Shown here piece by piece: positions 1 through 64,000 of a stretch of DNA of 64,000 nt. The DNA is from a virus (lineage: Duplodnaviria; Caudoviricetes): IMG/VR virus record IMGVR_UViG_3300021959_007005; one strand, written 5' to 3'. Numbering within the stretch: position 1 is the stretch's first letter; every line of letters begins with the position of its first letter. The notes below the pieces were generated by a model, which saw only the letters and a program-made list of their open reading frames with translations, was not told where the DNA came from and did not search any database. The translations under genes were made by a program, and so were the position numbers.

Positions 1-136
1 TCCAAATTTCTGTAAAGCTAGACTCACGTGAATTACCAACACTATAATCATAAGATGCTAAACAACAGGGATAAACTTTGCCATTAGCAAAAGCATGTAA
101 GTGAATCCATGGGAGTATACACATGTTATCTTTCAT
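1..136 (-). CDS. Twitch/SPASM-domain radical SAM protein, N-terminus only (runs off the left edge; absent from the ORF track)
   Basis: Manual translation from the ATG at 136 gives MKDNMCILPWIHLHAFANGKVYPCCLASYDYSVGNSRESSFTEIW. This is the same C-x2-PW-x-H...G-x-V-x-PCC start as the neighbouring paralogues, and the start overlaps the stop of the preceding gene. Confidence 0.85.
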   Translation of the reverse strand, partial: MKDNMCILPWIHLHAFANGKVYPCCLASYDYSVGNSRESSFTEIW

Positions 137-1298
137 CATAACTCTCTTTTATAATGCTATAAAGCTCTGGAAATGTTTGTATGAAAGATTCTTTACGGTA
201 TTGGTCTGCTCCTCTAGTTTCTTGTACAAAGTTAGTAAATTGTTGATGGTCACCTGGTTGTTGTAAATGATTAACAATAGGTACAAGTGACTCGTCTGTT
301 AATTCATTTGAAATTTTTGATTTATACTCTTGTGGTATGTGCCTAATATCGTAGTGTTGTGGATAATAAACTATGTTATTAAAGATATATGTGTCAGGGA
401 ATTGGTTTAAGTATTTGTGAATCCTAGGCAGATAGTATATGTTTAGTGTACTAATAGTCACAGTAAAACTAATACCTAGTCGTACTCCCTGACTTTGTTG
501 AAGTTCACTAAACTTTCTAATATTATCGTCTGCTAGATTCCAACTTTTTCCATGGCGTATATAATTAAAATGATCTCCTATACCGTCTATACTAATGTTA
601 AGTCCAACTGTCTCGAAATTATCCAGCATTTTGTTTACAAAATCTTCATCAAACACTGTAGCGTTTGAACTAAAATTAAGACTAATATGTTTACTATTTC
701 CATTATCAATTAGCATGTTTACGAGTTTTCTAAAGTCTTTACTGTACAACGGCTCACCACCCATTATTTCTAATCGTTGTACTGTTTTACTCCAGTCATC
801 CAACTCAGTCCACATCTTACTTGTAATTTTATTGTTAAAGTCTACAGACATCTCTCGATGATCAAATTTGTGAACACGATCATTCCACTCAGTATTCCAT
901 TTGGTACTGTGTGTCGGGCCACAAGTTCTACACTTTAGATTACAAACATTACCAATGTTTATTTGTAGGTCTTTGGGTATAACTTGTAAATTATTATAAT
1001 CTACATTTATATTAAACGTCTTAAAGATATCATTGTATATTAAACGCTTACTTTGTTTACCATTACGTTCATCATTCCAACAAGTATTACAGTTACTAGG
1101 ATATTTTTCCTCTAACATATCTTTTCTAAGTTGAATCATAAACTCTGAATTTATAATGTCGTGTATGCTATCATCAGCAACATTCATTTTACGTTGGTCT
1201 TGTACAATAAGATCTTTAGCAATACAACAACTTCTAACAAACCCACTAGGCTCACTACTAGTATGCCCCCATGCTAAAGCACATAGATTCTTATTCAT
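126..1298 (-). CDS. Radical SAM protein with N-terminal Twitch/SPASM-like domain
   Basis: CNLKCRTC (CxxxCxxC) and MGGEP motifs; N-terminal CALAW...RSCC...CNTC. The start is moved to MNKNL (ATG at 1298), which overlaps the upstream stop (ATGAATAA). Confidence 0.9.
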   Translation of the reverse strand: MNKNLCALAWGHTSSEPSGFVRSCCIAKDLIVQDQRKMNVADDSIHDIINSEFMIQLRKDMLEEKYPSNCNTCWNDERNGKQSKRLIYNDIFKTFNINVDYNNLQVIPKDLQINIGNVCNLKCRTCGPTHSTKWNTEWNDRVHKFDHREMSVDFNNKITSKMWTELDDWSKTVQRLEIMGGEPLYSKDFRKLVNMLIDNGNSKHISLNFSSNATVFDEDFVNKMLDNFETVGLNISIDGIGDHFNYIRHGKSWNLADDNIRKFSELQQSQGVRLGISFTVTISTLNIYYLPRIHKYLNQFPDTYIFNNIVYYPQHYDIRHIPQEYKSKISNELTDESLVPIVNHLQQPGDHQQFTNFVQETRGADQYRKESFIQTFPELYSIIKESYDER

Positions 1299-2685
1299 AT
1301 CTACACCACCAGTCATACAACTCAGGGTCAGCACGATAAATGTCTTTTAATCTAAACTGTTCTTGTCTAATTTGATCTAACCTATCTTGATAACCTTTAC
1401 CGTTCTTAAATTTTTGCTCATGTGTGTCTGGAAATTGTTCAGCAAATGTCGGACGATTTTTCATTTCACTAAGTGTATTTACAAGAGTCATTTGTCGATG
1501 TGTAGCACGTGGTTCCATATACGCAAGTAATTGATCAATTTTACGATCTAATATATGCCTTGGCCATGCAAACGGACTCATTACAATGTCAGGATGAAAT
1601 GCAAACATAATTTTAGTTTCCATACTTACATCTAATTCTAAACTTAAATCAAATAAGTCACGTAAACTAAACATACCTGGACCAGTAATAGTTAAATCAA
1701 AACGCATTTTTTCTTTGCCGCCAGGTAGTGCTAATCCTTGCTTAAAGTTATCAAGCCATTCTTCCCATACAATGCCTTTGCGAATAAACTCTACAATATC
1801 TCCTGTACCATCAATGCTTGCACACATTAGCCAATCTTTAAACTGTGGTAAGTAATCATACAAGTTTTTTCCCTTGAAGTCAATCCTTGATAAATTACTA
1901 TTATAACGCAAGTAACAATTTTTCGCACTGCCGTTACGGGTCATTTCTTCTAGTGCCCACCAATGCATATCATACATTAGTGGCTCGCCGCCTACCCAAT
2001 ATATTTCTTCTACAATACCATCACTGATAGCTTGTTTAAATTCAGGCTCAGCTACATGCTTTTGGAAGTTATTCATTTTCTTTTTAACTTCAGGAATCAT
2101 AAATGGTTGGTGTTCAGGGCTCCATAAATCATGTTTCTTTTTTTCAGCTTCCCATGCACTGCTCAATTGCTCGCCGCACATTCGACATTTAAAGTTACAC
2201 AAATTACTATAACGATAGTCAAATGATATAGTAGGCATAGTTGTATAGCCATCATCATCTGTATTATCAAATGCTTCTTGTATTTTGTCTTTGAATAAGA
2301 CACCAGTGAACCATTTACGATATGAACTTAACGACAATGTATCATCATTGCATACATCACATTGACTAATACGCTCTCCTGCCATTAGTTTTTTTCGTAT
2401 GTCACGCATGTATTCACTGTTCCAATGTTCTTCTAGTGTAAGTGGATTAAACTTATCAGCGTCTGTCTCACTTTCACGTATTTCGCCATACTTTTCGTCA
2501 TTGGTTGCATCTATATATTGTTTTTGAAAGGCGTGTTCTTCTCTACTGGCACAACATAATCTGCGCTCTCCTTGTGGACTAATATAGGTGTGTGTCCACG
2601 GTGCCATACAAAACGTTTTGTTTTCACTATCTGCCGCACAGCTTCCATCGTTATTCCATTTTGGTTTAATTTTTGTCAATATCAT
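1291..2685 (-). CDS. Radical SAM protein with N-terminal Twitch/SPASM-like domain
   Basis: CNFKCRMC and VGGEP motifs; N-terminal CMAPWTH...RLCC...CDVC. Confidence 0.92.
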   Translation of the reverse strand: MILTKIKPKWNNDGSCAADSENKTFCMAPWTHTYISPQGERRLCCASREEHAFQKQYIDATNDEKYGEIRESETDADKFNPLTLEEHWNSEYMRDIRKKLMAGERISQCDVCNDDTLSLSSYRKWFTGVLFKDKIQEAFDNTDDDGYTTMPTISFDYRYSNLCNFKCRMCGEQLSSAWEAEKKKHDLWSPEHQPFMIPEVKKKMNNFQKHVAEPEFKQAISDGIVEEIYWVGGEPLMYDMHWWALEEMTRNGSAKNCYLRYNSNLSRIDFKGKNLYDYLPQFKDWLMCASIDGTGDIVEFIRKGIVWEEWLDNFKQGLALPGGKEKMRFDLTITGPGMFSLRDLFDLSLELDVSMETKIMFAFHPDIVMSPFAWPRHILDRKIDQLLAYMEPRATHRQMTLVNTLSEMKNRPTFAEQFPDTHEQKFKNGKGYQDRLDQIRQEQFRLKDIYRADPELYDWWCRYE

Positions 2686-3883
2686 ATTCCATAAACTCAG
2701 GCCATAGTTTTTTCCAACTGTTATTTCTTCTTATATCTAATTTAGATAGAAATTTTAACCCGTTTCTAAAATGCCATAACTCTGGCTCTGCACTATTCAT
2801 ATGTTCTAAGCAAGCATCTACTACTTTTCTTCTTTCATCAGCTATATCTAAATTATCTCTGTACTCTGAAAGTTCTGTAGTATACATATCTTTGATAGGT
2901 TTGGGTAAATTAACAGATGAAAATCGTTTAGGCTCTACTGCCATATTATATGTAAACTGCTGACTTCCCTTAGGCGCACGCCAATGAAATGGGTCCACAT
3001 GCATCTGATCAACAAGATAATCTAAGAATTTTGGTATATTCCTTATGCTTAAATTTGTTATTGTAATTTGTGGAAGTACATGTACTTCTGGCATTTCGTT
3101 TTTTATTGTGTGCCAGTTTTTTACAATCTTCTCCCAATTACTTCCGTAGCGTTGATACTCACCAATGTCGTCGACTGCATCGATACTTGCTCTTATACTA
3201 ACCCATTTAAATTGTTTCCATAGGTCTAGTATATCTATTTTTTTGTATTTTAGTGTTGACAAGTTAGTGTTATACTCAAGTTTTATATTAGACGCCAATC
3301 CTCGGCGCACTACTTCATTTAATAATGTGTAATGATATGGTGTCATCAAAGGCTCACCGCCTGCAAAGTAAATTACTTCTAGTTTGTTATCAACAATTGT
3401 TAAAATGTCTTGCTCTGTATTATTGGATAGTGTAATAAACTTACTGGCACCCTCTTTTACTTGATATTTTAGTGCAGATCCGTCTTCATACCAACTACTA
3501 CTAAGAGCATGCCCACACATTACACAAGCCATATTACACATATTACTACTTCGAATATCTAAATATCTTAATGCAAAGTCAGGTGTTGTATTTTCGGTTA
3601 TTAACTCGCCGTAATCATTATTCAACCGTGTTCTTAGACTGTTCCCATTTCCAAATTTTTCTTGATTATAACAAAACTTACAAGCATCTTGTAATTTACC
3701 ATCGAGAAGATCTTGTCTAAAATTACTCGCAGTATCACTTCGCCAAGCATCTTGCACAGACATTTCATTTGTATTTCCATAGTTAATACTTTGTGCAGTA
3801 CAACAAGGATTTACTTGACCGTCTGGGTGTATGTATAAGTGTACCCAAGGCGCAGCGCAAATTACTCCATTATCTTCTTTCAA
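2666..3883 (-). CDS. Radical SAM protein with N-terminal Twitch/SPASM-like domain
   Basis: CNMACVMC and AGGEP motifs; N-terminal CAAPWVH...DGQVNPCC...CKFC. Confidence 0.92.
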   Translation of the reverse strand: MKEDNGVICAAPWVHLYIHPDGQVNPCCTAQSINYGNTNEMSVQDAWRSDTASNFRQDLLDGKLQDACKFCYNQEKFGNGNSLRTRLNNDYGELITENTTPDFALRYLDIRSSNMCNMACVMCGHALSSSWYEDGSALKYQVKEGASKFITLSNNTEQDILTIVDNKLEVIYFAGGEPLMTPYHYTLLNEVVRRGLASNIKLEYNTNLSTLKYKKIDILDLWKQFKWVSIRASIDAVDDIGEYQRYGSNWEKIVKNWHTIKNEMPEVHVLPQITITNLSIRNIPKFLDYLVDQMHVDPFHWRAPKGSQQFTYNMAVEPKRFSSVNLPKPIKDMYTTELSEYRDNLDIADERRKVVDACLEHMNSAEPELWHFRNGLKFLSKLDIRRNNSWKKLWPEFMEYDIDKN

Positions 3884-5412
3884 ACTTCAACTCCACCTAA
3901 CGCATCCGTTTTTGTATCCCATCCGCCTATTGCTTCGTGTTCGTCATCACCACCTGTATATTCTTCAGTAGTGGCTGGATCACCAGCTCTATCATTTACA
4001 AAGATAGTTTCTTTATTTTCGATTTGTTTACGAGTTGGCACAATTGCATCAATACTTTCAAACCATTCAGCAAATGGACCTGGAAAAGTTTCTACAAAGT
4101 TTTTATTTCTACGCACATCATATTGGGCAAAGAATGCTTTAAAATCGTTGTATAGTTTAGGCATATCTGCTGTGTTTTTGTGAGGAGTTTTTACAATGTC
4201 CAAATAGTCTATAAGTCGCTGTACACTAGCACGTTCTCCATCATTTAACATTTGTTGAGGGCGTTCACTGTTAAACCATAACTGTAGCTTATCTTTATAG
4301 TGACGCTTAATTTCTACTGGAATAATTGCACAACTTTGAAAACTAGGAAAACGTAAAATGTTTAATGTCATAGTAGGCGCACGACGACCATAAGTTTCAC
4401 GCAAGTCTAACATTTCGTCCATAAACTCTGTAATAGTAGTTAAGCACAATGAATTGATTGTCATCATCATATGTAATTTAGATACATTTGATTCTTTAAG
4501 AACACGATGAATACTACTCATCCATAAATCATAATCTAGTCCATCACGTATATATTCTGCTTGTGGCTTTGTCGCTTCCATAGATGTGTAGATTTCAAAG
4601 TTAGGAACATGCCAAGACTTTTCAATTAACTTGTCTAGTACCTTAGGTGTTTGTGGCGACAAGTTACTATTAATAGCAAATCTCATTTGTCTGCCTCTAT
4701 AAGGATTCTGCTCGAACCAATCGAACAATTTCCACGTGCCTTTATGCATAATAGGCTCGCCGCCGGTAATACGAATTTCTTCAAGGTTGTCTGCTAATCC
4801 GTTCTCCCACCATTTATGAAATGCTTGTATGTATGGGTTGTCTTCTTGTTTCTTTGTTGCTGGTTCTGCCCAAGGAGCAGTATCTGAGAAATGACCACGA
4901 CCGTCACTTTGAATATTTTGATAAGCACCATAGTCGTTGATATCTTTAACCCAAGCTGTACTAAATGCTGGATTACAGTATGAACATTTTAAGTTACAAG
5001 CACGATCAAAAGAAATTTCAAGTGTACGCAACATAACATTGTCGTCCCACGGCATCTCTGTACTTTTGGTTATATCTTCGTCTTTGAAAATTTCAGTTTT
5101 AAACACACGATCACTGATGTGATCCTTACCCATGTCTTCAACTTTCCAACAGTATTCACACTCAGCAGGTCGTTCGCCTTTGAGCATCATTTTTCGCATT
5201 TTTTTCTTATGAGATGTATTATGAATAGCAGTATGATCTTTTTCAAGTTCATCCAATGGGATCCAATGTCCTGGTGGGTGATGGCAACTAGTAGTTTGTC
5301 CATGACCTAACCATATAGTAGCATTATACCACTTAGCCGCACAATAACTAGTACTAATACTATCAATCATACGTTCTTTATATGCCTGTAATGATTCGCT
5401 GTGTTTACGCAT
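3880..5412 (-). CDS. Radical SAM protein (KW/SCxHP subfamily)
   Basis: CNLKCSYC and TGGEP motifs; N-terminal CAAKW...TSCHHP...CEYCW. Confidence 0.92.
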   Translation of the reverse strand: MRKHSESLQAYKERMIDSISTSYCAAKWYNATIWLGHGQTTSCHHPPGHWIPLDELEKDHTAIHNTSHKKKMRKMMLKGERPAECEYCWKVEDMGKDHISDRVFKTEIFKDEDITKSTEMPWDDNVMLRTLEISFDRACNLKCSYCNPAFSTAWVKDINDYGAYQNIQSDGRGHFSDTAPWAEPATKKQEDNPYIQAFHKWWENGLADNLEEIRITGGEPIMHKGTWKLFDWFEQNPYRGRQMRFAINSNLSPQTPKVLDKLIEKSWHVPNFEIYTSMEATKPQAEYIRDGLDYDLWMSSIHRVLKESNVSKLHMMMTINSLCLTTITEFMDEMLDLRETYGRRAPTMTLNILRFPSFQSCAIIPVEIKRHYKDKLQLWFNSERPQQMLNDGERASVQRLIDYLDIVKTPHKNTADMPKLYNDFKAFFAQYDVRRNKNFVETFPGPFAEWFESIDAIVPTRKQIENKETIFVNDRAGDPATTEEYTGGDDEHEAIGGWDTKTDALGGVEV

Positions 5413-5454
5413 ATGTTTACTTGTCCTTCATTCTATAATACTTCTATTTAATTT

Positions 5455-6993
5455 CTAAGATGATGTATAACAATCATTCCACCAACCACTAAGCTCTGGA
5501 AATACTTCAATAAAGTTTGTATTTCTTCTATCATCAATTTGATTAAAATATTCCCAAAACTGTTTCTGCCGAAGTTGCAATTCATCTTCACTAATCGATT
5601 CTGCTCCCGACTTAATCCATGCAATGTCCCTTTTAACTTTTTCAATTTCATGATCTAAAAATCCATGAAAAGTTGTATCATAATCTTCTTTAGCTCGATT
5701 ACTTTCCATAAATTCTACAGCATCTTCCATATACTTCATTACCTCAGGTATATAATGTATGTTCTGTGCAGACATCCATGTAGGCTGCCTAAGATAAGGT
5801 ATATCAAAATATATACGTTGTCTCTGATATCTCACAAATGGACCTCGGTGTTTTCCTGTTTCATCAATAGGAGAATCATTTACAATATTTTGATTATCAA
5901 ATCCAAACTCTACTCGAAGATCTAATATCATTTGTAAGTATTGTTGTATTCTCGGAATACTTAGTAAGTTAAATGTGTTAATAAAAGTGACACTAGTTCC
6001 TGTAGTCTCAGATAATATGCGCTTTGTATTATTTAACACGACATCATAATCCATACCAGTACGAATATATTCAGCTTGTTCTCCTACACTATCAAAACTA
6101 ACAAACAAATTAAAATGTTTGATAGCAGGTGCAACAAAAAAGTTATTATCAGTATAAGGATTAATTTTATTTTTATCTTCCCAGATCCTTGTTGTTTCTA
6201 TCTCTTGAAGATGTTCAACAAATTTATCAAAAAGTTTAGGTTGAGGAGGACACATATTACTAGTAATACTAATTTCAATATCTTGATTAGGATTGTCGTT
6301 TACATATTTTAATACTTTGAATGTATTTTTATCCATGAGAGGTTCGCCACCTGTCATACGAAATATCTTCAAATCTTTGTATAGGTCAGGCCACCACTTC
6401 CAAAATGCTTCCACATATGGGTTTTCTTTTGCAGCGCCTTTAATCGGCATCAGTCCTATTTTGTCTAAATGTTCTTTATCATTATGCACAAAGTCTGTTA
6501 AGTGGAATGCTCCATGATCGTCAATCTCTTTTTCCCATTCAGTACTCAAATGCGGACTACAATATGTACACTTGAAGTTACATGCTTGATTAAAATTTAC
6601 CTCTACGTAACGTGGATTAATGTTTTCATCCCAACTGCCTTCCAATACCTCATTCCAGCCGTCAGTTCCTACCCATTCTTCCCCACTTCGATAATGTCTA
6701 TCACTCAGATCCCCTTGATCTTCTAATTTCCAACAGTAACTACATCCTGCTGGCCTTTTACCTTCAAGCATTTCTTTACGCTGTAATGCTTTTTCTTGAG
6801 TATTGTGTAATGCCTTAGGATTATTTTTTAACTCACTAAGCGGTATTTTATGCGTAGGTGGATGATAACAGCTCTGAGTCAGTCCTTGCGGTAAGTGCAG
6901 ACTAACTTGTAGCCACTTAGCCATACACATGCTGGGACTAATATCATTTAGCTTTTCTTTAGTACGTTGTGCATTAGAAAGATAATCTTTCAT
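5455..6993 (-). CDS. Radical SAM protein (KW/SCxHP subfamily)
   Basis: CNFKCTYC and TGGEP motifs; N-terminal CMAKW...SCYHP...CSYCW. Confidence 0.92.
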   Translation of the reverse strand: MKDYLSNAQRTKEKLNDISPSMCMAKWLQVSLHLPQGLTQSCYHPPTHKIPLSELKNNPKALHNTQEKALQRKEMLEGKRPAGCSYCWKLEDQGDLSDRHYRSGEEWVGTDGWNEVLEGSWDENINPRYVEVNFNQACNFKCTYCSPHLSTEWEKEIDDHGAFHLTDFVHNDKEHLDKIGLMPIKGAAKENPYVEAFWKWWPDLYKDLKIFRMTGGEPLMDKNTFKVLKYVNDNPNQDIEISITSNMCPPQPKLFDKFVEHLQEIETTRIWEDKNKINPYTDNNFFVAPAIKHFNLFVSFDSVGEQAEYIRTGMDYDVVLNNTKRILSETTGTSVTFINTFNLLSIPRIQQYLQMILDLRVEFGFDNQNIVNDSPIDETGKHRGPFVRYQRQRIYFDIPYLRQPTWMSAQNIHYIPEVMKYMEDAVEFMESNRAKEDYDTTFHGFLDHEIEKVKRDIAWIKSGAESISEDELQLRQKQFWEYFNQIDDRRNTNFIEVFPELSGWWNDCYTSS

Positions 6994-8175
6994 TTAATGT
7001 CCTTTAATATTTTATTTTTTGGCAGTCTTTCCATACTGCACTTAGTTCAGGGAAAGTTTTAACAAAACTTGTGTTACGTCTGGAATCTAGTTGTTTAAAG
7101 TAATTATAAAATTGAAACTTTCTATTTTTTGCATCGCCTAATTTAATCTTAGAATTTTTAATAATTGAAATGTTTCTTTTTACTTTAGCTATTTCAAACT
7201 GTGTAAACCCTAATCCTTGCTCCGTCTCTTGGTTTTGCTGCATAAACTTAACACAATCGTCTAGAATATCTAGCATATCTGGATAAAATACAGCAAAGTC
7301 TGCATTCATCCAAATTGGTTCTCTGAGTAGTGGAATATCAAACCAAATTCGACATCGATCTTTACTTTCACTAAATTTCATTTTAAGTTCTAGTATATAC
7401 TCTAAAAAATGTTTGAATCCAGTGATACTTAAAAAATTGAAAGTGTTAATAAAAGTTATCTCACTGTTTTTTGTATTACGTAAAAACTTATGTACGTTAT
7501 CTTGAAACACTTGCCAATCTAATCCATTACGTATATATTCCGCTTGTTTTCCCACACTATCTATACTTGCAAAAAGCATAAAGTTTTTGATTCTGGGAAC
7601 GTTTAACATGACTCCCTGATTGCCTTCTTCATCGCTTGGTGGTGCACCTAAGCACTTCCATTCTAGATTTTCATCTGGTTTAAACCAAATAAGTGTATAC
7701 AAAAAATCTCCATGTTCGGTTCTGTTTCTACTGTCAAATTCTAATCCAATATCTTCTAGTGTTAAACGCTGTTTTTTTGGATCAATAGTAGGATCGTCTA
7801 CAGTAGAGTCATCTAATACAATAGCCCTTTGCCAATTCTGCCAATTAATATCTGGATCAGATTCAGCAAAATAAGTAACTTCTTTTAAAATTCCACGATC
7901 AATCCAGTCATTATAAACTTCTTGTGTAATATCATTTTCGATATTTTTAATATTAGTTATAAACTGATCAAAAAGTTTAGGTTGAGGAGGACACATGTTA
8001 CTAGTAATACTAAGCTCAAGTAATTGATTAGGATTCTTGTTTACATAATCTAATACTTTGAATGTATTTTTGTCCATAAGGGGCTCACCGCCTGTCATGC
8101 GAAATACTTTAAGATCACTATATAGGTCAGGCCACCACTTCCAAAATGCTTCCACATATGGGTTTTCTTTTGCAG
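6380..8175. repeat. 55-nt identical direct repeat (6380-6434 and 8121-8175) within two paralogous radical SAM genes
   Basis: tataggtcaggccaccacttccaaaatgcttccacatatgggttttcttttgcag occurs at both positions, 1741 nt apart. Confidence 0.9.
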
Positions 8176-8746
8176 TGCTTTTAATGGGCATTAGTCCTTT
8201 ATCAACAAGTGAATCAATATCATTATGTTTATTATAGCCTATATTAACTGGGCCGAATTTGTCAATCTCTTTTTCCCATTCAGTACTTAGATGAGGACTA
8301 CAGTAGGTACATTTAAAATTACAACTTTGGTTAAAGTTTACTTCCACATAATGAGGATTAATGTTTTCATCCCAACTGCCTTCTAAAACTTTATCAAATC
8401 CAGATTGCGCCCAGCCTTCTCCACTTCGATAATGCCTATCACTCAAATGTCCTTGATCTTCAATCTTCCAGCAATAACTGCATCCCGTGGGTCGTTTTCC
8501 CTCCCACATTTTTTTTCTTTCAAGAACTTTATGTACAGTATTGTGAAGTGCTCGTGGATTATTTTCAAGCTCAGATAATGGGATATTGTGTACAGGAGGA
8601 TGATAACAACTTTGTGTAAGTCCAGCGGGTAAATGTATACTAACTTGTAGCCACTTAGCTAAACAAAAACTGGTACTAACAGAGGACAATTGTTGTTTGA
8701 TTTCATCTTCGCCGTCAAGATTACGTGAAATTGAAAATTTAGCCAT
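7004..8746 (-). CDS. Radical SAM protein (KW/SCxHP subfamily), close paralogue of 5455-6993 with a large insertion
   Basis: CNFKCTYC and TGGEP motifs; N-terminal CLAKW...SCYHP...CSYCW; long stretches identical to the 5455-6993 protein. Confidence 0.92.
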   Translation of the reverse strand: MAKFSISRNLDGEDEIKQQLSSVSTSFCLAKWLQVSIHLPAGLTQSCYHPPVHNIPLSELENNPRALHNTVHKVLERKKMWEGKRPTGCSYCWKIEDQGHLSDRHYRSGEGWAQSGFDKVLEGSWDENINPHYVEVNFNQSCNFKCTYCSPHLSTEWEKEIDKFGPVNIGYNKHNDIDSLVDKGLMPIKSTAKENPYVEAFWKWWPDLYSDLKVFRMTGGEPLMDKNTFKVLDYVNKNPNQLLELSITSNMCPPQPKLFDQFITNIKNIENDITQEVYNDWIDRGILKEVTYFAESDPDINWQNWQRAIVLDDSTVDDPTIDPKKQRLTLEDIGLEFDSRNRTEHGDFLYTLIWFKPDENLEWKCLGAPPSDEEGNQGVMLNVPRIKNFMLFASIDSVGKQAEYIRNGLDWQVFQDNVHKFLRNTKNSEITFINTFNFLSITGFKHFLEYILELKMKFSESKDRCRIWFDIPLLREPIWMNADFAVFYPDMLDILDDCVKFMQQNQETEQGLGFTQFEIAKVKRNISIIKNSKIKLGDAKNRKFQFYNYFKQLDSRRNTSFVKTFPELSAVWKDCQKIKY

Positions 8747-8751
8747 AATGT

Positions 8752-9732
8752 CTATTCAATACTGTCGTTGACTTGTTCTTCACGTACCATTGCACCCAAT
8801 CTATGTGGATTCTTGTATACGGTCTTAAAGAATCTACTGCCAACCCTTCCCATATCTGCAATTTCTAAGTCTAATACTGAACGAAGGTTTTCGCCTATCT
8901 CTATAGTTTTTGCTGTTACCTTGTCAATATCCCATGATACACCAGTGTTTACACACAATTCATTTCCGCCCTCAAACTCTGGGAATAACTCAGTTGTAAA
9001 GTAATTACTAAGCCAATCAAAGTCACGCACATTTTTCCAATCCCATGCATTACGTTGTATATTAGTCATTTGGCATCCAAGTCGTGCACCATACATTGCC
9101 CAAATTCCATTAGTAACGTCTTCGCCAACACTCATCCATACCATCAGTCTCTTATAATTTTCACGATATATGTGTTTAAGTTTTGCAGGATCAACTACAT
9201 TGCCATCTTCTAGTCCCATCTTAACACCTTCACGAAACCCTGCACGCCAAGCCTGTAGTGGGCTACCATTGTTCATTACATCACAGTAAATATTATTCAT
9301 TTGTACATAGTTAATATTCCAACAAAAGTCAACCTGTGCTCTTTTATCACTTGCAGGGGCGGCTTCATGTGTACGCATACGGTTAACAACATCAACGGGC
9401 CAACATTTAATACCGCCGTTACCATATACCAAACCATTTACTGTATTTTTACCTGCCCAACTAATGACGTCATTGCTTTTGATTCGGTCCATATCAACTT
9501 CTACATTGAAAAAATCTTCTTTTACTACATTATCAGCATCAATAGTAATAAATCGTTCAGTGTCACTCATAGCAGCGGCGGCTTTATGTGCGGCGTCACT
9601 TCCCCATACTCCATGACTTCGTTTAGCCCAAGGCGCCTTTTCAAGTAAGTCTGAATAATTTTCATCAGCATTAGGCTCGTCATAGCTAATAAAAATTATA
9701 TCAAATTCAGTAATTGGTACTAAATTTGTCAT
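8752..9732 (-). CDS. Glycosyltransferase family 2-like (GT-A fold) protein
   Basis: N-terminal FDIIFISYDEPNA strand-helix and a DxD motif (ITIDADN). Confidence 0.7.
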   Translation of the reverse strand: MTNLVPITEFDIIFISYDEPNADENYSDLLEKAPWAKRSHGVWGSDAAHKAAAAMSDTERFITIDADNVVKEDFFNVEVDMDRIKSNDVISWAGKNTVNGLVYGNGGIKCWPVDVVNRMRTHEAAPASDKRAQVDFCWNINYVQMNNIYCDVMNNGSPLQAWRAGFREGVKMGLEDGNVVDPAKLKHIYRENYKRLMVWMSVGEDVTNGIWAMYGARLGCQMTNIQRNAWDWKNVRDFDWLSNYFTTELFPEFEGGNELCVNTGVSWDIDKVTAKTIEIGENLRSVLDLEIADMGRVGSRFFKTVYKNPHRLGAMVREEQVNDSIE

Positions 9733-10715
9733 ATTGTAATCTCCTCTTGTGCAAACGTAATATTGCGTATATTGTCTGATACTAATATTTTACATTGATC
9801 TACATTGTCAGTCAAGTTTAAATTTATTTCTTGTTTCCAACCTATTTTTTCAAATGGTATTTTTATTGTTGATAATAAGCTATTTGGATCTTTTTTAGTA
9901 ATATAAAAAGTCAAGTCTCCAAAAATTTTATGTTCCTGTGGATCACTAAAATTACTACGCATAACCCATCCATTAGTTGTATTACTTATTACAAATGTCG
10001 GTACTTGAATTTGTCCAGGTTCATAAATTTTAGCATGATATCGTTTATGACTTTTATTACTTGTATACTCAGCACCAACAAAATATTCCTTAGTTCTAAT
10101 AGAATAACTTTTAAAAATTCTTCTTGTTAAAATTTGTATATCATCTAAACTACATATCGTTCTCAGATGACTCATATCAAAAATACGAAATCCATCATTC
10201 ATAAGATCAATAGGATCAATTTCATATGTAGACATCAGATAGCTTGGGTTCTTTTTACTAATCAGATAAAATTTAATTTTACTATACTGACTTTGCGAAC
10301 TTTGTTTTTTAACGTGTCGAGCACCAGTCATTCTATATACTGTGTCTTGATTAAAATTTACTTCCATTTTCCAATCATTTGTATACAAGATAATGTTAAC
10401 GTCACAATTTTTGTTATGATACTCAGGTATCATACTAAGTTGGTCTTCTTCCTTTTTAATGGTAAGTTTTTTACTTTTCGCCATCAAGACGAATCCATCT
10501 TTACTCTCAGACACAACAAAACGGCGTGGGTCTAATTCCCCAAGCATTATTTTTCTAGCATTGTCGTCATTAGTCTTAAGATAAGAATGCTTGCTAGGTT
10601 TTGGTTTATTTGAAATTTCAACAACCTGACCATCCCATTCTTCATAGTATACAAAGTAATCAGCTGGAGGTTTATCCACTATATATTCACTTAGTGACAG
10701 AAAGTTTGAGGTCAT
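9729..10715 (-). CDS. Hypothetical protein within the radical SAM/GT operon
   Basis: 328-aa ORF overlapping both neighbours; no motif recognised. Confidence 0.75.
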   Translation of the reverse strand: MTSNFLSLSEYIVDKPPADYFVYYEEWDGQVVEISNKPKPSKHSYLKTNDDNARKIMLGELDPRRFVVSESKDGFVLMAKSKKLTIKKEEDQLSMIPEYHNKNCDVNIILYTNDWKMEVNFNQDTVYRMTGARHVKKQSSQSQYSKIKFYLISKKNPSYLMSTYEIDPIDLMNDGFRIFDMSHLRTICSLDDIQILTRRIFKSYSIRTKEYFVGAEYTSNKSHKRYHAKIYEPGQIQVPTFVISNTTNGWVMRSNFSDPQEHKIFGDLTFYITKKDPNSLLSTIKIPFEKIGWKQEINLNLTDNVDQCKILVSDNIRNITFAQEEITI

Positions 10716-11556
10716 CTATTATTTCTTTCGTTATAAATTGCTCGTCACCGTAATGAATAATTCCAGAAGACAATTTATGATTTTCTATAATTATATCACC
10801 ATCATCAGTGTACCAACTGTTAAGCATTTCTGTCCAGTTTTTTGGAATATCAGAGTGCCATAATCCTTGACTACGATTATCAAGATCATAAAAATCATCC
10901 ATCCAAATACCAATGTTATCTTCTTGGTTTAGTAAGTATGTTACAATATTTGTTAAAACATTCTTATTAAAAGTTTCTGGTCTTTTCTCATTGAATATTT
11001 TTGCATACATATCTCGCCAGTTTTGAAAAACTGGATCTGCCATTTTAAACCATTCAATAGCCTCATCAGTTGATTTATCAAAGTATATCAAATGACTATA
11101 ATGTTGTGATAGTTTGTAATGACTTTCAAATTCAAATTTACTGGTTTTCTGTGCAATTCCATTTCTAAAATTTCTAGCAACAATAGGCATAGCTATACTT
11201 TTGTTTTTAAATTGTTGCCAAAAAAGGTCTATATCAACATTTAAAAATAACATATCATTATCAATATACACTGTTTCATTGAAAGGAGAACAATGATACA
11301 TTTGCCATAAATTCGTGCCATGAAATCCATCTTTATATGCTGAATTACCAAATTTTAATTCAGTTATATAATCAAAAACATCATGGTATACGTCCGGTAC
11401 ATCGTCAAGTTTTCCCTGATCGACCACTAAGCATATTTCAGAATTAGGGTCACACTTTTTAATACTACATGCTAATGCATAATTATATTGAATTTGGTCA
11501 GTTTCAGTATTAATTCCCAGTGTTATGAATCCTCTACTCATACTCTTCATCTCCAT
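10687..11556 (-). CDS. GT8-like glycosyltransferase (GT-A fold), putative
   Basis: RGFITLG...YALACSIK start and a DxD motif in SPFNETVYIDNDML. Confidence 0.65.
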   Translation of the reverse strand: MEMKSMSRGFITLGINTETDQIQYNYALACSIKKCDPNSEICLVVDQGKLDDVPDVYHDVFDYITELKFGNSAYKDGFHGTNLWQMYHCSPFNETVYIDNDMLFLNVDIDLFWQQFKNKSIAMPIVARNFRNGIAQKTSKFEFESHYKLSQHYSHLIYFDKSTDEAIEWFKMADPVFQNWRDMYAKIFNEKRPETFNKNVLTNIVTYLLNQEDNIGIWMDDFYDLDNRSQGLWHSDIPKNWTEMLNSWYTDDGDIIIENHKLSSGIIHYGDEQFITKEIIDDLKLSVTK

Positions 11557-12460
11557 TTAATACTTTTAATGAGTGTGCTAACTCTTTAAGAATACCTGGT
11601 GCATGTCGAGCCAATGCACGTTTATTCATAATATGCAGATTTTCATTTTCAGTTCTGACTAATAAATTTTTCCATTGTTCTTGTCGATTATGTGCCAAGA
11701 AAGTCCAATCGTTTATATTTTTAACTCTGATTAAATCATCTTTCTGATCCATATTTACAAGCGGAATATTTTTAAAATCATGTACCAGGTTATTACTATT
11801 AAACCCATTTAGCATATGGGCAGCAATACTTACACAAAAATCTGTTCTAAATAAACTAGGAGGAAACTGATAGAGCAAATGATAATACTCCCAATTTTCT
11901 TTAACATGAGCCCACATATCAAAGAATATTTTACTCTCATCAGATTTATCAAAGTAAACAGCGGTACTCCACCAGTGATGAATGCCAGCTTCATTTAGTT
12001 GTTGCTCATTTAGATATGGAGGTGTAAAATCCAAATACCTTGCAGTACGATGCATACCCAATGATACGTCACTTTCAAACAAATAATTGTAAAAATTATT
12101 TTGTATTATATAATCACTATCAATTAATAGTGTTTTATCAAAAGGAGTAAGATTAAAGATGTCATTTTTATTTTTATTACTAAACTGTGCAGCAAATTCA
12201 GTCCAAGGACTGTCATAATGTTTACGTGGATTGGGATCATGGTCAATTTCATGTGCGATTACATAATCAAAAAACAGAGATTGCATATCCTCAGTCATGC
12301 TCTGTTCCATCCAGGACACCGTGCCAGTATCAGTAATTAATGCGACTTCAATATTTTTCATATTGAGTTTAGCATATCCAGCTGCAATAGATGCAAATTG
12401 TAGATAATCAAGCTGACTATTGTTGTAGGCAATTATTGCAACACCTTGCTTGCTACTCAT
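11534..12460 (-). CDS. GT8-like glycosyltransferase (GT-A fold), putative
   Basis: QGVAIIAYNN start and a DxD motif in TPFDKTLLIDSDY; appears paralogous to 10687-11556 (WENVKENW vs FQNWRDMY region). Confidence 0.65.
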   Translation of the reverse strand: MSSKQGVAIIAYNNSQLDYLQFASIAAGYAKLNMKNIEVALITDTGTVSWMEQSMTEDMQSLFFDYVIAHEIDHDPNPRKHYDSPWTEFAAQFSNKNKNDIFNLTPFDKTLLIDSDYIIQNNFYNYLFESDVSLGMHRTARYLDFTPPYLNEQQLNEAGIHHWWSTAVYFDKSDESKIFFDMWAHVKENWEYYHLLYQFPPSLFRTDFCVSIAAHMLNGFNSNNLVHDFKNIPLVNMDQKDDLIRVKNINDWTFLAHNRQEQWKNLLVRTENENLHIMNKRALARHAPGILKELAHSLKVLNGDEEYE

Positions 12461-12463
12461 TTT

Positions 12464-12811
12464 CTACCAATCCATTAACTTTTTAACACTTCGAGCTCTG
12501 TTAATTTTTTCTATTTGTGTTTTATATTCATTTGTTGCTGCCTGATATGCTTCAAGCAATTCACGACAAAAATCTTCCAAGTCCTCAATCAAAATTGGAT
12601 TATCTTTGATATCTAGTATAACACTTGATTTTTTTCCATGTTGTATTAATGCGTTAACAAATCCAATAGTATGTGAATCAGCCATAAACGTGCCCTTTTC
12701 ATAATGCACAGTTTGTATGACATTCATTCTACTTCTAATTTGTCTTTTTTGGTTGCCTAAGGTTGTTCTATAATTAGCAAATTCTAACGCTTTCTCTAAA
12801 CGTTCGTCCAT
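12464..12811 (-). CDS. Hypothetical phage protein, first gene of the operon
   Basis: 115-aa ORF with an AGGAG ribosome-binding site upstream. Confidence 0.75.
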   Translation of the reverse strand: MDERLEKALEFANYRTTLGNQKRQIRSRMNVIQTVHYEKGTFMADSHTIGFVNALIQHGKKSSVILDIKDNPILIEDLEDFCRELLEAYQAATNEYKTQIEKINRARSVKKLMDW

Positions 12812-12839
12812 ACGGATATTCTCCTGTTAATTAACTACT

Positions 12840-12868
12840 ACTATAACTTATTTAGTAGTAAATGTCAA
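12840..12868 (-). promoter_or_regulatory. Composite promoter: sigma70-type TTGACA-17-TATAGT with a nested late-type CTAAATA
   Basis: Minus strand: -35 at 12863-12868, -10 at 12840-12845, TAAATA box at 12849-12855; lies in the gap upstream of 12811. Confidence 0.65.
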
Positions 12869-12875
12869 CGGAACT

Positions 12876-14027
12876 TTATGGAGTATTATCATCACTTGTG
12901 TTAAAACTATTTGTAACTTGACATGTGGGTACTGGATTAACATCAAATTCTGCATCTTTATATGTAACAATATCTGGCATTAATAAACTAAGATTGGCAG
13001 TTGTAACACCGTCAACATATTGTGCTAAACTAGTATCATCAAGAACTAGTTTAAAGTGAACTTCCTTACCACCATTGGCCCACTTTCCGTAAAGTTTAAA
13101 TTTCATACTTTGGTATGCGCCACCGTATCCACTATATCCACTATATCCTGTTGGACTAATTCCAATACCAGAGTATGCAGACCCGCCTCCGTCTACATAT
13201 ATGTAATCGCCACTAGCTCCCCCATAACCATAACCATAGCCATAACCACTTATTGTTACTCCGCTGCTAGTATAAAGTAGACCTTCATTATGATACCCAG
13301 CATCTGATCCATCACCATAATTTTCGGTTAGGTCATAAAACCCCTTGCCTTCACTAGTACCACCAGTAAATGCAGCACTTTCGAAAACATTATCATATGT
13401 AAAGTTTAACTGACCCATTTCATTTAAAATATCACTCCAGTTATAATAACCAGCAGTTGACCCACCGGTGATATTCATACTAACACGAAGTTGCCCGCCG
13501 CCGTTGAAAAAATATCTAGCATGATTATAACTATTGAATGTCCACTTATGCTCGCCATTTAATTGGTGTTGCCAAACACTGGTCCTATTATATGCTGGAC
13601 CTGTTGGTGTTATAATAAGACTACTAGCATTCGCTGCATCTACTGTTAAATGGTTATTGTTTATTAATAAGGTATTAAACTTTGATTCAACTAAATTTAA
13701 ATCTTCAGCACGTATTAAGCTATACTTAACAACATCAGTACGTCCTGTAGGTACATTAAAAATTAATATAGTATCAGGTAAAATGGTTCTATCTGTACTG
13801 ACATTTGTGCGTTCAACTAAATCTTGCAATCTTTCAGCAGTAATATCAGTACCAATAGTTAATGCATCTTCTATATTTACAGCACCCCAACCGAACTTAT
13901 GTGTTAATGCACGATTAGCATCTGTGACAGATGCAGTACTATATTTGTCACCAAATATCTTGTTAACAACTTCTGCAACGCTGTTGTATTCCGATGCTAA
14001 TACAACGGTATTGGGGCTAGCCACCAT
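12876..14027 (-). CDS. Putative virion structural (tail/baseplate) protein with a Gly/Tyr/Ser-rich segment
   Basis: Located in the tail module; Ser/Thr/Gly/Asn-rich composition; GYGYGYGYGG...GYSGYSGYGG stretch. Confidence 0.6.
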   Translation of the reverse strand: MVASPNTVVLASEYNSVAEVVNKIFGDKYSTASVTDANRALTHKFGWGAVNIEDALTIGTDITAERLQDLVERTNVSTDRTILPDTILIFNVPTGRTDVVKYSLIRAEDLNLVESKFNTLLINNNHLTVDAANASSLIITPTGPAYNRTSVWQHQLNGEHKWTFNSYNHARYFFNGGGQLRVSMNITGGSTAGYYNWSDILNEMGQLNFTYDNVFESAAFTGGTSEGKGFYDLTENYGDGSDAGYHNEGLLYTSSGVTISGYGYGYGYGGASGDYIYVDGGGSAYSGIGISPTGYSGYSGYGGAYQSMKFKLYGKWANGGKEVHFKLVLDDTSLAQYVDGVTTANLSLLMPDIVTYKDAEFDVNPVPTCQVTNSFNTSDDNTP

Positions 14028-14028
14028 A

Positions 14029-14946
14029 TTACTTTACTCCGACTACTACTTCAATTGTACCTGCCTCGTCAGTATCTTTACTTTCAAGAGCTCTACCAAT
14101 TATCCTTCTATAGTCATCTAATTCTAATTGACTTGCACCTCTTGCATGCCCCGTTATATCACTGCTAACTAATCTCTGACCTTTTTTAATCTTCCCAACT
14201 ACCTTACATGGTACTCTGCCAGCTAATGCAATAAATGGATGTGTTGTATCTGTTCCTGCTGAACTATTCATTTCAAATCCTGGTGCTGTACTTACTATTC
14301 CAAACACTTCATTATCTAAATCAAAAATAGTTTGGGTTACTTCTGCATCCCCGCCTAATCTTACAATAGTACCAGCATCATATTCTGCATCTGCTGCATA
14401 ACGCTCTGCAAGGTCAGCATATTCTGCACTTGTGGCAATGCCTCTAAATTTATAATTAACTGTATTATTAAGTTGTATACCAGCTTGTATTACTGGATAC
14501 TGTGTGGTAAGTGCTGTTACATTATCTTCCAAATATTCAGTTGCATGCGGTGTCCATGCTGTTGTGTCATCAGTTATAATACTAACAATTTGTCCATCAA
14601 CAACAGTCTCAATTGTCTTATGATAATTTAATAAGGTATCTTGTCTATTTCTATATTCAATCCGTGTATCTCCAGCCGGAGCACCAATTGAATACCATTT
14701 GCCACTTTCGTATATCATTAGTGTGTTGTTTGCTGTATCATACCAAAGTTGTCCTTCAGTAGGATTACTGGGTGCGGATCCATTAGCAAAATTTTCTAAT
14801 AAATGTAGTAAATCTTCGTTTAATGCTTCGCCAAACGCTGTATAATTTTTACCAATAAGTTTTAAACTGGTACTAGTGTTAACTGTCCCATCGTTTACTA
14901 CTATTTGCGTCTTTGTACTATCTGAAAAGTCTAATGTATATGGCAT
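14029..14946 (-). CDS. Virion fibre-like protein with a C-terminal intramolecular chaperone (peptidase G2-like autocleavage) domain
   Basis: YADLAERY...GIVSTAPG...ALAGRVPCKVVG..KKGQRLVSS pattern; N-terminal NPTEGQLWYDT fibre motif. Confidence 0.7.
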   Translation of the reverse strand: MPYTLDFSDSTKTQIVVNDGTVNTSTSLKLIGKNYTAFGEALNEDLLHLLENFANGSAPSNPTEGQLWYDTANNTLMIYESGKWYSIGAPAGDTRIEYRNRQDTLLNYHKTIETVVDGQIVSIITDDTTAWTPHATEYLEDNVTALTTQYPVIQAGIQLNNTVNYKFRGIATSAEYADLAERYAADAEYDAGTIVRLGGDAEVTQTIFDLDNEVFGIVSTAPGFEMNSSAGTDTTHPFIALAGRVPCKVVGKIKKGQRLVSSDITGHARGASQLELDDYRRIIGRALESKDTDEAGTIEVVVGVK

Positions 14947-14957
14947 GTTTTTTCCTA

Positions 14958-15548
14958 TTATATATCCTGGAAACTAGTTCTTATTCTTAGAGTGTATACT
15001 ACTTGAATTTTTCTATTAGCACTCTTTTGTACTGGATGAAAAACAACATGTGTTAGTAAGTCACCGTTTGCACTATAAATTCCTAGCTCATCGAAAATAT
15101 ATGTTCCTGTCTGTGATGTGGCTGTATCAGTGGCATCTTGTCCTGCTGGTACATTATAGTCTAATGTACACGTTACTTCTACGTCACTATATGTATTATT
15201 GGCAGTATGAGATACTGCACTTTTATTATATGCATCTGCTGCATCTACATTAGCAGTATGTGTAGAATTGTATAACGTTCCTGATGATGAACTAGTATTT
15301 GGCACTTTATATGTTACTGTACCAAGCCCATCTATAGTTGTGCCGCCATTACCAAATCGCATAGTCCCAATTTGATGTGTGCTTGTAGATCCTGCTTTGT
15401 TAGATAACAAGTTTGCTATAGCAATACTCATATTTTCAAAATTAACAGCATTGCGTCTGCGTACTAATACTTCACCTGATACAGGATCCCATATTTTAAT
15501 ATGTCCTTCAATCCCAATCATTGTGTCTTCTCTCTGTGATAAACTCAT
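14958..15548 (-). CDS. Putative baseplate/tail structural protein
   Basis: ORF in the tail module with a FDELGIY...LLTHVVF motif typical of fibre-attachment proteins; TATAAATA upstream. Confidence 0.55.
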   Translation of the reverse strand: MSLSQREDTMIGIEGHIKIWDPVSGEVLVRRRNAVNFENMSIAIANLLSNKAGSTSTHQIGTMRFGNGGTTIDGLGTVTYKVPNTSSSSGTLYNSTHTANVDAADAYNKSAVSHTANNTYSDVEVTCTLDYNVPAGQDATDTATSQTGTYIFDELGIYSANGDLLTHVVFHPVQKSANRKIQVVYTLRIRTSFQDI

Positions 15549-15569
15549 ATCTCTTCTTCCAATTTATAG

Positions 15570-15577
15570 TATTTATA
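15570..15577 (-). promoter_or_regulatory. T4-type late promoter TATAAATA
   Basis: Exact match to the T4 late consensus in the intergenic gap upstream of 15548. Confidence 0.65.
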
Positions 15578-15593
15578 CTTTAAAATACCATGA

Positions 15594-18500
15594 TCATATT
15601 GATCCCGGCCCTGCACTCCTAATGAAGGCATGTTCTGGCGAAATTCCTGTGGCACTTAGGCTTGTACCGCTGTCGTTGTATGCCATACGTAAATTATCAC
15701 CATAATGTGAGAATTTTTCTAGTGTTGGAATACGTGTCGACGGTCCACTGTGTATTATAGTTGAACCGTTAGTGTGTGCTTTTGCACTTGTTCCCAACGT
15801 ACCTCTTATGCAATATAGTAAATTATTATTGTCTATTGCACTATATTCAATTCTTTCGCCATTTATATATACAACTCCAGGATCTGTAGTTGGATTATCA
15901 AATAATGCTAGACTTGTCGCTGGTATTGTGGTGTCTGTTGCTGTTACGCTGCTACTTAATGATGTTTTCTGCGCATCATCAATAACATTGCTAATCTGTA
16001 CATCGTTAGGTTGATATATGCTCATTCTAAATGCTCTACTGTTTCCATCATATGTACTACCACTACTATTTGTTTGTACTGTTATTGAGATATTCTCTGT
16101 GAAATCTGTTGGATATAATTCTTCGCCCCAGCCTTCGTATGCTGCTTGGTCAAAGTTATTTCCATTATACACATATTCTATATCTCCGTCAAGTGTTGTA
16201 AATGTTATAGCGTCAACATTATCAAGCAAATTAGTAAACGTTCCGCCACTTAGTGTTGTGTCACCTTCCCATGATCTTCCACTATGGTCTTCGTACTTCA
16301 TTGTAATAACACTATTTCTAGATTGTTCTGTTGTTTGTATTCCTACTGCTTCAGCATGGGTTGTTGACTCCATACCAGTTCTTAGTTTAGTATGGAAAGG
16401 TTTAATATCATTTATAAAGTCTTCCACAACGCTAACATCATAATTTGCATAGTTTGTTTGTGTTAAACTTAACGGACGGTTGACTTGTAATTTAACGTAT
16501 GTTGTTTTAAAGGCAAAGTCATCTGTTGTATTTTGTGTGATTGCTTCGTTTAACATATCAAACCAAAGTTTATTATATTTTACTTGATGTTTTCCTATAA
16601 ACAATCTTGTTCTTATTAAATCAAACAGCTCACTAATAACAACACTACTATCGCTATCAAACGGTACAATATCAAAGCCAGCAGCGTCAAAACCATGACC
16701 AAATTTACTTTGGTTCCATAATTCCTCGCTCACCTCTATAGTACCTAACTTTTTCCAACACATTGTCCAGCCATTATTGTAAACATACATTTCATTTCTA
16801 TTTTTACTATCAGGACCAGGTACGTTTTTAATTAGCATGTACTGTCCATTTAATGGTGTTACAACACCAACACTATCATAATAATCTTGTATTGAATTAT
16901 ATGTATAAGTTGGTGTAGTATTTTTATTAAATTGGTATGTTATGTTTCCATTACTATCATAATCCGTTCTTGACCAATCAACCCAATTCCAATATTTGTT
17001 TACACTATATGTTACGTTTGCATTAGTGAATGTGTGATCAAATGTATTTTGCCAATTACTTGTATCAGAAACAATTGGTGTTTCTGCAAGTAACTTGTTT
17101 AAGCTATATACAAAATTGTGTCTTGCATCAACTAGGTTCCTATACAAAGATTGTACAGGTCGAATACTTTGCCCATATCTGTTGAACTCATGTAAATTAA
17201 GATCTGGAACCATTTGTCCACGCCACACATTGATATCGTCTGTCTCAGTTTCGGCTGGTAACGTATACTCTTGAATTTCTGCCCAGTATGTCATTGCTGA
17301 ATCTAGACTTGGTTGTTGATTTATGTTATCAGGTATAACTGCCTGTCCAAACATCCTGGCAGGGAAAGTACTTACATAATATTTACCACCGTCAGTTACA
17401 ACATCATTTATTCTATATGTTGTACTTGCATTCCACGCTGTGTAAACCACTCGCTCTTGATAGTTATTAAACCCTGACAAACTGTCACGCATTTTTATAT
17501 GAAGCTGTTCAGGAATAACACTGTCAATATCACCATCACTTAATAATGTCCATTCGTTTAACGGAAGTGCATTACTATCATATATTTGGTTAACTTGTAT
17601 TACTGAGTTTTTATTAACATAATTGTCTACATTGTTTATAAACAATAAATTACTGCTACTCGCTGCACACCAACTTAGATCAAATCCACTAGGGTTCTCC
17701 ATCAATCTTGCTAATTGATAAGTGTTGTAGTTTCTTTGTCCACTATAGCTAGTTTTGTTCTTAACCCAAAAGTAATAAAACGTTTCACTCTCGTTGGATT
17801 TATTATTATAATAGGTTTGTTCTGCCCAATAATACAACTGTTCGCCATCTAGCATTACTGAATATGCTTCTCCGCTTGCTGGTTTACCATCAACTAAGTT
17901 TCCAAAACTAACAAATTGTTCCCACTGTTCAGGTAAAACTGGACTGCGTGTCCATTCATAAATGTCAATACTTGCACCATCAAACAATCTACCCCAATTA
18001 CTTTGTTGATAATCAATACTACCTTGTTCATAGTTTAAATAAATTGCACTGTTAATATCCCACCAACGCTGTCCAACATTGGTTGCTCCCCAACATCTAG
18101 CTTCATCTAATTGACCGTCAATAGTAGTATGATTATATGTTGCAATATCACTACTTACTATGAAATCAATTTCGTTTTTAATAAACCCAGGAATAATACC
18201 TTTTGCTGGATCAAATGTTTCTATAGTAGTAATCGTAGTTTGCGATTTAGCATCATAGATTTTAACATTTTCTATTAGATCATTTCTAGCCTGATTTGGC
18301 ATAGATCTAATTGCTAACCATTCACCATTTGTATGTCCAACTGTATTACTAAACGTGCCAGTCCACTTATATACAGTTGGTGTGCCTGTGTTGTCATCAT
18401 TAACATATGCATAAATGGGAGTTTGTTGATTATTTTGTCTATAGCCACTAAAGTTAAATTTATACGCACCACCTGAATTTGGTGTACCTTTTAGTACCTT

Positions 18501-21500
18501 AGTATTATACTCAGTGTCTAATGTTGCTTTGTCTTTAAATGTAACATTTTTTAGTGGATATACATTTCCTTCTGTAGCTTCCGTTTCAATATATTCATCT
18601 ATATAAAATTTATTTGATGATGACGTATCAACTTTGGTTACTTTATGTATTCCATCAATATTTGGTTTACTATTACTACCACGTATTAATACATAATCAC
18701 CAACTAATACATTGTGTGCTTGTGAATTTGCCAAAATAATTTCTGCATCGTCTGCTTCAGTGATTCCAGCACAAATTCTATGTGCATACATTCCAAAGTC
18801 CATTGTTTGGTAAACGGCATAGCCCCTATTAAAGTTTCCTTGGAAACTATTATCAGCAACCCATATACTAAACAAGTTTGGATCATAAGTCATTTGTTGA
18901 AATACTACATTATTATTTACTATAGCTTCAAATACATTTGATACTGTACTTTGGGTTGCACTATATGTTAGTGCAGTAAGTCCAACTGAACTGTTACTAG
19001 TACCTGCACCAATAATAAGGATAGGGTTTGTACTGGTTATTTTTAGTCTGTTATTACTATTACTTGCTGTAACACCAGTAATTCCTTTACTGTTAATTTT
19101 TCCAATTATTGAAGTAATGTCTAGATTAACGTCAGTTTCAGTTGTTGTTGTACCAGCAAGGATAACACCAGTTGTCAACCCTATTACACTATTTGATGTA
19201 CCACCACCAATAAACAAGGTAGCGGCATTACAGTTTATTTGTAATAAGTTTGTGTTTGAACTATTAATCTGAGCAGTTATACTTGTAATGCTAGCTGCAT
19301 TAATTTGATCAACAACTTGTGCAATTGTTAAATTTGGAGTACTTGATGCAACACTACTAGTTGCTGATGTTGTATCAGCTGGTATACCCACATCACCATT
19401 TGCTGTTCCTGAACCAATAATTAAATCAAACGCAACACCAGGAGTAGATGTTGTCTTAGTTATACGCAATCTATTACTGCTATTTTGTACTGTAATATTT
19501 GCTATACCAATTGATGTAATTCTATTAATAATATCACTCAGTGTGTATACTTTAAATCCACTTGTTGTTTCTGTAGTTACAATTGTGCTTGGCGTGATAA
19601 CACTGCTAGCATTAGCTGAGTTTGTTAAGTATGTTTTAAACCCAAGCATGTATTGACCATTTGCAATCGCAGCCTGTGATCCAGATATATGTGCTGGTGT
19701 AATAATTTGTGTTCCAGCTAATACTGCTGATGCAGTATATGGACTACCATTTAATAAGTTTATGATAGCAACGTCATCTGTTATTAATGCAGCAAGTTGA
19801 CTTTGATAAGCTGGTGCAGCATTGTATTCTACAAGAAGTTGACTAATATTTAATTGTCCAGCACTTGTACAGTATGTGGACATAAAGCTAGCCCAAGCCG
19901 CGGCGCCATTAACTGCTACATATGCACTTCTTAATGCTTCAAGTGCAGCAATTCTATTGGTACTACTATGTGAAATACCAGCAGTACTAAATGCATTACT
20001 ATATGCAACACTGGCAGTAATGTTTGCTGTATTATTTTGTGTTTCATTGAATGGTATTGTGTTACCATCAATAATTAATGTTTTAGCTGCACTACCATTA
20101 ATAGTTGGGTTAGTTGTGGTTCCGTTTATTACAATATCATTAAACGTTGTTGTATTCACCACGTTAGAAAATACAATTGTTTGCGCCGTTGCAGATGTCG
20201 TGCCTAAAATTAAACTACTACCATGAGTAACTACGTTTGAGCTAACTAAATCATTTCCACCGATTTTTTGTATTACGCCTTGTACTGTTGATGTTGCAGT
20301 ACGTGTCAGTGGAATTGATATATTATCTAATATCAGTGTGTTTGATAAATTACTAGCTACATTTGGTAATGTAATACTTCCGATTACTTCAATTGGATCA
20401 TTTGGTGTAGTTAAGCCACTACTGCCATCAATGTCCACCATTTGCCACGTTTTGCCTTGGTGTAAAATTTTGTCATTAAATTTGTAGCTTGTTCTATTAT
20501 TCCAAGCATAAATGTCTTGCCATTCTCCTGAAAAATTATAATCAGTTTTTGTTTCCAAAGGAAACGTTGCAAGATCATCTCTGTTTATTACTCTGTAATC
20601 TACTTCACTTGTTAGCGGTAATCCTGCAGTTATAAAGTCATTAGCATAAGTTTCTTCATAACTAATAGTATCACCAGATTCTAAAATTCTTGGAAGTCTA
20701 GTTGTAAAGTTGTCTCCTGGAGTACCAGTAACAAGTAACGGACTATTATGATCAACATCAATAACAACATCAGTTAAAACATCATTAACTTCTTCTGCGC
20801 TAAATCTAACTGCCTGTGGGCTAGTAGTTAATAAGTCTGGTGTTATTTGAAATTCTATAGTATCTCTACTACGTGTATCACCATAATCAGCTGTTCTGAT
20901 TGCCCACTCTTCATGTATATTTGCCGTTGCATCACCATCAAATAATGATTTATTTTTCATAAACGCATCTAATGCAAGTCGTGTACCTCTATATTTTCGA
21001 GTACCTTTTATGAATTCATACAATGTGTCATCATCTATGTCAAGTTTAGAACTCCATTCTGGTTTGTTATATCCAACATTAAATCTTGCAACATCAACAA
21101 TTTGTTGATTATTGATGGTGTTCCCTCTTCCATAATACTGGTCCATTTCTCTTGCACTAGTATCTAAGTTATCCACAATAGTATTATCAGTTATAATATA
21201 GCCTGGTGCATATAGCTTACCATTCCAGTTCTTAGTTTTACTACCACGCCATTTAATTCTTGTATGTCTTTGCCCAAGTGCTGGATTATAGATAACATCA
21301 TCAAAATTTGTACTATTATCAAATACAATCGCATGTTCAAGTTCAACTTTGTAAAGTCTAATACCCGCAATAAATGTTTTATCAGGATCTTTAACTGATA
21401 TTGTTGTTATTGCATCTTCACCTTTATCAAATTCACGAACTATATAAATTTCACTACTGCTGATTTGTTTACCATATGGATCTATTAAATTATAAACCCC

Positions 21501-24500
21501 ATCATATTTGCGATCAATATTATCATAATATCCAACTGGACCATCAGCAATGCTGATTGTGCTAGTACTAGGCATTAACACACTTGATTCATTTAATATT
21601 GCAGTATCAGCCCATTGTAGGAAGTTGCTTGCCATTGCATCCCAAGTTTCCTGCCACCCCTGTTGCCTTGCATATTCGCCATAACCACGTATTACGTCAT
21701 AAACCGCTTGCTCACTTAAAAGAACAGTGTTATAAGATAGTGAGTGTAAAGTTTGCCCAAAGTTTAAATATTTTGTAACACTGAACTTATCACTTACTAC
21801 TGTAGTACTTGTACCGCCTTCATTTGTAGCGTAATACTTGAATGATCCGTCACTATTGTCAAATCCAGATATACTATAACCAGTACTTACTTTTTTAACT
21901 TTAACGCCACCAATAAAAAGTTCTTTATTGGGCTTAGTAGTATAAAAAATAGTGTTATAATTTTCTTCTGGTAATGCAACTTTTCCTTTATCTTGGCTAC
22001 TTTCCAAGATAAAGTTTTGATTATTTGTGTTAACAAATCCTCCTGCTCTAACAATTGGATTGTATTGTAAGTTTTTAAATCTGGTTGTTAATTCAGTAGC
22101 ATTGGATTTATTGTTTGTTACATAATCAACAATACTGTTACTCAACCCTGATACATATTTTCTAGCATCTTTGGATAAATTTACTTCAAGAGTTGCATTT
22201 CCACTAGAGATGGTTACTGTTGGTTTACTATAATAATTTTCTCCAGGGGTTAATACTGATACTCCAGTAACAGATCCGGAACCAACTGATCCTAAAAGTT
22301 GTCCACCAAAACCAAAATTATCATATACTGTAAGTGTAGGTACTGTAGAGTATCCAGTTCCACCATCAGTTACGGTTACACTTTCAATTATACTACCTGG
22401 ATATATTGTGTTACTAAGTTCTATCTGCCTGTTATTACCAAGCTGTTTTTTATTATCATTATAATAAATTGACGAATAGTATTGGTATCCTGTAGTTTTC
22501 TTTCTAGTTAAACTATTGAAGTATGTATTTAAGATCCAATTTGGTCTTAGTTTCATAAGACCAAATATCAGTGAAAATTTATATTCACTACTTGCACGCC
22601 AATCAGCTTCTACTGGTCCCCAATCACCAAATACAAAATCTTTACTTGCATTTACTGGTGTAGGCGCTGTTACTATTCCTGCAGTAACTGGATCATTTAA
22701 TACTCCACCTGTTGTTACTAAAGTATCAACCATCCACTGGTATTCACTATATGTATAATTATCATCATATACTGGTGTTAGTGACGGATCAGACACTTTG
22801 CCCCATCTTAATGCAGTATTTAATGCTATACGTTTGAATGCATCAGTCCAACTATAATATGTATCCCACCAAGTTGGTTTTATGTTATGTCCTAACATTT
22901 CCCAAGGATGCGTATGTGGTCTATCTGTATTAAAATAATATGTATATAACCCTCTCCAGCCGCCAATTCCTGGTCCTACACTACTGTAATTCCATGTAAA
23001 TTTATCAGTACCGTCATAATACAGAACACGATTTAGTGTTGTAACATTGTTGCGAAGTTTCCAACTATTAAATTCACTTGCTAGACTATTATTCAAATCA
23101 TTCCATGTATATGCAAGTGTTTTATGAGATGTAGGCATAATTTCAGTATATGATGTAACTGTATTCAATGAGGCGTTTAAGTTATTACTAATTCTATTTT
23201 CCAAATCCCATAATGCTGCATCCTCTATACTAAATCCAGCAATGGACTTATTAAACATCTCGGTACCTTTACGATAGTGTACACTACCATCGTGTCCAGT
23301 AATAACTGCATCTGTTGCTGTACCTGTACTAGTAAATGCATAATTATTTGCTATCTCTGGAGCATATGGCTTTACCAATCCTAATTTTACTGCACTAGGG
23401 GGAATATAGCTAACACTATCTTGTGGGTACCATCTTATATGAGCGTATGCAAGTCCACTTGAATCAAATGTTACTACAGGATGTATATTAATTGTATTAA
23501 TTGTTAGTGTGTATTCATGTGATTGTAATGGTCGCCAAATTGGTTCATTATTAGCGTCTAAACTGTTAATCCAAACTTGTATATGGTTTTTTGTATCGCC
23601 ATAGGTGTTAACTACTTTAGGTAAATCAAATAGTTGCGGCATTGATGCTGTCCAACTGTAATCCTGGCTTTCAAAATCTTTATACATAGCCATATTACTA
23701 TTATTAAATTCGCTGTCTGTATTCTTACCTAAGTTAATAGACGCTAGTGCAGCATCTACAATTTCATGTACTGGAGTTTCTAATGGGCTATTATTGTATA
23801 TTTGAACAACTTTTTGTAAAAATTGTGCTTTAAATCTTCTATAGCTCTGTGTACTGTATCTTATTGAACTATAAGGGTCAGTGTCTGGATCTGACAATAA
23901 TTGTCCCAGAACTTCTGTACTGAACGGCTGTTGTCTGATAGTTCCACCAAATTCATGCAGTTGTGTCATAGTATGATAATTATTTTCACCAAATAAAGTT
24001 GTTTGGTGTTTTGGTGTGCTGTCTAATTGGTGCTGCATATGTGTCATAAGATCAGCATAGCTACTAGTTTTAAGAGTATCATTTTGTGGATTAAGTATAT
24101 GAGAATCAGCTGGTAAAAAATCACCTTCAGCATCTGCACTTAATTGACTATTACTATGATAAGTTACATCAAAAACATCGTCAATTGCTGATGTATTGAT
24201 AGTAATAACTCCATTAGCATATGTATAATTTGTAAACTCAACATTATTTTTTAACACTTGAATATTAGTATTGTTTGTGTTATCTGTTACGTACACTATA
24301 CCATAAATGTTAGGGTTAGTTACATTTCTATATTTGAATGCAACTTTATTGGCAGCGCCAGCAGCAACATTTATTGTAAATTTATCGTTAGTGCCGTTTG
24401 CACCTCGAGTAATTCCACTAAATGCCGTTCCATCTAAATTAACAAACTCAATTGCATTGGGATTAAATTTACAATGTACAGTATAGTCTACACCTTGATC

Positions 24501-26831
24501 CATAAACAAATGTGGATTTCCGCCGTTTGTACCTTCTACATAATAATTGTTATTTACAATACTAAAGTCAAAAGTGTTGTCCATACCAACATCAGTTGTT
24601 CCTAATGTAAATGTTACTGGTGTGGTGTTATCTGTTACTATTTTTTGTATATGTCTACGTACTGGCTGTTTATCTCTACTAACCACCCATCCATTATGAT
24701 ATTCACTACTTTCTATATTTTTATAGTAGTAGTAACCTGGGATTTCTTGTAAATTAGTTTGGTCTTGTGGTGTATTAATACTATTGTAGTTATATCTAAT
24801 AGAACCTAATCCAAAATCAAAACTCAGTCCTGGTGTGTTACCATAGTCTATATATCTTGGGCTAAATTGTAATGCTGTGTCTAGTTTACTTGCACTGTTT
24901 CTTCCATAGTCAAAAATCTTATCACCAACAAATGTGCTATTAGGATACACAGATGCATCTTCCAATGGAGTGAGATCAATATCATAAAGACTAAACAGTA
25001 TATTAGAACTTAACCCCATTTTCTGCTGACTGTAAATCCATGAACTTCCATTCCAATGCCATTCACTCCCACTTCTTGGCGCTATTATGTCATTGGTTTG
25101 TAGTTGTGCATTATTATACCCATGTATTACACTAATCTTAGTACCAACAGTACTTGGAGTATGTACTAGTGCTAAATTTATACTAGACCCAACTCCACTT
25201 ACTGTGTAAATTTTATTATTAAATGTTGCGTTTGTACTATTCAAGAATAGAACAGTGTCGCCGTCTACCAATGGTGATATTTCAACTCTATCCCAATATG
25301 CGGTCTGTGCTTTGTTTAGATTTTTCGGATCCAATGGATCCTTGGCAATGCCATGTGCCTTTACACATTCATAATAATTTGAAACACCAAGGATAGATAT
25401 TTTTACTACTTCACCAACATTATAACCTTTGTATGCATCCCATGCGGTTGCTGTACTGGTATCAAAGTGATTCCATGAGGTCTGTCCAATAATTGCAGTT
25501 GCAGGATCAACACTTTCCTCAATTAAGTGGGTAACATATAATGATGAATTATCTGTTGCATCATAATTAGATAGCCCAGCATTGTATTTTTCAATATTTT
25601 TTCTAAATTCAATAATAGGGCGTACTGCTCTGAACGTATCAACTATCCAATCTTCATAAGTTTTTCCTTGATAAGTTAATACCGCTTGCGCTGCTTTCTC
25701 ATGTATCCATAAGTTACTTCTTGACCATGCACTTTGATCTTGACTGATTCTAGACTCAATAATATAATCTCTAGAATAGTTCCTAGTTTCACTATCTAGT
25801 GTTGAATCAAAATCCCAAGTTGTTGATGTTTCAGTAAATCCTTCTTGTGATTGTGTTGCGAATATTGTACTATTAAGCCAAGTTCTTTTATCATATACAT
25901 TATTAGCTGGCCCTATTGCATATTGTTTAGTTAGTTTAATATTATCACCAACTCCGTCAACAATATAAATGTCATCTACATTAAATGCACCACTTGTACT
26001 ATGTGAATAATAAGTTTTTATTATAATTTCATCACTAATGTTTGGCGCAGTATTAAAAGTTAAAATTCCAGTAGTTGGATCATATACATAGCTTCCAGGA
26101 AGAACACGAGTGTTATTTTTATATACTTTAACTACTGTAGCATTATTTGATGTTGAATTAAATGTTACGTTACCAACAACACTTTGTGTAAATGTTTCAG
26201 TACTAGATGGTGTGAATCGAATACGCATACCATTTTGTAATGCTAACGTCTTTCCACCATTTAGTGTTGGTGTAGTATAGTATGGACCATTATTAGCAAT
26301 ATCATCTATATCAATTGTGTTCGCTAAAGTTGCAGGAATATCACATGGTGGTAGTATATCAACTAACCAAAAATATCTATGATAATTGATAAACATATCA
26401 TAGTTAACAGGCAAGTCCAAGGTATAACCATTTTCACCTAAACTTATGTTTTGTTGATTAGTTTCCGCTTCGTTAAACTTTAATGCAGAAATCATATCAG
26501 CATATGATAGCGCACTTGTAATATTGTTATTATTGTCTCTGTTTACTATTCCTGGAACAAATTGATGACTGTCAACTGGTCGGTTACTTTCAAAATAACT
26601 GTCACTTGCAATTTTTTTATTATACGTCCCACCTACCACATTATTAATTGCCTGTAGACTACCACTACTCATTAATTGTTCTAATGTACTATCTAAGAAT
26701 CGACCATTAATTGCTGTTTGAAAGATATTTGGAAGTAGCTCTTTTACAGAACGTGTTCCTATATAATCTACACTCTCACCAGGACGGGTGATAAGAGGGG
26801 CAATTATCGGGTTTGTTGTGCGGTCATTCAT
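15594..26831 (-). CDS. Giant (3745 aa) virion structural protein, probable baseplate wedge (gp7-like position) with carbohydrate-binding-like modules
   Basis: Uninterrupted 11.2-kb ORF directly after gp6. It has three W-x5-Y-x2-(N/G)(D/E)-x-V modules, a VTVTDGGTGYS repeat and repeated IxxIN-x3-I-x-x-ITA segments. Confidence 0.7.
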   Translation of the reverse strand: MNDRTTNPIIAPLITRPGESVDYIGTRSVKELLPNIFQTAINGRFLDSTLEQLMSSGSLQAINNVVGGTYNKKIASDSYFESNRPVDSHQFVPGIVNRDNNNNITSALSYADMISALKFNEAETNQQNISLGENGYTLDLPVNYDMFINYHRYFWLVDILPPCDIPATLANTIDIDDIANNGPYYTTPTLNGGKTLALQNGMRIRFTPSSTETFTQSVVGNVTFNSTSNNATVVKVYKNNTRVLPGSYVYDPTTGILTFNTAPNISDEIIIKTYYSHSTSGAFNVDDIYIVDGVGDNIKLTKQYAIGPANNVYDKRTWLNSTIFATQSQEGFTETSTTWDFDSTLDSETRNYSRDYIIESRISQDQSAWSRSNLWIHEKAAQAVLTYQGKTYEDWIVDTFRAVRPIIEFRKNIEKYNAGLSNYDATDNSSLYVTHLIEESVDPATAIIGQTSWNHFDTSTATAWDAYKGYNVGEVVKISILGVSNYYECVKAHGIAKDPLDPKNLNKAQTAYWDRVEISPLVDGDTVLFLNSTNATFNNKIYTVSGVGSSINLALVHTPSTVGTKISVIHGYNNAQLQTNDIIAPRSGSEWHWNGSSWIYSQQKMGLSSNILFSLYDIDLTPLEDASVYPNSTFVGDKIFDYGRNSASKLDTALQFSPRYIDYGNTPGLSFDFGLGSIRYNYNSINTPQDQTNLQEIPGYYYYKNIESSEYHNGWVVSRDKQPVRRHIQKIVTDNTTPVTFTLGTTDVGMDNTFDFSIVNNNYYVEGTNGGNPHLFMDQGVDYTVHCKFNPNAIEFVNLDGTAFSGITRGANGTNDKFTINVAAGAANKVAFKYRNVTNPNIYGIVYVTDNTNNTNIQVLKNNVEFTNYTYANGVITINTSAIDDVFDVTYHSNSQLSADAEGDFLPADSHILNPQNDTLKTSSYADLMTHMQHQLDSTPKHQTTLFGENNYHTMTQLHEFGGTIRQQPFSTEVLGQLLSDPDTDPYSSIRYSTQSYRRFKAQFLQKVVQIYNNSPLETPVHEIVDAALASINLGKNTDSEFNNSNMAMYKDFESQDYSWTASMPQLFDLPKVVNTYGDTKNHIQVWINSLDANNEPIWRPLQSHEYTLTINTINIHPVVTFDSSGLAYAHIRWYPQDSVSYIPPSAVKLGLVKPYAPEIANNYAFTSTGTATDAVITGHDGSVHYRKGTEMFNKSIAGFSIEDAALWDLENRISNNLNASLNTVTSYTEIMPTSHKTLAYTWNDLNNSLASEFNSWKLRNNVTTLNRVLYYDGTDKFTWNYSSVGPGIGGWRGLYTYYFNTDRPHTHPWEMLGHNIKPTWWDTYYSWTDAFKRIALNTALRWGKVSDPSLTPVYDDNYTYSEYQWMVDTLVTTGGVLNDPVTAGIVTAPTPVNASKDFVFGDWGPVEADWRASSEYKFSLIFGLMKLRPNWILNTYFNSLTRKKTTGYQYYSSIYYNDNKKQLGNNRQIELSNTIYPGSIIESVTVTDGGTGYSTVPTLTVYDNFGFGGQLLGSVGSGSVTGVSVLTPGENYYSKPTVTISSGNATLEVNLSKDARKYVSGLSNSIVDYVTNNKSNATELTTRFKNLQYNPIVRAGGFVNTNNQNFILESSQDKGKVALPEENYNTIFYTTKPNKELFIGGVKVKKVSTGYSISGFDNSDGSFKYYATNEGGTSTTVVSDKFSVTKYLNFGQTLHSLSYNTVLLSEQAVYDVIRGYGEYARQQGWQETWDAMASNFLQWADTAILNESSVLMPSTSTISIADGPVGYYDNIDRKYDGVYNLIDPYGKQISSSEIYIVREFDKGEDAITTISVKDPDKTFIAGIRLYKVELEHAIVFDNSTNFDDVIYNPALGQRHTRIKWRGSKTKNWNGKLYAPGYIITDNTIVDNLDTSAREMDQYYGRGNTINNQQIVDVARFNVGYNKPEWSSKLDIDDDTLYEFIKGTRKYRGTRLALDAFMKNKSLFDGDATANIHEEWAIRTADYGDTRSRDTIEFQITPDLLTTSPQAVRFSAEEVNDVLTDVVIDVDHNSPLLVTGTPGDNFTTRLPRILESGDTISYEETYANDFITAGLPLTSEVDYRVINRDDLATFPLETKTDYNFSGEWQDIYAWNNRTSYKFNDKILHQGKTWQMVDIDGSSGLTTPNDPIEVIGSITLPNVASNLSNTLILDNISIPLTRTATSTVQGVIQKIGGNDLVSSNVVTHGSSLILGTTSATAQTIVFSNVVNTTTFNDIVINGTTTNPTINGSAAKTLIIDGNTIPFNETQNNTANITASVAYSNAFSTAGISHSSTNRIAALEALRSAYVAVNGAAAWASFMSTYCTSAGQLNISQLLVEYNAAPAYQSQLAALITDDVAIINLLNGSPYTASAVLAGTQIITPAHISGSQAAIANGQYMLGFKTYLTNSANASSVITPSTIVTTETTSGFKVYTLSDIINRITSIGIANITVQNSSNRLRITKTTSTPGVAFDLIIGSGTANGDVGIPADTTSATSSVASSTPNLTIAQVVDQINAASITSITAQINSSNTNLLQINCNAATLFIGGGTSNSVIGLTTGVILAGTTTTETDVNLDITSIIGKINSKGITGVTASNSNNRLKITSTNPILIIGAGTSNSSVGLTALTYSATQSTVSNVFEAIVNNNVVFQQMTYDPNLFSIWVADNSFQGNFNRGYAVYQTMDFGMYAHRICAGITEADDAEIILANSQAHNVLVGDYVLIRGSNSKPNIDGIHKVTKVDTSSSNKFYIDEYIETEATEGNVYPLKNVTFKDKATLDTEYNTKVLKGTPNSGGAYKFNFSGYRQNNQQTPIYAYVNDDNTGTPTVYKWTGTFSNTVGHTNGEWLAIRSMPNQARNDLIENVKIYDAKSQTTITTIETFDPAKGIIPGFIKNEIDFIVSSDIATYNHTTIDGQLDEARCWGATNVGQRWWDINSAIYLNYEQGSIDYQQSNWGRLFDGASIDIYEWTRSPVLPEQWEQFVSFGNLVDGKPASGEAYSVMLDGEQLYYWAEQTYYNNKSNESETFYYFWVKNKTSYSGQRNYNTYQLARLMENPSGFDLSWCAASSSNLLFINNVDNYVNKNSVIQVNQIYDSNALPLNEWTLLSDGDIDSVIPEQLHIKMRDSLSGFNNYQERVVYTAWNASTTYRINDVVTDGGKYYVSTFPARMFGQAVIPDNINQQPSLDSAMTYWAEIQEYTLPAETETDDINVWRGQMVPDLNLHEFNRYGQSIRPVQSLYRNLVDARHNFVYSLNKLLAETPIVSDTSNWQNTFDHTFTNANVTYSVNKYWNWVDWSRTDYDSNGNITYQFNKNTTPTYTYNSIQDYYDSVGVVTPLNGQYMLIKNVPGPDSKNRNEMYVYNNGWTMCWKKLGTIEVSEELWNQSKFGHGFDAAGFDIVPFDSDSSVVISELFDLIRTRLFIGKHQVKYNKLWFDMLNEAITQNTTDDFAFKTTYVKLQVNRPLSLTQTNYANYDVSVVEDFINDIKPFHTKLRTGMESTTHAEAVGIQTTEQSRNSVITMKYEDHSGRSWEGDTTLSGGTFTNLLDNVDAITFTTLDGDIEYVYNGNNFDQAAYEGWGEELYPTDFTENISITVQTNSSGSTYDGNSRAFRMSIYQPNDVQISNVIDDAQKTSLSSSVTATDTTIPATSLALFDNPTTDPGVVYINGERIEYSAIDNNNLLYCIRGTLGTSAKAHTNGSTIIHSGPSTRIPTLEKFSHYGDNLRMAYNDSGTSLSATGISPEHAFIRSAGPGSI

Positions 26832-29800
26832 GTGATGCTAACTCCAGTATTTGCAGCAATTGTAGTAGCATTATTACTAACACTATTACTAATAGTTATA
26901 TTCCCAGTGGTTAGCACTGGTAAAAATAACTCGTCACTATCTGATATTATTTCAAACAGTTCTGTTGTTTCAGCTTGTGCTGAAACTGGACTAATTGTAA
27001 CTTGACTAATTTGTCCTATCATATTATTATGAATAAACGCAGCTAGTTCTGTAAAATAAAATGTTTCACCAAAGTCCCAGTTGTCAATTGCAAAATATTC
27101 AGTGATTAATTTGATTACTTGTTGTTTAACTTCAGTATCGCTCATTGTGGCGGTACTAGTACGACTAACATTAAATTTAGCTTGAAGTTCACTACTAGCC
27201 AAATCACCAAATAATATTTTATATTTTACTGGCCGATATATAATCTGATCACTTATACTTTTTTTGTTTTCTAAACTCTGAAACATTTCTCCTAGTTCAG
27301 TAACAGTTGGATTATTTGGCTTTGTTTGTGGCAATCCATCATATAATGCCCATGCTCTATATAAATTATCGTAACTTGACAATAGTACATACGTATCTAT
27401 AATATTTGTAGTACTTGGATCAATTACTTGATTTACATCAGCTATTCTACTATACTTTGATCTAAGATTACTTCTGCCAATAACCGCAGTATTTCCTGCA
27501 CTGTTTTCATTATCATAAACAGTAAAGTTGTAACCATTTTCACGTATAGTTTTTAGTTTGATTGTCCCGTTATTAATAATTCTGTTAAATGATTCTGGAT
27601 CATTAGGGAACCCATCTTTATTTGGATCACTAATTGATACTCTAATTTTATGAGGATCAGTGTATCCATCAGCATATGTAAAGTAACCTACTACATTAAA
27701 GTCATAATTTTTACCTAAGGGCACACTACTAGATGTACTCTCTGCATTTATGTCTAATACTCTAAGACTATCTCTTAGTGGCTTTAGGGTATCACTACTA
27801 AATGATTCTTCAAAATTTAGGTTATTAAATCTAACAGTTTGATCACTTCCGTAAATATATCGAGTTTTTCTTGTAAGTATTTCCCATTGTGAACTACTAT
27901 AGTTAACTCGTAATATCCAACTTTGATCAGCACCTGTGCTAGTATTATCACCTTCGTATGATCTGCTCCAATTACTAGCTAAGTTATTAGTTGTACTACT
28001 AGTTGGTAAATTTGCGCTTTCTACAATAACCCATTCTTGGTTTGTTGCATCATATCTCAAACCAAAACTATTGTTTGCATCTAATTTACTAATTAAATTA
28101 CTTTTTACTGTTTTAGTTGTGTCATTTACCCAACTTGGAACAATACGATTAATTCTAGCACCTGTTGGTATTACAGCGTCTAATGATATTGCGCCTTTGC
28201 CTGATGCATCATCACCAGTTGGTGTTCCGTCAGATGCGTCAATACCAAGTCCATCTTTATAGATATTGGTTACTCTTGCCCATTTAGTATCTGCGCTTGC
28301 TATTGTACATTTTGCTATAGCACCAGTACCACCACCGCCAGTAAAACTTATACTAGTAGCATCTGTATAATTTACACCACTATTACTAATTGTTACACTA
28401 ACAACAACACCTGCATTGATGTTTGCAATTGCAGATGCATCTGCACCGCTACCACCAATTACGACTGTAGGAGGGGTTGTATATCCACTTCCACCTGCTG
28501 TTACACTAATTGTATTAATATAACCACTTTTAAATGGAGTAGTAATAAATTCTACTAAACTGTTTTTTTGTATTTTTTTCATTGGGTCAGCTGCTAGCTT
28601 GCCAACTCTTTGTACTGGCGTATTAAATGTAATATATCCAGTACTTGTATTGCTTGCGCTTGTTGACTGATTCCAACGATATGTATTTGTTATTGATCCG
28701 TCTATTGTAAAACTTGTAATGCCAGCCGTAGTATCTGTATAATGTAATTCGGCGGTTGCTGCTGGTAATCCACTATAATAATGTTTATTATAGAAAAAAT
28801 TCTTTACTTCTGGATTGTCAAGTATAGGTTTTAAAAATCTTTGATATAATTGTTCACTGTTATATCTACTAGGCAATGCAACAATATTTCGAGTAGTTAT
28901 ATCCTCTTGATACAAGTATCCATCATCCATGAACTGCACGGCATCAGTATAAGTTGCTGTTGGGTCATACAAATCACGATATCTACTATGCCCACTGTGT
29001 ACACGGTTAATGCTTTTGATCTTACGAATGTTTTCGCTAACTGTTAATGGAAAAATACTATAGTCGTCTGCTGTAACCATTCTATCTTGTGTAGCAAAAA
29101 ATCTACTTGCATTGACTTTAATACTATTGAGGCTTTCACGCTCACTTGCATTAGTAACATTTGACTTTAAGCTGCACCCCAATGATGCTTCATATGTATT
29201 TCCATCTTCGCCAACATAACTAAATTTATATGTTGTACCGCTAAAATTATTAGAGTTTAACGTATATGTTTGATTAAGTCCAGTTCTATACCATACTCTA
29301 ACAATGCCACGTGGAATATTACCAAACGCACCATCACCAAATACAATACTAACTTGATCATCTTCTCTGCTAGTAACTGTGTAAATATTTTTGTTACCAT
29401 TACTGATCGCATTAAAAATACTACTACTACCAAATTGTCTATCTATTCGTGTCCAATTAGCTTGAACTTGGCCTACTTCGTCAACTGTTTGTACCCAAAT
29501 ATTGCCATTTGCAATATTGTTTACATTAATATCAAGTACCATATTAGGTAAGCCATTTTGTATTGAGAAATCTTTATTCTCTAACGTACCCTGTTTAAAT
29601 CCTACAAAAAATCCAGTGTTTGGACTACTAAATCCACTGTTATCATTTCTATAAACCATATCAAAAACACCATAAGGGTCAGGAGATTTTTCTTGCAATA
29701 CGTTTTCTGTTTGATTATAAGCAATACTGTGTATACCAAATGCTTCACTAACTCCGTTAATATTTCCTCTAAATAAATTACTAACTGTTGTATTAACACT

Positions 29801-30370
29801 ATTTGTTCTATATACTTCGTTTATGATACCATTTTTTGTAAATCTGGCAAATGGCGATCCAAACTTATTGCTTGATTGTAATATAGAGTTTAATACTGTT
29901 AAAAAGTTTTGATAAGCATCTGGATCGGTAACATCATCAAATTGTAATGTTGTGTTAGCAAGGCTACCGCCATCTACATCATATACTGTCTGTGATGTTC
30001 TTATACTGTTTATTTTTAATAGTCCACTTGCCACAACATTTCTAGTAGGAGTATAACCTAAAAATTCAGCAATACGTAAGGCGCTTTCTCTGCGTTCTGC
30101 TGTACTTAAATAATTCTCTCTACTTGCTAAGTCACTTCTAAATGCTAAGTTATGTCCAAGAAATGCCATAAGTTCAATTAAACTTACAAATTCACTTGAA
30201 CTAATCCAATCATTAAAATTTTCTGGATAGTTGGTAGTAATATATTCTACCATTGCGTTTCTAATTGTTTCAAAATCGTATGCTTGAAAGTTTGCTTGTG
30301 CAAAACTTTCATATACTACACTAAAATCTTCCGCAGCAAATAAACTGCTCTGTCTTGCGCCCTGTGCCAT
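26828..30370 (-). CDS. gp6: Baseplate wedge subunit, T4 gp6-like
   Basis: DFETIRNAM...SSEFVSLIELMAFLGHNLAFRSDLASRENYLSTAERRESALRIAEFLGY and QDRMVTADDY motifs. Confidence 0.88.
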   Translation of the reverse strand: MAQGARQSSLFAAEDFSVVYESFAQANFQAYDFETIRNAMVEYITTNYPENFNDWISSSEFVSLIELMAFLGHNLAFRSDLASRENYLSTAERRESALRIAEFLGYTPTRNVVASGLLKINSIRTSQTVYDVDGGSLANTTLQFDDVTDPDAYQNFLTVLNSILQSSNKFGSPFARFTKNGIINEVYRTNSVNTTVSNLFRGNINGVSEAFGIHSIAYNQTENVLQEKSPDPYGVFDMVYRNDNSGFSSPNTGFFVGFKQGTLENKDFSIQNGLPNMVLDINVNNIANGNIWVQTVDEVGQVQANWTRIDRQFGSSSIFNAISNGNKNIYTVTSREDDQVSIVFGDGAFGNIPRGIVRVWYRTGLNQTYTLNSNNFSGTTYKFSYVGEDGNTYEASLGCSLKSNVTNASERESLNSIKVNASRFFATQDRMVTADDYSIFPLTVSENIRKIKSINRVHSGHSRYRDLYDPTATYTDAVQFMDDGYLYQEDITTRNIVALPSRYNSEQLYQRFLKPILDNPEVKNFFYNKHYYSGLPAATAELHYTDTTAGITSFTIDGSITNTYRWNQSTSASNTSTGYITFNTPVQRVGKLAADPMKKIQKNSLVEFITTPFKSGYINTISVTAGGSGYTTPPTVVIGGSGADASAIANINAGVVVSVTISNSGVNYTDATSISFTGGGGTGAIAKCTIASADTKWARVTNIYKDGLGIDASDGTPTGDDASGKGAISLDAVIPTGARINRIVPSWVNDTTKTVKSNLISKLDANNSFGLRYDATNQEWVIVESANLPTSSTTNNLASNWSRSYEGDNTSTGADQSWILRVNYSSSQWEILTRKTRYIYGSDQTVRFNNLNFEESFSSDTLKPLRDSLRVLDINAESTSSSVPLGKNYDFNVVGYFTYADGYTDPHKIRVSISDPNKDGFPNDPESFNRIINNGTIKLKTIRENGYNFTVYDNENSAGNTAVIGRSNLRSKYSRIADVNQVIDPSTTNIIDTYVLLSSYDNLYRAWALYDGLPQTKPNNPTVTELGEMFQSLENKKSISDQIIYRPVKYKILFGDLASSELQAKFNVSRTSTATMSDTEVKQQVIKLITEYFAIDNWDFGETFYFTELAAFIHNNMIGQISQVTISPVSAQAETTELFEIISDSDELFLPVLTTGNITISNSVSNNATTIAANTGVSIT

Positions 30371-30735
30371 TATTCTATCTCACCTACAAAATTTAAGTAT
30401 AGCTCTTCGGCTGTACCTGTTGAAATGTATTCTAATCTAACCTGTATTCTCAACGTATGATCATCAGGTTTAGTAACTAACGTTTCTAGCGGTTTCCATC
30501 GTGGATCACTATTAACAATTCTCTCAACATCTTCATGAACTGCTTCTTCTGTCATACTATCAAGTGGATCAAAAACTAGATCCCACACTATGCTTCCAAA
30601 CTCAGGATTCATAACTCGCTCGCCTTTTCGTGTATAAAAATGATTCATAAGATCACGTTTTGCCAGCTCTGAGTCTGTCAGTGTTCTACTTGAGAATGTA
30701 CTATTGAGTGTACTATATCCGTAATACGTTGCCAT
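30370..30735 (-). CDS. gp25: Baseplate wedge subunit gp25-like
   Basis: DLMNHFYTRKGERVMNPEFGS motif; 121 aa; adjacent to gp6. Confidence 0.9.
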   Translation of the reverse strand: MATYYGYSTLNSTFSSRTLTDSELAKRDLMNHFYTRKGERVMNPEFGSIVWDLVFDPLDSMTEEAVHEDVERIVNSDPRWKPLETLVTKPDDHTLRIQVRLEYISTGTAEELYLNFVGEIE

Positions 30736-30740
30736 GCAAG

Positions 30741-30747
30741 TATTTAG
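30741..30747 (-). promoter_or_regulatory. Late-type promoter CTAAATA, 5 nt upstream of the gp25 ATG
   Basis: TAAATA box in the short intergenic gap. Confidence 0.5.
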
Positions 30748-30768
30748 TGCAGAATTAACCGGGTATTT

Positions 30769-31704
30769 TTAGATTTTAACTGATGTTTGGATAATATCAC
30801 CAGTTACTAGTTCTGCAATTATAGTTAGTCTAGGACCATCTAAAGTATAGTCATAATAGTGTTGTTTGATATCACCGTTTATTTTAACTAGTAATTTTTC
30901 TACAGGTTCAATACTTGGAGTCACTGATAATGTAATAGTTGGTACACCATCTAAATACTCTATATTGTTTTGAGCTATTGTAACGTTATATGTAAACTGT
31001 TGCTCCCTAAGTGTATCTTGATATCGATTGACAATTGCACGTTTTATGCCTTCTGGTGTGAATGGTAGAAATTTTGCTGTTTCTGCATAGTATGCAAATC
31101 TAGCAGCTCTAAGTTGTTCTTCACTTAGTATTCCTTGTTCATTGGCTGTACGCATATTAAAAATACCAGTTGCTCGCATCCAACTTCTATCTTTATTAAA
31201 TCCATAATCAGCCAATCTTACAATAGTAGCAGCAATCCGTGATTTTTTTCTGTTAGTTGTACTTCTCATCATCATACTTGCCAAACCAGACCAATCTTTA
31301 CTTAAAATTATATTTCTAGTATTGTATGTTCCTTCAACTGCATTAATTGTAAGAAAATTCATTGTTATCCAGTAGTATATAAAAATACCGTCATATACAG
31401 ATTGTGGAATTCGTTCAACACCAATAGATATAAGTTGTTTTTTAAAATTATTTTCAGCACGATTAAAGTAGCCTAACCAACTGCTAAATGCTTCTTGTTC
31501 AGTTACTCCACGAACAAATCTACTTTCTCCATAACCAATAAAATTATAAGGATTATAACGACCAAAATTCAATGCAGTTAATTCAGCATCTGCGCTAACT
31601 GCTATGTTTTCTATTGCAATTTCTGTTTCATAAAGTATACTATCTTTTACAGTAAAATCATCCCATACTGTAGTGTAAATTTCATCTATTGTATCTAGGC
31701 TCAT
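30769..31704 (-). CDS. Baseplate-associated lysozyme-like (GH24-like, probably degenerate) protein
   Basis: FIGYG...GVTEQEA...PQSVYDG resembles the GH24 TIGYG...GITxxEA...QxxFDA pattern; C-terminal VKINGxxxxxxxDYTLDG module; lies beside the gp5-like gene. Confidence 0.45.
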   Translation of the reverse strand: MSLDTIDEIYTTVWDDFTVKDSILYETEIAIENIAVSADAELTALNFGRYNPYNFIGYGESRFVRGVTEQEAFSSWLGYFNRAENNFKKQLISIGVERIPQSVYDGIFIYYWITMNFLTINAVEGTYNTRNIILSKDWSGLASMMMRSTTNRKKSRIAATIVRLADYGFNKDRSWMRATGIFNMRTANEQGILSEEQLRAARFAYYAETAKFLPFTPEGIKRAIVNRYQDTLREQQFTYNVTIAQNNIEYLDGVPTITLSVTPSIEPVEKLLVKINGDIKQHYYDYTLDGPRLTIIAELVTGDIIQTSVKI

Positions 31705-33380
31705 TGTTGTTGCCCTTTATATCCACGTCTGTATGTTTGTACTGGTCTAGCCATATTATCATAGCTGTCTTCTCTTCTTCCCATTAACGTGTTAACTTCT
31801 GGTTCTGGATTTATACCATTTTCAGCATTCCAATCTGACTCTGCTCGTCGCTGTTCTCTTAGTATAGCGTCATCATAAAACAAGTCATCATCTTGTTGTA
31901 ACCTATTTAATTCAGCATCACTCCAAGGGAGACCTGTTCTAGGATTAATTTCATTTTGATCAATATTGCTTTTTGTTTCAGAACCAATTCCTGATTGCGT
32001 AGCTTGTGACTTTGTTTTTGGTTTAGACTTTTTGCTTGGTCCTTTACGTGCAGATAGATTGCTTACATTATAATCTTTGTTATTAGTTTCTAAGCTAGAG
32101 TTTGCTTGACTTGCTACTGCACTACTAGTTTCTTCATGCCCATTCCAAGGCTCATGCTCAGGTACTCTTCCAGCAATACTTTCTTTTACAGATTGATTAC
32201 TAGTTAAATTGGCAGTAACCGGTTTACTTGCCAGCTTTGCTGTTGGTCCATTGAGGTCAATTAGTCTGCCAGTGACCCTTACGTTGCCACTTGCACAATT
32301 AATATGTCCATTCATGTCACTTGTCAATCTAATATCTTTAGCACTGTGTACATTAAATTTACCCAATGCGGTTTGCATATTGATACCACAAGTTCCTCTT
32401 GACTTAACATTAATACAATCTGCATCTAAATTAAAGTCCCCACCAACGTATAAGTTAAAGTCATTAGCGGCATGCATGCTAATGTCCATTTCACTATAGA
32501 CATCAATTTTTCCAGTTTTGTCCATTTGTACCCAACTGGTTCCGTCTTGATTAATAATATAAACACACCCATCAGTGTCATTTAATAGTAACTGAGCGCC
32601 GCCTGCACTACGAAGTCTTACTAATTTGCTGTCACCAGATTTTCTGTCTTTATCAGGTACATGATTGTCACCATTACTGCTAGTTGTTCCATCATCAAGT
32701 GTTAACCCATGCCCGCCTGGTGTTAAAAATCCTGTAACATTTGACGGAGATTCTCTCCTTGCACCACTACTGCCGATTCCTCTTACTGCATCTAATCCAA
32801 GACCTTGTTTAGCAAGGTTATTTGCCATCGGATGCCGCGGACCTTTGGCTGCGTTTTGTTTTCCTGGTTCGTTTTGTATTACACTGGGCTCAAACGTAGG
32901 GCCAATTGCACCACCAGTTTCGCCTTCAACTTGTCTTGCTGGCAGTCCTGGTATTTGTGCATTACGTGCAGTGTCATTTAATACTCCAAGTAAATATCCT
33001 TCATTTTGAAATCCAGTAAAACATACTAATACTTCAGTACCAGGAGCAGGTGGAGGAGATGTCATACCATATATATTAGTATGATCATCACCCTGTAATA
33101 CTCCACCAAATGGACTTAACGGTCTAACTCTATGGGTACGTTGTCTACCTTCAGCTGTACTAATATCAACAAGTGACTGACCGTCTATTAATGATACATA
33201 TATGTATCCTGAATATGTATCATCATTAATATCTCTAACTTTTCCAATATATACGCCCTGTAGGGTCGCAATGCCATGACGATGATCTTTACTATAGATT
33301 GTTGGAACACCAGTACTTTCAATATTTTGTGATAAGTATGTTGCACTGTCGTTAACTCCACCGCCTCGTTTTTTTACCAT
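31701..33380 (-). CDS. Baseplate central spike, gp5/VgrG-like (OB fold plus beta-helix)
   Basis: YIGKVRDIND...PPAPGTEVLVCF...YLLG OB-fold; beta-repeat region with TPGGH..TLDD and LRSAGGAQLLLND. Confidence 0.75.
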   Translation of the reverse strand: MVKKRGGGVNDSATYLSQNIESTGVPTIYSKDHRHGIATLQGVYIGKVRDINDDTYSGYIYVSLIDGQSLVDISTAEGRQRTHRVRPLSPFGGVLQGDDHTNIYGMTSPPPAPGTEVLVCFTGFQNEGYLLGVLNDTARNAQIPGLPARQVEGETGGAIGPTFEPSVIQNEPGKQNAAKGPRHPMANNLAKQGLGLDAVRGIGSSGARRESPSNVTGFLTPGGHGLTLDDGTTSSNGDNHVPDKDRKSGDSKLVRLRSAGGAQLLLNDTDGCVYIINQDGTSWVQMDKTGKIDVYSEMDISMHAANDFNLYVGGDFNLDADCINVKSRGTCGINMQTALGKFNVHSAKDIRLTSDMNGHINCASGNVRVTGRLIDLNGPTAKLASKPVTANLTSNQSVKESIAGRVPEHEPWNGHEETSSAVASQANSSLETNNKDYNVSNLSARKGPSKKSKPKTKSQATQSGIGSETKSNIDQNEINPRTGLPWSDAELNRLQQDDDLFYDDAILREQRRAESDWNAENGINPEPEVNTLMGRREDSYDNMARPVQTYRRGYKGQQQ

Positions 33381-33392
33381 TGATCTTTGTCC

Positions 33393-36050
33393 TTATCCTA
33401 TTACTGCGGTTCTCAACCAAGCTGGTGCATTTCTTGCTCTAAAGGTACCATCATCCAGTTGTCCTCCCCAGTAGCCCAAATTAGGGTTAACTGCGTCAAC
33501 GTGAATATGTTGATTGCCCATATATCCATTACCTGCACCAAATCCAGTTAACCCAGCAGCTTTGCCATTTTTAATAAATGAACGTATTAGTGGCAAGTCG
33601 TTAGGATCATTAAATGATAATTGTCTATTACCATCAAATAATGCAATATCAGCCGCATTGCCATTATCATGTCTGTGTGATCCCGTTCGATTAGGACCAC
33701 TTGAGTCCTGTCCACCGCTATATACTTTTACATCTAATCCGCTTGCTTGTGCCGCCTGTTGTATCTGACTTTTTAGTTTGGCAGTTAATGGTTGATTTCT
33801 AACTTTTCCTGCTTCAGTTTGATAACTTGTATCATCAATTTGACCAGTTCCTGATCCTACTGCTAATGGTCCTGAACTATTAGGCCCAGTATTAGTATCA
33901 TTTGGTAAGTCATTAATTTGATCACCATCACCTTGCCCGTCTTCTTTTCTAGCTTCCTGTTGACTAACACTTCCCGGAGCATTGGTAAATCCTCTTTCCA
34001 AGTCTTCCCAAAGTGTACCAACATTTGCATTCATATCTCGGAATGAGCTCAACTGCATAGTAAATGATCCAGCATCGTATGAAGCCCTGACAGAATACAC
34101 TCTATATATTCCCATGATACTAAAGTCATTATCCATTTGTAATGGCAACCCAGTGTTATCATCAGGGTACGTTGGAAATTTTACATTTAAAAAATAGTTT
34201 AATCCACCATGTTCGTAATCAGCACCGATATTGTTATTGTTAGCTCGCTTTTGTTTACCAAGCCAATACGGGTCACCTCTCACAGTTATATTTTGCTCTA
34301 TTAAGTCACTAAGTGCATTTAGACCAACCTCAACTGCACCTAACATGAGAGATCCTGAAGATTGATTACCTTGGTCAGGTCCTGAAGTTGATTGCGAAGA
34401 AATATTATTACTCTGAAAAGTTAATGGTACTTCATGAACAATTTTAGGGTTGTTTAATAATTCATTTTGTGTAATATACCGTGTACCAGATATCCTATTA
34501 GGAGTTCTACCATTAATTGGTTGACTATCAATTTTCCGTTGTAGATCAGTCATTTGCTCATCAATTAAATTAGCACGGGCTTCTAACTGTCTAATTTCAG
34601 ATTCAAGGTTAGATATTTCTGTTGATCGTTGTTGATTTGCTATTGCATCATCAGCACTATTAATCTGACCTTCATTTTCTTTTTGTAATTTAGTAATTGC
34701 TGATTTCTTTTTACTTATTTTAGCCTGTAGTGATCTCAATTCTCCACGAAATATATTAAGCTCATTCTCAGGACCAGATTCTCCAGCAACTGTGCGCCCA
34801 CTTATTTCCCCATTATTAAGGGCTTGTATTTGATAATACATATTATTCATTGTAATATCTAAGTCAATGACTTCAGTATTAAGTCCAGTGAATGTAAAAT
34901 CAAATCGTTTCCTTAATAAGTCATTATCAAATATGTTCTGTAGTCGTTGACGTTGCATTGACGGATTGGCCATTAATGTATAATAACTAACTGGATCATG
35001 TACAATTTCAGGTGTTACAAATTGTCCAATGGTATACGTAATTTTCTTTTGATAATGTTTTGATAGCTTATCATATTGCAAATATTCAACTGATGTATCT
35101 AATTTAAACCAAGTTAATAATTGCTGTAATAGTTCTGCTTTGGCTTCAGCGGCAGTAGGTTTGTCTTTTGCAAATTGCTGCGATCCAGAATTAGTATGTA
35201 CTGGTAACTTTTGAAATTCCTCTGTTTGGAATAGTGCTGTACTCATTAATGCTACAATACTTGTACCAGGGTTAAATTCAAATATTAAATTTCCACTACC
35301 AGTAATTGATATTGCTGCATTTTTGTCAGCTTCAATTGCAGCTGAAAATTTCCAATCGTTCCATCTAGATGCCTCTGCATCTAACTCAATTGTGTATTGG
35401 TGGGAAAATAGCTGATGTTCATTTAATTTTGTTCGCTCTATTTCTTGATCATTTATTTCTTTTTGCAGTGCTTTAAGGAACCCACCATAGGTGTTGGCGT
35501 TTATACTTCCTTCAAAAGGTAAATTTAACTGTAAACGTGAGTATGCTTCTTGTTGTGTTTCTATTAGATTCGCAGTATATGTACTTGCACCTTGTCTATA
35601 TGAAAAATCTAAGCTAGCCATTGTTGTCATATAGTAAAAAGGACCTGGTGGTGTATCTGTACTACTGCCATCTGGCAAAAACCCATTAAATTTTAGTTCT
35701 AATAGGTAACATGCTTGTAAATGATTTTCTATCCCTAAACGAGCGGCACCCAATTTTATTCTATTAAACATTGTTGTGCCTAATGGTTCTACTAATTGTA
35801 TAGTAAACATATTGCCAACAGCATTTCTATTTTGTTTAGCAAACGCTAATGTCATTTCTTGTTGTACACTTTGTATGTTAATTTCAGACTCAACACCACT
35901 ATGTGCAAGTGTAACAACCCGCCCTTTATCAATTAAGTCCTCAAACTCAGTTGACTCTCGTGGATGTACCATCATTAACTGCCACTGATAGGTGTAGCTT
36001 TCATATCGGTTAAGGACATTTTCTAAATATTGGCTATGATTTCCACCCAT
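33393..36050 (-). CDS. Baseplate hub protein with a C-terminal M15-type (LAS) zinc peptidase domain
   Basis: Hub-like motif IxVRGDPYWL...GIYRVYSV; central coiled coil; C-terminal H-x6-D (RHDNGNAAD) and HxH (HIHVD). Confidence 0.7.
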   Translation of the reverse strand: MGGNHSQYLENVLNRYESYTYQWQLMMVHPRESTEFEDLIDKGRVVTLAHSGVESEINIQSVQQEMTLAFAKQNRNAVGNMFTIQLVEPLGTTMFNRIKLGAARLGIENHLQACYLLELKFNGFLPDGSSTDTPPGPFYYMTTMASLDFSYRQGASTYTANLIETQQEAYSRLQLNLPFEGSINANTYGGFLKALQKEINDQEIERTKLNEHQLFSHQYTIELDAEASRWNDWKFSAAIEADKNAAISITGSGNLIFEFNPGTSIVALMSTALFQTEEFQKLPVHTNSGSQQFAKDKPTAAEAKAELLQQLLTWFKLDTSVEYLQYDKLSKHYQKKITYTIGQFVTPEIVHDPVSYYTLMANPSMQRQRLQNIFDNDLLRKRFDFTFTGLNTEVIDLDITMNNMYYQIQALNNGEISGRTVAGESGPENELNIFRGELRSLQAKISKKKSAITKLQKENEGQINSADDAIANQQRSTEISNLESEIRQLEARANLIDEQMTDLQRKIDSQPINGRTPNRISGTRYITQNELLNNPKIVHEVPLTFQSNNISSQSTSGPDQGNQSSGSLMLGAVEVGLNALSDLIEQNITVRGDPYWLGKQKRANNNNIGADYEHGGLNYFLNVKFPTYPDDNTGLPLQMDNDFSIMGIYRVYSVRASYDAGSFTMQLSSFRDMNANVGTLWEDLERGFTNAPGSVSQQEARKEDGQGDGDQINDLPNDTNTGPNSSGPLAVGSGTGQIDDTSYQTEAGKVRNQPLTAKLKSQIQQAAQASGLDVKVYSGGQDSSGPNRTGSHRHDNGNAADIALFDGNRQLSFNDPNDLPLIRSFIKNGKAAGLTGFGAGNGYMGNQHIHVDAVNPNLGYWGGQLDDGTFRARNAPAWLRTAVIG

Positions 36051-36355
36051 TAACTACCTCCAGGTCTGTACTTAATAGGTATAACAATCTTTGTGCCTGC
36101 AATAAAATCATGCAAGGGGTCTTTTAATACTTTTCTATTATAGTGAGCAAATAACCACCAAACTCTACTATTTCCATACATATCATGTGCCATTAAATCA
36201 GGGCGTTTATGATATTTACTGTTAATAATAACTTCTCGAGTATCATCACTTAATGTGTCCAATGTAATGTTTGGATCATATAATTCCAAATACTTACTAT
36301 TCATTTTAGTTTGAGAATAGTTACTACTATCTTTATATTTTGTTCCTATTGACAT
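36050..36355 (-). CDS. gp53: Baseplate wedge protein, gp53-like (LysM-type)
   Basis: RPDLMAHDMYGNSRVWW motif. Confidence 0.75.
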   Translation of the reverse strand: MSIGTKYKDSSNYSQTKMNSKYLELYDPNITLDTLSDDTREVIINSKYHKRPDLMAHDMYGNSRVWWLFAHYNRKVLKDPLHDFIAGTKIVIPIKYRPGGS

Positions 36356-36963
36356 TAAACAAACCCATCTGTATAACTGTTACCATTAACAAAACTTCTA
36401 GTATTAAACACCATTTTTTGTCTGTCTGGGCTTTGCTGTACCATTAGATCCAATGCAATAGTTTGCATTACTGGTATTTGTTGACCATTGACATATTTTA
36501 GATCAACTCCACTATCAAATGTTGTTGAAAAGTTTGTTATAACAACTGGTACTCTTTCAAATAGTTGCGTACCAAAACTACTAAAGGAAAGAACAGGTGG
36601 TGGTGTACCAGCCATTGGCACACTCCCGTCATCATTATCTAATCCACTCCACATTTTGGTTACACTTCTTAAAAAATGTAAAACACCTAGCGTATATAGT
36701 CCTTCTTCCTCTGTTACACTTGCAAAACTTGCAGTTAACTGAATACTAGGACTTGGTGTATTAGCATATGCATTAACACTGTAATTAGTATGTACTAAGT
36801 CATAATTATTATAGTTTACTTGTTGACTATAACTTATATCTGGCTGATAAGGAAACATTATACCGCCATGTGTGCGTAACACCGCAGCAGGACCTCGAGT
36901 ATATAATGGTGTAGCACCTGGTTTACATCTAAGTATGGTTCTATTACTTGCTGCTACTGTCAT
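36355..36963 (-). CDS. Baseplate tail-tube initiator, gp48/gp54-like
   Basis: IMFPYQPDISYS...LHFLRSVTKM...GTPPPVLSFSSFG...VPVVITNFS pattern; lies next to gp53. Confidence 0.65.
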   Translation of the reverse strand: MTVAASNRTILRCKPGATPLYTRGPAAVLRTHGGIMFPYQPDISYSQQVNYNNYDLVHTNYSVNAYANTPSPSIQLTASFASVTEEEGLYTLGVLHFLRSVTKMWSGLDNDDGSVPMAGTPPPVLSFSSFGTQLFERVPVVITNFSTTFDSGVDLKYVNGQQIPVMQTIALDLMVQQSPDRQKMVFNTRSFVNGNSYTDGFV

Positions 36964-37541
36964 TTAATCTTACTCTTTACAAAATTATAGATGTCATCAT
37001 CAAATGCTCCAAAGAATTCCATAAACTTTGATTGTTTTTGTTTTTCATTAATTGCATCATTCCTTATTGCATCACGAAACACACCAGCACTCATATCATC
37101 ATTAGTTGCTGGTACTTCCAAAATATATGCACCCTGTGTAGACGGAACCAATGAATTACTAGATGTATATTTTTTAAGGAACCCACCAGGTTGTAATCTA
37201 CTCTTGTCTTTATCACTAAAAACTAATACAGTTGCAGTAGTTGCAGGATCTTTGCCTACTAAGCTAACATCAGGTCTATATGGCTGTGTTTGCACAATAT
37301 TTCTTTCTGGAATATCAAACATTCCAGTCATTATCATTTGTTTTTCATCAAAACTAAATGGATTATCTTCAGGTACTGCGTTTTTTGCTAGCATAGTTGC
37401 AATAAATACGTTATTGCTGCCAAACTGTTCAACAAGATTCATGTAAACCTTATGATGAGCTTTATGCATAGGTTGAAATCTACCGCCATAAAAAACGGCG
37501 ATGTCTGATGCTATTGCTTCTGTTAATTGCGAATATCGCAT
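36960..37541 (-). CDS. Cytidylyltransferase-like nucleotidyltransferase (HIGH superfamily)
   Basis: GGRFQPMHKAH (HxxH), NPFSFDEK and C-terminal MSAGVFR motifs. Confidence 0.8.
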   Translation of the reverse strand: MRYSQLTEAIASDIAVFYGGRFQPMHKAHHKVYMNLVEQFGSNNVFIATMLAKNAVPEDNPFSFDEKQMIMTGMFDIPERNIVQTQPYRPDVSLVGKDPATTATVLVFSDKDKSRLQPGGFLKKYTSSNSLVPSTQGAYILEVPATNDDMSAGVFRDAIRNDAINEKQKQSKFMEFFGAFDDDIYNFVKSKIK

Positions 37542-37560
37542 AAGAGTCTCCTGTTAATAG

Positions 37561-37568
37561 TATTTATG
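37561..37568 (-). promoter_or_regulatory. Late-type promoter CATAAATA heading the baseplate module
   Basis: TAAATA box in the divergent intergenic region. Confidence 0.6.
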
Positions 37569-37597
37569 GTAGAAAAAACTGGGTAGTTAACAATTGA

Positions 37598-37625
37598 TTG
37601 ACATCATGTCAGACTATTGTATACT
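37598..37625 (+). promoter_or_regulatory. Sigma70-type promoter TTGACA-16-TATACT upstream of gp55
   Basis: -35 at 37598-37603, -10 at 37620-37625. Confidence 0.6.
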
Positions 37626-37655
37626 TTAAGTTAACAAGGGAGTCAAGTGCATATT

Positions 37656-38534
37656 ATGAAAAAACAAAACTATTTAAACAACAAAGACATGCTTAAAGAA
37701 ATACATAAAAGTAAAATTAGCTACTGTTATTCATTAGATGAAGAGTATACCCGTTTTGATGCAATAGTAGATGATTTAAAAGATATAAAAGATCCAGCAG
37801 TTATACAAGCTGCTAAGGAAAGTAGAGCAAGCCAGTTAAGTCAGATTGCATATGAAGAAGCTTATGATTATTGGTTTAGAACTGGTGGTAAACAAGCACA
37901 CAAACCCAAACAAATTAATTATAAAATAGACCCAAATACTATTGACGAAAGTACATTGATTTATCGTCTGATGACTTTTAATCATATTCCAGAAGAGCCA
38001 GGTAGAAAATCTAAGCCAAAAACAATTGGTGATAAACATGCTAAATGTAATTTTCCTCCTTTCCAACATTATGCATATGTAAATGGAAAGCTAGATGAGG
38101 TTGTACGAAGTCATTGGATAGGTGGCAAGGATAATGGCCATTTCAGTGTTGATCACGGAAAGGTTACAAATAATTTAGCAAAAATGTATATTAAACTTTG
38201 TGAACGTTACAGTATGCGTAGTAACTGGCGTGGCTACACATATGTAGACGAAATGCGTAGCTTGGCACTTTTGCAGTTATCACAAATTGGGTTACAGTTT
38301 AACGAACATAAAAGCCAAAATCCATTTGCGTACTATACAGTTGCGGTTACTAATAGCTTCACTAGAGTACTAAATTTAGAAAAACGTAATCAAAATATTA
38401 GGGATGATTTGCTTCAACAAGCAGGACAATCTCCTAGCTTTAGCAGACAACTTGATCATGAAATGGCAGAACGTGCTAAATGGGATGCAGAAGCTGACCA
38501 AGCACGAAAGGATGCAGGCTTTAATATAGGTTGA
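37656..38534 (+). CDS. gp55: Late-transcription sigma factor, T4 gp55-like
   Basis: YLNNKDML start; NWRGYTYVDEM...QFNEHKSQNPFAYYT motif; precedes gp47/gp46 as in T4. Start taken at MKKQNYL. Confidence 0.8.
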   Translation: MKKQNYLNNKDMLKEIHKSKISYCYSLDEEYTRFDAIVDDLKDIKDPAVIQAAKESRASQLSQIAYEEAYDYWFRTGGKQAHKPKQINYKIDPNTIDESTLIYRLMTFNHIPEEPGRKSKPKTIGDKHAKCNFPPFQHYAYVNGKLDEVVRSHWIGGKDNGHFSVDHGKVTNNLAKMYIKLCERYSMRSNWRGYTYVDEMRSLALLQLSQIGLQFNEHKSQNPFAYYTVAVTNSFTRVLNLEKRNQNIRDDLLQQAGQSPSFSRQLDHEMAERAKWDAEADQARKDAGFNIG

Positions 38535-38559
38535 CATTCATTGCATTTCATAGTAACTT
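38531..38559 (+). promoter_or_regulatory. Sigma70-type promoter TTGACA-17-TAACTT upstream of gp47
   Basis: -35 at 38531-38536; shares the TTGACAT(T)CAT context with the promoters at 37598 and 43146. Confidence 0.45.
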
Positions 38560-38591
38560 TAACGTAACTGTAAGCAACGGTCTGGAGACCC

Positions 38592-39602
38592 ATGGCATTT
38601 TTTAATAAAGCGGCGTGTTTTACTGATATTCATTTTGGAATGAAAAATAACAGTAAGCAACACAATAAAGACTGTGACGAGTTCATTGACTGGTTTATCC
38701 AACAAAGTGAAGATTGCGAAACTTGCATCTTTTTAGGAGATTTCCATCACCATCGTGCAGGGATTAATGTAAGTACACTTAATTATAGTGTTGAAAACGT
38801 AAAAAAACTCAGTAAAAACTTTGATAAGGTTTATATGATTACTGGTAATCATGATCTCTATTATAGAGAAAAACGTGATCTAAGCAGTTTACCATATGCA
38901 GAACTGTTTGACAATGTACATCTGATAAATGAAAAAACACTAGTTCAAGATGGTGTTGCATTTGTTCCATGGCTAGTTGAAGATGAATGGAAACAAGTAC
39001 GTAACGTTAAATGCAGATATATGTTTGGTCATTTTGAACTTCCTTTCTTTAAAATGAATGCAATGGTAGAAATGCCAGACCATGGTGGACTTAAAGCTAG
39101 CGAATTGTCAGGACCTGAATACGTATTCAGTGGACACTTTCATAAACGTCAAAGCAAAGGAAATGTACATTATCTAGGTAGTCCATTCCCACAAAATTAT
39201 GCGGACACATGGGATGATGAAAGAGGAATGATGAAATTACAATGGGATGGCGAACCAGTGTATACAAATTATCCTGGTCCTCGATACCGTACTGTACCAC
39301 TTAGCAAACTTATTGACGATGCAGATACAATTTTAAATAACAAAACATATTGTAGAGCTACATTAGACGTAAACATCAGTTACGAAGAAGCTACATTTAT
39401 TAAAGAAACGTTTAGCGAGCAATACAAAGTAAGAGAAATTTCACTTATACCTAGTAAAAAAGAGGAACATGCACAAGACTGGAAAACAGTTGACGATATT
39501 GAGGTTGAAAATGTTGACCAGATAGTGTATAATAGCTTAACTGCGGTAGACAGTGAAATGATAGATAAAAAACTTTTAGTGGACATATATAATAACCTAT
39601 GA
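38592..39602 (+). CDS. gp47: Recombination endonuclease subunit gp47 (SbcD/Mre11-like)
   Basis: Metallophosphoesterase motifs DIHFG, GDFHH, GNHD, GHF and GHFH. Confidence 0.93.
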   Translation: MAFFNKAACFTDIHFGMKNNSKQHNKDCDEFIDWFIQQSEDCETCIFLGDFHHHRAGINVSTLNYSVENVKKLSKNFDKVYMITGNHDLYYREKRDLSSLPYAELFDNVHLINEKTLVQDGVAFVPWLVEDEWKQVRNVKCRYMFGHFELPFFKMNAMVEMPDHGGLKASELSGPEYVFSGHFHKRQSKGNVHYLGSPFPQNYADTWDDERGMMKLQWDGEPVYTNYPGPRYRTVPLSKLIDDADTILNNKTYCRATLDVNISYEEATFIKETFSEQYKVREISLIPSKKEEHAQDWKTVDDIEVENVDQIVYNSLTAVDSEMIDKKLLVDIYNNL

Positions 39603-48773: not shown

Positions 48774-48975
48774 TGAAATATTAAATGAATACTATGATGC
48801 AGAAGATGACAATCTATCAAACAGAAAAGAGGACGATAGTCGCAAAGTGCGACTAACACTTAAACATTTAAATCGTCTAAGAAAACAACGAGAAGTGCAT
48901 AATATCGAGCATGCCAACCGCACTAAACGTGTAAAAAATATATATGCTCGCCCATCTGATAGTGGCCCAATGTAG
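48763..48975 (+). CDS. Small prohead core-like protein
   Basis: Lies between the portal and core genes; start taken at MRSNEILNE (AGGAG upstream); basic C-terminal half. Confidence 0.65.
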   Translation: MRSNEILNEYYDAEDDNLSNRKEDDSRKVRLTLKHLNRLRKQREVHNIEHANRTKRVKNIYARPSDSGPM

Positions 48976-49013
48976 CTTTAAACATTAATTTTTTATTTAT
49001 AATCGGTAAAATG

Positions 49014-49050
49014 CTCATAAAACACCCATTTTTGGGTGTTTTTGTATGAG
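49014..49050. terminator. Intergenic hairpin (terminator or RNA-processing site)
   Basis: AAAACACCCA-tttt-TGGGTGTTTT, extended by CTCATA/TATGAG. Confidence 0.55.
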
Positions 49051-49064
49051 TAAAACGTCTTGGT

Positions 49065-49072
49065 AATAAATA
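49065..49072 (+). promoter_or_regulatory. Late-type promoter AATAAATA
   Basis: TAAATA box upstream of the core-protease-scaffold-capsid operon. Confidence 0.55.
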
Positions 49073-49111
49073 ATACTTGTAAACCAAAGAACTTATCAAA
49101 GGAGAGTTATA

Positions 49112-49903
49112 ATGAGCGAACACAAGGAATCATTAGTTAAGGTCCTTGAGTATCTAGTCAACGATGAGCAGGATAAAGCTGCTGATCTTCTTCATAATGT
49201 ATTTGTAGAGAAAGCCAAAAATCATTGGGCAGCACTTACAGAGAGCGATGAAGTAGTTGAAGACGAAATTCAAGACGAAGATGACCTCGACGAAGCAATT
49301 GATGTTTCAGACGAAGAAGAAGATTTCCTCAGCGATATTGAATCAGCTGAACAGGAAATTGACGCAGAAGAAACTATGGAAGATGACATGGACGATGAAG
49401 ATGCAGAAATGGATCTAGCGTTAGACATGGAACCATCAGATGACGATGCAGAAGATGAAGCAGAAGCAGACGATGCTGAAGCAGACGCAGAAGAAGCCAT
49501 GGACAACGTAGAAGATGCAATTGCAGAACTACGTGCAGCATTTGCTGATATGATGGGTGACGATGACGAAGCTGAAGATGCACCAGAAATGGAAGAAGAA
49601 GCAATGGCTTTTGAAGAAGCATCAGACGAAGAAGTTGACGGTCTTGAAGAAGGCGCAACAATGTCAGCAGTTAGTGTATCACACAGTGATTCATCTGAAA
49701 AAGGCAGTCCAGTAGCAAGCGGTGCAGGTAATGCACATGCTTCACCACACCCAACAGATACATCAGAAGGCCCTAAAGCTAGTGCCCCTGCTGTAAAAGA
49801 TATGGGCGTAGATGGTCCGCAAGAAGCAGGTAGTCTAAGCGCAGCACCAGCAGCTAAACGTGAAGACAACAAAAGCGACAGTCCAATTAGAGGAATGAAG
49901 TAA
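49112..49903 (+). CDS. Highly acidic prohead core protein (gp67-like position)
   Basis: Very Asp/Glu-rich; lies immediately upstream of the prohead protease. Confidence 0.65.
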   Translation: MSEHKESLVKVLEYLVNDEQDKAADLLHNVFVEKAKNHWAALTESDEVVEDEIQDEDDLDEAIDVSDEEEDFLSDIESAEQEIDAEETMEDDMDDEDAEMDLALDMEPSDDDAEDEAEADDAEADAEEAMDNVEDAIAELRAAFADMMGDDDEAEDAPEMEEEAMAFEEASDEEVDGLEEGATMSAVSVSHSDSSEKGSPVASGAGNAHASPHPTDTSEGPKASAPAVKDMGVDGPQEAGSLSAAPAAKREDNKSDSPIRGMK

Positions 49904-49904
49904 T

Positions 49905-50546
49905 ATGAGTATTTCGCTAAAAGAACACTTATCACATAATCAAGCAAACCTTGTCACTGAAGCCGTCGATGACGGTAAAGGTGGTAAAAGCCTGTATATG
50001 AAGGGTATCTTTATTGAAGGCGATGTACGCAACCAGAACAACCGTATCTACACAAAAGAAGAAATTCATAGTGCTGTTAAAGCAATTAATGAAAAAATTA
50101 AAAGTGGATACAGTGTATTAGGCGAAGCTGATCACCCAGATGACCTCAATATCAATTTAGATCGTGTATCACACATGATCACTGAGATGGATACTGATGG
50201 TGCAAACGGTATCGGCAAGCTGAAACTGCTACCTACTCCAATGGGAAATATTTGTAAAACCCTTATGGAAAGCGGAGTAAAATTAGGCGTGTCTAGTAGA
50301 GGCAGCGGCAATGTTAATGACAGTGGTATAGTCAAAGATTTTGAGATTATTACTGTTGATATCGTTGCGAATCCAAGTGCACCAAGTGCTTACCCTGATC
50401 CAATTTATGAAAGAATTATGAATCATAAACGGGGGAATGTACTAATGGATGTTGCATCTGCGGTAAAACACGACGACGGCGCACAACGTTATCTCCAGGA
50501 CGAGGTGACTAACTTAATTAAAAACCTGAAGTATAGGAGAGATTAA
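49905..50546 (+). CDS. gp21: Prohead core protease gp21
   Basis: LGEADHP...INLDRVSH, GVSSRGSG and DIVANPSAPSAY motifs. Confidence 0.93.
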   Translation: MSISLKEHLSHNQANLVTEAVDDGKGGKSLYMKGIFIEGDVRNQNNRIYTKEEIHSAVKAINEKIKSGYSVLGEADHPDDLNINLDRVSHMITEMDTDGANGIGKLKLLPTPMGNICKTLMESGVKLGVSSRGSGNVNDSGIVKDFEIITVDIVANPSAPSAYPDPIYERIMNHKRGNVLMDVASAVKHDDGAQRYLQDEVTNLIKNLKYRRD

Positions 50547-50548
50547 AT

Positions 50549-51649
50549 ATGGCTCATGCAATGGATGAACTATTAAACTCTGAAGCACTTTCAGAAAATG
50601 TCAAATCTTCAATATCAGAAGCTTGGGAAACCCAAATTAATGAAGCTCGTGAGAATATCACAGCTGAGTTAAGAGAAGAATTTGCACAGCGTTACGATGC
50701 TGATAAAGCGCAAATTGTTGAAGCTATGGATAGTATGATTAGTGATGTTATTGCAAAAGAACTCGAAGAGTTTCAAGCAGATCACAATAAACTAGCTGAA
50801 GATCGTGTAGCCTATCGCAAACACATGAAGGAGCATGCAAATGTTCTTGATTCGTTTGTAATGGATACACTTCGCAAAGAAATTAAAGATCTTCGCGAAG
50901 ACAGAGTTGTGCAAGAAGCAAATATGTCTAAATTAGAAGGATTTGTTTTAGAGCAACTTACGAAAGAACTTAATGAGTTTCATGATGACAAACGCTCACT
51001 AGTTGAAGCGAAGGTCAGAATGATTAAAGAAGGTAAAGAAGTTATTAATCAAACAAAACAAAGATTTATTAACGAATCTGCTACAAAAGTAAATGCAATT
51101 CTTGAGAAAACTCTTAAGAATGAACTTACTACACTAAAAGAAGATATTCAATCAGCTAAAGAAAATAACTTTGGCCGTAAGATTTTCGAAACGTTTGCAG
51201 CAGAATTCATGAGTAGCCACTTGTCAGAAGGCACAGAGGTCGCTAAATTGAATAATATTGTTAATGAATTGAATTCGCAGATTGATGAATCTAAGAAAAC
51301 TCTTGCTGCTAAAGAGGTACAGCTAGCAGAATCAGCACGTAATTCACGTATTGTTTCTGATAAAGCAAATCGTAAGCTCGTAATGAGCGAAATGATGGCC
51401 CCATTAAACAAACAGCAAAGAGAAATAATGAATGCGTTACTTGAAAGTACACAAACTACGAAACTACAAGAATCATTCAACAAGTATCTACCATCAGTAT
51501 TAAAAGATGATGCTAAAGTAGAAACTAAAGTAAAGAAGGTAATAAGTGAATCAAATACAAATGAAATCACTGGAGACAAGCAACCTGTTGCAGAAGCAAC
51601 CGCCGGTGCGGAAATAATCAACCTTCGTAAATTAGCCGGTATTAGTTAA
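50549..51649 (+). CDS. gp22: Prohead scaffolding protein gp22-like
   Basis: Coiled coil between the protease and capsid genes; FGRKIFETFAAEF motif. Confidence 0.85.
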   Translation: MAHAMDELLNSEALSENVKSSISEAWETQINEARENITAELREEFAQRYDADKAQIVEAMDSMISDVIAKELEEFQADHNKLAEDRVAYRKHMKEHANVLDSFVMDTLRKEIKDLREDRVVQEANMSKLEGFVLEQLTKELNEFHDDKRSLVEAKVRMIKEGKEVINQTKQRFINESATKVNAILEKTLKNELTTLKEDIQSAKENNFGRKIFETFAAEFMSSHLSEGTEVAKLNNIVNELNSQIDESKKTLAAKEVQLAESARNSRIVSDKANRKLVMSEMMAPLNKQQREIMNALLESTQTTKLQESFNKYLPSVLKDDAKVETKVKKVISESNTNEITGDKQPVAEATAGAEIINLRKLAGIS

Positions 51650-51659
51650 GGAGACCGAA

Positions 51660-52820
51660 ATGACTATTAATTTAAATGAAAATTGGAACGCAACTAAAGA
51701 AGCGTTAACCGATGGTCTTACTGGAACCAAGAAAAAAGTAATGGAAACAACACTTGAGAACACTAAGAACTACCTCTCAGAGGCAGTTACAGCAGGTGCA
51801 ACTCAATCAGGTAACATTGCAACACTTAACAAAGTGATTCTTCCAGTGATTCGTCGTGTTATGCCAACTGTTATTGCTAACGAAATTGTTGGCGTTCAGC
51901 CAATGACTGGACCAGTAGGCCAGATTCACACATTACGTGTGCGTTATGCAGAAACATTCGACACAGCAACAGCTGGTGACGAAGCATTGAGCCCATTTGC
52001 AATTGCAAACGGTTACTCAGGTAATGAAACAACTAACCGCGGTGCTGCAACTTCAGCTCTTGAAGGTGAAGCAGGTAAGAAAATGAGTATTCAAGTACTC
52101 AAGCAGACTGTTGAAGCTAAAACACGTAAGCTATCAGCACGTTGGACTTTTGAATCAGCACAAGACGCACAGTCTATGCATGGTTTAGATGTTGAAGCAG
52201 AAATCATGCAAGCACTTGCACAAGAGATTACTGCTGAAATCGACCAAGAAGTTCTTTCAAGTCTTTCAAGTCTTGCAGGTACTGGTCCAGATACATACAG
52301 CCAAGCTGGCGTATCAGGTACAGCAACATTTGTTGGTGACGAGCATGCAGCTCTTGCAGTTCTTATCAACAAAAATGCAAACACAATTGCAGCACGTACA
52401 AGACGTGGCGCAGGTAACTGGGCAGTAGTTAGCCCAACAGTACTTACAGTACTACAAAGTGCAACTACATCAGCATTTGCTCGCACAACTGAAGGTACTT
52501 TTGAAGCACCTACAAACACAAAATTCGTTGGTACATTAAACGGTACTATGAGAATTTATGTTAACCAGTATGCTGCTAACGATGATGTATTAGTTGGATA
52601 CAAGGGTGCAACAGAAACAGACGCCGCGGCGTTCTATTGCCCATACATCCCACTAATGAGTTCAGGAACAGTGCTTGATCCAGGTACATTTGAGCCAGTA
52701 GTTAGCTTCATGACACGTTATGGTTATGTAGAACTAAGCAACCAAGCATCATCGCTCGGTAATGCTGCTGACTATCTTGCAAAAATTGCTGTTACAACTA
52801 ACGATCTTGCATTCTTGTAA
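51660..52820 (+). CDS. gp23: Major capsid protein gp23-like
   Basis: IRRVMP...GVQPMTGPVGQI..LR, KTRKLSARWT.E.AQD..HGLDVEAE and FYCPYIPL...FEP..FMTRYG motifs. Confidence 0.96.
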   Translation: MTINLNENWNATKEALTDGLTGTKKKVMETTLENTKNYLSEAVTAGATQSGNIATLNKVILPVIRRVMPTVIANEIVGVQPMTGPVGQIHTLRVRYAETFDTATAGDEALSPFAIANGYSGNETTNRGAATSALEGEAGKKMSIQVLKQTVEAKTRKLSARWTFESAQDAQSMHGLDVEAEIMQALAQEITAEIDQEVLSSLSSLAGTGPDTYSQAGVSGTATFVGDEHAALAVLINKNANTIAARTRRGAGNWAVVSPTVLTVLQSATTSAFARTTEGTFEAPTNTKFVGTLNGTMRIYVNQYAANDDVLVGYKGATETDAAAFYCPYIPLMSSGTVLDPGTFEPVVSFMTRYGYVELSNQASSLGNAADYLAKIAVTTNDLAFL

Positions 52821-52841
52821 TACAAGTAAATATATAATAAT

Positions 52842-52867
52842 AAAACAGGGCCTACGGGCCCTGTTTT
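52842..52867 (+). terminator. Bidirectional intrinsic terminator after the major capsid gene
   Basis: AAAACAGGGCC-TACG-GGCCCTGTTTT, an 11-bp stem with a UNCG-type loop. Confidence 0.9.
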
Positions 52868-52883
52868 CATGAGTACTGTTTTA

Positions 52884-52891
52884 TATAAATA
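52884..52891 (+). promoter_or_regulatory. T4-type late promoter TATAAATA
   Basis: Exact consensus between the terminator and the ATG at 52912. Confidence 0.7.
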
Positions 52892-52911
52892 TGTATAACA
52901 GGAGATGATAT

Positions 52912-54180
52912 ATGTCAACAAAATTTAAACAAGGTATAGAGGTTACTGGACAAGTTACTGCAACCTCTTTTAGTGGAGACGGTAGTGCATTAACCGGTGT
53001 TAGCGGTGGTGGCTCAACGACTTGGGCAAATATTACTGATATTAACAATGCTAATGGTCCATCAATAATCGCACTTGGCGCACTGGCAGGTGAAACTGGT
53101 CAGGGAACAAAAGCAGTAGCAATTGGAGAAAATGCTGGTAAAACAAGTCAAGGTAATTTTACTGTAGCAGTTGGTGGTGAAGCAGGTCTAACTGGTCAAG
53201 GCGCAGGCGGAGTTGGTATTGGTAATGAAGCTGGTAAAACAACTCAAGGTGTTGAAGCAACAGCAGTTGGTGCTAATTCTGGCAAAACAAGTCAAGGTGA
53301 AAACGCAACAGCAATTGGTAGTTATGCAGGTTTTACAAGTCAAGGTGTAGGTGCAACAGCAGTTGGTGACAGGGCAGGTGCAACAAGTCAAGGCGCAAAA
53401 GCAGTAGCAATTGGTTCTTTCGCAGGTGAAGATAATCAAAGTGCTAATGCAGTAGCAATTGGTACTGATGCTGGTAAAACAAATCAAGGCAATTTTTCTG
53501 TAGCAATTGGTATAAACGCAGGCGAAACAACACAAGGTACAGGTGGAGTAGCAATCGGTAGCAATGTAGGATCGTCGACCCAAGGTGAAAGTGCAGTAGC
53601 AATTGGCAATAACACAGGCAATCAAAATCAAGGTATAAAAGCTGTTGCGATTGGGTACCTTGCTGGTAATTCTGCCCAAGGTGATAGTGCAATAGCAATT
53701 GGACACGATGCTGGTCAATCAAACCAAGCTGCAAACTCAATTGTAATAAGTGCAACTGGTGTGGAAACAAACAACACCACGGCAAATAGTTTAGTAATTA
53801 AACCAATTAGAAATGCAAGTGGTACAACTACGTTGATGTACGATGCTACAACAGGCGAAGTAACACATACAGCAACACCAGCACAACAAACTATGATAGG
53901 AAGTGTGCAACAAATTAGTGGCCCTGGAGCAATTGACGTAACATCATACATTACTGAAATTACAACAACTGGCGCAGATGACTACACACTTGCAGATGGT
54001 GTAGCAGGACAAATAAAAATAATTAGTATGATAGTAGATGGCGGTGACGCAACAATTACTCCAACTACATTTGCTACCGGAACGACAATTACAATGGCTG
54101 ATGTAAACGATAATATAACATTACTATATGGTACAAATGGTTGGTTGAATACTGCAAACCAAGGCTCAATTATAGCATAA
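52912..54180 (+). CDS. Fibre/decoration protein with about 14 tandem 16-aa QGxxAVAIGxxAGxxx repeats (YadA-head-like beta-roll)
   Basis: The repeats are visible directly in the translation. Confidence 0.75.
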   Translation: MSTKFKQGIEVTGQVTATSFSGDGSALTGVSGGGSTTWANITDINNANGPSIIALGALAGETGQGTKAVAIGENAGKTSQGNFTVAVGGEAGLTGQGAGGVGIGNEAGKTTQGVEATAVGANSGKTSQGENATAIGSYAGFTSQGVGATAVGDRAGATSQGAKAVAIGSFAGEDNQSANAVAIGTDAGKTNQGNFSVAIGINAGETTQGTGGVAIGSNVGSSTQGESAVAIGNNTGNQNQGIKAVAIGYLAGNSAQGDSAIAIGHDAGQSNQAANSIVISATGVETNNTTANSLVIKPIRNASGTTTLMYDATTGEVTHTATPAQQTMIGSVQQISGPGAIDVTSYITEITTTGADDYTLADGVAGQIKIISMIVDGGDATITPTTFATGTTITMADVNDNITLLYGTNGWLNTANQGSIIA

Positions 54181-54196
54181 TAACTTAGGAAATATC

Positions 54197-56245
54197 ATGA
54201 GTGAAAAATATTACACACTAGGAACACATACCACTGAGCAATGGGCTGAACTACATGCCGAACTTATTGCAGACGGAAATACATACGCTAGTGTACCAAG
54301 TAGAGAAGTTACAGTCGAAGACGAAAAACTACATAGTCCGACACGTGGTAGTTACTTGCTTACACTAGAAGAAGCAACCGCATTACAAAGCGATGAACGT
54401 GTAAAATTTATTAACGAAAGTCCTGAAAAATATCCCGAAACATATATGCCACCTTGGGAAGAATTACATTGTGCAACCAACAATACACTAACTGACAGAT
54501 GGCCAAATGCATACAACAACTATCAAATGTGGACTGTTGGTAGTAGTAGTGTACAAAGTAATTTTAGCAATGCTGAACCTACAATAAATCGTACAACCGC
54601 TTTGTATAGAATGCAAACAAAACAAAATCCGTGGAAAACTGCAACAACAAATGAAAATGTTGCTATTAGCAGTAAAGTACAACAAGTTGGGGCAGGTGAG
54701 AATGTTGATATCATTTGTGCTGACAATGCTAGTTGGATTGGACATACAGAATTTATTAATAATGGTGTTACTAATGCAGTAAATCCAACAGACTATGTAG
54801 GCGGCAATGTACTTCCAGGAAATGGTATTTGTGATTGCTTAGATTTGGTATTAGACGCTCCTTATTATATTGACCCAGATTGGTTTGATGCTGATCCAAC
54901 AAATAGACTAATGACACGTTGGGACGGCACAACTGTTCCTGTGGAGAGTGTTGCACGTAGTTGGTGGCAGAGTAGTAGTCAACGTAGTGCAAGTTTATCG
55001 GCATTTGGTAATATTCCGGTCAGTGACAGCTATACTAGAAATAGAGCCAATGGTAGTAATACAACATTTCCTACTAGTGGCACACATGGTACTCAATGCG
55101 CCAGTTTAATATTTGGACGTACACATGGTTGGGCATACAATGCTAACAAATGGATTTTAAATTTATACGGTACTTACAATCCAGGTAGTATGGAAATTGG
55201 ATTTGATCTACAAAAAGTATTTCATCAGTATAAACCAGTAAACCCAACATTTGGAACAAAAGATCCAACAATGAGTTCAAACAGTTGGGGATATAGAGCT
55301 AGTGACAAAGGCGGTAGTCATTATTATTGGAGAACAAATCCAGCAGTTGCATATAGTGGAACAGGTAACGAGCCAGGATTTATCAGTTGGTTAGGTGCAA
55401 CAGGTGATGGCGGACGTTGGAAATCAGAAATGTATGACAATAGTATGACACAAGCTGGAGATGAACTTACACAAGCAGGTGTTATATGTGTGATGGCAGC
55501 AGGAAATAGTAATCAGCAACAAGTTAATCCAGATCATCCCAACTATGATAACCGCATTAGCAACAATAATACTAATACGTTCTATCAAGATACATTTAAT
55601 GAGTTTGGATTTAACGTAACAGGATCAACAAACAGACGCGGTTTTCCGCAACACATTGGTAAAACTGAAATCCAAACTGCACAAGGAAATACCACAGTTA
55701 AATTTCCAGCCATTAACATTGGTTGTTTAGATGATGATATGACAAATAACTATGATCAAGATAGAAAAGTAAACTATAGTGATATGGGAAGTGCTATTGA
55801 TTTATTTGCACCAGGGGACGGAACACTCGCCGCAACAGAAGATGTATATGGATTAGATGTTGCTAGATCAGACGCTAGTTATAGTGGATTAACAGCCATT
55901 GCTGCCTGTCGAGACACGAGATTTAGTGGTACTAGTGCCGCCTGTCCAGTAGCATGTGGATTTTTAGCAATTGCGATGCAGTATAACAGGGGCTGGACAT
56001 ATGAAGATTTGCGTAATTGGATTAAGACAAATGTACAAGTACAACCCACTACTGATATATATGTAGGCACAGAACCTACAAGCCCTACAGCAAGTTGGAG
56101 TAGTGATTATAATGCACTAAGAAGTGCTGATAGAAGAATACTTTATCAAGCAACTATTCCAGTAAGTACTGCAAACCCTATCACTGACGCTACAATATCA
56201 GGAAGTTTTATATTTTCAGGCGGTATTAGCTTGACACGAACTTAG
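54197..56245 (+). CDS. Subtilisin-like S8 serine peptidase with an N-terminal pro-region
   Basis: VDIICAD (Asp), HGTQCAS (His), AAGNS (oxyanion Asn) and FSGTSAACP (Ser). Confidence 0.85.
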   Translation: MSEKYYTLGTHTTEQWAELHAELIADGNTYASVPSREVTVEDEKLHSPTRGSYLLTLEEATALQSDERVKFINESPEKYPETYMPPWEELHCATNNTLTDRWPNAYNNYQMWTVGSSSVQSNFSNAEPTINRTTALYRMQTKQNPWKTATTNENVAISSKVQQVGAGENVDIICADNASWIGHTEFINNGVTNAVNPTDYVGGNVLPGNGICDCLDLVLDAPYYIDPDWFDADPTNRLMTRWDGTTVPVESVARSWWQSSSQRSASLSAFGNIPVSDSYTRNRANGSNTTFPTSGTHGTQCASLIFGRTHGWAYNANKWILNLYGTYNPGSMEIGFDLQKVFHQYKPVNPTFGTKDPTMSSNSWGYRASDKGGSHYYWRTNPAVAYSGTGNEPGFISWLGATGDGGRWKSEMYDNSMTQAGDELTQAGVICVMAAGNSNQQQVNPDHPNYDNRISNNNTNTFYQDTFNEFGFNVTGSTNRRGFPQHIGKTEIQTAQGNTTVKFPAINIGCLDDDMTNNYDQDRKVNYSDMGSAIDLFAPGDGTLAATEDVYGLDVARSDASYSGLTAIAACRDTRFSGTSAACPVACGFLAIAMQYNRGWTYEDLRNWIKTNVQVQPTTDIYVGTEPTSPTASWSSDYNALRSADRRILYQATIPVSTANPITDATISGSFIFSGGISLTRT

Positions 56246-56263
56246 AAAGTGCTATAGTTAGAT

Positions 56264-56788
56264 ATGAGCAATCTTAAAGAACTAACCTACGAGCATCATA
56301 AAAATGCTGAAAGACAAGATTTTGTTAAAGAACTTATGGGCGGAATTAGTAATGAACGCTATTGTGATTTCTTACATAATCAACATCCTCAATATAATGT
56401 ATTAGAAAATTTTGCAAGATTACATGGATTGACTGATGTAATTATTGCACCAAAAATACACAACGATATAACTGAACTTGAAACAGATTTAGAAGATTAC
56501 ATACCAACAATGTATCCTGTTGTCGAGCAATACTTGGATCATTTATTAAATATCAAAGATGATCCTAACAAACTTATGGCACACATATATGTAAGACATA
56601 TGGGCGATCTAAGTGGCGGACAAATGATCTCTAAACGTACACCCGGATCAGGTACTATGTACCAGTTCGACGAAGATGTTAATGTTATCAAAGACAGAGT
56701 GCGTGAAAAATTAGACGACAGTATGGCAGAAGAAGCTAAAATTTGTTTTGACTTTGCTACCCAGCTCTTTCAAGAAATGTCTGGCTAA
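56264..56788 (+). CDS. ho1: Heme oxygenase (Ho1/HemO family)
   Basis: N-terminal LKELT...H..AE (proximal His) and AHIYVRHMGDLSGGQMI distal-helix motif. Confidence 0.88.
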   Translation: MSNLKELTYEHHKNAERQDFVKELMGGISNERYCDFLHNQHPQYNVLENFARLHGLTDVIIAPKIHNDITELETDLEDYIPTMYPVVEQYLDHLLNIKDDPNKLMAHIYVRHMGDLSGGQMISKRTPGSGTMYQFDEDVNVIKDRVREKLDDSMAEEAKICFDFATQLFQEMSG

Positions 56789-56793
56789 TACAG

Positions 56794-56800
56794 CTAAATA
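56794..56800 (+). promoter_or_regulatory. Late-type promoter CTAAATA
   Basis: TAAATA box upstream of 56826. Confidence 0.5.
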
Positions 56801-56825
56801 CTCGAAACAACAGTGAGAGTGTTAT

Positions 56826-59800
56826 ATGGCTATAAATTATGATCATCAACGAGATAGGATTACATCTACATCAGATGTATTAACAATAAGTACAACTGGT
56901 GCACTTGGTGTACCAGTAGGAAATACTGCACAACGACCAACCGCGGCAAGCGGTCAAATACGTTTTAACACACAACTGCAATCGTTTGAAGGTTACAATG
57001 GATCTGGATGGAGTTCGTTAGGTGGTATAGTTGATGTAGATCAAGATACTAAAATTACAGCAGAATCTGCACCTGGATCAGACGAAGATACCCTTACATT
57101 TACAACAGCTGGTGTAGACCGAGCATCAATAAATAGTGCAGGACTATTCAATGTCGTTTCGCAATTAACTGTAGGTGGTAATGTACAGTTTAATGGTACA
57201 TTAAACACACATACTATCCCAAGTGGTACTGGGACAATCGCGCTAACAAGTGATTTGTATACAGATAGTGATGTTGATACACACTTAAATCAAGGTAGTG
57301 CAATAACCAATCAGGTACTAAGTTGGGACGGTACAGATTATAATTGGGTAACAAATAGTGGTGCAGGTATAGTCTTATCTGACATTAGTGTTGGTGCAGA
57401 AGGTACTGCCGCAGGCGATGGCGGAATTACATATGATAACATTACTGGCGTTTTTACATACATACCTCCAGTATTAAGTGGTATCACTGGAAATACAGAT
57501 GATATAACTGAAGGCACAACAAATTTATATTACACTACCGCAAGAGCAAATGCAGATTTCGATACAAGATTAGCAACTAAGTCAACGACAGACTTAGCAG
57601 AAGGAACTAATCTATATTACACAGCGGCACGTGATACAGCACAATTCAACACAGATTTAGCAACTAAGTCAACTACAGACTTAGCAGAAGGAACTAACCT
57701 ATATTATACAGATGCAAGAGCAAGAGCAGTCTCATTAGAAAATATAGTAGAAGACACTACGCCACAACTGGGTGGTGATTTAGATCTTAATTCCAAAGAT
57801 ATCACTGGAACTGGTAATATTAATATTACTGGTAATGCAGTGATTAGTGGATACTTAGCTGGTCCTGCTAATTTTGTTATTGACCCAGCAGGTGTTGGAG
57901 ATAACACAGGTAAAGTTGTAATTGCTGGCGATTTACAAGTTGATGGAACAACTACAACAATTAACAGTACAACATTAGACGTTGATGATCTTAATATTAC
58001 TGTGGCTAAAGGAGCCGCAGATTCTGCGGCTGCAAACGGAGCTGGGTTAACAGTTGACGGTGCAGGCGCTAATATTACATACACACATGCAACTACTAGT
58101 TGGGACTTTAATAAAGATATTATACTATCCGGTGACTTTTTGCCTGATGGTGACGAAACAAGAGATATAGGTAGTTCAACTAAAAAATGGAAAGATTTAT
58201 ATCTAAGTGGAAGTACTATAAAGTTAGGGGCAGGAACGCTTAATGCCACAGGAACAGTTATTGGCTCTCCTGGAGGTTTTGATCTTAGTGTTAATGATAC
58301 TGACGATTTATCAGAAGGAACAACTAATCTTTACTATACGTCTGCAAGAGCGAATGCAGACTTCGATACAAAATTAGCAGGTGCATACACTGACGATTTA
58401 TCAGAAGGTTCAACGAATTTATATTTCACTGATGCAAGAGCAAGAGCATCAATATCAGTAACAGATAATGGCGGTGATGGTTCGGTATCATATGATTCAT
58501 CAACTGGTGTTATTTCTTATACTGGTCCAAGTGCGGCAGAAGTTAGAGCTCATGTAAGTGCAAGTGGTGATTTAACATATACTCAATCAACAGGGGTGTT
58601 TAGCGTAACAACATATAAGTCGACTGATTTTGATACTGACTTTGGTAATAAATCAACCGATGACTTATCAGAAGGCACAACGAATTTATATTATACAGAT
58701 GCTCGTGTAGAGGCAGTATCTATTAATGAAGTTGTAGAAGACACAACACCACAACTGGGTGGTGATTTAGATCTTAATTCCAAAGATATCACTGGAACTG
58801 GTAATATTAATATTACTGGTAATGCAACAGTAAGTGGATACTTAGCTGGTCCTGCTAATTTTGTTATTGACCCAGCAGGTGTTGGAGATAACACTGGTAA
58901 GGTTGTAATAGCAGGAGACTTACAAGTTGACGGAACAACTACAACAATTAACAGCACAACACTTGATGTAGATGATCTTAATATCACAGTAGCAAAAGGA
59001 TCGGCAAGTGCCGCGGCTGCTAATGGCGCTGGGTTAACAGTTGACGGTGCAAATGCTACACTTACATATACTAATACAGATGACCGTTGGAACTTAAACA
59101 AAGAACTAAATGTATCAAGGGTACACGGTAATGTGACGGGTAACGTAACTGGTACTGTATCAGATATTTCAAACCACAACACTGACGCACTAAGCGAAGG
59201 TTCAACTAACCTTTACTTCACAGATACTAGAGCAAGAAGTGCAATTAGTGGAGGTACAGGTGTAACATACACACCTAGTACTGGTGTAATTGAAATTGGA
59301 CAGGACGTTGCAACAACATCAGACGTTACATTTAACGATGCTACTTTTGATGGTGAAGTTACAATCGAAGGTGACTTAACAGTTAAAGGCACAACAACAT
59401 CAGTTAACTCAAATGAAGTTAACATTGGTGATAGTATTATACTACTTAATAGTGATGAAACAAGTACACCAAGCCAAAACGGCGGTATTGAAATTGAGCG
59501 TGGTACTAGTGATAATGTTCGTTTTGTATGGGACGAAGTAAATGATCGGTGGAGTGCAGAAATTTATGACACAACCACGAGTGCATTTATTAGTGCAAAA
59601 CTAACTGCTAATGAATTTATTGGTGACGTTACTGGTAATATTACTGGTCAAGTTACAGATATTAGTAACTTCACTACAGACGATTTAACAGAAGGCACAA
59701 CTAATCTTTACTATACAGACGCTAGAACATTAGCTAAAATTAATGTATCTAGTATTAATGAACTTAGTGACGTCGACACAGCAACAACCCCTCCAACAAA

Positions 59801-59906
59801 TGGACAAGTTTTAGTATATGATGGAAATACAACTGAATGGGTACCAGGAACAGTGAGTGGCGGTGGCGGTGGGGGTAACAGTTTATTCCAACTTTTAAAT
59901 CTATAA
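56826..59906 (+). CDS. Repeat-rich tail fibre/structural protein
   Basis: N-terminal GNTAQRP...GQIRFNT motif; eight D-L-x-EG(T/S)-x-NLY(Y/F)T-x-AR repeats; an internal duplication of about 110 aa. Confidence 0.78.
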   Translation: MAINYDHQRDRITSTSDVLTISTTGALGVPVGNTAQRPTAASGQIRFNTQLQSFEGYNGSGWSSLGGIVDVDQDTKITAESAPGSDEDTLTFTTAGVDRASINSAGLFNVVSQLTVGGNVQFNGTLNTHTIPSGTGTIALTSDLYTDSDVDTHLNQGSAITNQVLSWDGTDYNWVTNSGAGIVLSDISVGAEGTAAGDGGITYDNITGVFTYIPPVLSGITGNTDDITEGTTNLYYTTARANADFDTRLATKSTTDLAEGTNLYYTAARDTAQFNTDLATKSTTDLAEGTNLYYTDARARAVSLENIVEDTTPQLGGDLDLNSKDITGTGNINITGNAVISGYLAGPANFVIDPAGVGDNTGKVVIAGDLQVDGTTTTINSTTLDVDDLNITVAKGAADSAAANGAGLTVDGAGANITYTHATTSWDFNKDIILSGDFLPDGDETRDIGSSTKKWKDLYLSGSTIKLGAGTLNATGTVIGSPGGFDLSVNDTDDLSEGTTNLYYTSARANADFDTKLAGAYTDDLSEGSTNLYFTDARARASISVTDNGGDGSVSYDSSTGVISYTGPSAAEVRAHVSASGDLTYTQSTGVFSVTTYKSTDFDTDFGNKSTDDLSEGTTNLYYTDARVEAVSINEVVEDTTPQLGGDLDLNSKDITGTGNINITGNATVSGYLAGPANFVIDPAGVGDNTGKVVIAGDLQVDGTTTTINSTTLDVDDLNITVAKGSASAAAANGAGLTVDGANATLTYTNTDDRWNLNKELNVSRVHGNVTGNVTGTVSDISNHNTDALSEGSTNLYFTDTRARSAISGGTGVTYTPSTGVIEIGQDVATTSDVTFNDATFDGEVTIEGDLTVKGTTTSVNSNEVNIGDSIILLNSDETSTPSQNGGIEIERGTSDNVRFVWDEVNDRWSAEIYDTTTSAFISAKLTANEFIGDVTGNITGQVTDISNFTTDDLTEGTTNLYYTDARTLAKINVSSINELSDVDTATTPPTNGQVLVYDGNTTEWVPGTVSGGGGGGNSLFQLLNL
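57762..58894 (+). repeat. Intragenic direct repeat, 57762-57907 vs 58749-58894 (offset 987 nt)
   Basis: 141 of 146 nt are identical by manual alignment; the homology continues 3' with many synonymous changes. Confidence 0.85.
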
Positions 59907-59938
59907 ATGGATAAATATATTAAAGTAAGGAAATTAAC

Positions 59939-60271
59939 TTGGCACAAGCAATGGAAACATTCAAAACTGCTACAATAGCAGGTTCAGGAACAACACTAGT
60001 GACAGTTGGTGCTGGTTCACATTTTATACACAGTTGTTATATAGCTAATGTATATGGAAGTGCATTACCAATTACAGTTGAAATAGTTCATGCAGATGCC
60101 ACTGTTACACATATTGCTCATAATCTTAAAGTTATGGGAGACGAAGTAGTTGATGTAGCAAAAGATAATAAAATCTATATTCAAGATGGTGACGCAATTA
60201 AAGTCAAGACTACTAGTGCAAAAACTGACGGATTTACTGTTACCCTTAGCTTATTGAAAGAGGCATTATAA
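59939..60271 (+). CDS. Small putative structural protein (TTG start)
   Basis: Beta-rich 110-aa ORF after GATAAATA (59910-59917) and an AAGGA RBS. Confidence 0.6.
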   Translation: MAQAMETFKTATIAGSGTTLVTVGAGSHFIHSCYIANVYGSALPITVEIVHADATVTHIAHNLKVMGDEVVDVAKDNKIYIQDGDAIKVKTTSAKTDGFTVTLSLLKEAL

Positions 60272-60528
60272 TGGCACATTCAGACAGCACCGGTGGAATA
60301 TACGAAGGAACACAGTACGGTGATAAAACATTTTATGGATTTAAATTAGATCCAATTAATGGAGATTTAACAGTGGAAATTATCAATGATGGTACAACAC
60401 CAATTATGATCCCAGATCCAGAAAATATTGGCGGTGACGATTACCGGCAACATTTTTGGAGTGTAGACTCGATTGAGTTTCAATTTAACCATACAACAGG
60501 ACATTTACAAATGGTATTCCTGGCATAA
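60271..60528 (+). CDS. Hypothetical protein
   Basis: 85-aa ORF coupled to the previous stop. Confidence 0.6.
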   Translation: MAHSDSTGGIYEGTQYGDKTFYGFKLDPINGDLTVEIINDGTTPIMIPDPENIGGDDYRQHFWSVDSIEFQFNHTTGHLQMVFLA

Positions 60529-60557
60529 ATATAATAAGTATAAAGTAGGACGCAAAA

Positions 60558-63500
60558 ATGGCAACAATATTAGACCTTGGTAAACTAAGATTTCACTTTG
60601 CAGGTGATTGGCAAGTAGCCACAACTTATGAAATTAATGATGTAGTAAAGTATGGTGGTAACGTTTACGTTTACAGTAGCGTGACACGAACAGCTGGAAA
60701 CCTCCCAACAAACGCAGCATATTGGGCGTTAATGGTAGAAGGTTTTAAATTTAGACAAATATATGATGGAGCAACACAATATCGTGTTGGTGACGGGGTT
60801 GCACATGGTGGTGCAGTATATATTGCTATAGCTGATACACAAGGAAACACCCCTCCAAATGCAACATACTGGAGCCAATTTGCAGATGGTATTCAATGGG
60901 AAGGTGTTTATAGTAGCGCAGGCGTTTATCAAAAGAATGATATAGTACAATATGGTGCAAAAACATATATTGCTAAACAAGATACGACAGGAAATTTGCC
61001 AACGGCTTCAACATATTGGGATCAGTTTGTTGATGGAATTAGTGCAGCAGGTGTTTATAATAATGCCGTTAATTATGTACCAGGTGACTTAGTAGCCTAC
61101 GGTGCCAACATTTATCGTTGTACACTAGAAACATCTGGAAATATACCAACTAATAACGGATTTTGGGAGCTGTTTAGTACAGGTAATAGTTTTAGAGGGT
61201 TATGGGGACCGACTACAGATTATTTTGTTGGTGAAACTGTAAGATTTGGTGGAAACGTTTATTCAGCTAAAATTGATAACGTTGGTAAATCTCCAGATAC
61301 AAATACAACTGAATGGGAATTATTTTCAACTGGTGTAAATTCAAGAGGTGATTGGATAACATCAACAGCCTTTGCAATTAACGATATTGTAGTATACGGA
61401 GGTAATACTTATAATTGTTTAATTAGTCACACGTCAGGAGTATTTAATACTGACCTAGCTGCAAATAAATGGATAAAGTTTAATAGTGGCGTTCGTTATA
61501 TGGGAGCCTGGACAGCTGGCACAACATATCTTAAAGACGATATTGTTAGTGAAAGTGTCAGTACATATATTGCAGCTAGTGATCACGTAGCAGGTAGTGA
61601 CTTTTTTGTAGATAGTGCAAATGGATTATGGACTAGTTTTGTTGTTGGTGCTAGTTATGTGCTTCCAAATACAGCTGGACAAGCTGGTAAGTACTTACAG
61701 ACACCAGATGGTATAAACTATAGTTGGCAGTTTAGTGGTGCTAATGATAAAATTTACTATGTGTCAGAAGACAGTACTAGTAGTGCTGATGATAATGATC
61801 ATGGACAGGCAATTGACTATGCGTTTGCAAGCCTTCGGTTTGCATGTGATTATATCAACGCTGACGTAGCAAACAGAACACCAGCTACAATCTTTATCAA
61901 AGATGGTACTTACAGCGAGCAACTTCCAATTCATATTCCGATTAATACTACTATTGTTGGTGACGGACAGCGTAACTGTATAATCCAACCAGACACAGTG
62001 AATGATGGTGGATTTGGTGCAGGTATTAGTGATGATGGTGTAACACCAAACAATGAAGCTACAATGTTTTTTGTAAACAGTGGAACAATGATAGAAGGCG
62101 TACTCCTTAAAGGTTTAACCGGATTTGTTGACAATACACCAAGTGATATTACAGCGTCGACAGTTAAAGGTTGTTACTTTAGAATTGAACCCGGTGCTAC
62201 ATTAGCCAAATCTCCATACATCAAAGAATCAAGTGCGTTCTCAACAGGAGGCGTTGGTGCTATTGTAGATGGATCGGTTGTTGCCGCAGGTACAGCGGGT
62301 AGTATGGTGTTTCACACATTTACACAAGTACATAACGGTGGCATAGGATTTTGGATAAAAGACAACGGATTGAGTGAAATTGTTAGTTGCTTTACATACT
62401 ATAATACTTACGGTTATGCTGCTACTGGCGGCGGTAAAATACGTGCGCTAAACGGTAACAACAGTTACGGCGAATACGGTGCAGTTTCACAAGGTTTTGA
62501 TACTTCTGAATTTCCACTAAGCGGATATGTTTATGGTGATACAGTTGAGTACACAGTATCAACTCTTAATACAACAGATGGATTTACAGTTGGTGATACA
62601 ATAACTGGTTCACAGACTGATTCATCACAGTCAATAACTGGAATAAGTATAGCTCAACAGGCAACTGTTACCACAACAGGCGCTCATGGATTTTCTGAAG
62701 GTGAAGGATTTGCATTTAGTAGCATTCCTGAAGCCGTATGGCAGCCAATTTTAGGTAGCCACGGAACAGCAAATATGTATAACAGAACATGGTATGCAGA
62801 CGTTGTAGATACAACTAGTTTTAGAATATGTACAAACCCAGATTTAACTAATTATCTAGATACACGATCACTTGCTGGTTGGGGATTTGTTACAGTGGCA
62901 ATTCAAGATGCAACACGTAGTAACCCAGTTATTATAACGGCAGCTAATCACGGATATTCTAATGGTCAATTAGTTCAAGCAGTAACAGGTGTTGCAGGTA
63001 TGACACAACTTAATGGAAATGACTATTATGCAGCCAATGTTACAACTAACACGCTTGAACTTTATAGTGATTCTGGACTTTCAAACAGTGTAGACGGAAC
63101 AGCGTATACAGCTTATACTAGTGGCGGTAGTGCAACAAGAATTCTAAACGGTACTACACTATCGGGAGGAAATGTACTATCAACAAAATATACAGCCAGT
63201 GTTGCTAATATACAAACAAATTTAAATCCAGCAACTAAGCATAGACTAGTTATTAATGATATCTATCATGGTTATGCAGGGCAAACATTTAAAGTAACTG
63301 TTCAAAATAATGGATTGGGAAACAGATATCTGTTTAATGGGCAAGAAGCACAAGCTATTAAAATGGACACTAAACACAGGATGTACATTTTTGAACAAAA
63401 TGATAGTACTAATATTAGTCATCCACTATATTTTAGTACAACTGCTGACGGTATCCATGCTGGCGGCGCAGAACATACTGTAGCTAAAGATGCGGCAGCT

Positions 63501-64000
63501 GGGCTTGGTAGTGGATCAAGTGTAGAGTACTGGTTAGATGGTGTAAATGTAGGCAACTTAGCTGCTTATGATAGTGGGTTTGCTTCCGCAACTGCTAGAG
63601 AAGTTAGAGTAATTGGCTCCGTCGCAGATTTATATGCAGTATGTAAAAATCATTCTGGAATGGGTGGAGGAAGAAAATTCACTCCAACAACTGGAACTAC
63701 ATATGATCCAACTACTGGTGTGATGGTATTGGAAATTGGCGCACACAGTTTAGCCTTGGGGTCACATATTATTTTAGATAATGAAAGTTTGACATTTACG
63801 TGTGCATATGATGGTAATACAACACAAATTGCATATCCAAAAGCGAGTAGTGCGGGTGTATTTGAAACTTATATATCAATACTTGAGGTAACAGCTACAA
63901 CAATTACAGTTAATGTTGGCGTAGCAACTGGAGCGGCGGCAGCTAGTGTCCACTCTTTTGTAAGCGCAACAGCAAATGCAGTTAAGCCAATTGGCGCAAG
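60558..64000 (+). CDS. Large fibre/adhesin with seven CBM5/12-like repeats and a pectin-lyase-like beta-helix (runs off the right edge; absent from the ORF track)
   Basis: Manual translation from the ATG at 60558 (AGGA RBS, CATAAATA at 60524) gives MATILDLGKLRF..., then seven roughly 45-aa W/Y-x5-Y-x2-(N/G)D-x-V-x-YGG-x-x-Y units, then TIFIKDGTYSEQLPIHIP..TTIVGDGQR. Spot checks are in frame at 61920 and 63960. Confidence 0.82.
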   Translation, partial: MATILDLGKLRFHFAGDWQVATTYEINDVVKYGGNVYVYSSVTRTAGNLPTNAAYWALMVEGFKFRQIYDGATQYRVGDGVAHGGAVYIAIADTQGNTPPNATYWSQFADGIQWEGVYSSAGVYQKNDIVQYGAKTYIAKQDTTGNLPTASTYWDQFVDGISAAGVYNNAVNYVPGDLVAYGANIYRCTLETSGNIPTNNGFWELFSTGNSFRGLWGPTTDYFVGETVRFGGNVYSAKIDNVGKSPDTNTTEWELFSTGVNSRGDWITSTAFAINDIVVYGGNTYNCLISHTSGVFNTDLAANKWIKFNSGVRYMGAWTAGTTYLKDDIVSESVSTYIAASDHVAGSDFFVDSANGLWTSFVVGASYVLPNTAGQAGKYLQTPDGINYSWQFSGANDKIYYVSEDSTSSADDNDHGQAIDYAFASLRFACDYINADVANRTPATIFIKDGTYSEQLPIHIPINTTIVGDGQRNCIIQPDTVNDGGFGAGISDDGVTPNNEATMFFVNSGTMIEGVLLKGLTGFVDNTPSDITASTVKGCYFRIEPGATLAKSPYIKESSAFSTGGVGAIVDGSVVAAGTAGSMVFHTFTQVHNGGIGFWIKDNGLSEIVSCFTYYNTYGYAATGGGKIRALNGNNSYGEYGAVSQGFDTSEFPLSGYVYGDTVEYTVSTLNTTDGFTVGDTITGSQTDSSQSITGISIAQQATVTTTGAHGFSEGEGFAFSSIPEAVWQPILGSHGTANMYNRTWYADVVDTTSFRICTNPDLTNYLDTRSLAGWGFVTVAIQDATRSNPVIITAANHGYSNGQLVQAVTGVAGMTQLNGNDYYAANVTTNTLELYSDSGLSNSVDGTAYTAYTSGGSATRILNGTTLSGGNVLSTKYTASVANIQTNLNPATKHRLVINDIYHGYAGQTFKVTVQNNGLGNRYLFNGQEAQAIKMDTKHRMYIFEQNDSTNISHPLYFSTTADGIHAGGAEHTVAKDAAAGLGSGSSVEYWLDGVNVGNLAAYDSGFASATAREVRVIGSVADLYAVCKNHSGMGGGRKFTPTTGTTYDPTTGVMVLEIGAHSLALGSHIILDNESLTFTCAYDGNTTQIAYPKASSAGVFETYISILEVTATTITVNVGVATGAAAASVHSFVSATANAVKPIGA

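Follow-up and report, generated by a model that had tools for sequence, protein, structure and literature searches.

The question raised by this locus is what a phage would gain from a row of radical SAM enzymes, and on what substrate they would act. The window, by which we mean the whole 64,000-nucleotide stretch of DNA that was analysed, comes from an uncultured, marine, T4-like phage that is found almost unchanged in seawater metagenomes of at least 14 studies (2015-2024). There are seven minus-strand ORFs at positions 2-8746, wherein neighbours either overlap by 4-44 nucleotides or are separated by gaps of 5-42 nucleotides. An earlier note, drawn from the letters alone, had described seven consecutive minus-strand genes, one of them cut by the edge, with CxxxCxxC and GGEP in the six complete genes and a Cys-rich N-terminal module in all seven. 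All of these features were found: each complete ORF has a single CX3CX2C motif (at residues 116-163), GGEP is present in 6 of 6, and the N-terminal module reads C-x17/18-C(C)-x40-64-C-x2-C. That note's count of at least seven is true but too low, as the contiguous array has eight copies once the whole record is read, including the edge-cut gene and one more beyond the window edge.

The radical SAM array

All six complete genes match the NCBIfam model NF033640 (N_Twi_rSAM) with 302.2-343.9 bits and E-values of 1e-90 to 1e-103, where the cut-off of this whole-protein HMM is 170 bits. These matches are far above chance level, and the six genes together with the edge-cut gene are predicted to encode intact radical SAM enzymes of this one family. 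There are 21 radical SAM genes with CX3CX2C in the 198-kb record, and 14 of these are of the N-Twi type (13 above the NF033640 cut-off and one below it).

The ORF at 2..139 (minus strand, as are all window features described here) holds the first 46 codons of its gene, and it matches Pfam SPASM (E 7e-10) and positions 1-45 of NF033640. In full, this gene spans 110682-111866 of the record, encodes 394 amino acids and scores 414 bits; it is of the R394 type, which is common to phage and bacteria. The next gene (126..1334, 314.7 bits) encodes 402 amino acids as its longest ORF, with a probable ATG start at 1298, 12 codons into that ORF. Its product has CX3CX2C at residue 131, GGE at residue 192 and N-terminal Cys residues at 18, 36, 37, 82 and 85. 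It is followed by the R464 type (1291..2685, 464 amino acids, 330.2 bits), which is 85% identical to an orthologue in other viral loci, and by a 405-amino acid copy (2666..3883, 343.9 bits) that was used for an AlphaFold model.

The R510 type (3880..5412, 510 amino acids, 313.3 bits) has a best viral match of 64% identity, and its cluster at 40% identity takes in 31 copies from the viral loci sampled. The corresponding cluster of the R512 type (5455..6993, 512 amino acids, 307.9 bits) has 71 copies, and synteny maps of 13 relatives mostly place this type directly after the GT-A gene. The last gene (7004..8746, 580 amino acids) matches NF033640 in two stretches, with 302.2 bits. It arose by recent duplication of the R512 type, to which it is 73% identical across the first ~250 residues, and an insertion has added about 130 residues to it.

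Copies within the array are only 19-31% identical to one another, whereas identity to orthologues in other phages reaches 85%. They are thus old paralogues whose nearest relatives are the respective orthologues of other phages, as is expected if the enzymes carry out distinct steps. The earlier description of these enzymes as distinct therefore holds in the sense of strongly diverged copies, although all of them come from a single family. The gene order of the array is identical in a Tara scaffold at 97% identity, and contigs from independent marine runs match the array with 0-3 mismatches. An artefact of assembly can therefore be dismissed.

The architecture common to these proteins is an N-terminal BtrN-like Twitch Fe-S module, a CX3CX2C core and a C-terminal helical part. 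Each enzyme carries a predicted SAM-cleaving [4Fe-4S] site (CX3CX2C and GGEP), whose Cys residues are invariant in a 43-sequence alignment. In every copy this site is preceded by a Cys quartet, which is predicted to provide the four conserved ligands of one auxiliary cluster in a Twitch module. In three copies, residues 9-113 match Pfam SPASM, and the edge-cut fragment matches it too. The radical SAM family PF04055 is above its gathering threshold of 29.5 bits in three copies (43.5, 31.1 and 42.3 bits) and under it in the three long copies (27.4, 25.5 and 18.9 bits), which NF033640 covers with more than 300 bits. No domain besides the Twitch module and the core was found in the array proteins by Pfam and NCBIfam.

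The earlier note had left the assignment at SPASM/Twitch, and the evidence favours a Twitch module with one auxiliary cluster. The full SPASM seven-Cys motif (CX9-15GX4C...CX2CX5CX3C...C) is absent from the array copies and the alignment, in which no CX5CX3C continuation was found. The SPASM-type Cys residues that are present amount to C-x12-G-x4-C and C-x2-C only (4-5 Cys), and TIGR04085, which describes the full SPASM domain with two auxiliary clusters, scores 19.6 bits against a cut-off of 27. Nor do the proteins belong to one housekeeping family such as MoaA or PqqE, an outcome that the note had named as a test: equivalog HMMs give 30-37 bits for MoaA (cut-off 284), 20.5 for PqqE (381), 36 for NirJ (515) and 50 for the tungsten-cofactor maturase model W_rSAM_matur (380).

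The AlphaFold model of the 2666..3883 protein has a pLDDT of 93.9, and the best folds for its core are anSME (Z 12.4), BlsE (12.2) and CteB (11.9). Foldseek and VIA searches with this model returned generic SPASM/Twitch radical SAM cores and no specific neighbour; the matches are confined to that core, with TM values of 0.3-0.4.

Transferases, upstream genes and the conserved cassette

Three transferase genes precede the array in the same orientation. The nearest (8752..9732) encodes a 326-amino acid protein, here called A2, whose structural model (pLDDT 88.6) is predicted to have a GT-A fold with a DxD metal site; D65-x-D67 is invariant. Foldseek matches this model to TarP, SunS/ThuS and PBCV-1 A64R with a probability of about 1, and in VIA many GT-A enzymes align to residues 4-155 with Z-scores of 8-10 (B4GALNT1, Z 10.0). 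The Atlas lead is 'GT2-like', and a search of the A2 profile against PDB sequences gave no meaningful match. Judging from the modelled fold, A2 is probably a nucleotide-sugar-dependent transferase.

The other two are predicted GT8-like transferases, one of 289 amino acids (b, 10687..11556, D-x-D at residue 108) and one of 308 amino acids (a, 11534..12460, D-S-D at 114-116), and D116 of the latter is a nearly invariant alignment column. A profile of 25 sequences of these proteins, here called A3, matches residues 3-120 of glycogenin-1 at a modest E-value of 3e-6, and Pfam gives no family for either protein at E 0.01 or below. The earlier claim of an operon with glycosyltransferases finds support in gene direction and, by profile and fold, in the transferase classes. 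Pfam and PHROGs recognise none of the three, so that the assignment needed profiles and folds.

Between A2 and the GT8-like genes lies a gene for a 328-amino acid protein (9729..10715), which has no match in Pfam, PHROG or Atlas. The idea that it is a triple repeat of MID, one of two small conserved protein families (PRE and MID, about 115 amino acids each) that travel with the cassette, gained no support from an HMM search. PRE is represented by a 115-amino acid protein (12464..12811), identified by an HMM match within its own genome, and directly precedes GT8-like gene a in 48 viral loci. Atlas places it in virus-only clusters with a DUF4376 lead of 0.89, a weak lead by which it is possibly a protein of fibre-assembly type.

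The 64-nucleotide gap before the transferase/radical SAM block contains a putative sigma-70-like promoter (12840..12868, TTGACA-17-TATAGT, 11 of 12 consensus matches) with the dyad ACTACTA-N9-TAGTAGT. A dyad operator common to the sigma-70-like promoters of the record was sought, but the ACTACTA dyad is confined to this promoter. Farther upstream, between the gene for a giant protein and the cassette, are three genes of 383, 305 and 196 amino acids (12876..15548). The 305-amino acid protein (14029-14946) matches PHROG virion structural protein (E 1e-10) and tail fibre protein (E 5e-6) profiles and is, by this similarity, tail-fibre- or virion-protein-like. A T4-type late-promoter box, TATAAATA, is located at 15570..15577, 22 nucleotides ahead of the 196-amino acid gene; there are 4 copies of this box in the window, compared with 12.6 expected by chance. 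Metatranscriptome contigs span the whole 16 kb, but such libraries can contain DNA, and the contigs are therefore no proof of transcription. The tail genes that the note had reported nearby are present, in that the array lies behind baseplate, giant-protein and fibre-like genes.

We surveyed 80 IMG/VR loci that hold an N-Twi gene, together with 77 bacterial loci. At least two N-Twi copies are present in 72 of the 80 viral loci and at least four in 53, whereas 64 of the 77 bacterial loci have a single gene. Homologues in the viral loci were counted for A2 (63 of 80), GT8-like a (54), GT8-like b (49), the fibre-like 305-amino acid protein (39) and the 328-amino acid protein (5). Both A2 and A3 occur in 57 of 80 viral loci but in only 5 of 77 bacterial loci, and the array is thus kept with the transferase genes in relatives, which was another test named at the outset. 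The cassette of a fibre-like protein, a 115-amino acid protein, two GT8-like proteins, a GT-A-fold protein and several N-Twi enzymes is widely conserved, and most of the 13 mapped loci share its order. In the genomes of marine T4-like phages it lies within the tail-fibre (host-recognition) region.

A proposed role in glycan tailoring and its alternatives

The position of the array directly behind three transferase genes in a tail-fibre region makes it most likely that the enzymes edit a phage-made sugar structure. Specifically, we propose, with a probability of roughly 55%, that the N-Twi array encodes soluble enzymes which tailor a phage-made glycan by radical chemistry in several steps. As NF033640 includes no member of known substrate, it is the gene neighbourhood that points to sugar. 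Each enzyme would take a hydrogen atom off a sugar carbon, either in a nucleotide-sugar or in a sugar already transferred, with the Twitch cluster as an electron conduit in the manner of BtrN. The outcomes, at different positions, could be oxidation, epimerisation, deoxygenation or C-C/C-methyl chemistry, on a glycan that the three transferases would build on a cytoplasmic acceptor.

Elsewhere, the record carries genes for a UDP-Glc/GDP-Man dehydrogenase, a ribulose-P 3-epimerase, a SIS isomerase, a carbamoyltransferase and a KedN5-like B12 radical SAM methylase, as well as MetK (SAM synthetase) and an MTA/SAH-nucleosidase-like gene. The dehydrogenase, carbamoyltransferase, methylase, isomerase and epimerase may supply substrates or clear by-products, as may the SAM synthetase and the nucleosidase, which would act on 5'-dAdo. 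In relatives, sugar-nucleotide genes are interleaved with the N-Twi paralogues: an NDP-sugar 4,6-dehydratase, a DegT aminotransferase, an RmlD-like gene, a TylC3-type sugar C-methyltransferase and a cytidylyltransferase/mannose-P-isomerase-like gene. The region at 95-150 kb of the record encodes no membrane proteins except a 131-amino acid protein with a hydrophobic N-terminus. No flavodoxin, 2Fe-2S ferredoxin or IscA-type genes were found in the 198 kb, an estimated ~55% of the complete genome, for which reason a missing gene is not decisive.

Several observations count against a glycan. The three transferases escape Pfam and PHROGs, and the GT8 match is modest. In the record, no gene next to the array was recognised as a nucleotidyltransferase, and the timing of expression is ambiguous since both a sigma-70-like promoter and a late box lie upstream. 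The annotated contexts of bacterial N-Twi genes, which are mostly single, for example in Reichenbachiella, show no obvious glycan neighbours, although some bacterial copies adjoin genes for an ABC-transporter ATPase, a GT2 enzyme or a carbamoyltransferase. Moreover, peptide maturases are commoner than sugar enzymes among SPASM/Twitch proteins.

For the acceptor of the glycan we tentatively favour a virion protein, such as one of the neighbouring fibres, over the host envelope, which seems rather doubtful. A more speculative possibility is that each paralogue performs its own C-H functionalisation on a phage sugar chain carried by the tail fibres or other virion proteins, as part of a combinatorial radical glycan editor, wherein gain and loss of cassettes within the hypervariable host-recognition region would re-code the virion surface and hence host range or defence evasion. 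If true, abundant ocean viruses would be using carbohydrate radical chemistry of a new class. Few radical SAM enzymes act on sugars, and BtrN, DesII, AprD4 and BlsE each revealed new chemistry; in the phage arrays, 4-14 diverged copies accompany transferase and tail-fibre genes. Were the product a virion or host-surface glycan, the arrays would bear on host recognition or competitor exclusion by abundant marine phages and would open a large enzyme set to biochemistry.

Alternatively, the enzymes might be protein maturases that introduce cross-links, epimerisations or other radical changes into virion proteins, perhaps the neighbouring fibre-like proteins or the 3745-amino acid giant protein, while the transferases serve a separate purpose. 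The peptide maturases anSME, CteB, SkfB, SuiB and ChlB are among the best structural neighbours, but these matches reflect the generic core described above. Fibre-like structural genes adjoin the array, PRE and MID accompany the cassette, and the record encodes other protein-modifying enzymes, namely two Asp/Asn hydroxylases and a SET-domain protein. However, neither a RiPP-recognition (RRE) domain nor a precursor-like ORF rich in Cys, Ser or Thr was found, the PRE and MID consensus sequences lack such a motif, and the interleaved sugar-nucleotide genes of other phages are at odds with this idea, which we consider unlikely, although a distant protein substrate may exist.

It is more improbable still that the product of the island is a small molecule, diffusible or intracellular (aminoglycoside-like, nucleoside-like or a modified nucleotide), directed at the host or competitors. 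By sequence, the nearest Twitch module belongs to BtrN, which acts in an aminoglycoside pathway, the nucleoside-antibiotic enzyme BlsE is among the best folds, and every enzyme appears soluble. There are also weak HMM echoes of the nucleotide-acting enzymes viperin and MoaA, but their scores are 10-fold under the cut-offs. Tight linkage of three transferases to fibre genes within the structural region is not expected of a metabolite pathway, and no exporter or self-resistance gene was recognised.

Finally, other phages use radical SAM enzymes in thymidine hypermodification, DNA glucosylation occurs in T4-type phages and the island holds a small P-loop kinase, but hypermodification of phage DNA bases with sugars added by the transferases, a target that the earlier note had entertained, is unsupported and very improbable, given that ThyX, which makes ordinary dTMP, is present, that the 198 kb of this ~55% complete record yielded no ThyA-type pyrimidine hydroxymethylase, that GT8 and GT-A are to our knowledge not among the known DNA glucosyltransferase folds, and that the cassette sits in a tail-fibre module apart from replication genes.

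Related systems

The 326-amino acid A2 protein shares its predicted GT-A fold with A64R of chlorovirus PBCV-1, which functions in capsid glycosylation, and with phage TarP, as well as the concept of a glycan built by virus enzymes. Identity to A2 is only 11-15%, and we know of no radical SAM enzymes in either glycosylation system.

BtrN (2-deoxy-scyllo-inosamine dehydrogenase of butirosin biosynthesis; PDB 4M7T/4M7S) is the founding Twitch enzyme and has a carbohydrate substrate, the class that we infer for the array. The N-terminal module of the array proteins aligns to the BtrN Twitch, including the Cys ligands (4m7t 184-257, domain E 1e-6), and both have one auxiliary cluster rather than two. 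However, the order is permuted, with the Twitch C-terminal in BtrN and N-terminal in the array enzymes. The latter also have an extra C-terminal helical domain, and BtrN is not among the fold matches listed for the N-Twi model, in which anSME and BlsE reach Z ~12.

Pelagimyophages have a hypervariable host-recognition cluster around the giant VrlC gene, with tail fibres, LPS-type sugar genes and many glycosyltransferases, of which GT8 is the commonest (Zaragoza-Solas et al. 2020, PMC7029224). According to that paper, which does not test the point, the transferases modify the host O-chain; radical SAM cassettes are mentioned in passing, and the family, copy count, conserved cassette and role of these enzymes are absent from it. 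The earlier note knew of no characterised pathway with this layout, but the layout itself had thus been reported in part.

The curated NF033640 cut-off is exceeded, across the full model length, by all six complete genes of the window and by 13 genes in the record as a whole. In sampled bacteria this catalogue family is usually represented by a single gene, whereas the present record has 14 diverged copies linked to transferases. A literature search on the family name, or on twitch with phage or polysaccharide, found no reported function for N_Twi_rSAM. None of 50,697 phage records matched the 8.7-kb region in a megablast search. Cultured phages with N-Twi homologues in the collection are schizo-T4 Vibrio phages only, plus one record labelled 'Marine'. 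KVP40, nt-1, K566 and relatives have 1-4 homologues at 23-26% identity, and the four copies of K566 are clustered. Unlike the present locus, these arrays are small and have no A2 or A3 homologues alongside; the genes are annotated as MoaA/NifB/PqqE family or hypothetical proteins. The family as a whole has at least 8,236 representatives at 50% identity, and its members include tandem N-Twi fusions and one fusion of N-Twi to a methyltransferase.

Extent and family identity of the radical SAM array

The window corresponds to the reverse strand of positions 46821-110820 of a 197,947-bp IMG/VR record, whose completeness is estimated by CheckV at 55%. There are six complete minus-strand genes at 126-8746 in the ORF listing of the window, with small intergenic gaps or overlaps, and a seventh gene (2-139, minus strand) is cut at the window edge after its first 46 codons. 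A motif scan finds a single CX3CX2C and a GGEP in each of the six complete products, always preceded by a cysteine set of the form C-x17/18-C(C)-x40-64-C-x2-C. Pfam Radical_SAM is matched in all six complete genes, while SPASM is matched in three copies and in the 46-codon fragment. The six also score 302-344 bits against the NCBIfam profile NF033640 (N_Twi_rSAM; cut-off 170 bits). All characterised equivalogs (MoaA, PqqE, NirJ, the tungsten-cofactor maturase and viperin) score ten-fold under their own NCBIfam cut-offs for these genes, which places the proteins outside these characterised families. Judged by sequence, the six genes are members of one catalogued yet unstudied family, here called N-Twi.

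These results bear out the tandem array of at least seven genes proposed in the earlier note, and the real array is much larger. By motif count there are 21 radical SAM genes in the full record, all within record 102-149 kb, and an NF033640 search of the whole record returns 13 genes above the cut-off plus one N-Twi-like gene below it. Eight N-Twi genes are contiguous (six in the window and two past its edge), and after them come a 309-aa protein without a family match and then a radical SAM gene of the classical kind, with its Twitch at the C-terminus. A second cluster (record 132-149 kb) holds six N-Twi-type, three C-terminal-Twitch and two other radical SAM genes, and the total also includes a KedN5-like B12 radical-SAM methylase.

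Array copies share only 19-31% pairwise identity, except that the products of 7004-8746 and 5455-6993 are 73% identical across their N-terminal halves. In the product of the former gene (minus strand), about 130 residues (roughly 270-400) are inserted that this neighbour lacks, and they break its NF033640 match in two. At 40% identity the 14 copies form 13 clusters, and those of the R512, R510, R464 and R394 paralogue types (named after their lengths in amino acids) are common to many viral loci. Orthologues in other viral contigs are up to 64-85% identical, a Tara scaffold conserves the gene order at 97% identity, and the GC content of the array is in line with the rest of the phage. The copies are old enzymes, each conserved in its own right, and not the product of a recent amplification. 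Other arrangements of the module occur in metagenomic proteins, including P0123-P0143 (about 800-1400 aa), which carry two or three complete N-Twi modules in tandem, and P0061, in which one module is fused to a class I methyltransferase.

The Cys-rich N-terminal module that had been noted earlier is indeed present in all copies, but it is a Twitch and not a full SPASM domain. Profile positions 1-77 align with the Twitch domain of BtrN, which is C-terminal in that enzyme whereas the N-Twi module is N-terminal. Because the CX5CX3C continuation is absent from the aligned module, it is expected to hold one auxiliary cluster. Invariant positions in a 43-sequence alignment are C27, C68, C71, the three core cysteines and GGE, and further invariant polar residues include R84, N207, S233, D235 and R245. 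In a confident AlphaFold model (pLDDT 93.9), the Twitch at the N-terminus is followed by a partial TIM-barrel core and by a helical domain at the C-terminus. Searches with this model in Foldseek and VIA found only generic relatives (anSME, Z 12.4; BlsE, 12.2; CteB, 11.9; next viperin and MoaA) and no specific neighbour among solved structures.

The predicted transferase cassette and its relatives

The window belongs to a T4-like myovirus, with genes for the portal and major head protein, for a baseplate wedge and hub/lysozyme, and for a gp46-like nuclease. Along the direction of transcription, the wedge gene is followed by a giant gene, by 196-, 305- and 383-aa genes, by a 115-aa gene, two paralogues of about 300 aa, a 328-aa and a 326-aa gene, and then by the radical SAM genes. 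The 305-aa protein is fibre- or virion-like by PHROG, and the location of the array near tail genes holds. The giant 3745-aa ORF (15594-26831, minus strand), directly after the wedge gene, probably encodes a VrlC-like giant protein of marine T4-like phages.

The paralogues of about 300 aa (308 aa, GT8a, 11534-12460; 289 aa, GT8b, 10687-11556; both minus strand) and the 326-aa protein (GT-A, 8752-9732, minus strand) have no match in Pfam or PHROGs. However, a profile of the family of the two paralogues matches glycogenin (GT8) with an E-value of 3e-6, and the model of the 326-aa protein (pLDDT 88.6) adopts a GT-A fold, its DxD being invariant. Thus, the co-located glycosyltransferases of the earlier note hold at the profile and fold level.

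There are at least 8,236 N-Twi representatives at 50% identity (E 1e-30 or better), and at least 593 IMG/VR stretches carry relatives. Among the best 80 IMG/VR loci, considered with 10 kb on each side, two or more N-Twi copies are found in 72 and four or more in 53, while the GT-A family is present in 63. Both transferase families accompany the N-Twi genes in 57 of the 80. In most of 13 mapped loci, the order is a fibre-like gene, the 115-aa gene (PRE), GT8a, GT8b, a small conserved protein (MID), GT-A, R512, R510, R394 copies and R464, often followed by a UDP-sugar dehydrogenase and a carbamoyltransferase. On another phage-like contig, N-Twi genes are interspersed with those for an NDP-sugar 4,6-dehydratase, a DegT aminotransferase, an RmlD-like reductase and a TylC3-type sugar C-methyltransferase.

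In bacteria, sampled as species-representative genomes, a single N-Twi copy is the rule (64 of 77 loci). Some bacterial copies adjoin ABC-transporter ATPase, GT2 and carbamoyltransferase genes, and others have uninformative neighbours. The full cassette, with the array and both transferase families, occurs at five bacterial loci, mostly short GTDB MAG contigs (L030, L048, L070, L085 and L086) binned as Verrucomicrobia, Legionellales, Haliscomenobacter and Rickettsiales, and these may be phage sequences that were placed in bacterial bins. Among cultured phages, KVP40-like Vibrio phages, whose copies are distant, account for 40 of the 41 records with a match. Vibrio phage K566 (OZ196521.1, 161548-168284) has four clustered N-Twi genes, beside which the GT8 and GT-A families are absent, and, being cultured, it could serve as an experimental model. 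The annotation 3 kb downstream of this cluster includes a PagP-like lipid A acyltransferase. Near-identical sequence turns up in at least 16 public runs (marine, seawater or estuary) of at least 14 studies (2015-2024), and in contigs of two metatranscriptomic libraries, where presence is no proof of transcription.

Possible functions of the array

The N-Twi genes encode intact radical SAM/Twitch enzymes of one family with many old paralogues. In the tail-fibre region they are linked, tightly and specifically in viruses, to three transferase genes and to genes for sugar nucleotides. On the best reading, to which we give a chance of slightly over one half, the array belongs to a conserved phage glycan cassette as the arm that does the tailoring by radical chemistry. 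Each enzyme would perform a different sugar edit initiated by hydrogen abstraction (oxidation, epimerisation, deoxygenation or C-C/C-methyl chemistry), with electrons passing through the Twitch cluster as in BtrN. The transferases would build the product onto an acceptor in the cytoplasm. Such an array would be of high value to enzymology if tested.

The stretch that separates the two radical SAM clusters and the one that follows them hold genes for a UDP-Glc/GDP-Man dehydrogenase, ribulose-phosphate 3-epimerase, SIS isomerase, small P-loop kinase, carbamoyltransferase, nitroreductase and cupin hydroxylases. An HNH endonuclease gene (record 127084-127530; 17084-17530 of record section L020) lies among the genes of sugar metabolism, a position suggestive of a mobile insertion. 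A 184-aa PNP_UDP_1 protein (record 144467-145021; 14467-15021 of section L021) inside the second cluster is nearest to MTA/SAH nucleosidases, with 116 bits on NF004168 (cut-off 129). Enzymes of that family clear 5'-deoxyadenosine, and the phage protein may remove this inhibitory by-product. The record also encodes a SAM synthetase outside the window (record 170500-171600; S-AdoMet_synt_C, 195 bits; open frame of 363 aa), in keeping with the large amount of SAM that 21 radical SAM enzymes and methyltransferases would need. Just beyond the island (record 151929-154220; 1929-4220 of section L022) are a SET-domain protein, a fatty-acid desaturase with three hydrophobic segments and a second Asp/Asn beta-hydroxylase-like cupin.

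The main rival is protein maturation by the N-Twi enzymes, since peptides are the substrates of many SPASM/Twitch enzymes and genes for structural proteins are adjacent, but neither a precursor-like ORF nor a recognition domain was found with Pfam, NCBIfam or the PRE and MID consensus. A small-molecule product is possible but hard to square with the fibre linkage. Nothing supports DNA hypermodification: ThyX is encoded and no hydroxymethylase was found in the record, which is an estimated 55% complete.

For the glycan cassette, we lean towards virion glycosylation as the target because of its conserved site beside fibre genes, its soluble enzymes and the 115-aa protein, which is possibly fibre-chaperone-like (an Atlas lead). 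Proteins of record 95-150 kb lack transmembrane-like segments, barring a 131-aa protein with a hydrophobic N-terminus. The host envelope is also a candidate target because a near-consensus sigma-70-like promoter (12840-12868, minus strand) lies directly ahead of the cassette and because host O-chain modification was suggested for the pelagimyophage host-recognition cluster by Zaragoza-Solas et al. 2020 (PMC7029224). That study describes many GT8-type transferases in the cluster and remarks that radical-SAM cassettes distinguish two related genomes; we found nothing in the literature identifying the N-Twi family, the conserved cassette or its function.

Putative promoter sequences

A dyad, ACTACTA-N9-TAGTAGT, spans the spacer and -10 box of the 12840-12868 promoter. 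The second cluster is headed by a perfect sigma-70 consensus (TTGACA-17-TATAAT; record 130051, plus strand), and by consensus match near-consensus sigma-70 promoters stand at the head of both clusters. The T4 late-promoter word TATAAATA is rarer than chance in the window (4 copies versus 12.6 expected). One of these copies, a T4-type late box, precedes the 196-aa gene at 15548 by 22 nt and is further upstream than the sigma-70-like promoter.

Follow-up and report, generated by a model that had tools for sequence, protein, structure and literature searches.

A conserved glycosyltransferase cassette behind the tail genes of giant phages is a candidate virion-glycosylation system

Five genes that lie behind the tail module of a bacterial virus, E-D-C-B-A, appear to be a conserved phage-encoded protein-glycosylation unit. 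On balance, we lean toward the view that this cassette glycosylates a virion protein. The cassette was studied in a window of 64,000 nt, the whole stretch of DNA analyzed, from a virus genome that is approximately 55% complete. The cassette is carried by a large set of giant viruses of bacteria, most of them uncultured, and is a marker of an aquatic clade of very large size.

The five minus-strand open reading frames were confirmed at the coordinates first called (Table 1). Tight coupling of the genes to one another and to the start of a radical SAM array, claimed in a preliminary description, was upheld: E and D are separated by 3 nt, D and C overlap by 23 nt and C and B by 29 nt (counted from first start codons), B and A overlap by 4 nt, and A ends 5 nt from the radical SAM gene at 7004-8746. 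The cassette had also been said to follow fiber and baseplate genes directly. The neighbors are indeed orthologs of virion proteins, but a promoter-bearing gap of 64 nt separates them from the cassette, and the two do not directly adjoin.

Table 1. Positions of the cassette and its surroundings in the window
Feature	Positions	Strand	Remarks
Radical SAM genes after A	126-8746	-	six N-twitch genes; array runs past window start; accessory
A	8752-9732	-	326 aa
B	9729-10715	-	328 aa
C	10687-11556	-	289 aa
D	11534-12460	-	308 aa
E	12464-12811	-	115 aa
Hybrid cassette promoter	12840-12868	-	TTGACA-17-TATAGT, TAAATA late-type box within spacer
F	12876-14027	-	virion protein; candidate acceptor, Gly/Tyr/Ser-rich loop at about residues 264-305
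Baseplate/tail block	14029-30735	-	G, H, 3745-aa protein, wedge genes; context
G	14029-14946	-	PHROG structural matches
H	14958-15548	-	within baseplate/tail block

D and A are predicted to be GT-A glycosyltransferases. None of the five proteins matched Pfam, PHROG or NCBIfam, and PDB sequence searches with A to E returned no match. The PF01501 (GT8) profile matched neither D nor any of 95 C members, and the PF00535 (GT2) profile matched none of 93 A members, with sub-threshold matches (E 0.001-0.02) in three distant A relatives. The AlphaFold model of D (pLDDT 89.6) best matched GlyE (Z 15.3, rmsd 4.3, 233 aligned), followed by glycogenin (Z 15.0), the Skp1 galactosyltransferase (14.7), UGGT (14.2) and LgtC (13.9), the best GT8 and GT24 matches lying within about 1 Z of each other. 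Residues D114, D116, R205, D207, H276 and K280 are invariant among 89 sequences, and the DxD motif (D114/D116) is kept in 100% of the family. Thus modeled, D would be a GT8/GT24-like enzyme with intact active-site residues. The model of A (pLDDT 89.5) best matched B4GALNT1 (Z 10.5, rmsd 3.1, 141 aligned), with further matches to STIV A197 (Z 9.2), SunS (Z 9.1), SpsA (Z 8.6) and TarP (E 5e-4). Its predicted architecture is a GT2-like domain (residues 4-155) and a helical C-terminal part; D65, D67, E19, H49, R167 and E168 are invariant, and the DxD (D65/D67) is conserved at 100%. The top structural rows for D and A are GT-A enzymes or related nucleotidyltransferases, and the profiles of the two families could not be aligned with each other (probability 1.3%).

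C appears to be a divergent paralog of D, to judge from profile comparison (hhalign, 99.8%, E 2e-29). Its DxD is D99/D101, and conservation of 95% at D99, 77% at D101 and 79% at H268 suggests that the active-site motif is partly decayed across the family. Single C members gave weak matches to PF03407 and PF11051. The original call of one GT2-like and two GT8-like proteins agrees with the GT-A fold models of A and D and the profile match of C to D.

B and E may be noncatalytic helpers. B is the long form of a family of about 200 aa with a partial internal repeat, the short-form HMM matching residues 17-209 (E 4e-25) and, weakly, 262-308. The family is always placed between C and A, and B had no match in Pfam, PHROG or Atlas. 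E is a possible adaptor or chaperone. D and C accompany it in 78/79 E-anchored loci, and the remaining locus ends at a contig edge. The nearest named Atlas family of E is DUF4376 (0.89), which would suit a tail-fiber assembly chaperone but is a lead only: it was not among the families listed by Pfam searches of 82 E members. Prediction of an E-F complex scored 0.00, which counts neither for nor against an interaction.

Relatives of A may point to a protein acceptor. The A family comprises at least 8,000 clusters and includes A-A'-methyltransferase-like, GT-B::A and A-Sel1 fusions. The first of these ties A, its paralog A' and the methyltransferase-like gene together; A' and its methyltransferase-like partner lie approximately 28 kb downstream in this genome and are adjacent in others. 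The GT-B::A fusions sit in bacterial peptide-export clusters. In all eight contigs examined, the fusion adjoins a short double-glycine-type open reading frame, six of the eight have a called C39-peptidase ABC exporter, and each holds a precursor with Tyr among the first six core residues, mostly as Tyr-Gly. The fused A domains retain the DxD. One bacterial cluster combines a single precursor with two GT fusions and one radical SAM. This kinship, traced by sequence, may lend indirect support to a protein acceptor. The peptide clusters are homologous and are not independent evidence, and in the A tree they branch separately. They also carry other GT domains, any of which might do the priming, and the Tyr-Gly of the precursors may serve cleavage instead. 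As a further point against a protein acceptor, members of the A family occur in chromosomal GT2 clusters of Bdellovibrionales and in Rhodobacteraceae with no obvious peptide nearby. Literature searches did not find A-family peptide clusters.

How might the cassette act? A, with A' and the methyltransferase-like partner, most likely would form the sugar-to-protein link, and D, perhaps with C, would lengthen the glycan. The product would then be diversified by the variable genes that follow (N-twitch radical SAMs, from 0 to about 15 in number, a carbamoyltransferase and sugar-nucleotide enzymes). Candidate sugar-supply genes in the genome include PMM, NeuB and members of the UDP-glucose dehydrogenase and CMP-sugar synthetase families. 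Of three sugar-related genes reported earlier elsewhere in the window, the phosphomannomutase-like gene (41587-42294) matched PF03332 and the cytidylyltransferase-like gene (36960-37541) matched PF01467 above cut-off; the SGNH hydrolase (42270-43142) has the GDS and DxxH motifs, the sole basis for its assignment, and no Pfam match.

The acceptor would most likely be a tail or baseplate protein, and the first candidate is the Tyr loop of F. F is the ortholog of PA5oct EST35_0123, which is marked ESI-MS/MS, and the block upstream of it holds orthologs of PA5oct virion proteins 124-126 and 128. Y305 lies within a hypervariable loop and is present in 96% of 53 diverse members. In the marine clade the loop has grown into Gly-Tyr repeats, and F holds 5 of the genome's 16 GYG motifs. 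RsoM2USA, a cultured Ralstonia phage, and the complete genome G003 each have one F paralog with the loop Tyr, the cassette-adjacent F of RsoM2USA lacking it. The two F paralogs of RsoM2USA are ORF355 and the gene at 288,923-289,768. PA5oct, the sole cassette-free control, has a gap at the Y305 column. We regard the loop as a tentative choice of glycosylation site. Y305 may be structural. Repeat length, long B and many radical SAMs belong to one clade and were not counted as independent evidence. A fuller version, in which a RiPP-like virion pathway has A O-glycosylate the tyrosines of the Gly-Tyr loop, and the glycan is lengthened by the GT8-like enzymes and remodeled by as many as 15 N-twitch radical SAMs, is possible but rather doubtful.

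The cassette promoter matches a sigma70-like consensus 11/12, by consensus match alone, and is the best such site within positions 1-16000. Among 114 distinct regions upstream of E, compared with shuffles, 91 have a sigma70-like site (shuffle mean 1.9, maximum 6), 73 have a TAAATA box (shuffle mean 18, maximum 28), and 55 have the box nested inside the site. Two further genes, one of them the portal-like gene at 47088, have this nested design upstream, and a TAAATA box lies upstream of H. An early-plus-late promoter of this kind would provide enzymes before and during assembly. Since a sigma70 promoter of its own serves the cassette, the nearby tail genes need not mean a common function. Metatranscriptome contigs from two studies cover the region, with DNA carry-over possible and neither strand nor start given by the contigs.

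Early expression could instead serve to modify a host surface glycan or protein for receptor masking, superinfection exclusion or anti-defense. The strong, conserved sigma70 promoter would fit, as would the A' promoter, a 12/12 sigma70 site without a late box. In Bdellovibrionales chromosomes, N-twitch enzymes are found among GT2 genes together with A, A' and the methyltransferase-like gene. GT8 and TarP-like folds often act on lipopolysaccharide or teichoic acid, and the genome encodes heptose and nonulosonate-type enzymes. We nevertheless consider a host-surface target unlikely. A virion gene, C and D are upstream of A in 104/104 informative loci, the late box is nested in the promoter, and no flippase, polymerase or membrane GT was seen within the cassette. 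Moreover, the cassette is kept in phages that differ widely in habitat and, presumably, in host.

The radical SAM enzymes are accessory candidates for tailoring. Five downstream genes (1291-8746) exceed the NF033640 cut-off, scoring 302-344 bits against 170, as does the sixth in a separate search. Enzymes above cut-off number approximately 15 in this genome, two in RsoM2USA, one in G004 and none in G003. The linkage of GTs with radical SAMs proposed at the outset stands for 69/84 loci and fails for the other 15, which have none within 5 kb, as it does for G003, where the cassette is present without an NF033640 match. Those loci and G003 rule out an obligate unit. Literature searches on radical SAMs with GTs in jumbo phages found no report.

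If the acceptor is a protein, the target of the radical SAMs might be the peptide, through Tyr/Gly cross-links or epimerization of the Gly-Tyr loop, whether or not they also tailor a sugar. Peptide cross-linking is frequent among SPASM/twitch enzymes (PMC11002830), two bacterial precursor-peptide clusters hold radical SAMs of the N-twitch type of the phage, and the radical-SAM-rich clade carries long Gly-Tyr repeats. That last association is a single clade and not independent, however, no radical SAM was called in 6/8 peptide contigs, and approximately 15 divergent paralogs among sugar enzymes suit a varied glycan at least equally. Action on the peptide seems quite unlikely.

Glycosylation of phage DNA, as base hypermodification against nucleases, is improbable. 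DNA-modifying GTs of phages include GT-A folds, TarP-like among them, with TarP/GT8 structural matches, and sometimes lie near structural genes (10.1101/2023.12.21.572611). The early promoter would suit such a role, and in RsoM2USA a divergent thymidylate-synthase-family gene occurs as a second copy, far from the cassette. In the complete genomes G003 and G004, however, which carry the cassette, the only ThyA is canonical and a divergent copy is lacking. Next to the cassette, neither a hydroxymethylase nor an oxygenase gene was seen, and the A family is linked to peptides. FolE and QueE, encoded in another region of this genome, may represent a different DNA-modification route. A Tet_JBP search, run without a positive control, found no match anywhere. 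Finally, a role for D, C, B and E as parts of the virion or as factors in its assembly, with GT folds serving for carbohydrate binding or as scaffold, is very improbable: E, D, C and B are found only in a phage-like context and the C motif is partly decayed, but the catalytic residues of D and A are invariant, and PA5oct, GAP32, XacN1, Phosso and Vibrio phage 2.275.O have related tails with no detectable A or D.

Why a phage would glycosylate its virion is a matter for speculation, and shielding from defenses or grazers is one such purpose. The F loop and the short bacterial precursors are candidate substrates for two orphan families, the A-type GTs and the NF033640 radical SAMs. Were the RiPP-like pathway true, the two families would mark out a class of bacterial Tyr-glycopeptides that has not been described before.

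Among tailed phages, the demonstrated cases of virion glycosylation come mostly from actinophages. Capsid O-glycosylation in Che8 is the precedent (Freeman et al. 2023, cited by PMC13445384 and PMC12619734), and the latter gives four core GT groups for moraphages. Che8-type phages resemble the cassette in having several phage-encoded GTs (here D, C, A and A') and a proposed virion O-glycan, and differ in that siphophage capsid and tail-tube subunits are shown targets, whereas here the candidate target is in a myovirus tail block. Actinophages gave no tblastn match to the cassette, which adds helper genes and radical SAMs. Virus-encoded GT-A enzymes are likewise known from PBCV-1 (A064R GT domain, PDB 2p6w; D match, Z 11.6) and STIV (A197, matched by A). 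Those viruses also have GT-methyltransferase fusions, but they infect eukaryotes or archaea, and the likeness is one of fold alone (8-14% identity). Of the CAZy GT8/GT24 enzymes (GlyE, glycogenin, Skp1 galactosyltransferase, LgtC and UGGT), D keeps the DxD and C-terminal His/Lys, at a likeness below Pfam detection. Among the GT2 glycocin enzymes SunS and ThuS, A resembles SunS, which modifies Cys, and A-family members, as in glyco-RiPPs, lie beside double-glycine precursors and C39 exporters. Cacaoidin and S-layers offer precedents for Tyr O-glycosylation (10.1101/2020.05.20.105809). The gene order recurs in RsoM2USA (MG752970), the sole match for the cassette in a tblastn search of 50,697 phage records, which remote homology could escape. 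Its ORFs 347-355, all annotated hypothetical, run F-E-D-C-B-A-radical SAM-A'-methyltransferase-like as here, with 29-43% identity for A, C and D, a short B and two N-twitch enzymes only. The products of these ORFs were not among 10 identified virion bands (PMC8504454). RsoM2USA is nevertheless a cultured carrier with a minimal cassette, which makes the question directly testable.

The virus record around the window spans 198 kb at 55% completeness, and marine as well as estuarine runs contained the virus. Capsid protein identity is 71% to Pseudomonas phage PA5oct and 66 to 70% to the GAP32/Rak2-like jumbo myoviruses. The five cassette genes (E, D, C, B, and A) and the radical SAM gene that follows A overlap or abut throughout. 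A preliminary description of a five-gene glycosyltransferase/radical SAM layout beside tail genes is borne out by ORF coordinates, GT-A folds, and matches to the N-twitch radical SAM family NF033640. Family searches returned no match for any of the five proteins. The predicted model of D (pLDDT 89.6) matched GT8/GT24 enzymes (GlyE, Z 15.3; glycogenin, 15.0; Skp1 galactosyltransferase, 14.7; UGGT, 14.2), and D114, D116, H276, and K280 are invariant in its family. C, which aligns to D by profile at 99.8%, is its paralogue, and the motif is less well conserved in C. For A (model pLDDT 89.5), residues 4 to 155 form a GT-A domain nearest GT2-like enzymes (B4GALNT1, Z 10.5; STIV A197, 9.2; SunS, 9.1; TarP, E 5e-4), and D65 and D67 are invariant in the A family. 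The models and the C-D match uphold the initial assignment of one GT2-like and two GT8-like proteins with DxD motifs.

Positions of features in the window
Feature	Position	Strand	Remark
E	12464-12811	minus	ORF
D	11534-12460	minus	ORF
C	10687-11556	minus	ORF
B	9729-10715	minus	ORF
A	8752-9732	minus	ORF
First radical SAM gene	7004-8746		directly after A
Second radical SAM gene	5455-6993		recent paralogue of the first (E 3e-183)
Third radical SAM gene	3880-5412		with the second, one open frame (3880-6993, 1037 codons) apart from a stop
Portal-like gene	47088-48773		
Peptidase-like ORF	54197-56245		among fibre-like genes; by eye, translation only
Heme-oxygenase-like ORF	56264-56788		among fibre-like genes; by eye, translation only

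Synteny, a complete genome, natural fusions, and tail relatives in which A and D found no match indicate that the glycosyltransferase cassette is the core unit, to which N-twitch radical SAMs are added variably. Of 115 distinct A loci on viral contigs, 104 extend far enough upstream to be informative; C, D, and a virion gene (F, just upstream of E, or the baseplate gene G) are present in every one of these, and E in 103. Because D or A served as the query for many loci, the presence of D is partly selected. The expected co-occurrence with radical SAMs held in 69 of 84 loci, where an N-twitch enzyme lies within 5 kb downstream of A, and failed in 15 and in G003, a complete 364.6-kb genome with terminal repeats, which carries E-D-C-B-A and a methyltransferase-like gene, has no NF033640 match, and encodes its four other radical SAMs far from the cassette. 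RsoM2USA, a Ralstonia phage and the only cultured carrier found, has the order F-E-D-C-B-A-radical SAM-A'-methyltransferase-like, A' being a paralogue of A, and natural A-A'-methyltransferase-like fusions exist. The window's genome has about 15 N-twitch enzymes, and an expanded set of genes, radical SAMs among them, separates A from A' and the methyltransferase-like gene, ~28 kb downstream (G000:C1:130103-131912). Moreover, neither A nor D found a match in PA5oct, GAP32, XacN1, Phosso, or Vibrio phage 2.275.O, all of which have the baseplate block; therefore, the cassette is dispensable for building this type of tail.

Related arrangements were also seen. The expanded region encodes a B12-dependent radical SAM, UDP-glucose dehydrogenase and ribulose-phosphate epimerase family proteins, and a nucleotidyltransferase-like protein, plus a second methyltransferase-like paralogue (L166:9171-14992 and L166:12279-13001). 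In Sinorhizobium phage Phosso, the same position behind the G orthologue is taken by a distinct radical SAM cluster, without A or D (L170:11626-18558), and in the XacN1 baseplate block an annotated GT9 gene directly precedes the orthologue of tail gene H (L171:2283-2951). Six contigs filed in bacterial MAGs (L176, L177, L178, L183, L207, and L213) carry the full block G, F, E, D, C, B, A and are probably phage contigs in bacterial bins.

Promoter motifs suggest that the cassette is its own transcription unit, expressed early and then again late. The 64-nt gap between F and E contains TTGACA-17-TATAGT with TAAATA inside the spacer, and upstream of the portal-like gene TAAATA is likewise nested in a perfect sigma70 site. 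In this genome, TAAATA also lies ahead of the first gene of most structural operons (H, baseplate wedge, portal-like, sheath, and tube) and ahead of several radical SAM and sugar genes. Upstream of the cassette, sigma70-like sites occur in 91 of 114 relatives versus 1.9 in shuffles, and TAAATA occurs in 73 versus 18. Such timing fits enzymes required during assembly. An early role directed at the host would be compatible with it as well, and we consider a host surface or host protein an unlikely target.

Bacterial relatives of A bear on the acceptor. All 8 contigs examined for GT-B fusions of distant A relatives have short double-glycine-type ORFs next to the fusion, and six have a C39-peptidase exporter. 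The core of eight precursors opens directly behind the glycines with Tyr or Gly-Tyr, in most cases as Tyr-Gly, and no contig lacks a precursor with Tyr within the first six core residues. This line is tempered by the common descent of the clusters, which form a branch of the A tree separate from phage A and also contain other glycosyltransferases; in addition, chromosomes of Bdellovibrionales and Rhodobacteraceae carry A where no peptide is evident. Two clusters contain radical SAMs matching a profile of the phage's N-twitch enzymes (E 1e-74 to 1e-89). That radical SAMs act on the peptide itself seems rather improbable.

Seven clusters (L173, L310, L312, L313, L341, L343, and L344) combine GT-B::A fusions, a C39 ABC exporter, a conserved ~230-aa gene (weak GT64 match in L344), Tyr-Gly double-glycine precursors, and sometimes N-twitch radical SAMs, and are apparently undescribed bacterial RiPP-like clusters. 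In Bdellovibrionales (L209, L211, L215, and L217, about 5400-11800), A and GT2 genes lie between dnaB and rplI, often with an N-twitch radical SAM, and Bacteriovoracaceae loci L188, L198, and L200 have A, a methyltransferase-like gene, and several radical SAMs. Gene exchange between these bacteria and this phage clade is possible.

F is an orthologue of a PA5oct virion protein verified by MS. Its hypervariable loop ends in Y305, a Tyr kept in 96% of 53 diverse members, and is expanded into Gly-Tyr repeats in the marine clade. F of cassette-free PA5oct has a gap at that column, one genome being the whole control set, and so has the cassette-adjacent F of RsoM2USA, in which a second F paralogue has the Tyr. 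Together, the peptide-cluster relatives and the conserved loop argue for a protein acceptor. On balance, we lean toward a virion protein as acceptor of the cassette's sugar; the Tyr loop of F in particular is a tentative, somewhat doubtful site. DNA is an improbable target of the glycosyltransferases, as the complete genomes G003 and G004 encode a canonical ThyA and no other, and a structural role for the cassette proteins is very improbable. Separately, FolE and QueE genes in the replication region (L164:2011-6837 and L165:12691-13587; unassigned neighbors of 503, 353, and 148 aa) possibly serve 7-deazaguanine modification of DNA or tRNA.

In the most likely mechanism, A or A' would attach a sugar to a virion protein and D, together with C, would extend the glycan, with B and E assisting. 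The product may be diversified by the methyltransferase-like protein, a carbamoyltransferase, and radical SAMs, and phosphomannomutase, UDP-glucose dehydrogenase, NeuB, and CMP-sugar synthetase family genes would supply sugars. Sugars are the substrates of twitch-type enzymes such as BtrN and NeoN, whose twitch domain is C terminal, unlike that of the N-twitch phage enzymes, and which are not known as close relatives of the latter.

A literature search found no paper on this cassette. It is widespread, provides two orphan enzyme families with candidate substrates, and is testable in a cultured carrier phage. tblastn gave no sequence match in actinobacteriophages such as Che8. As a putative virion glycosylation system, the cassette would work like those of Che8 and the chloroviruses.
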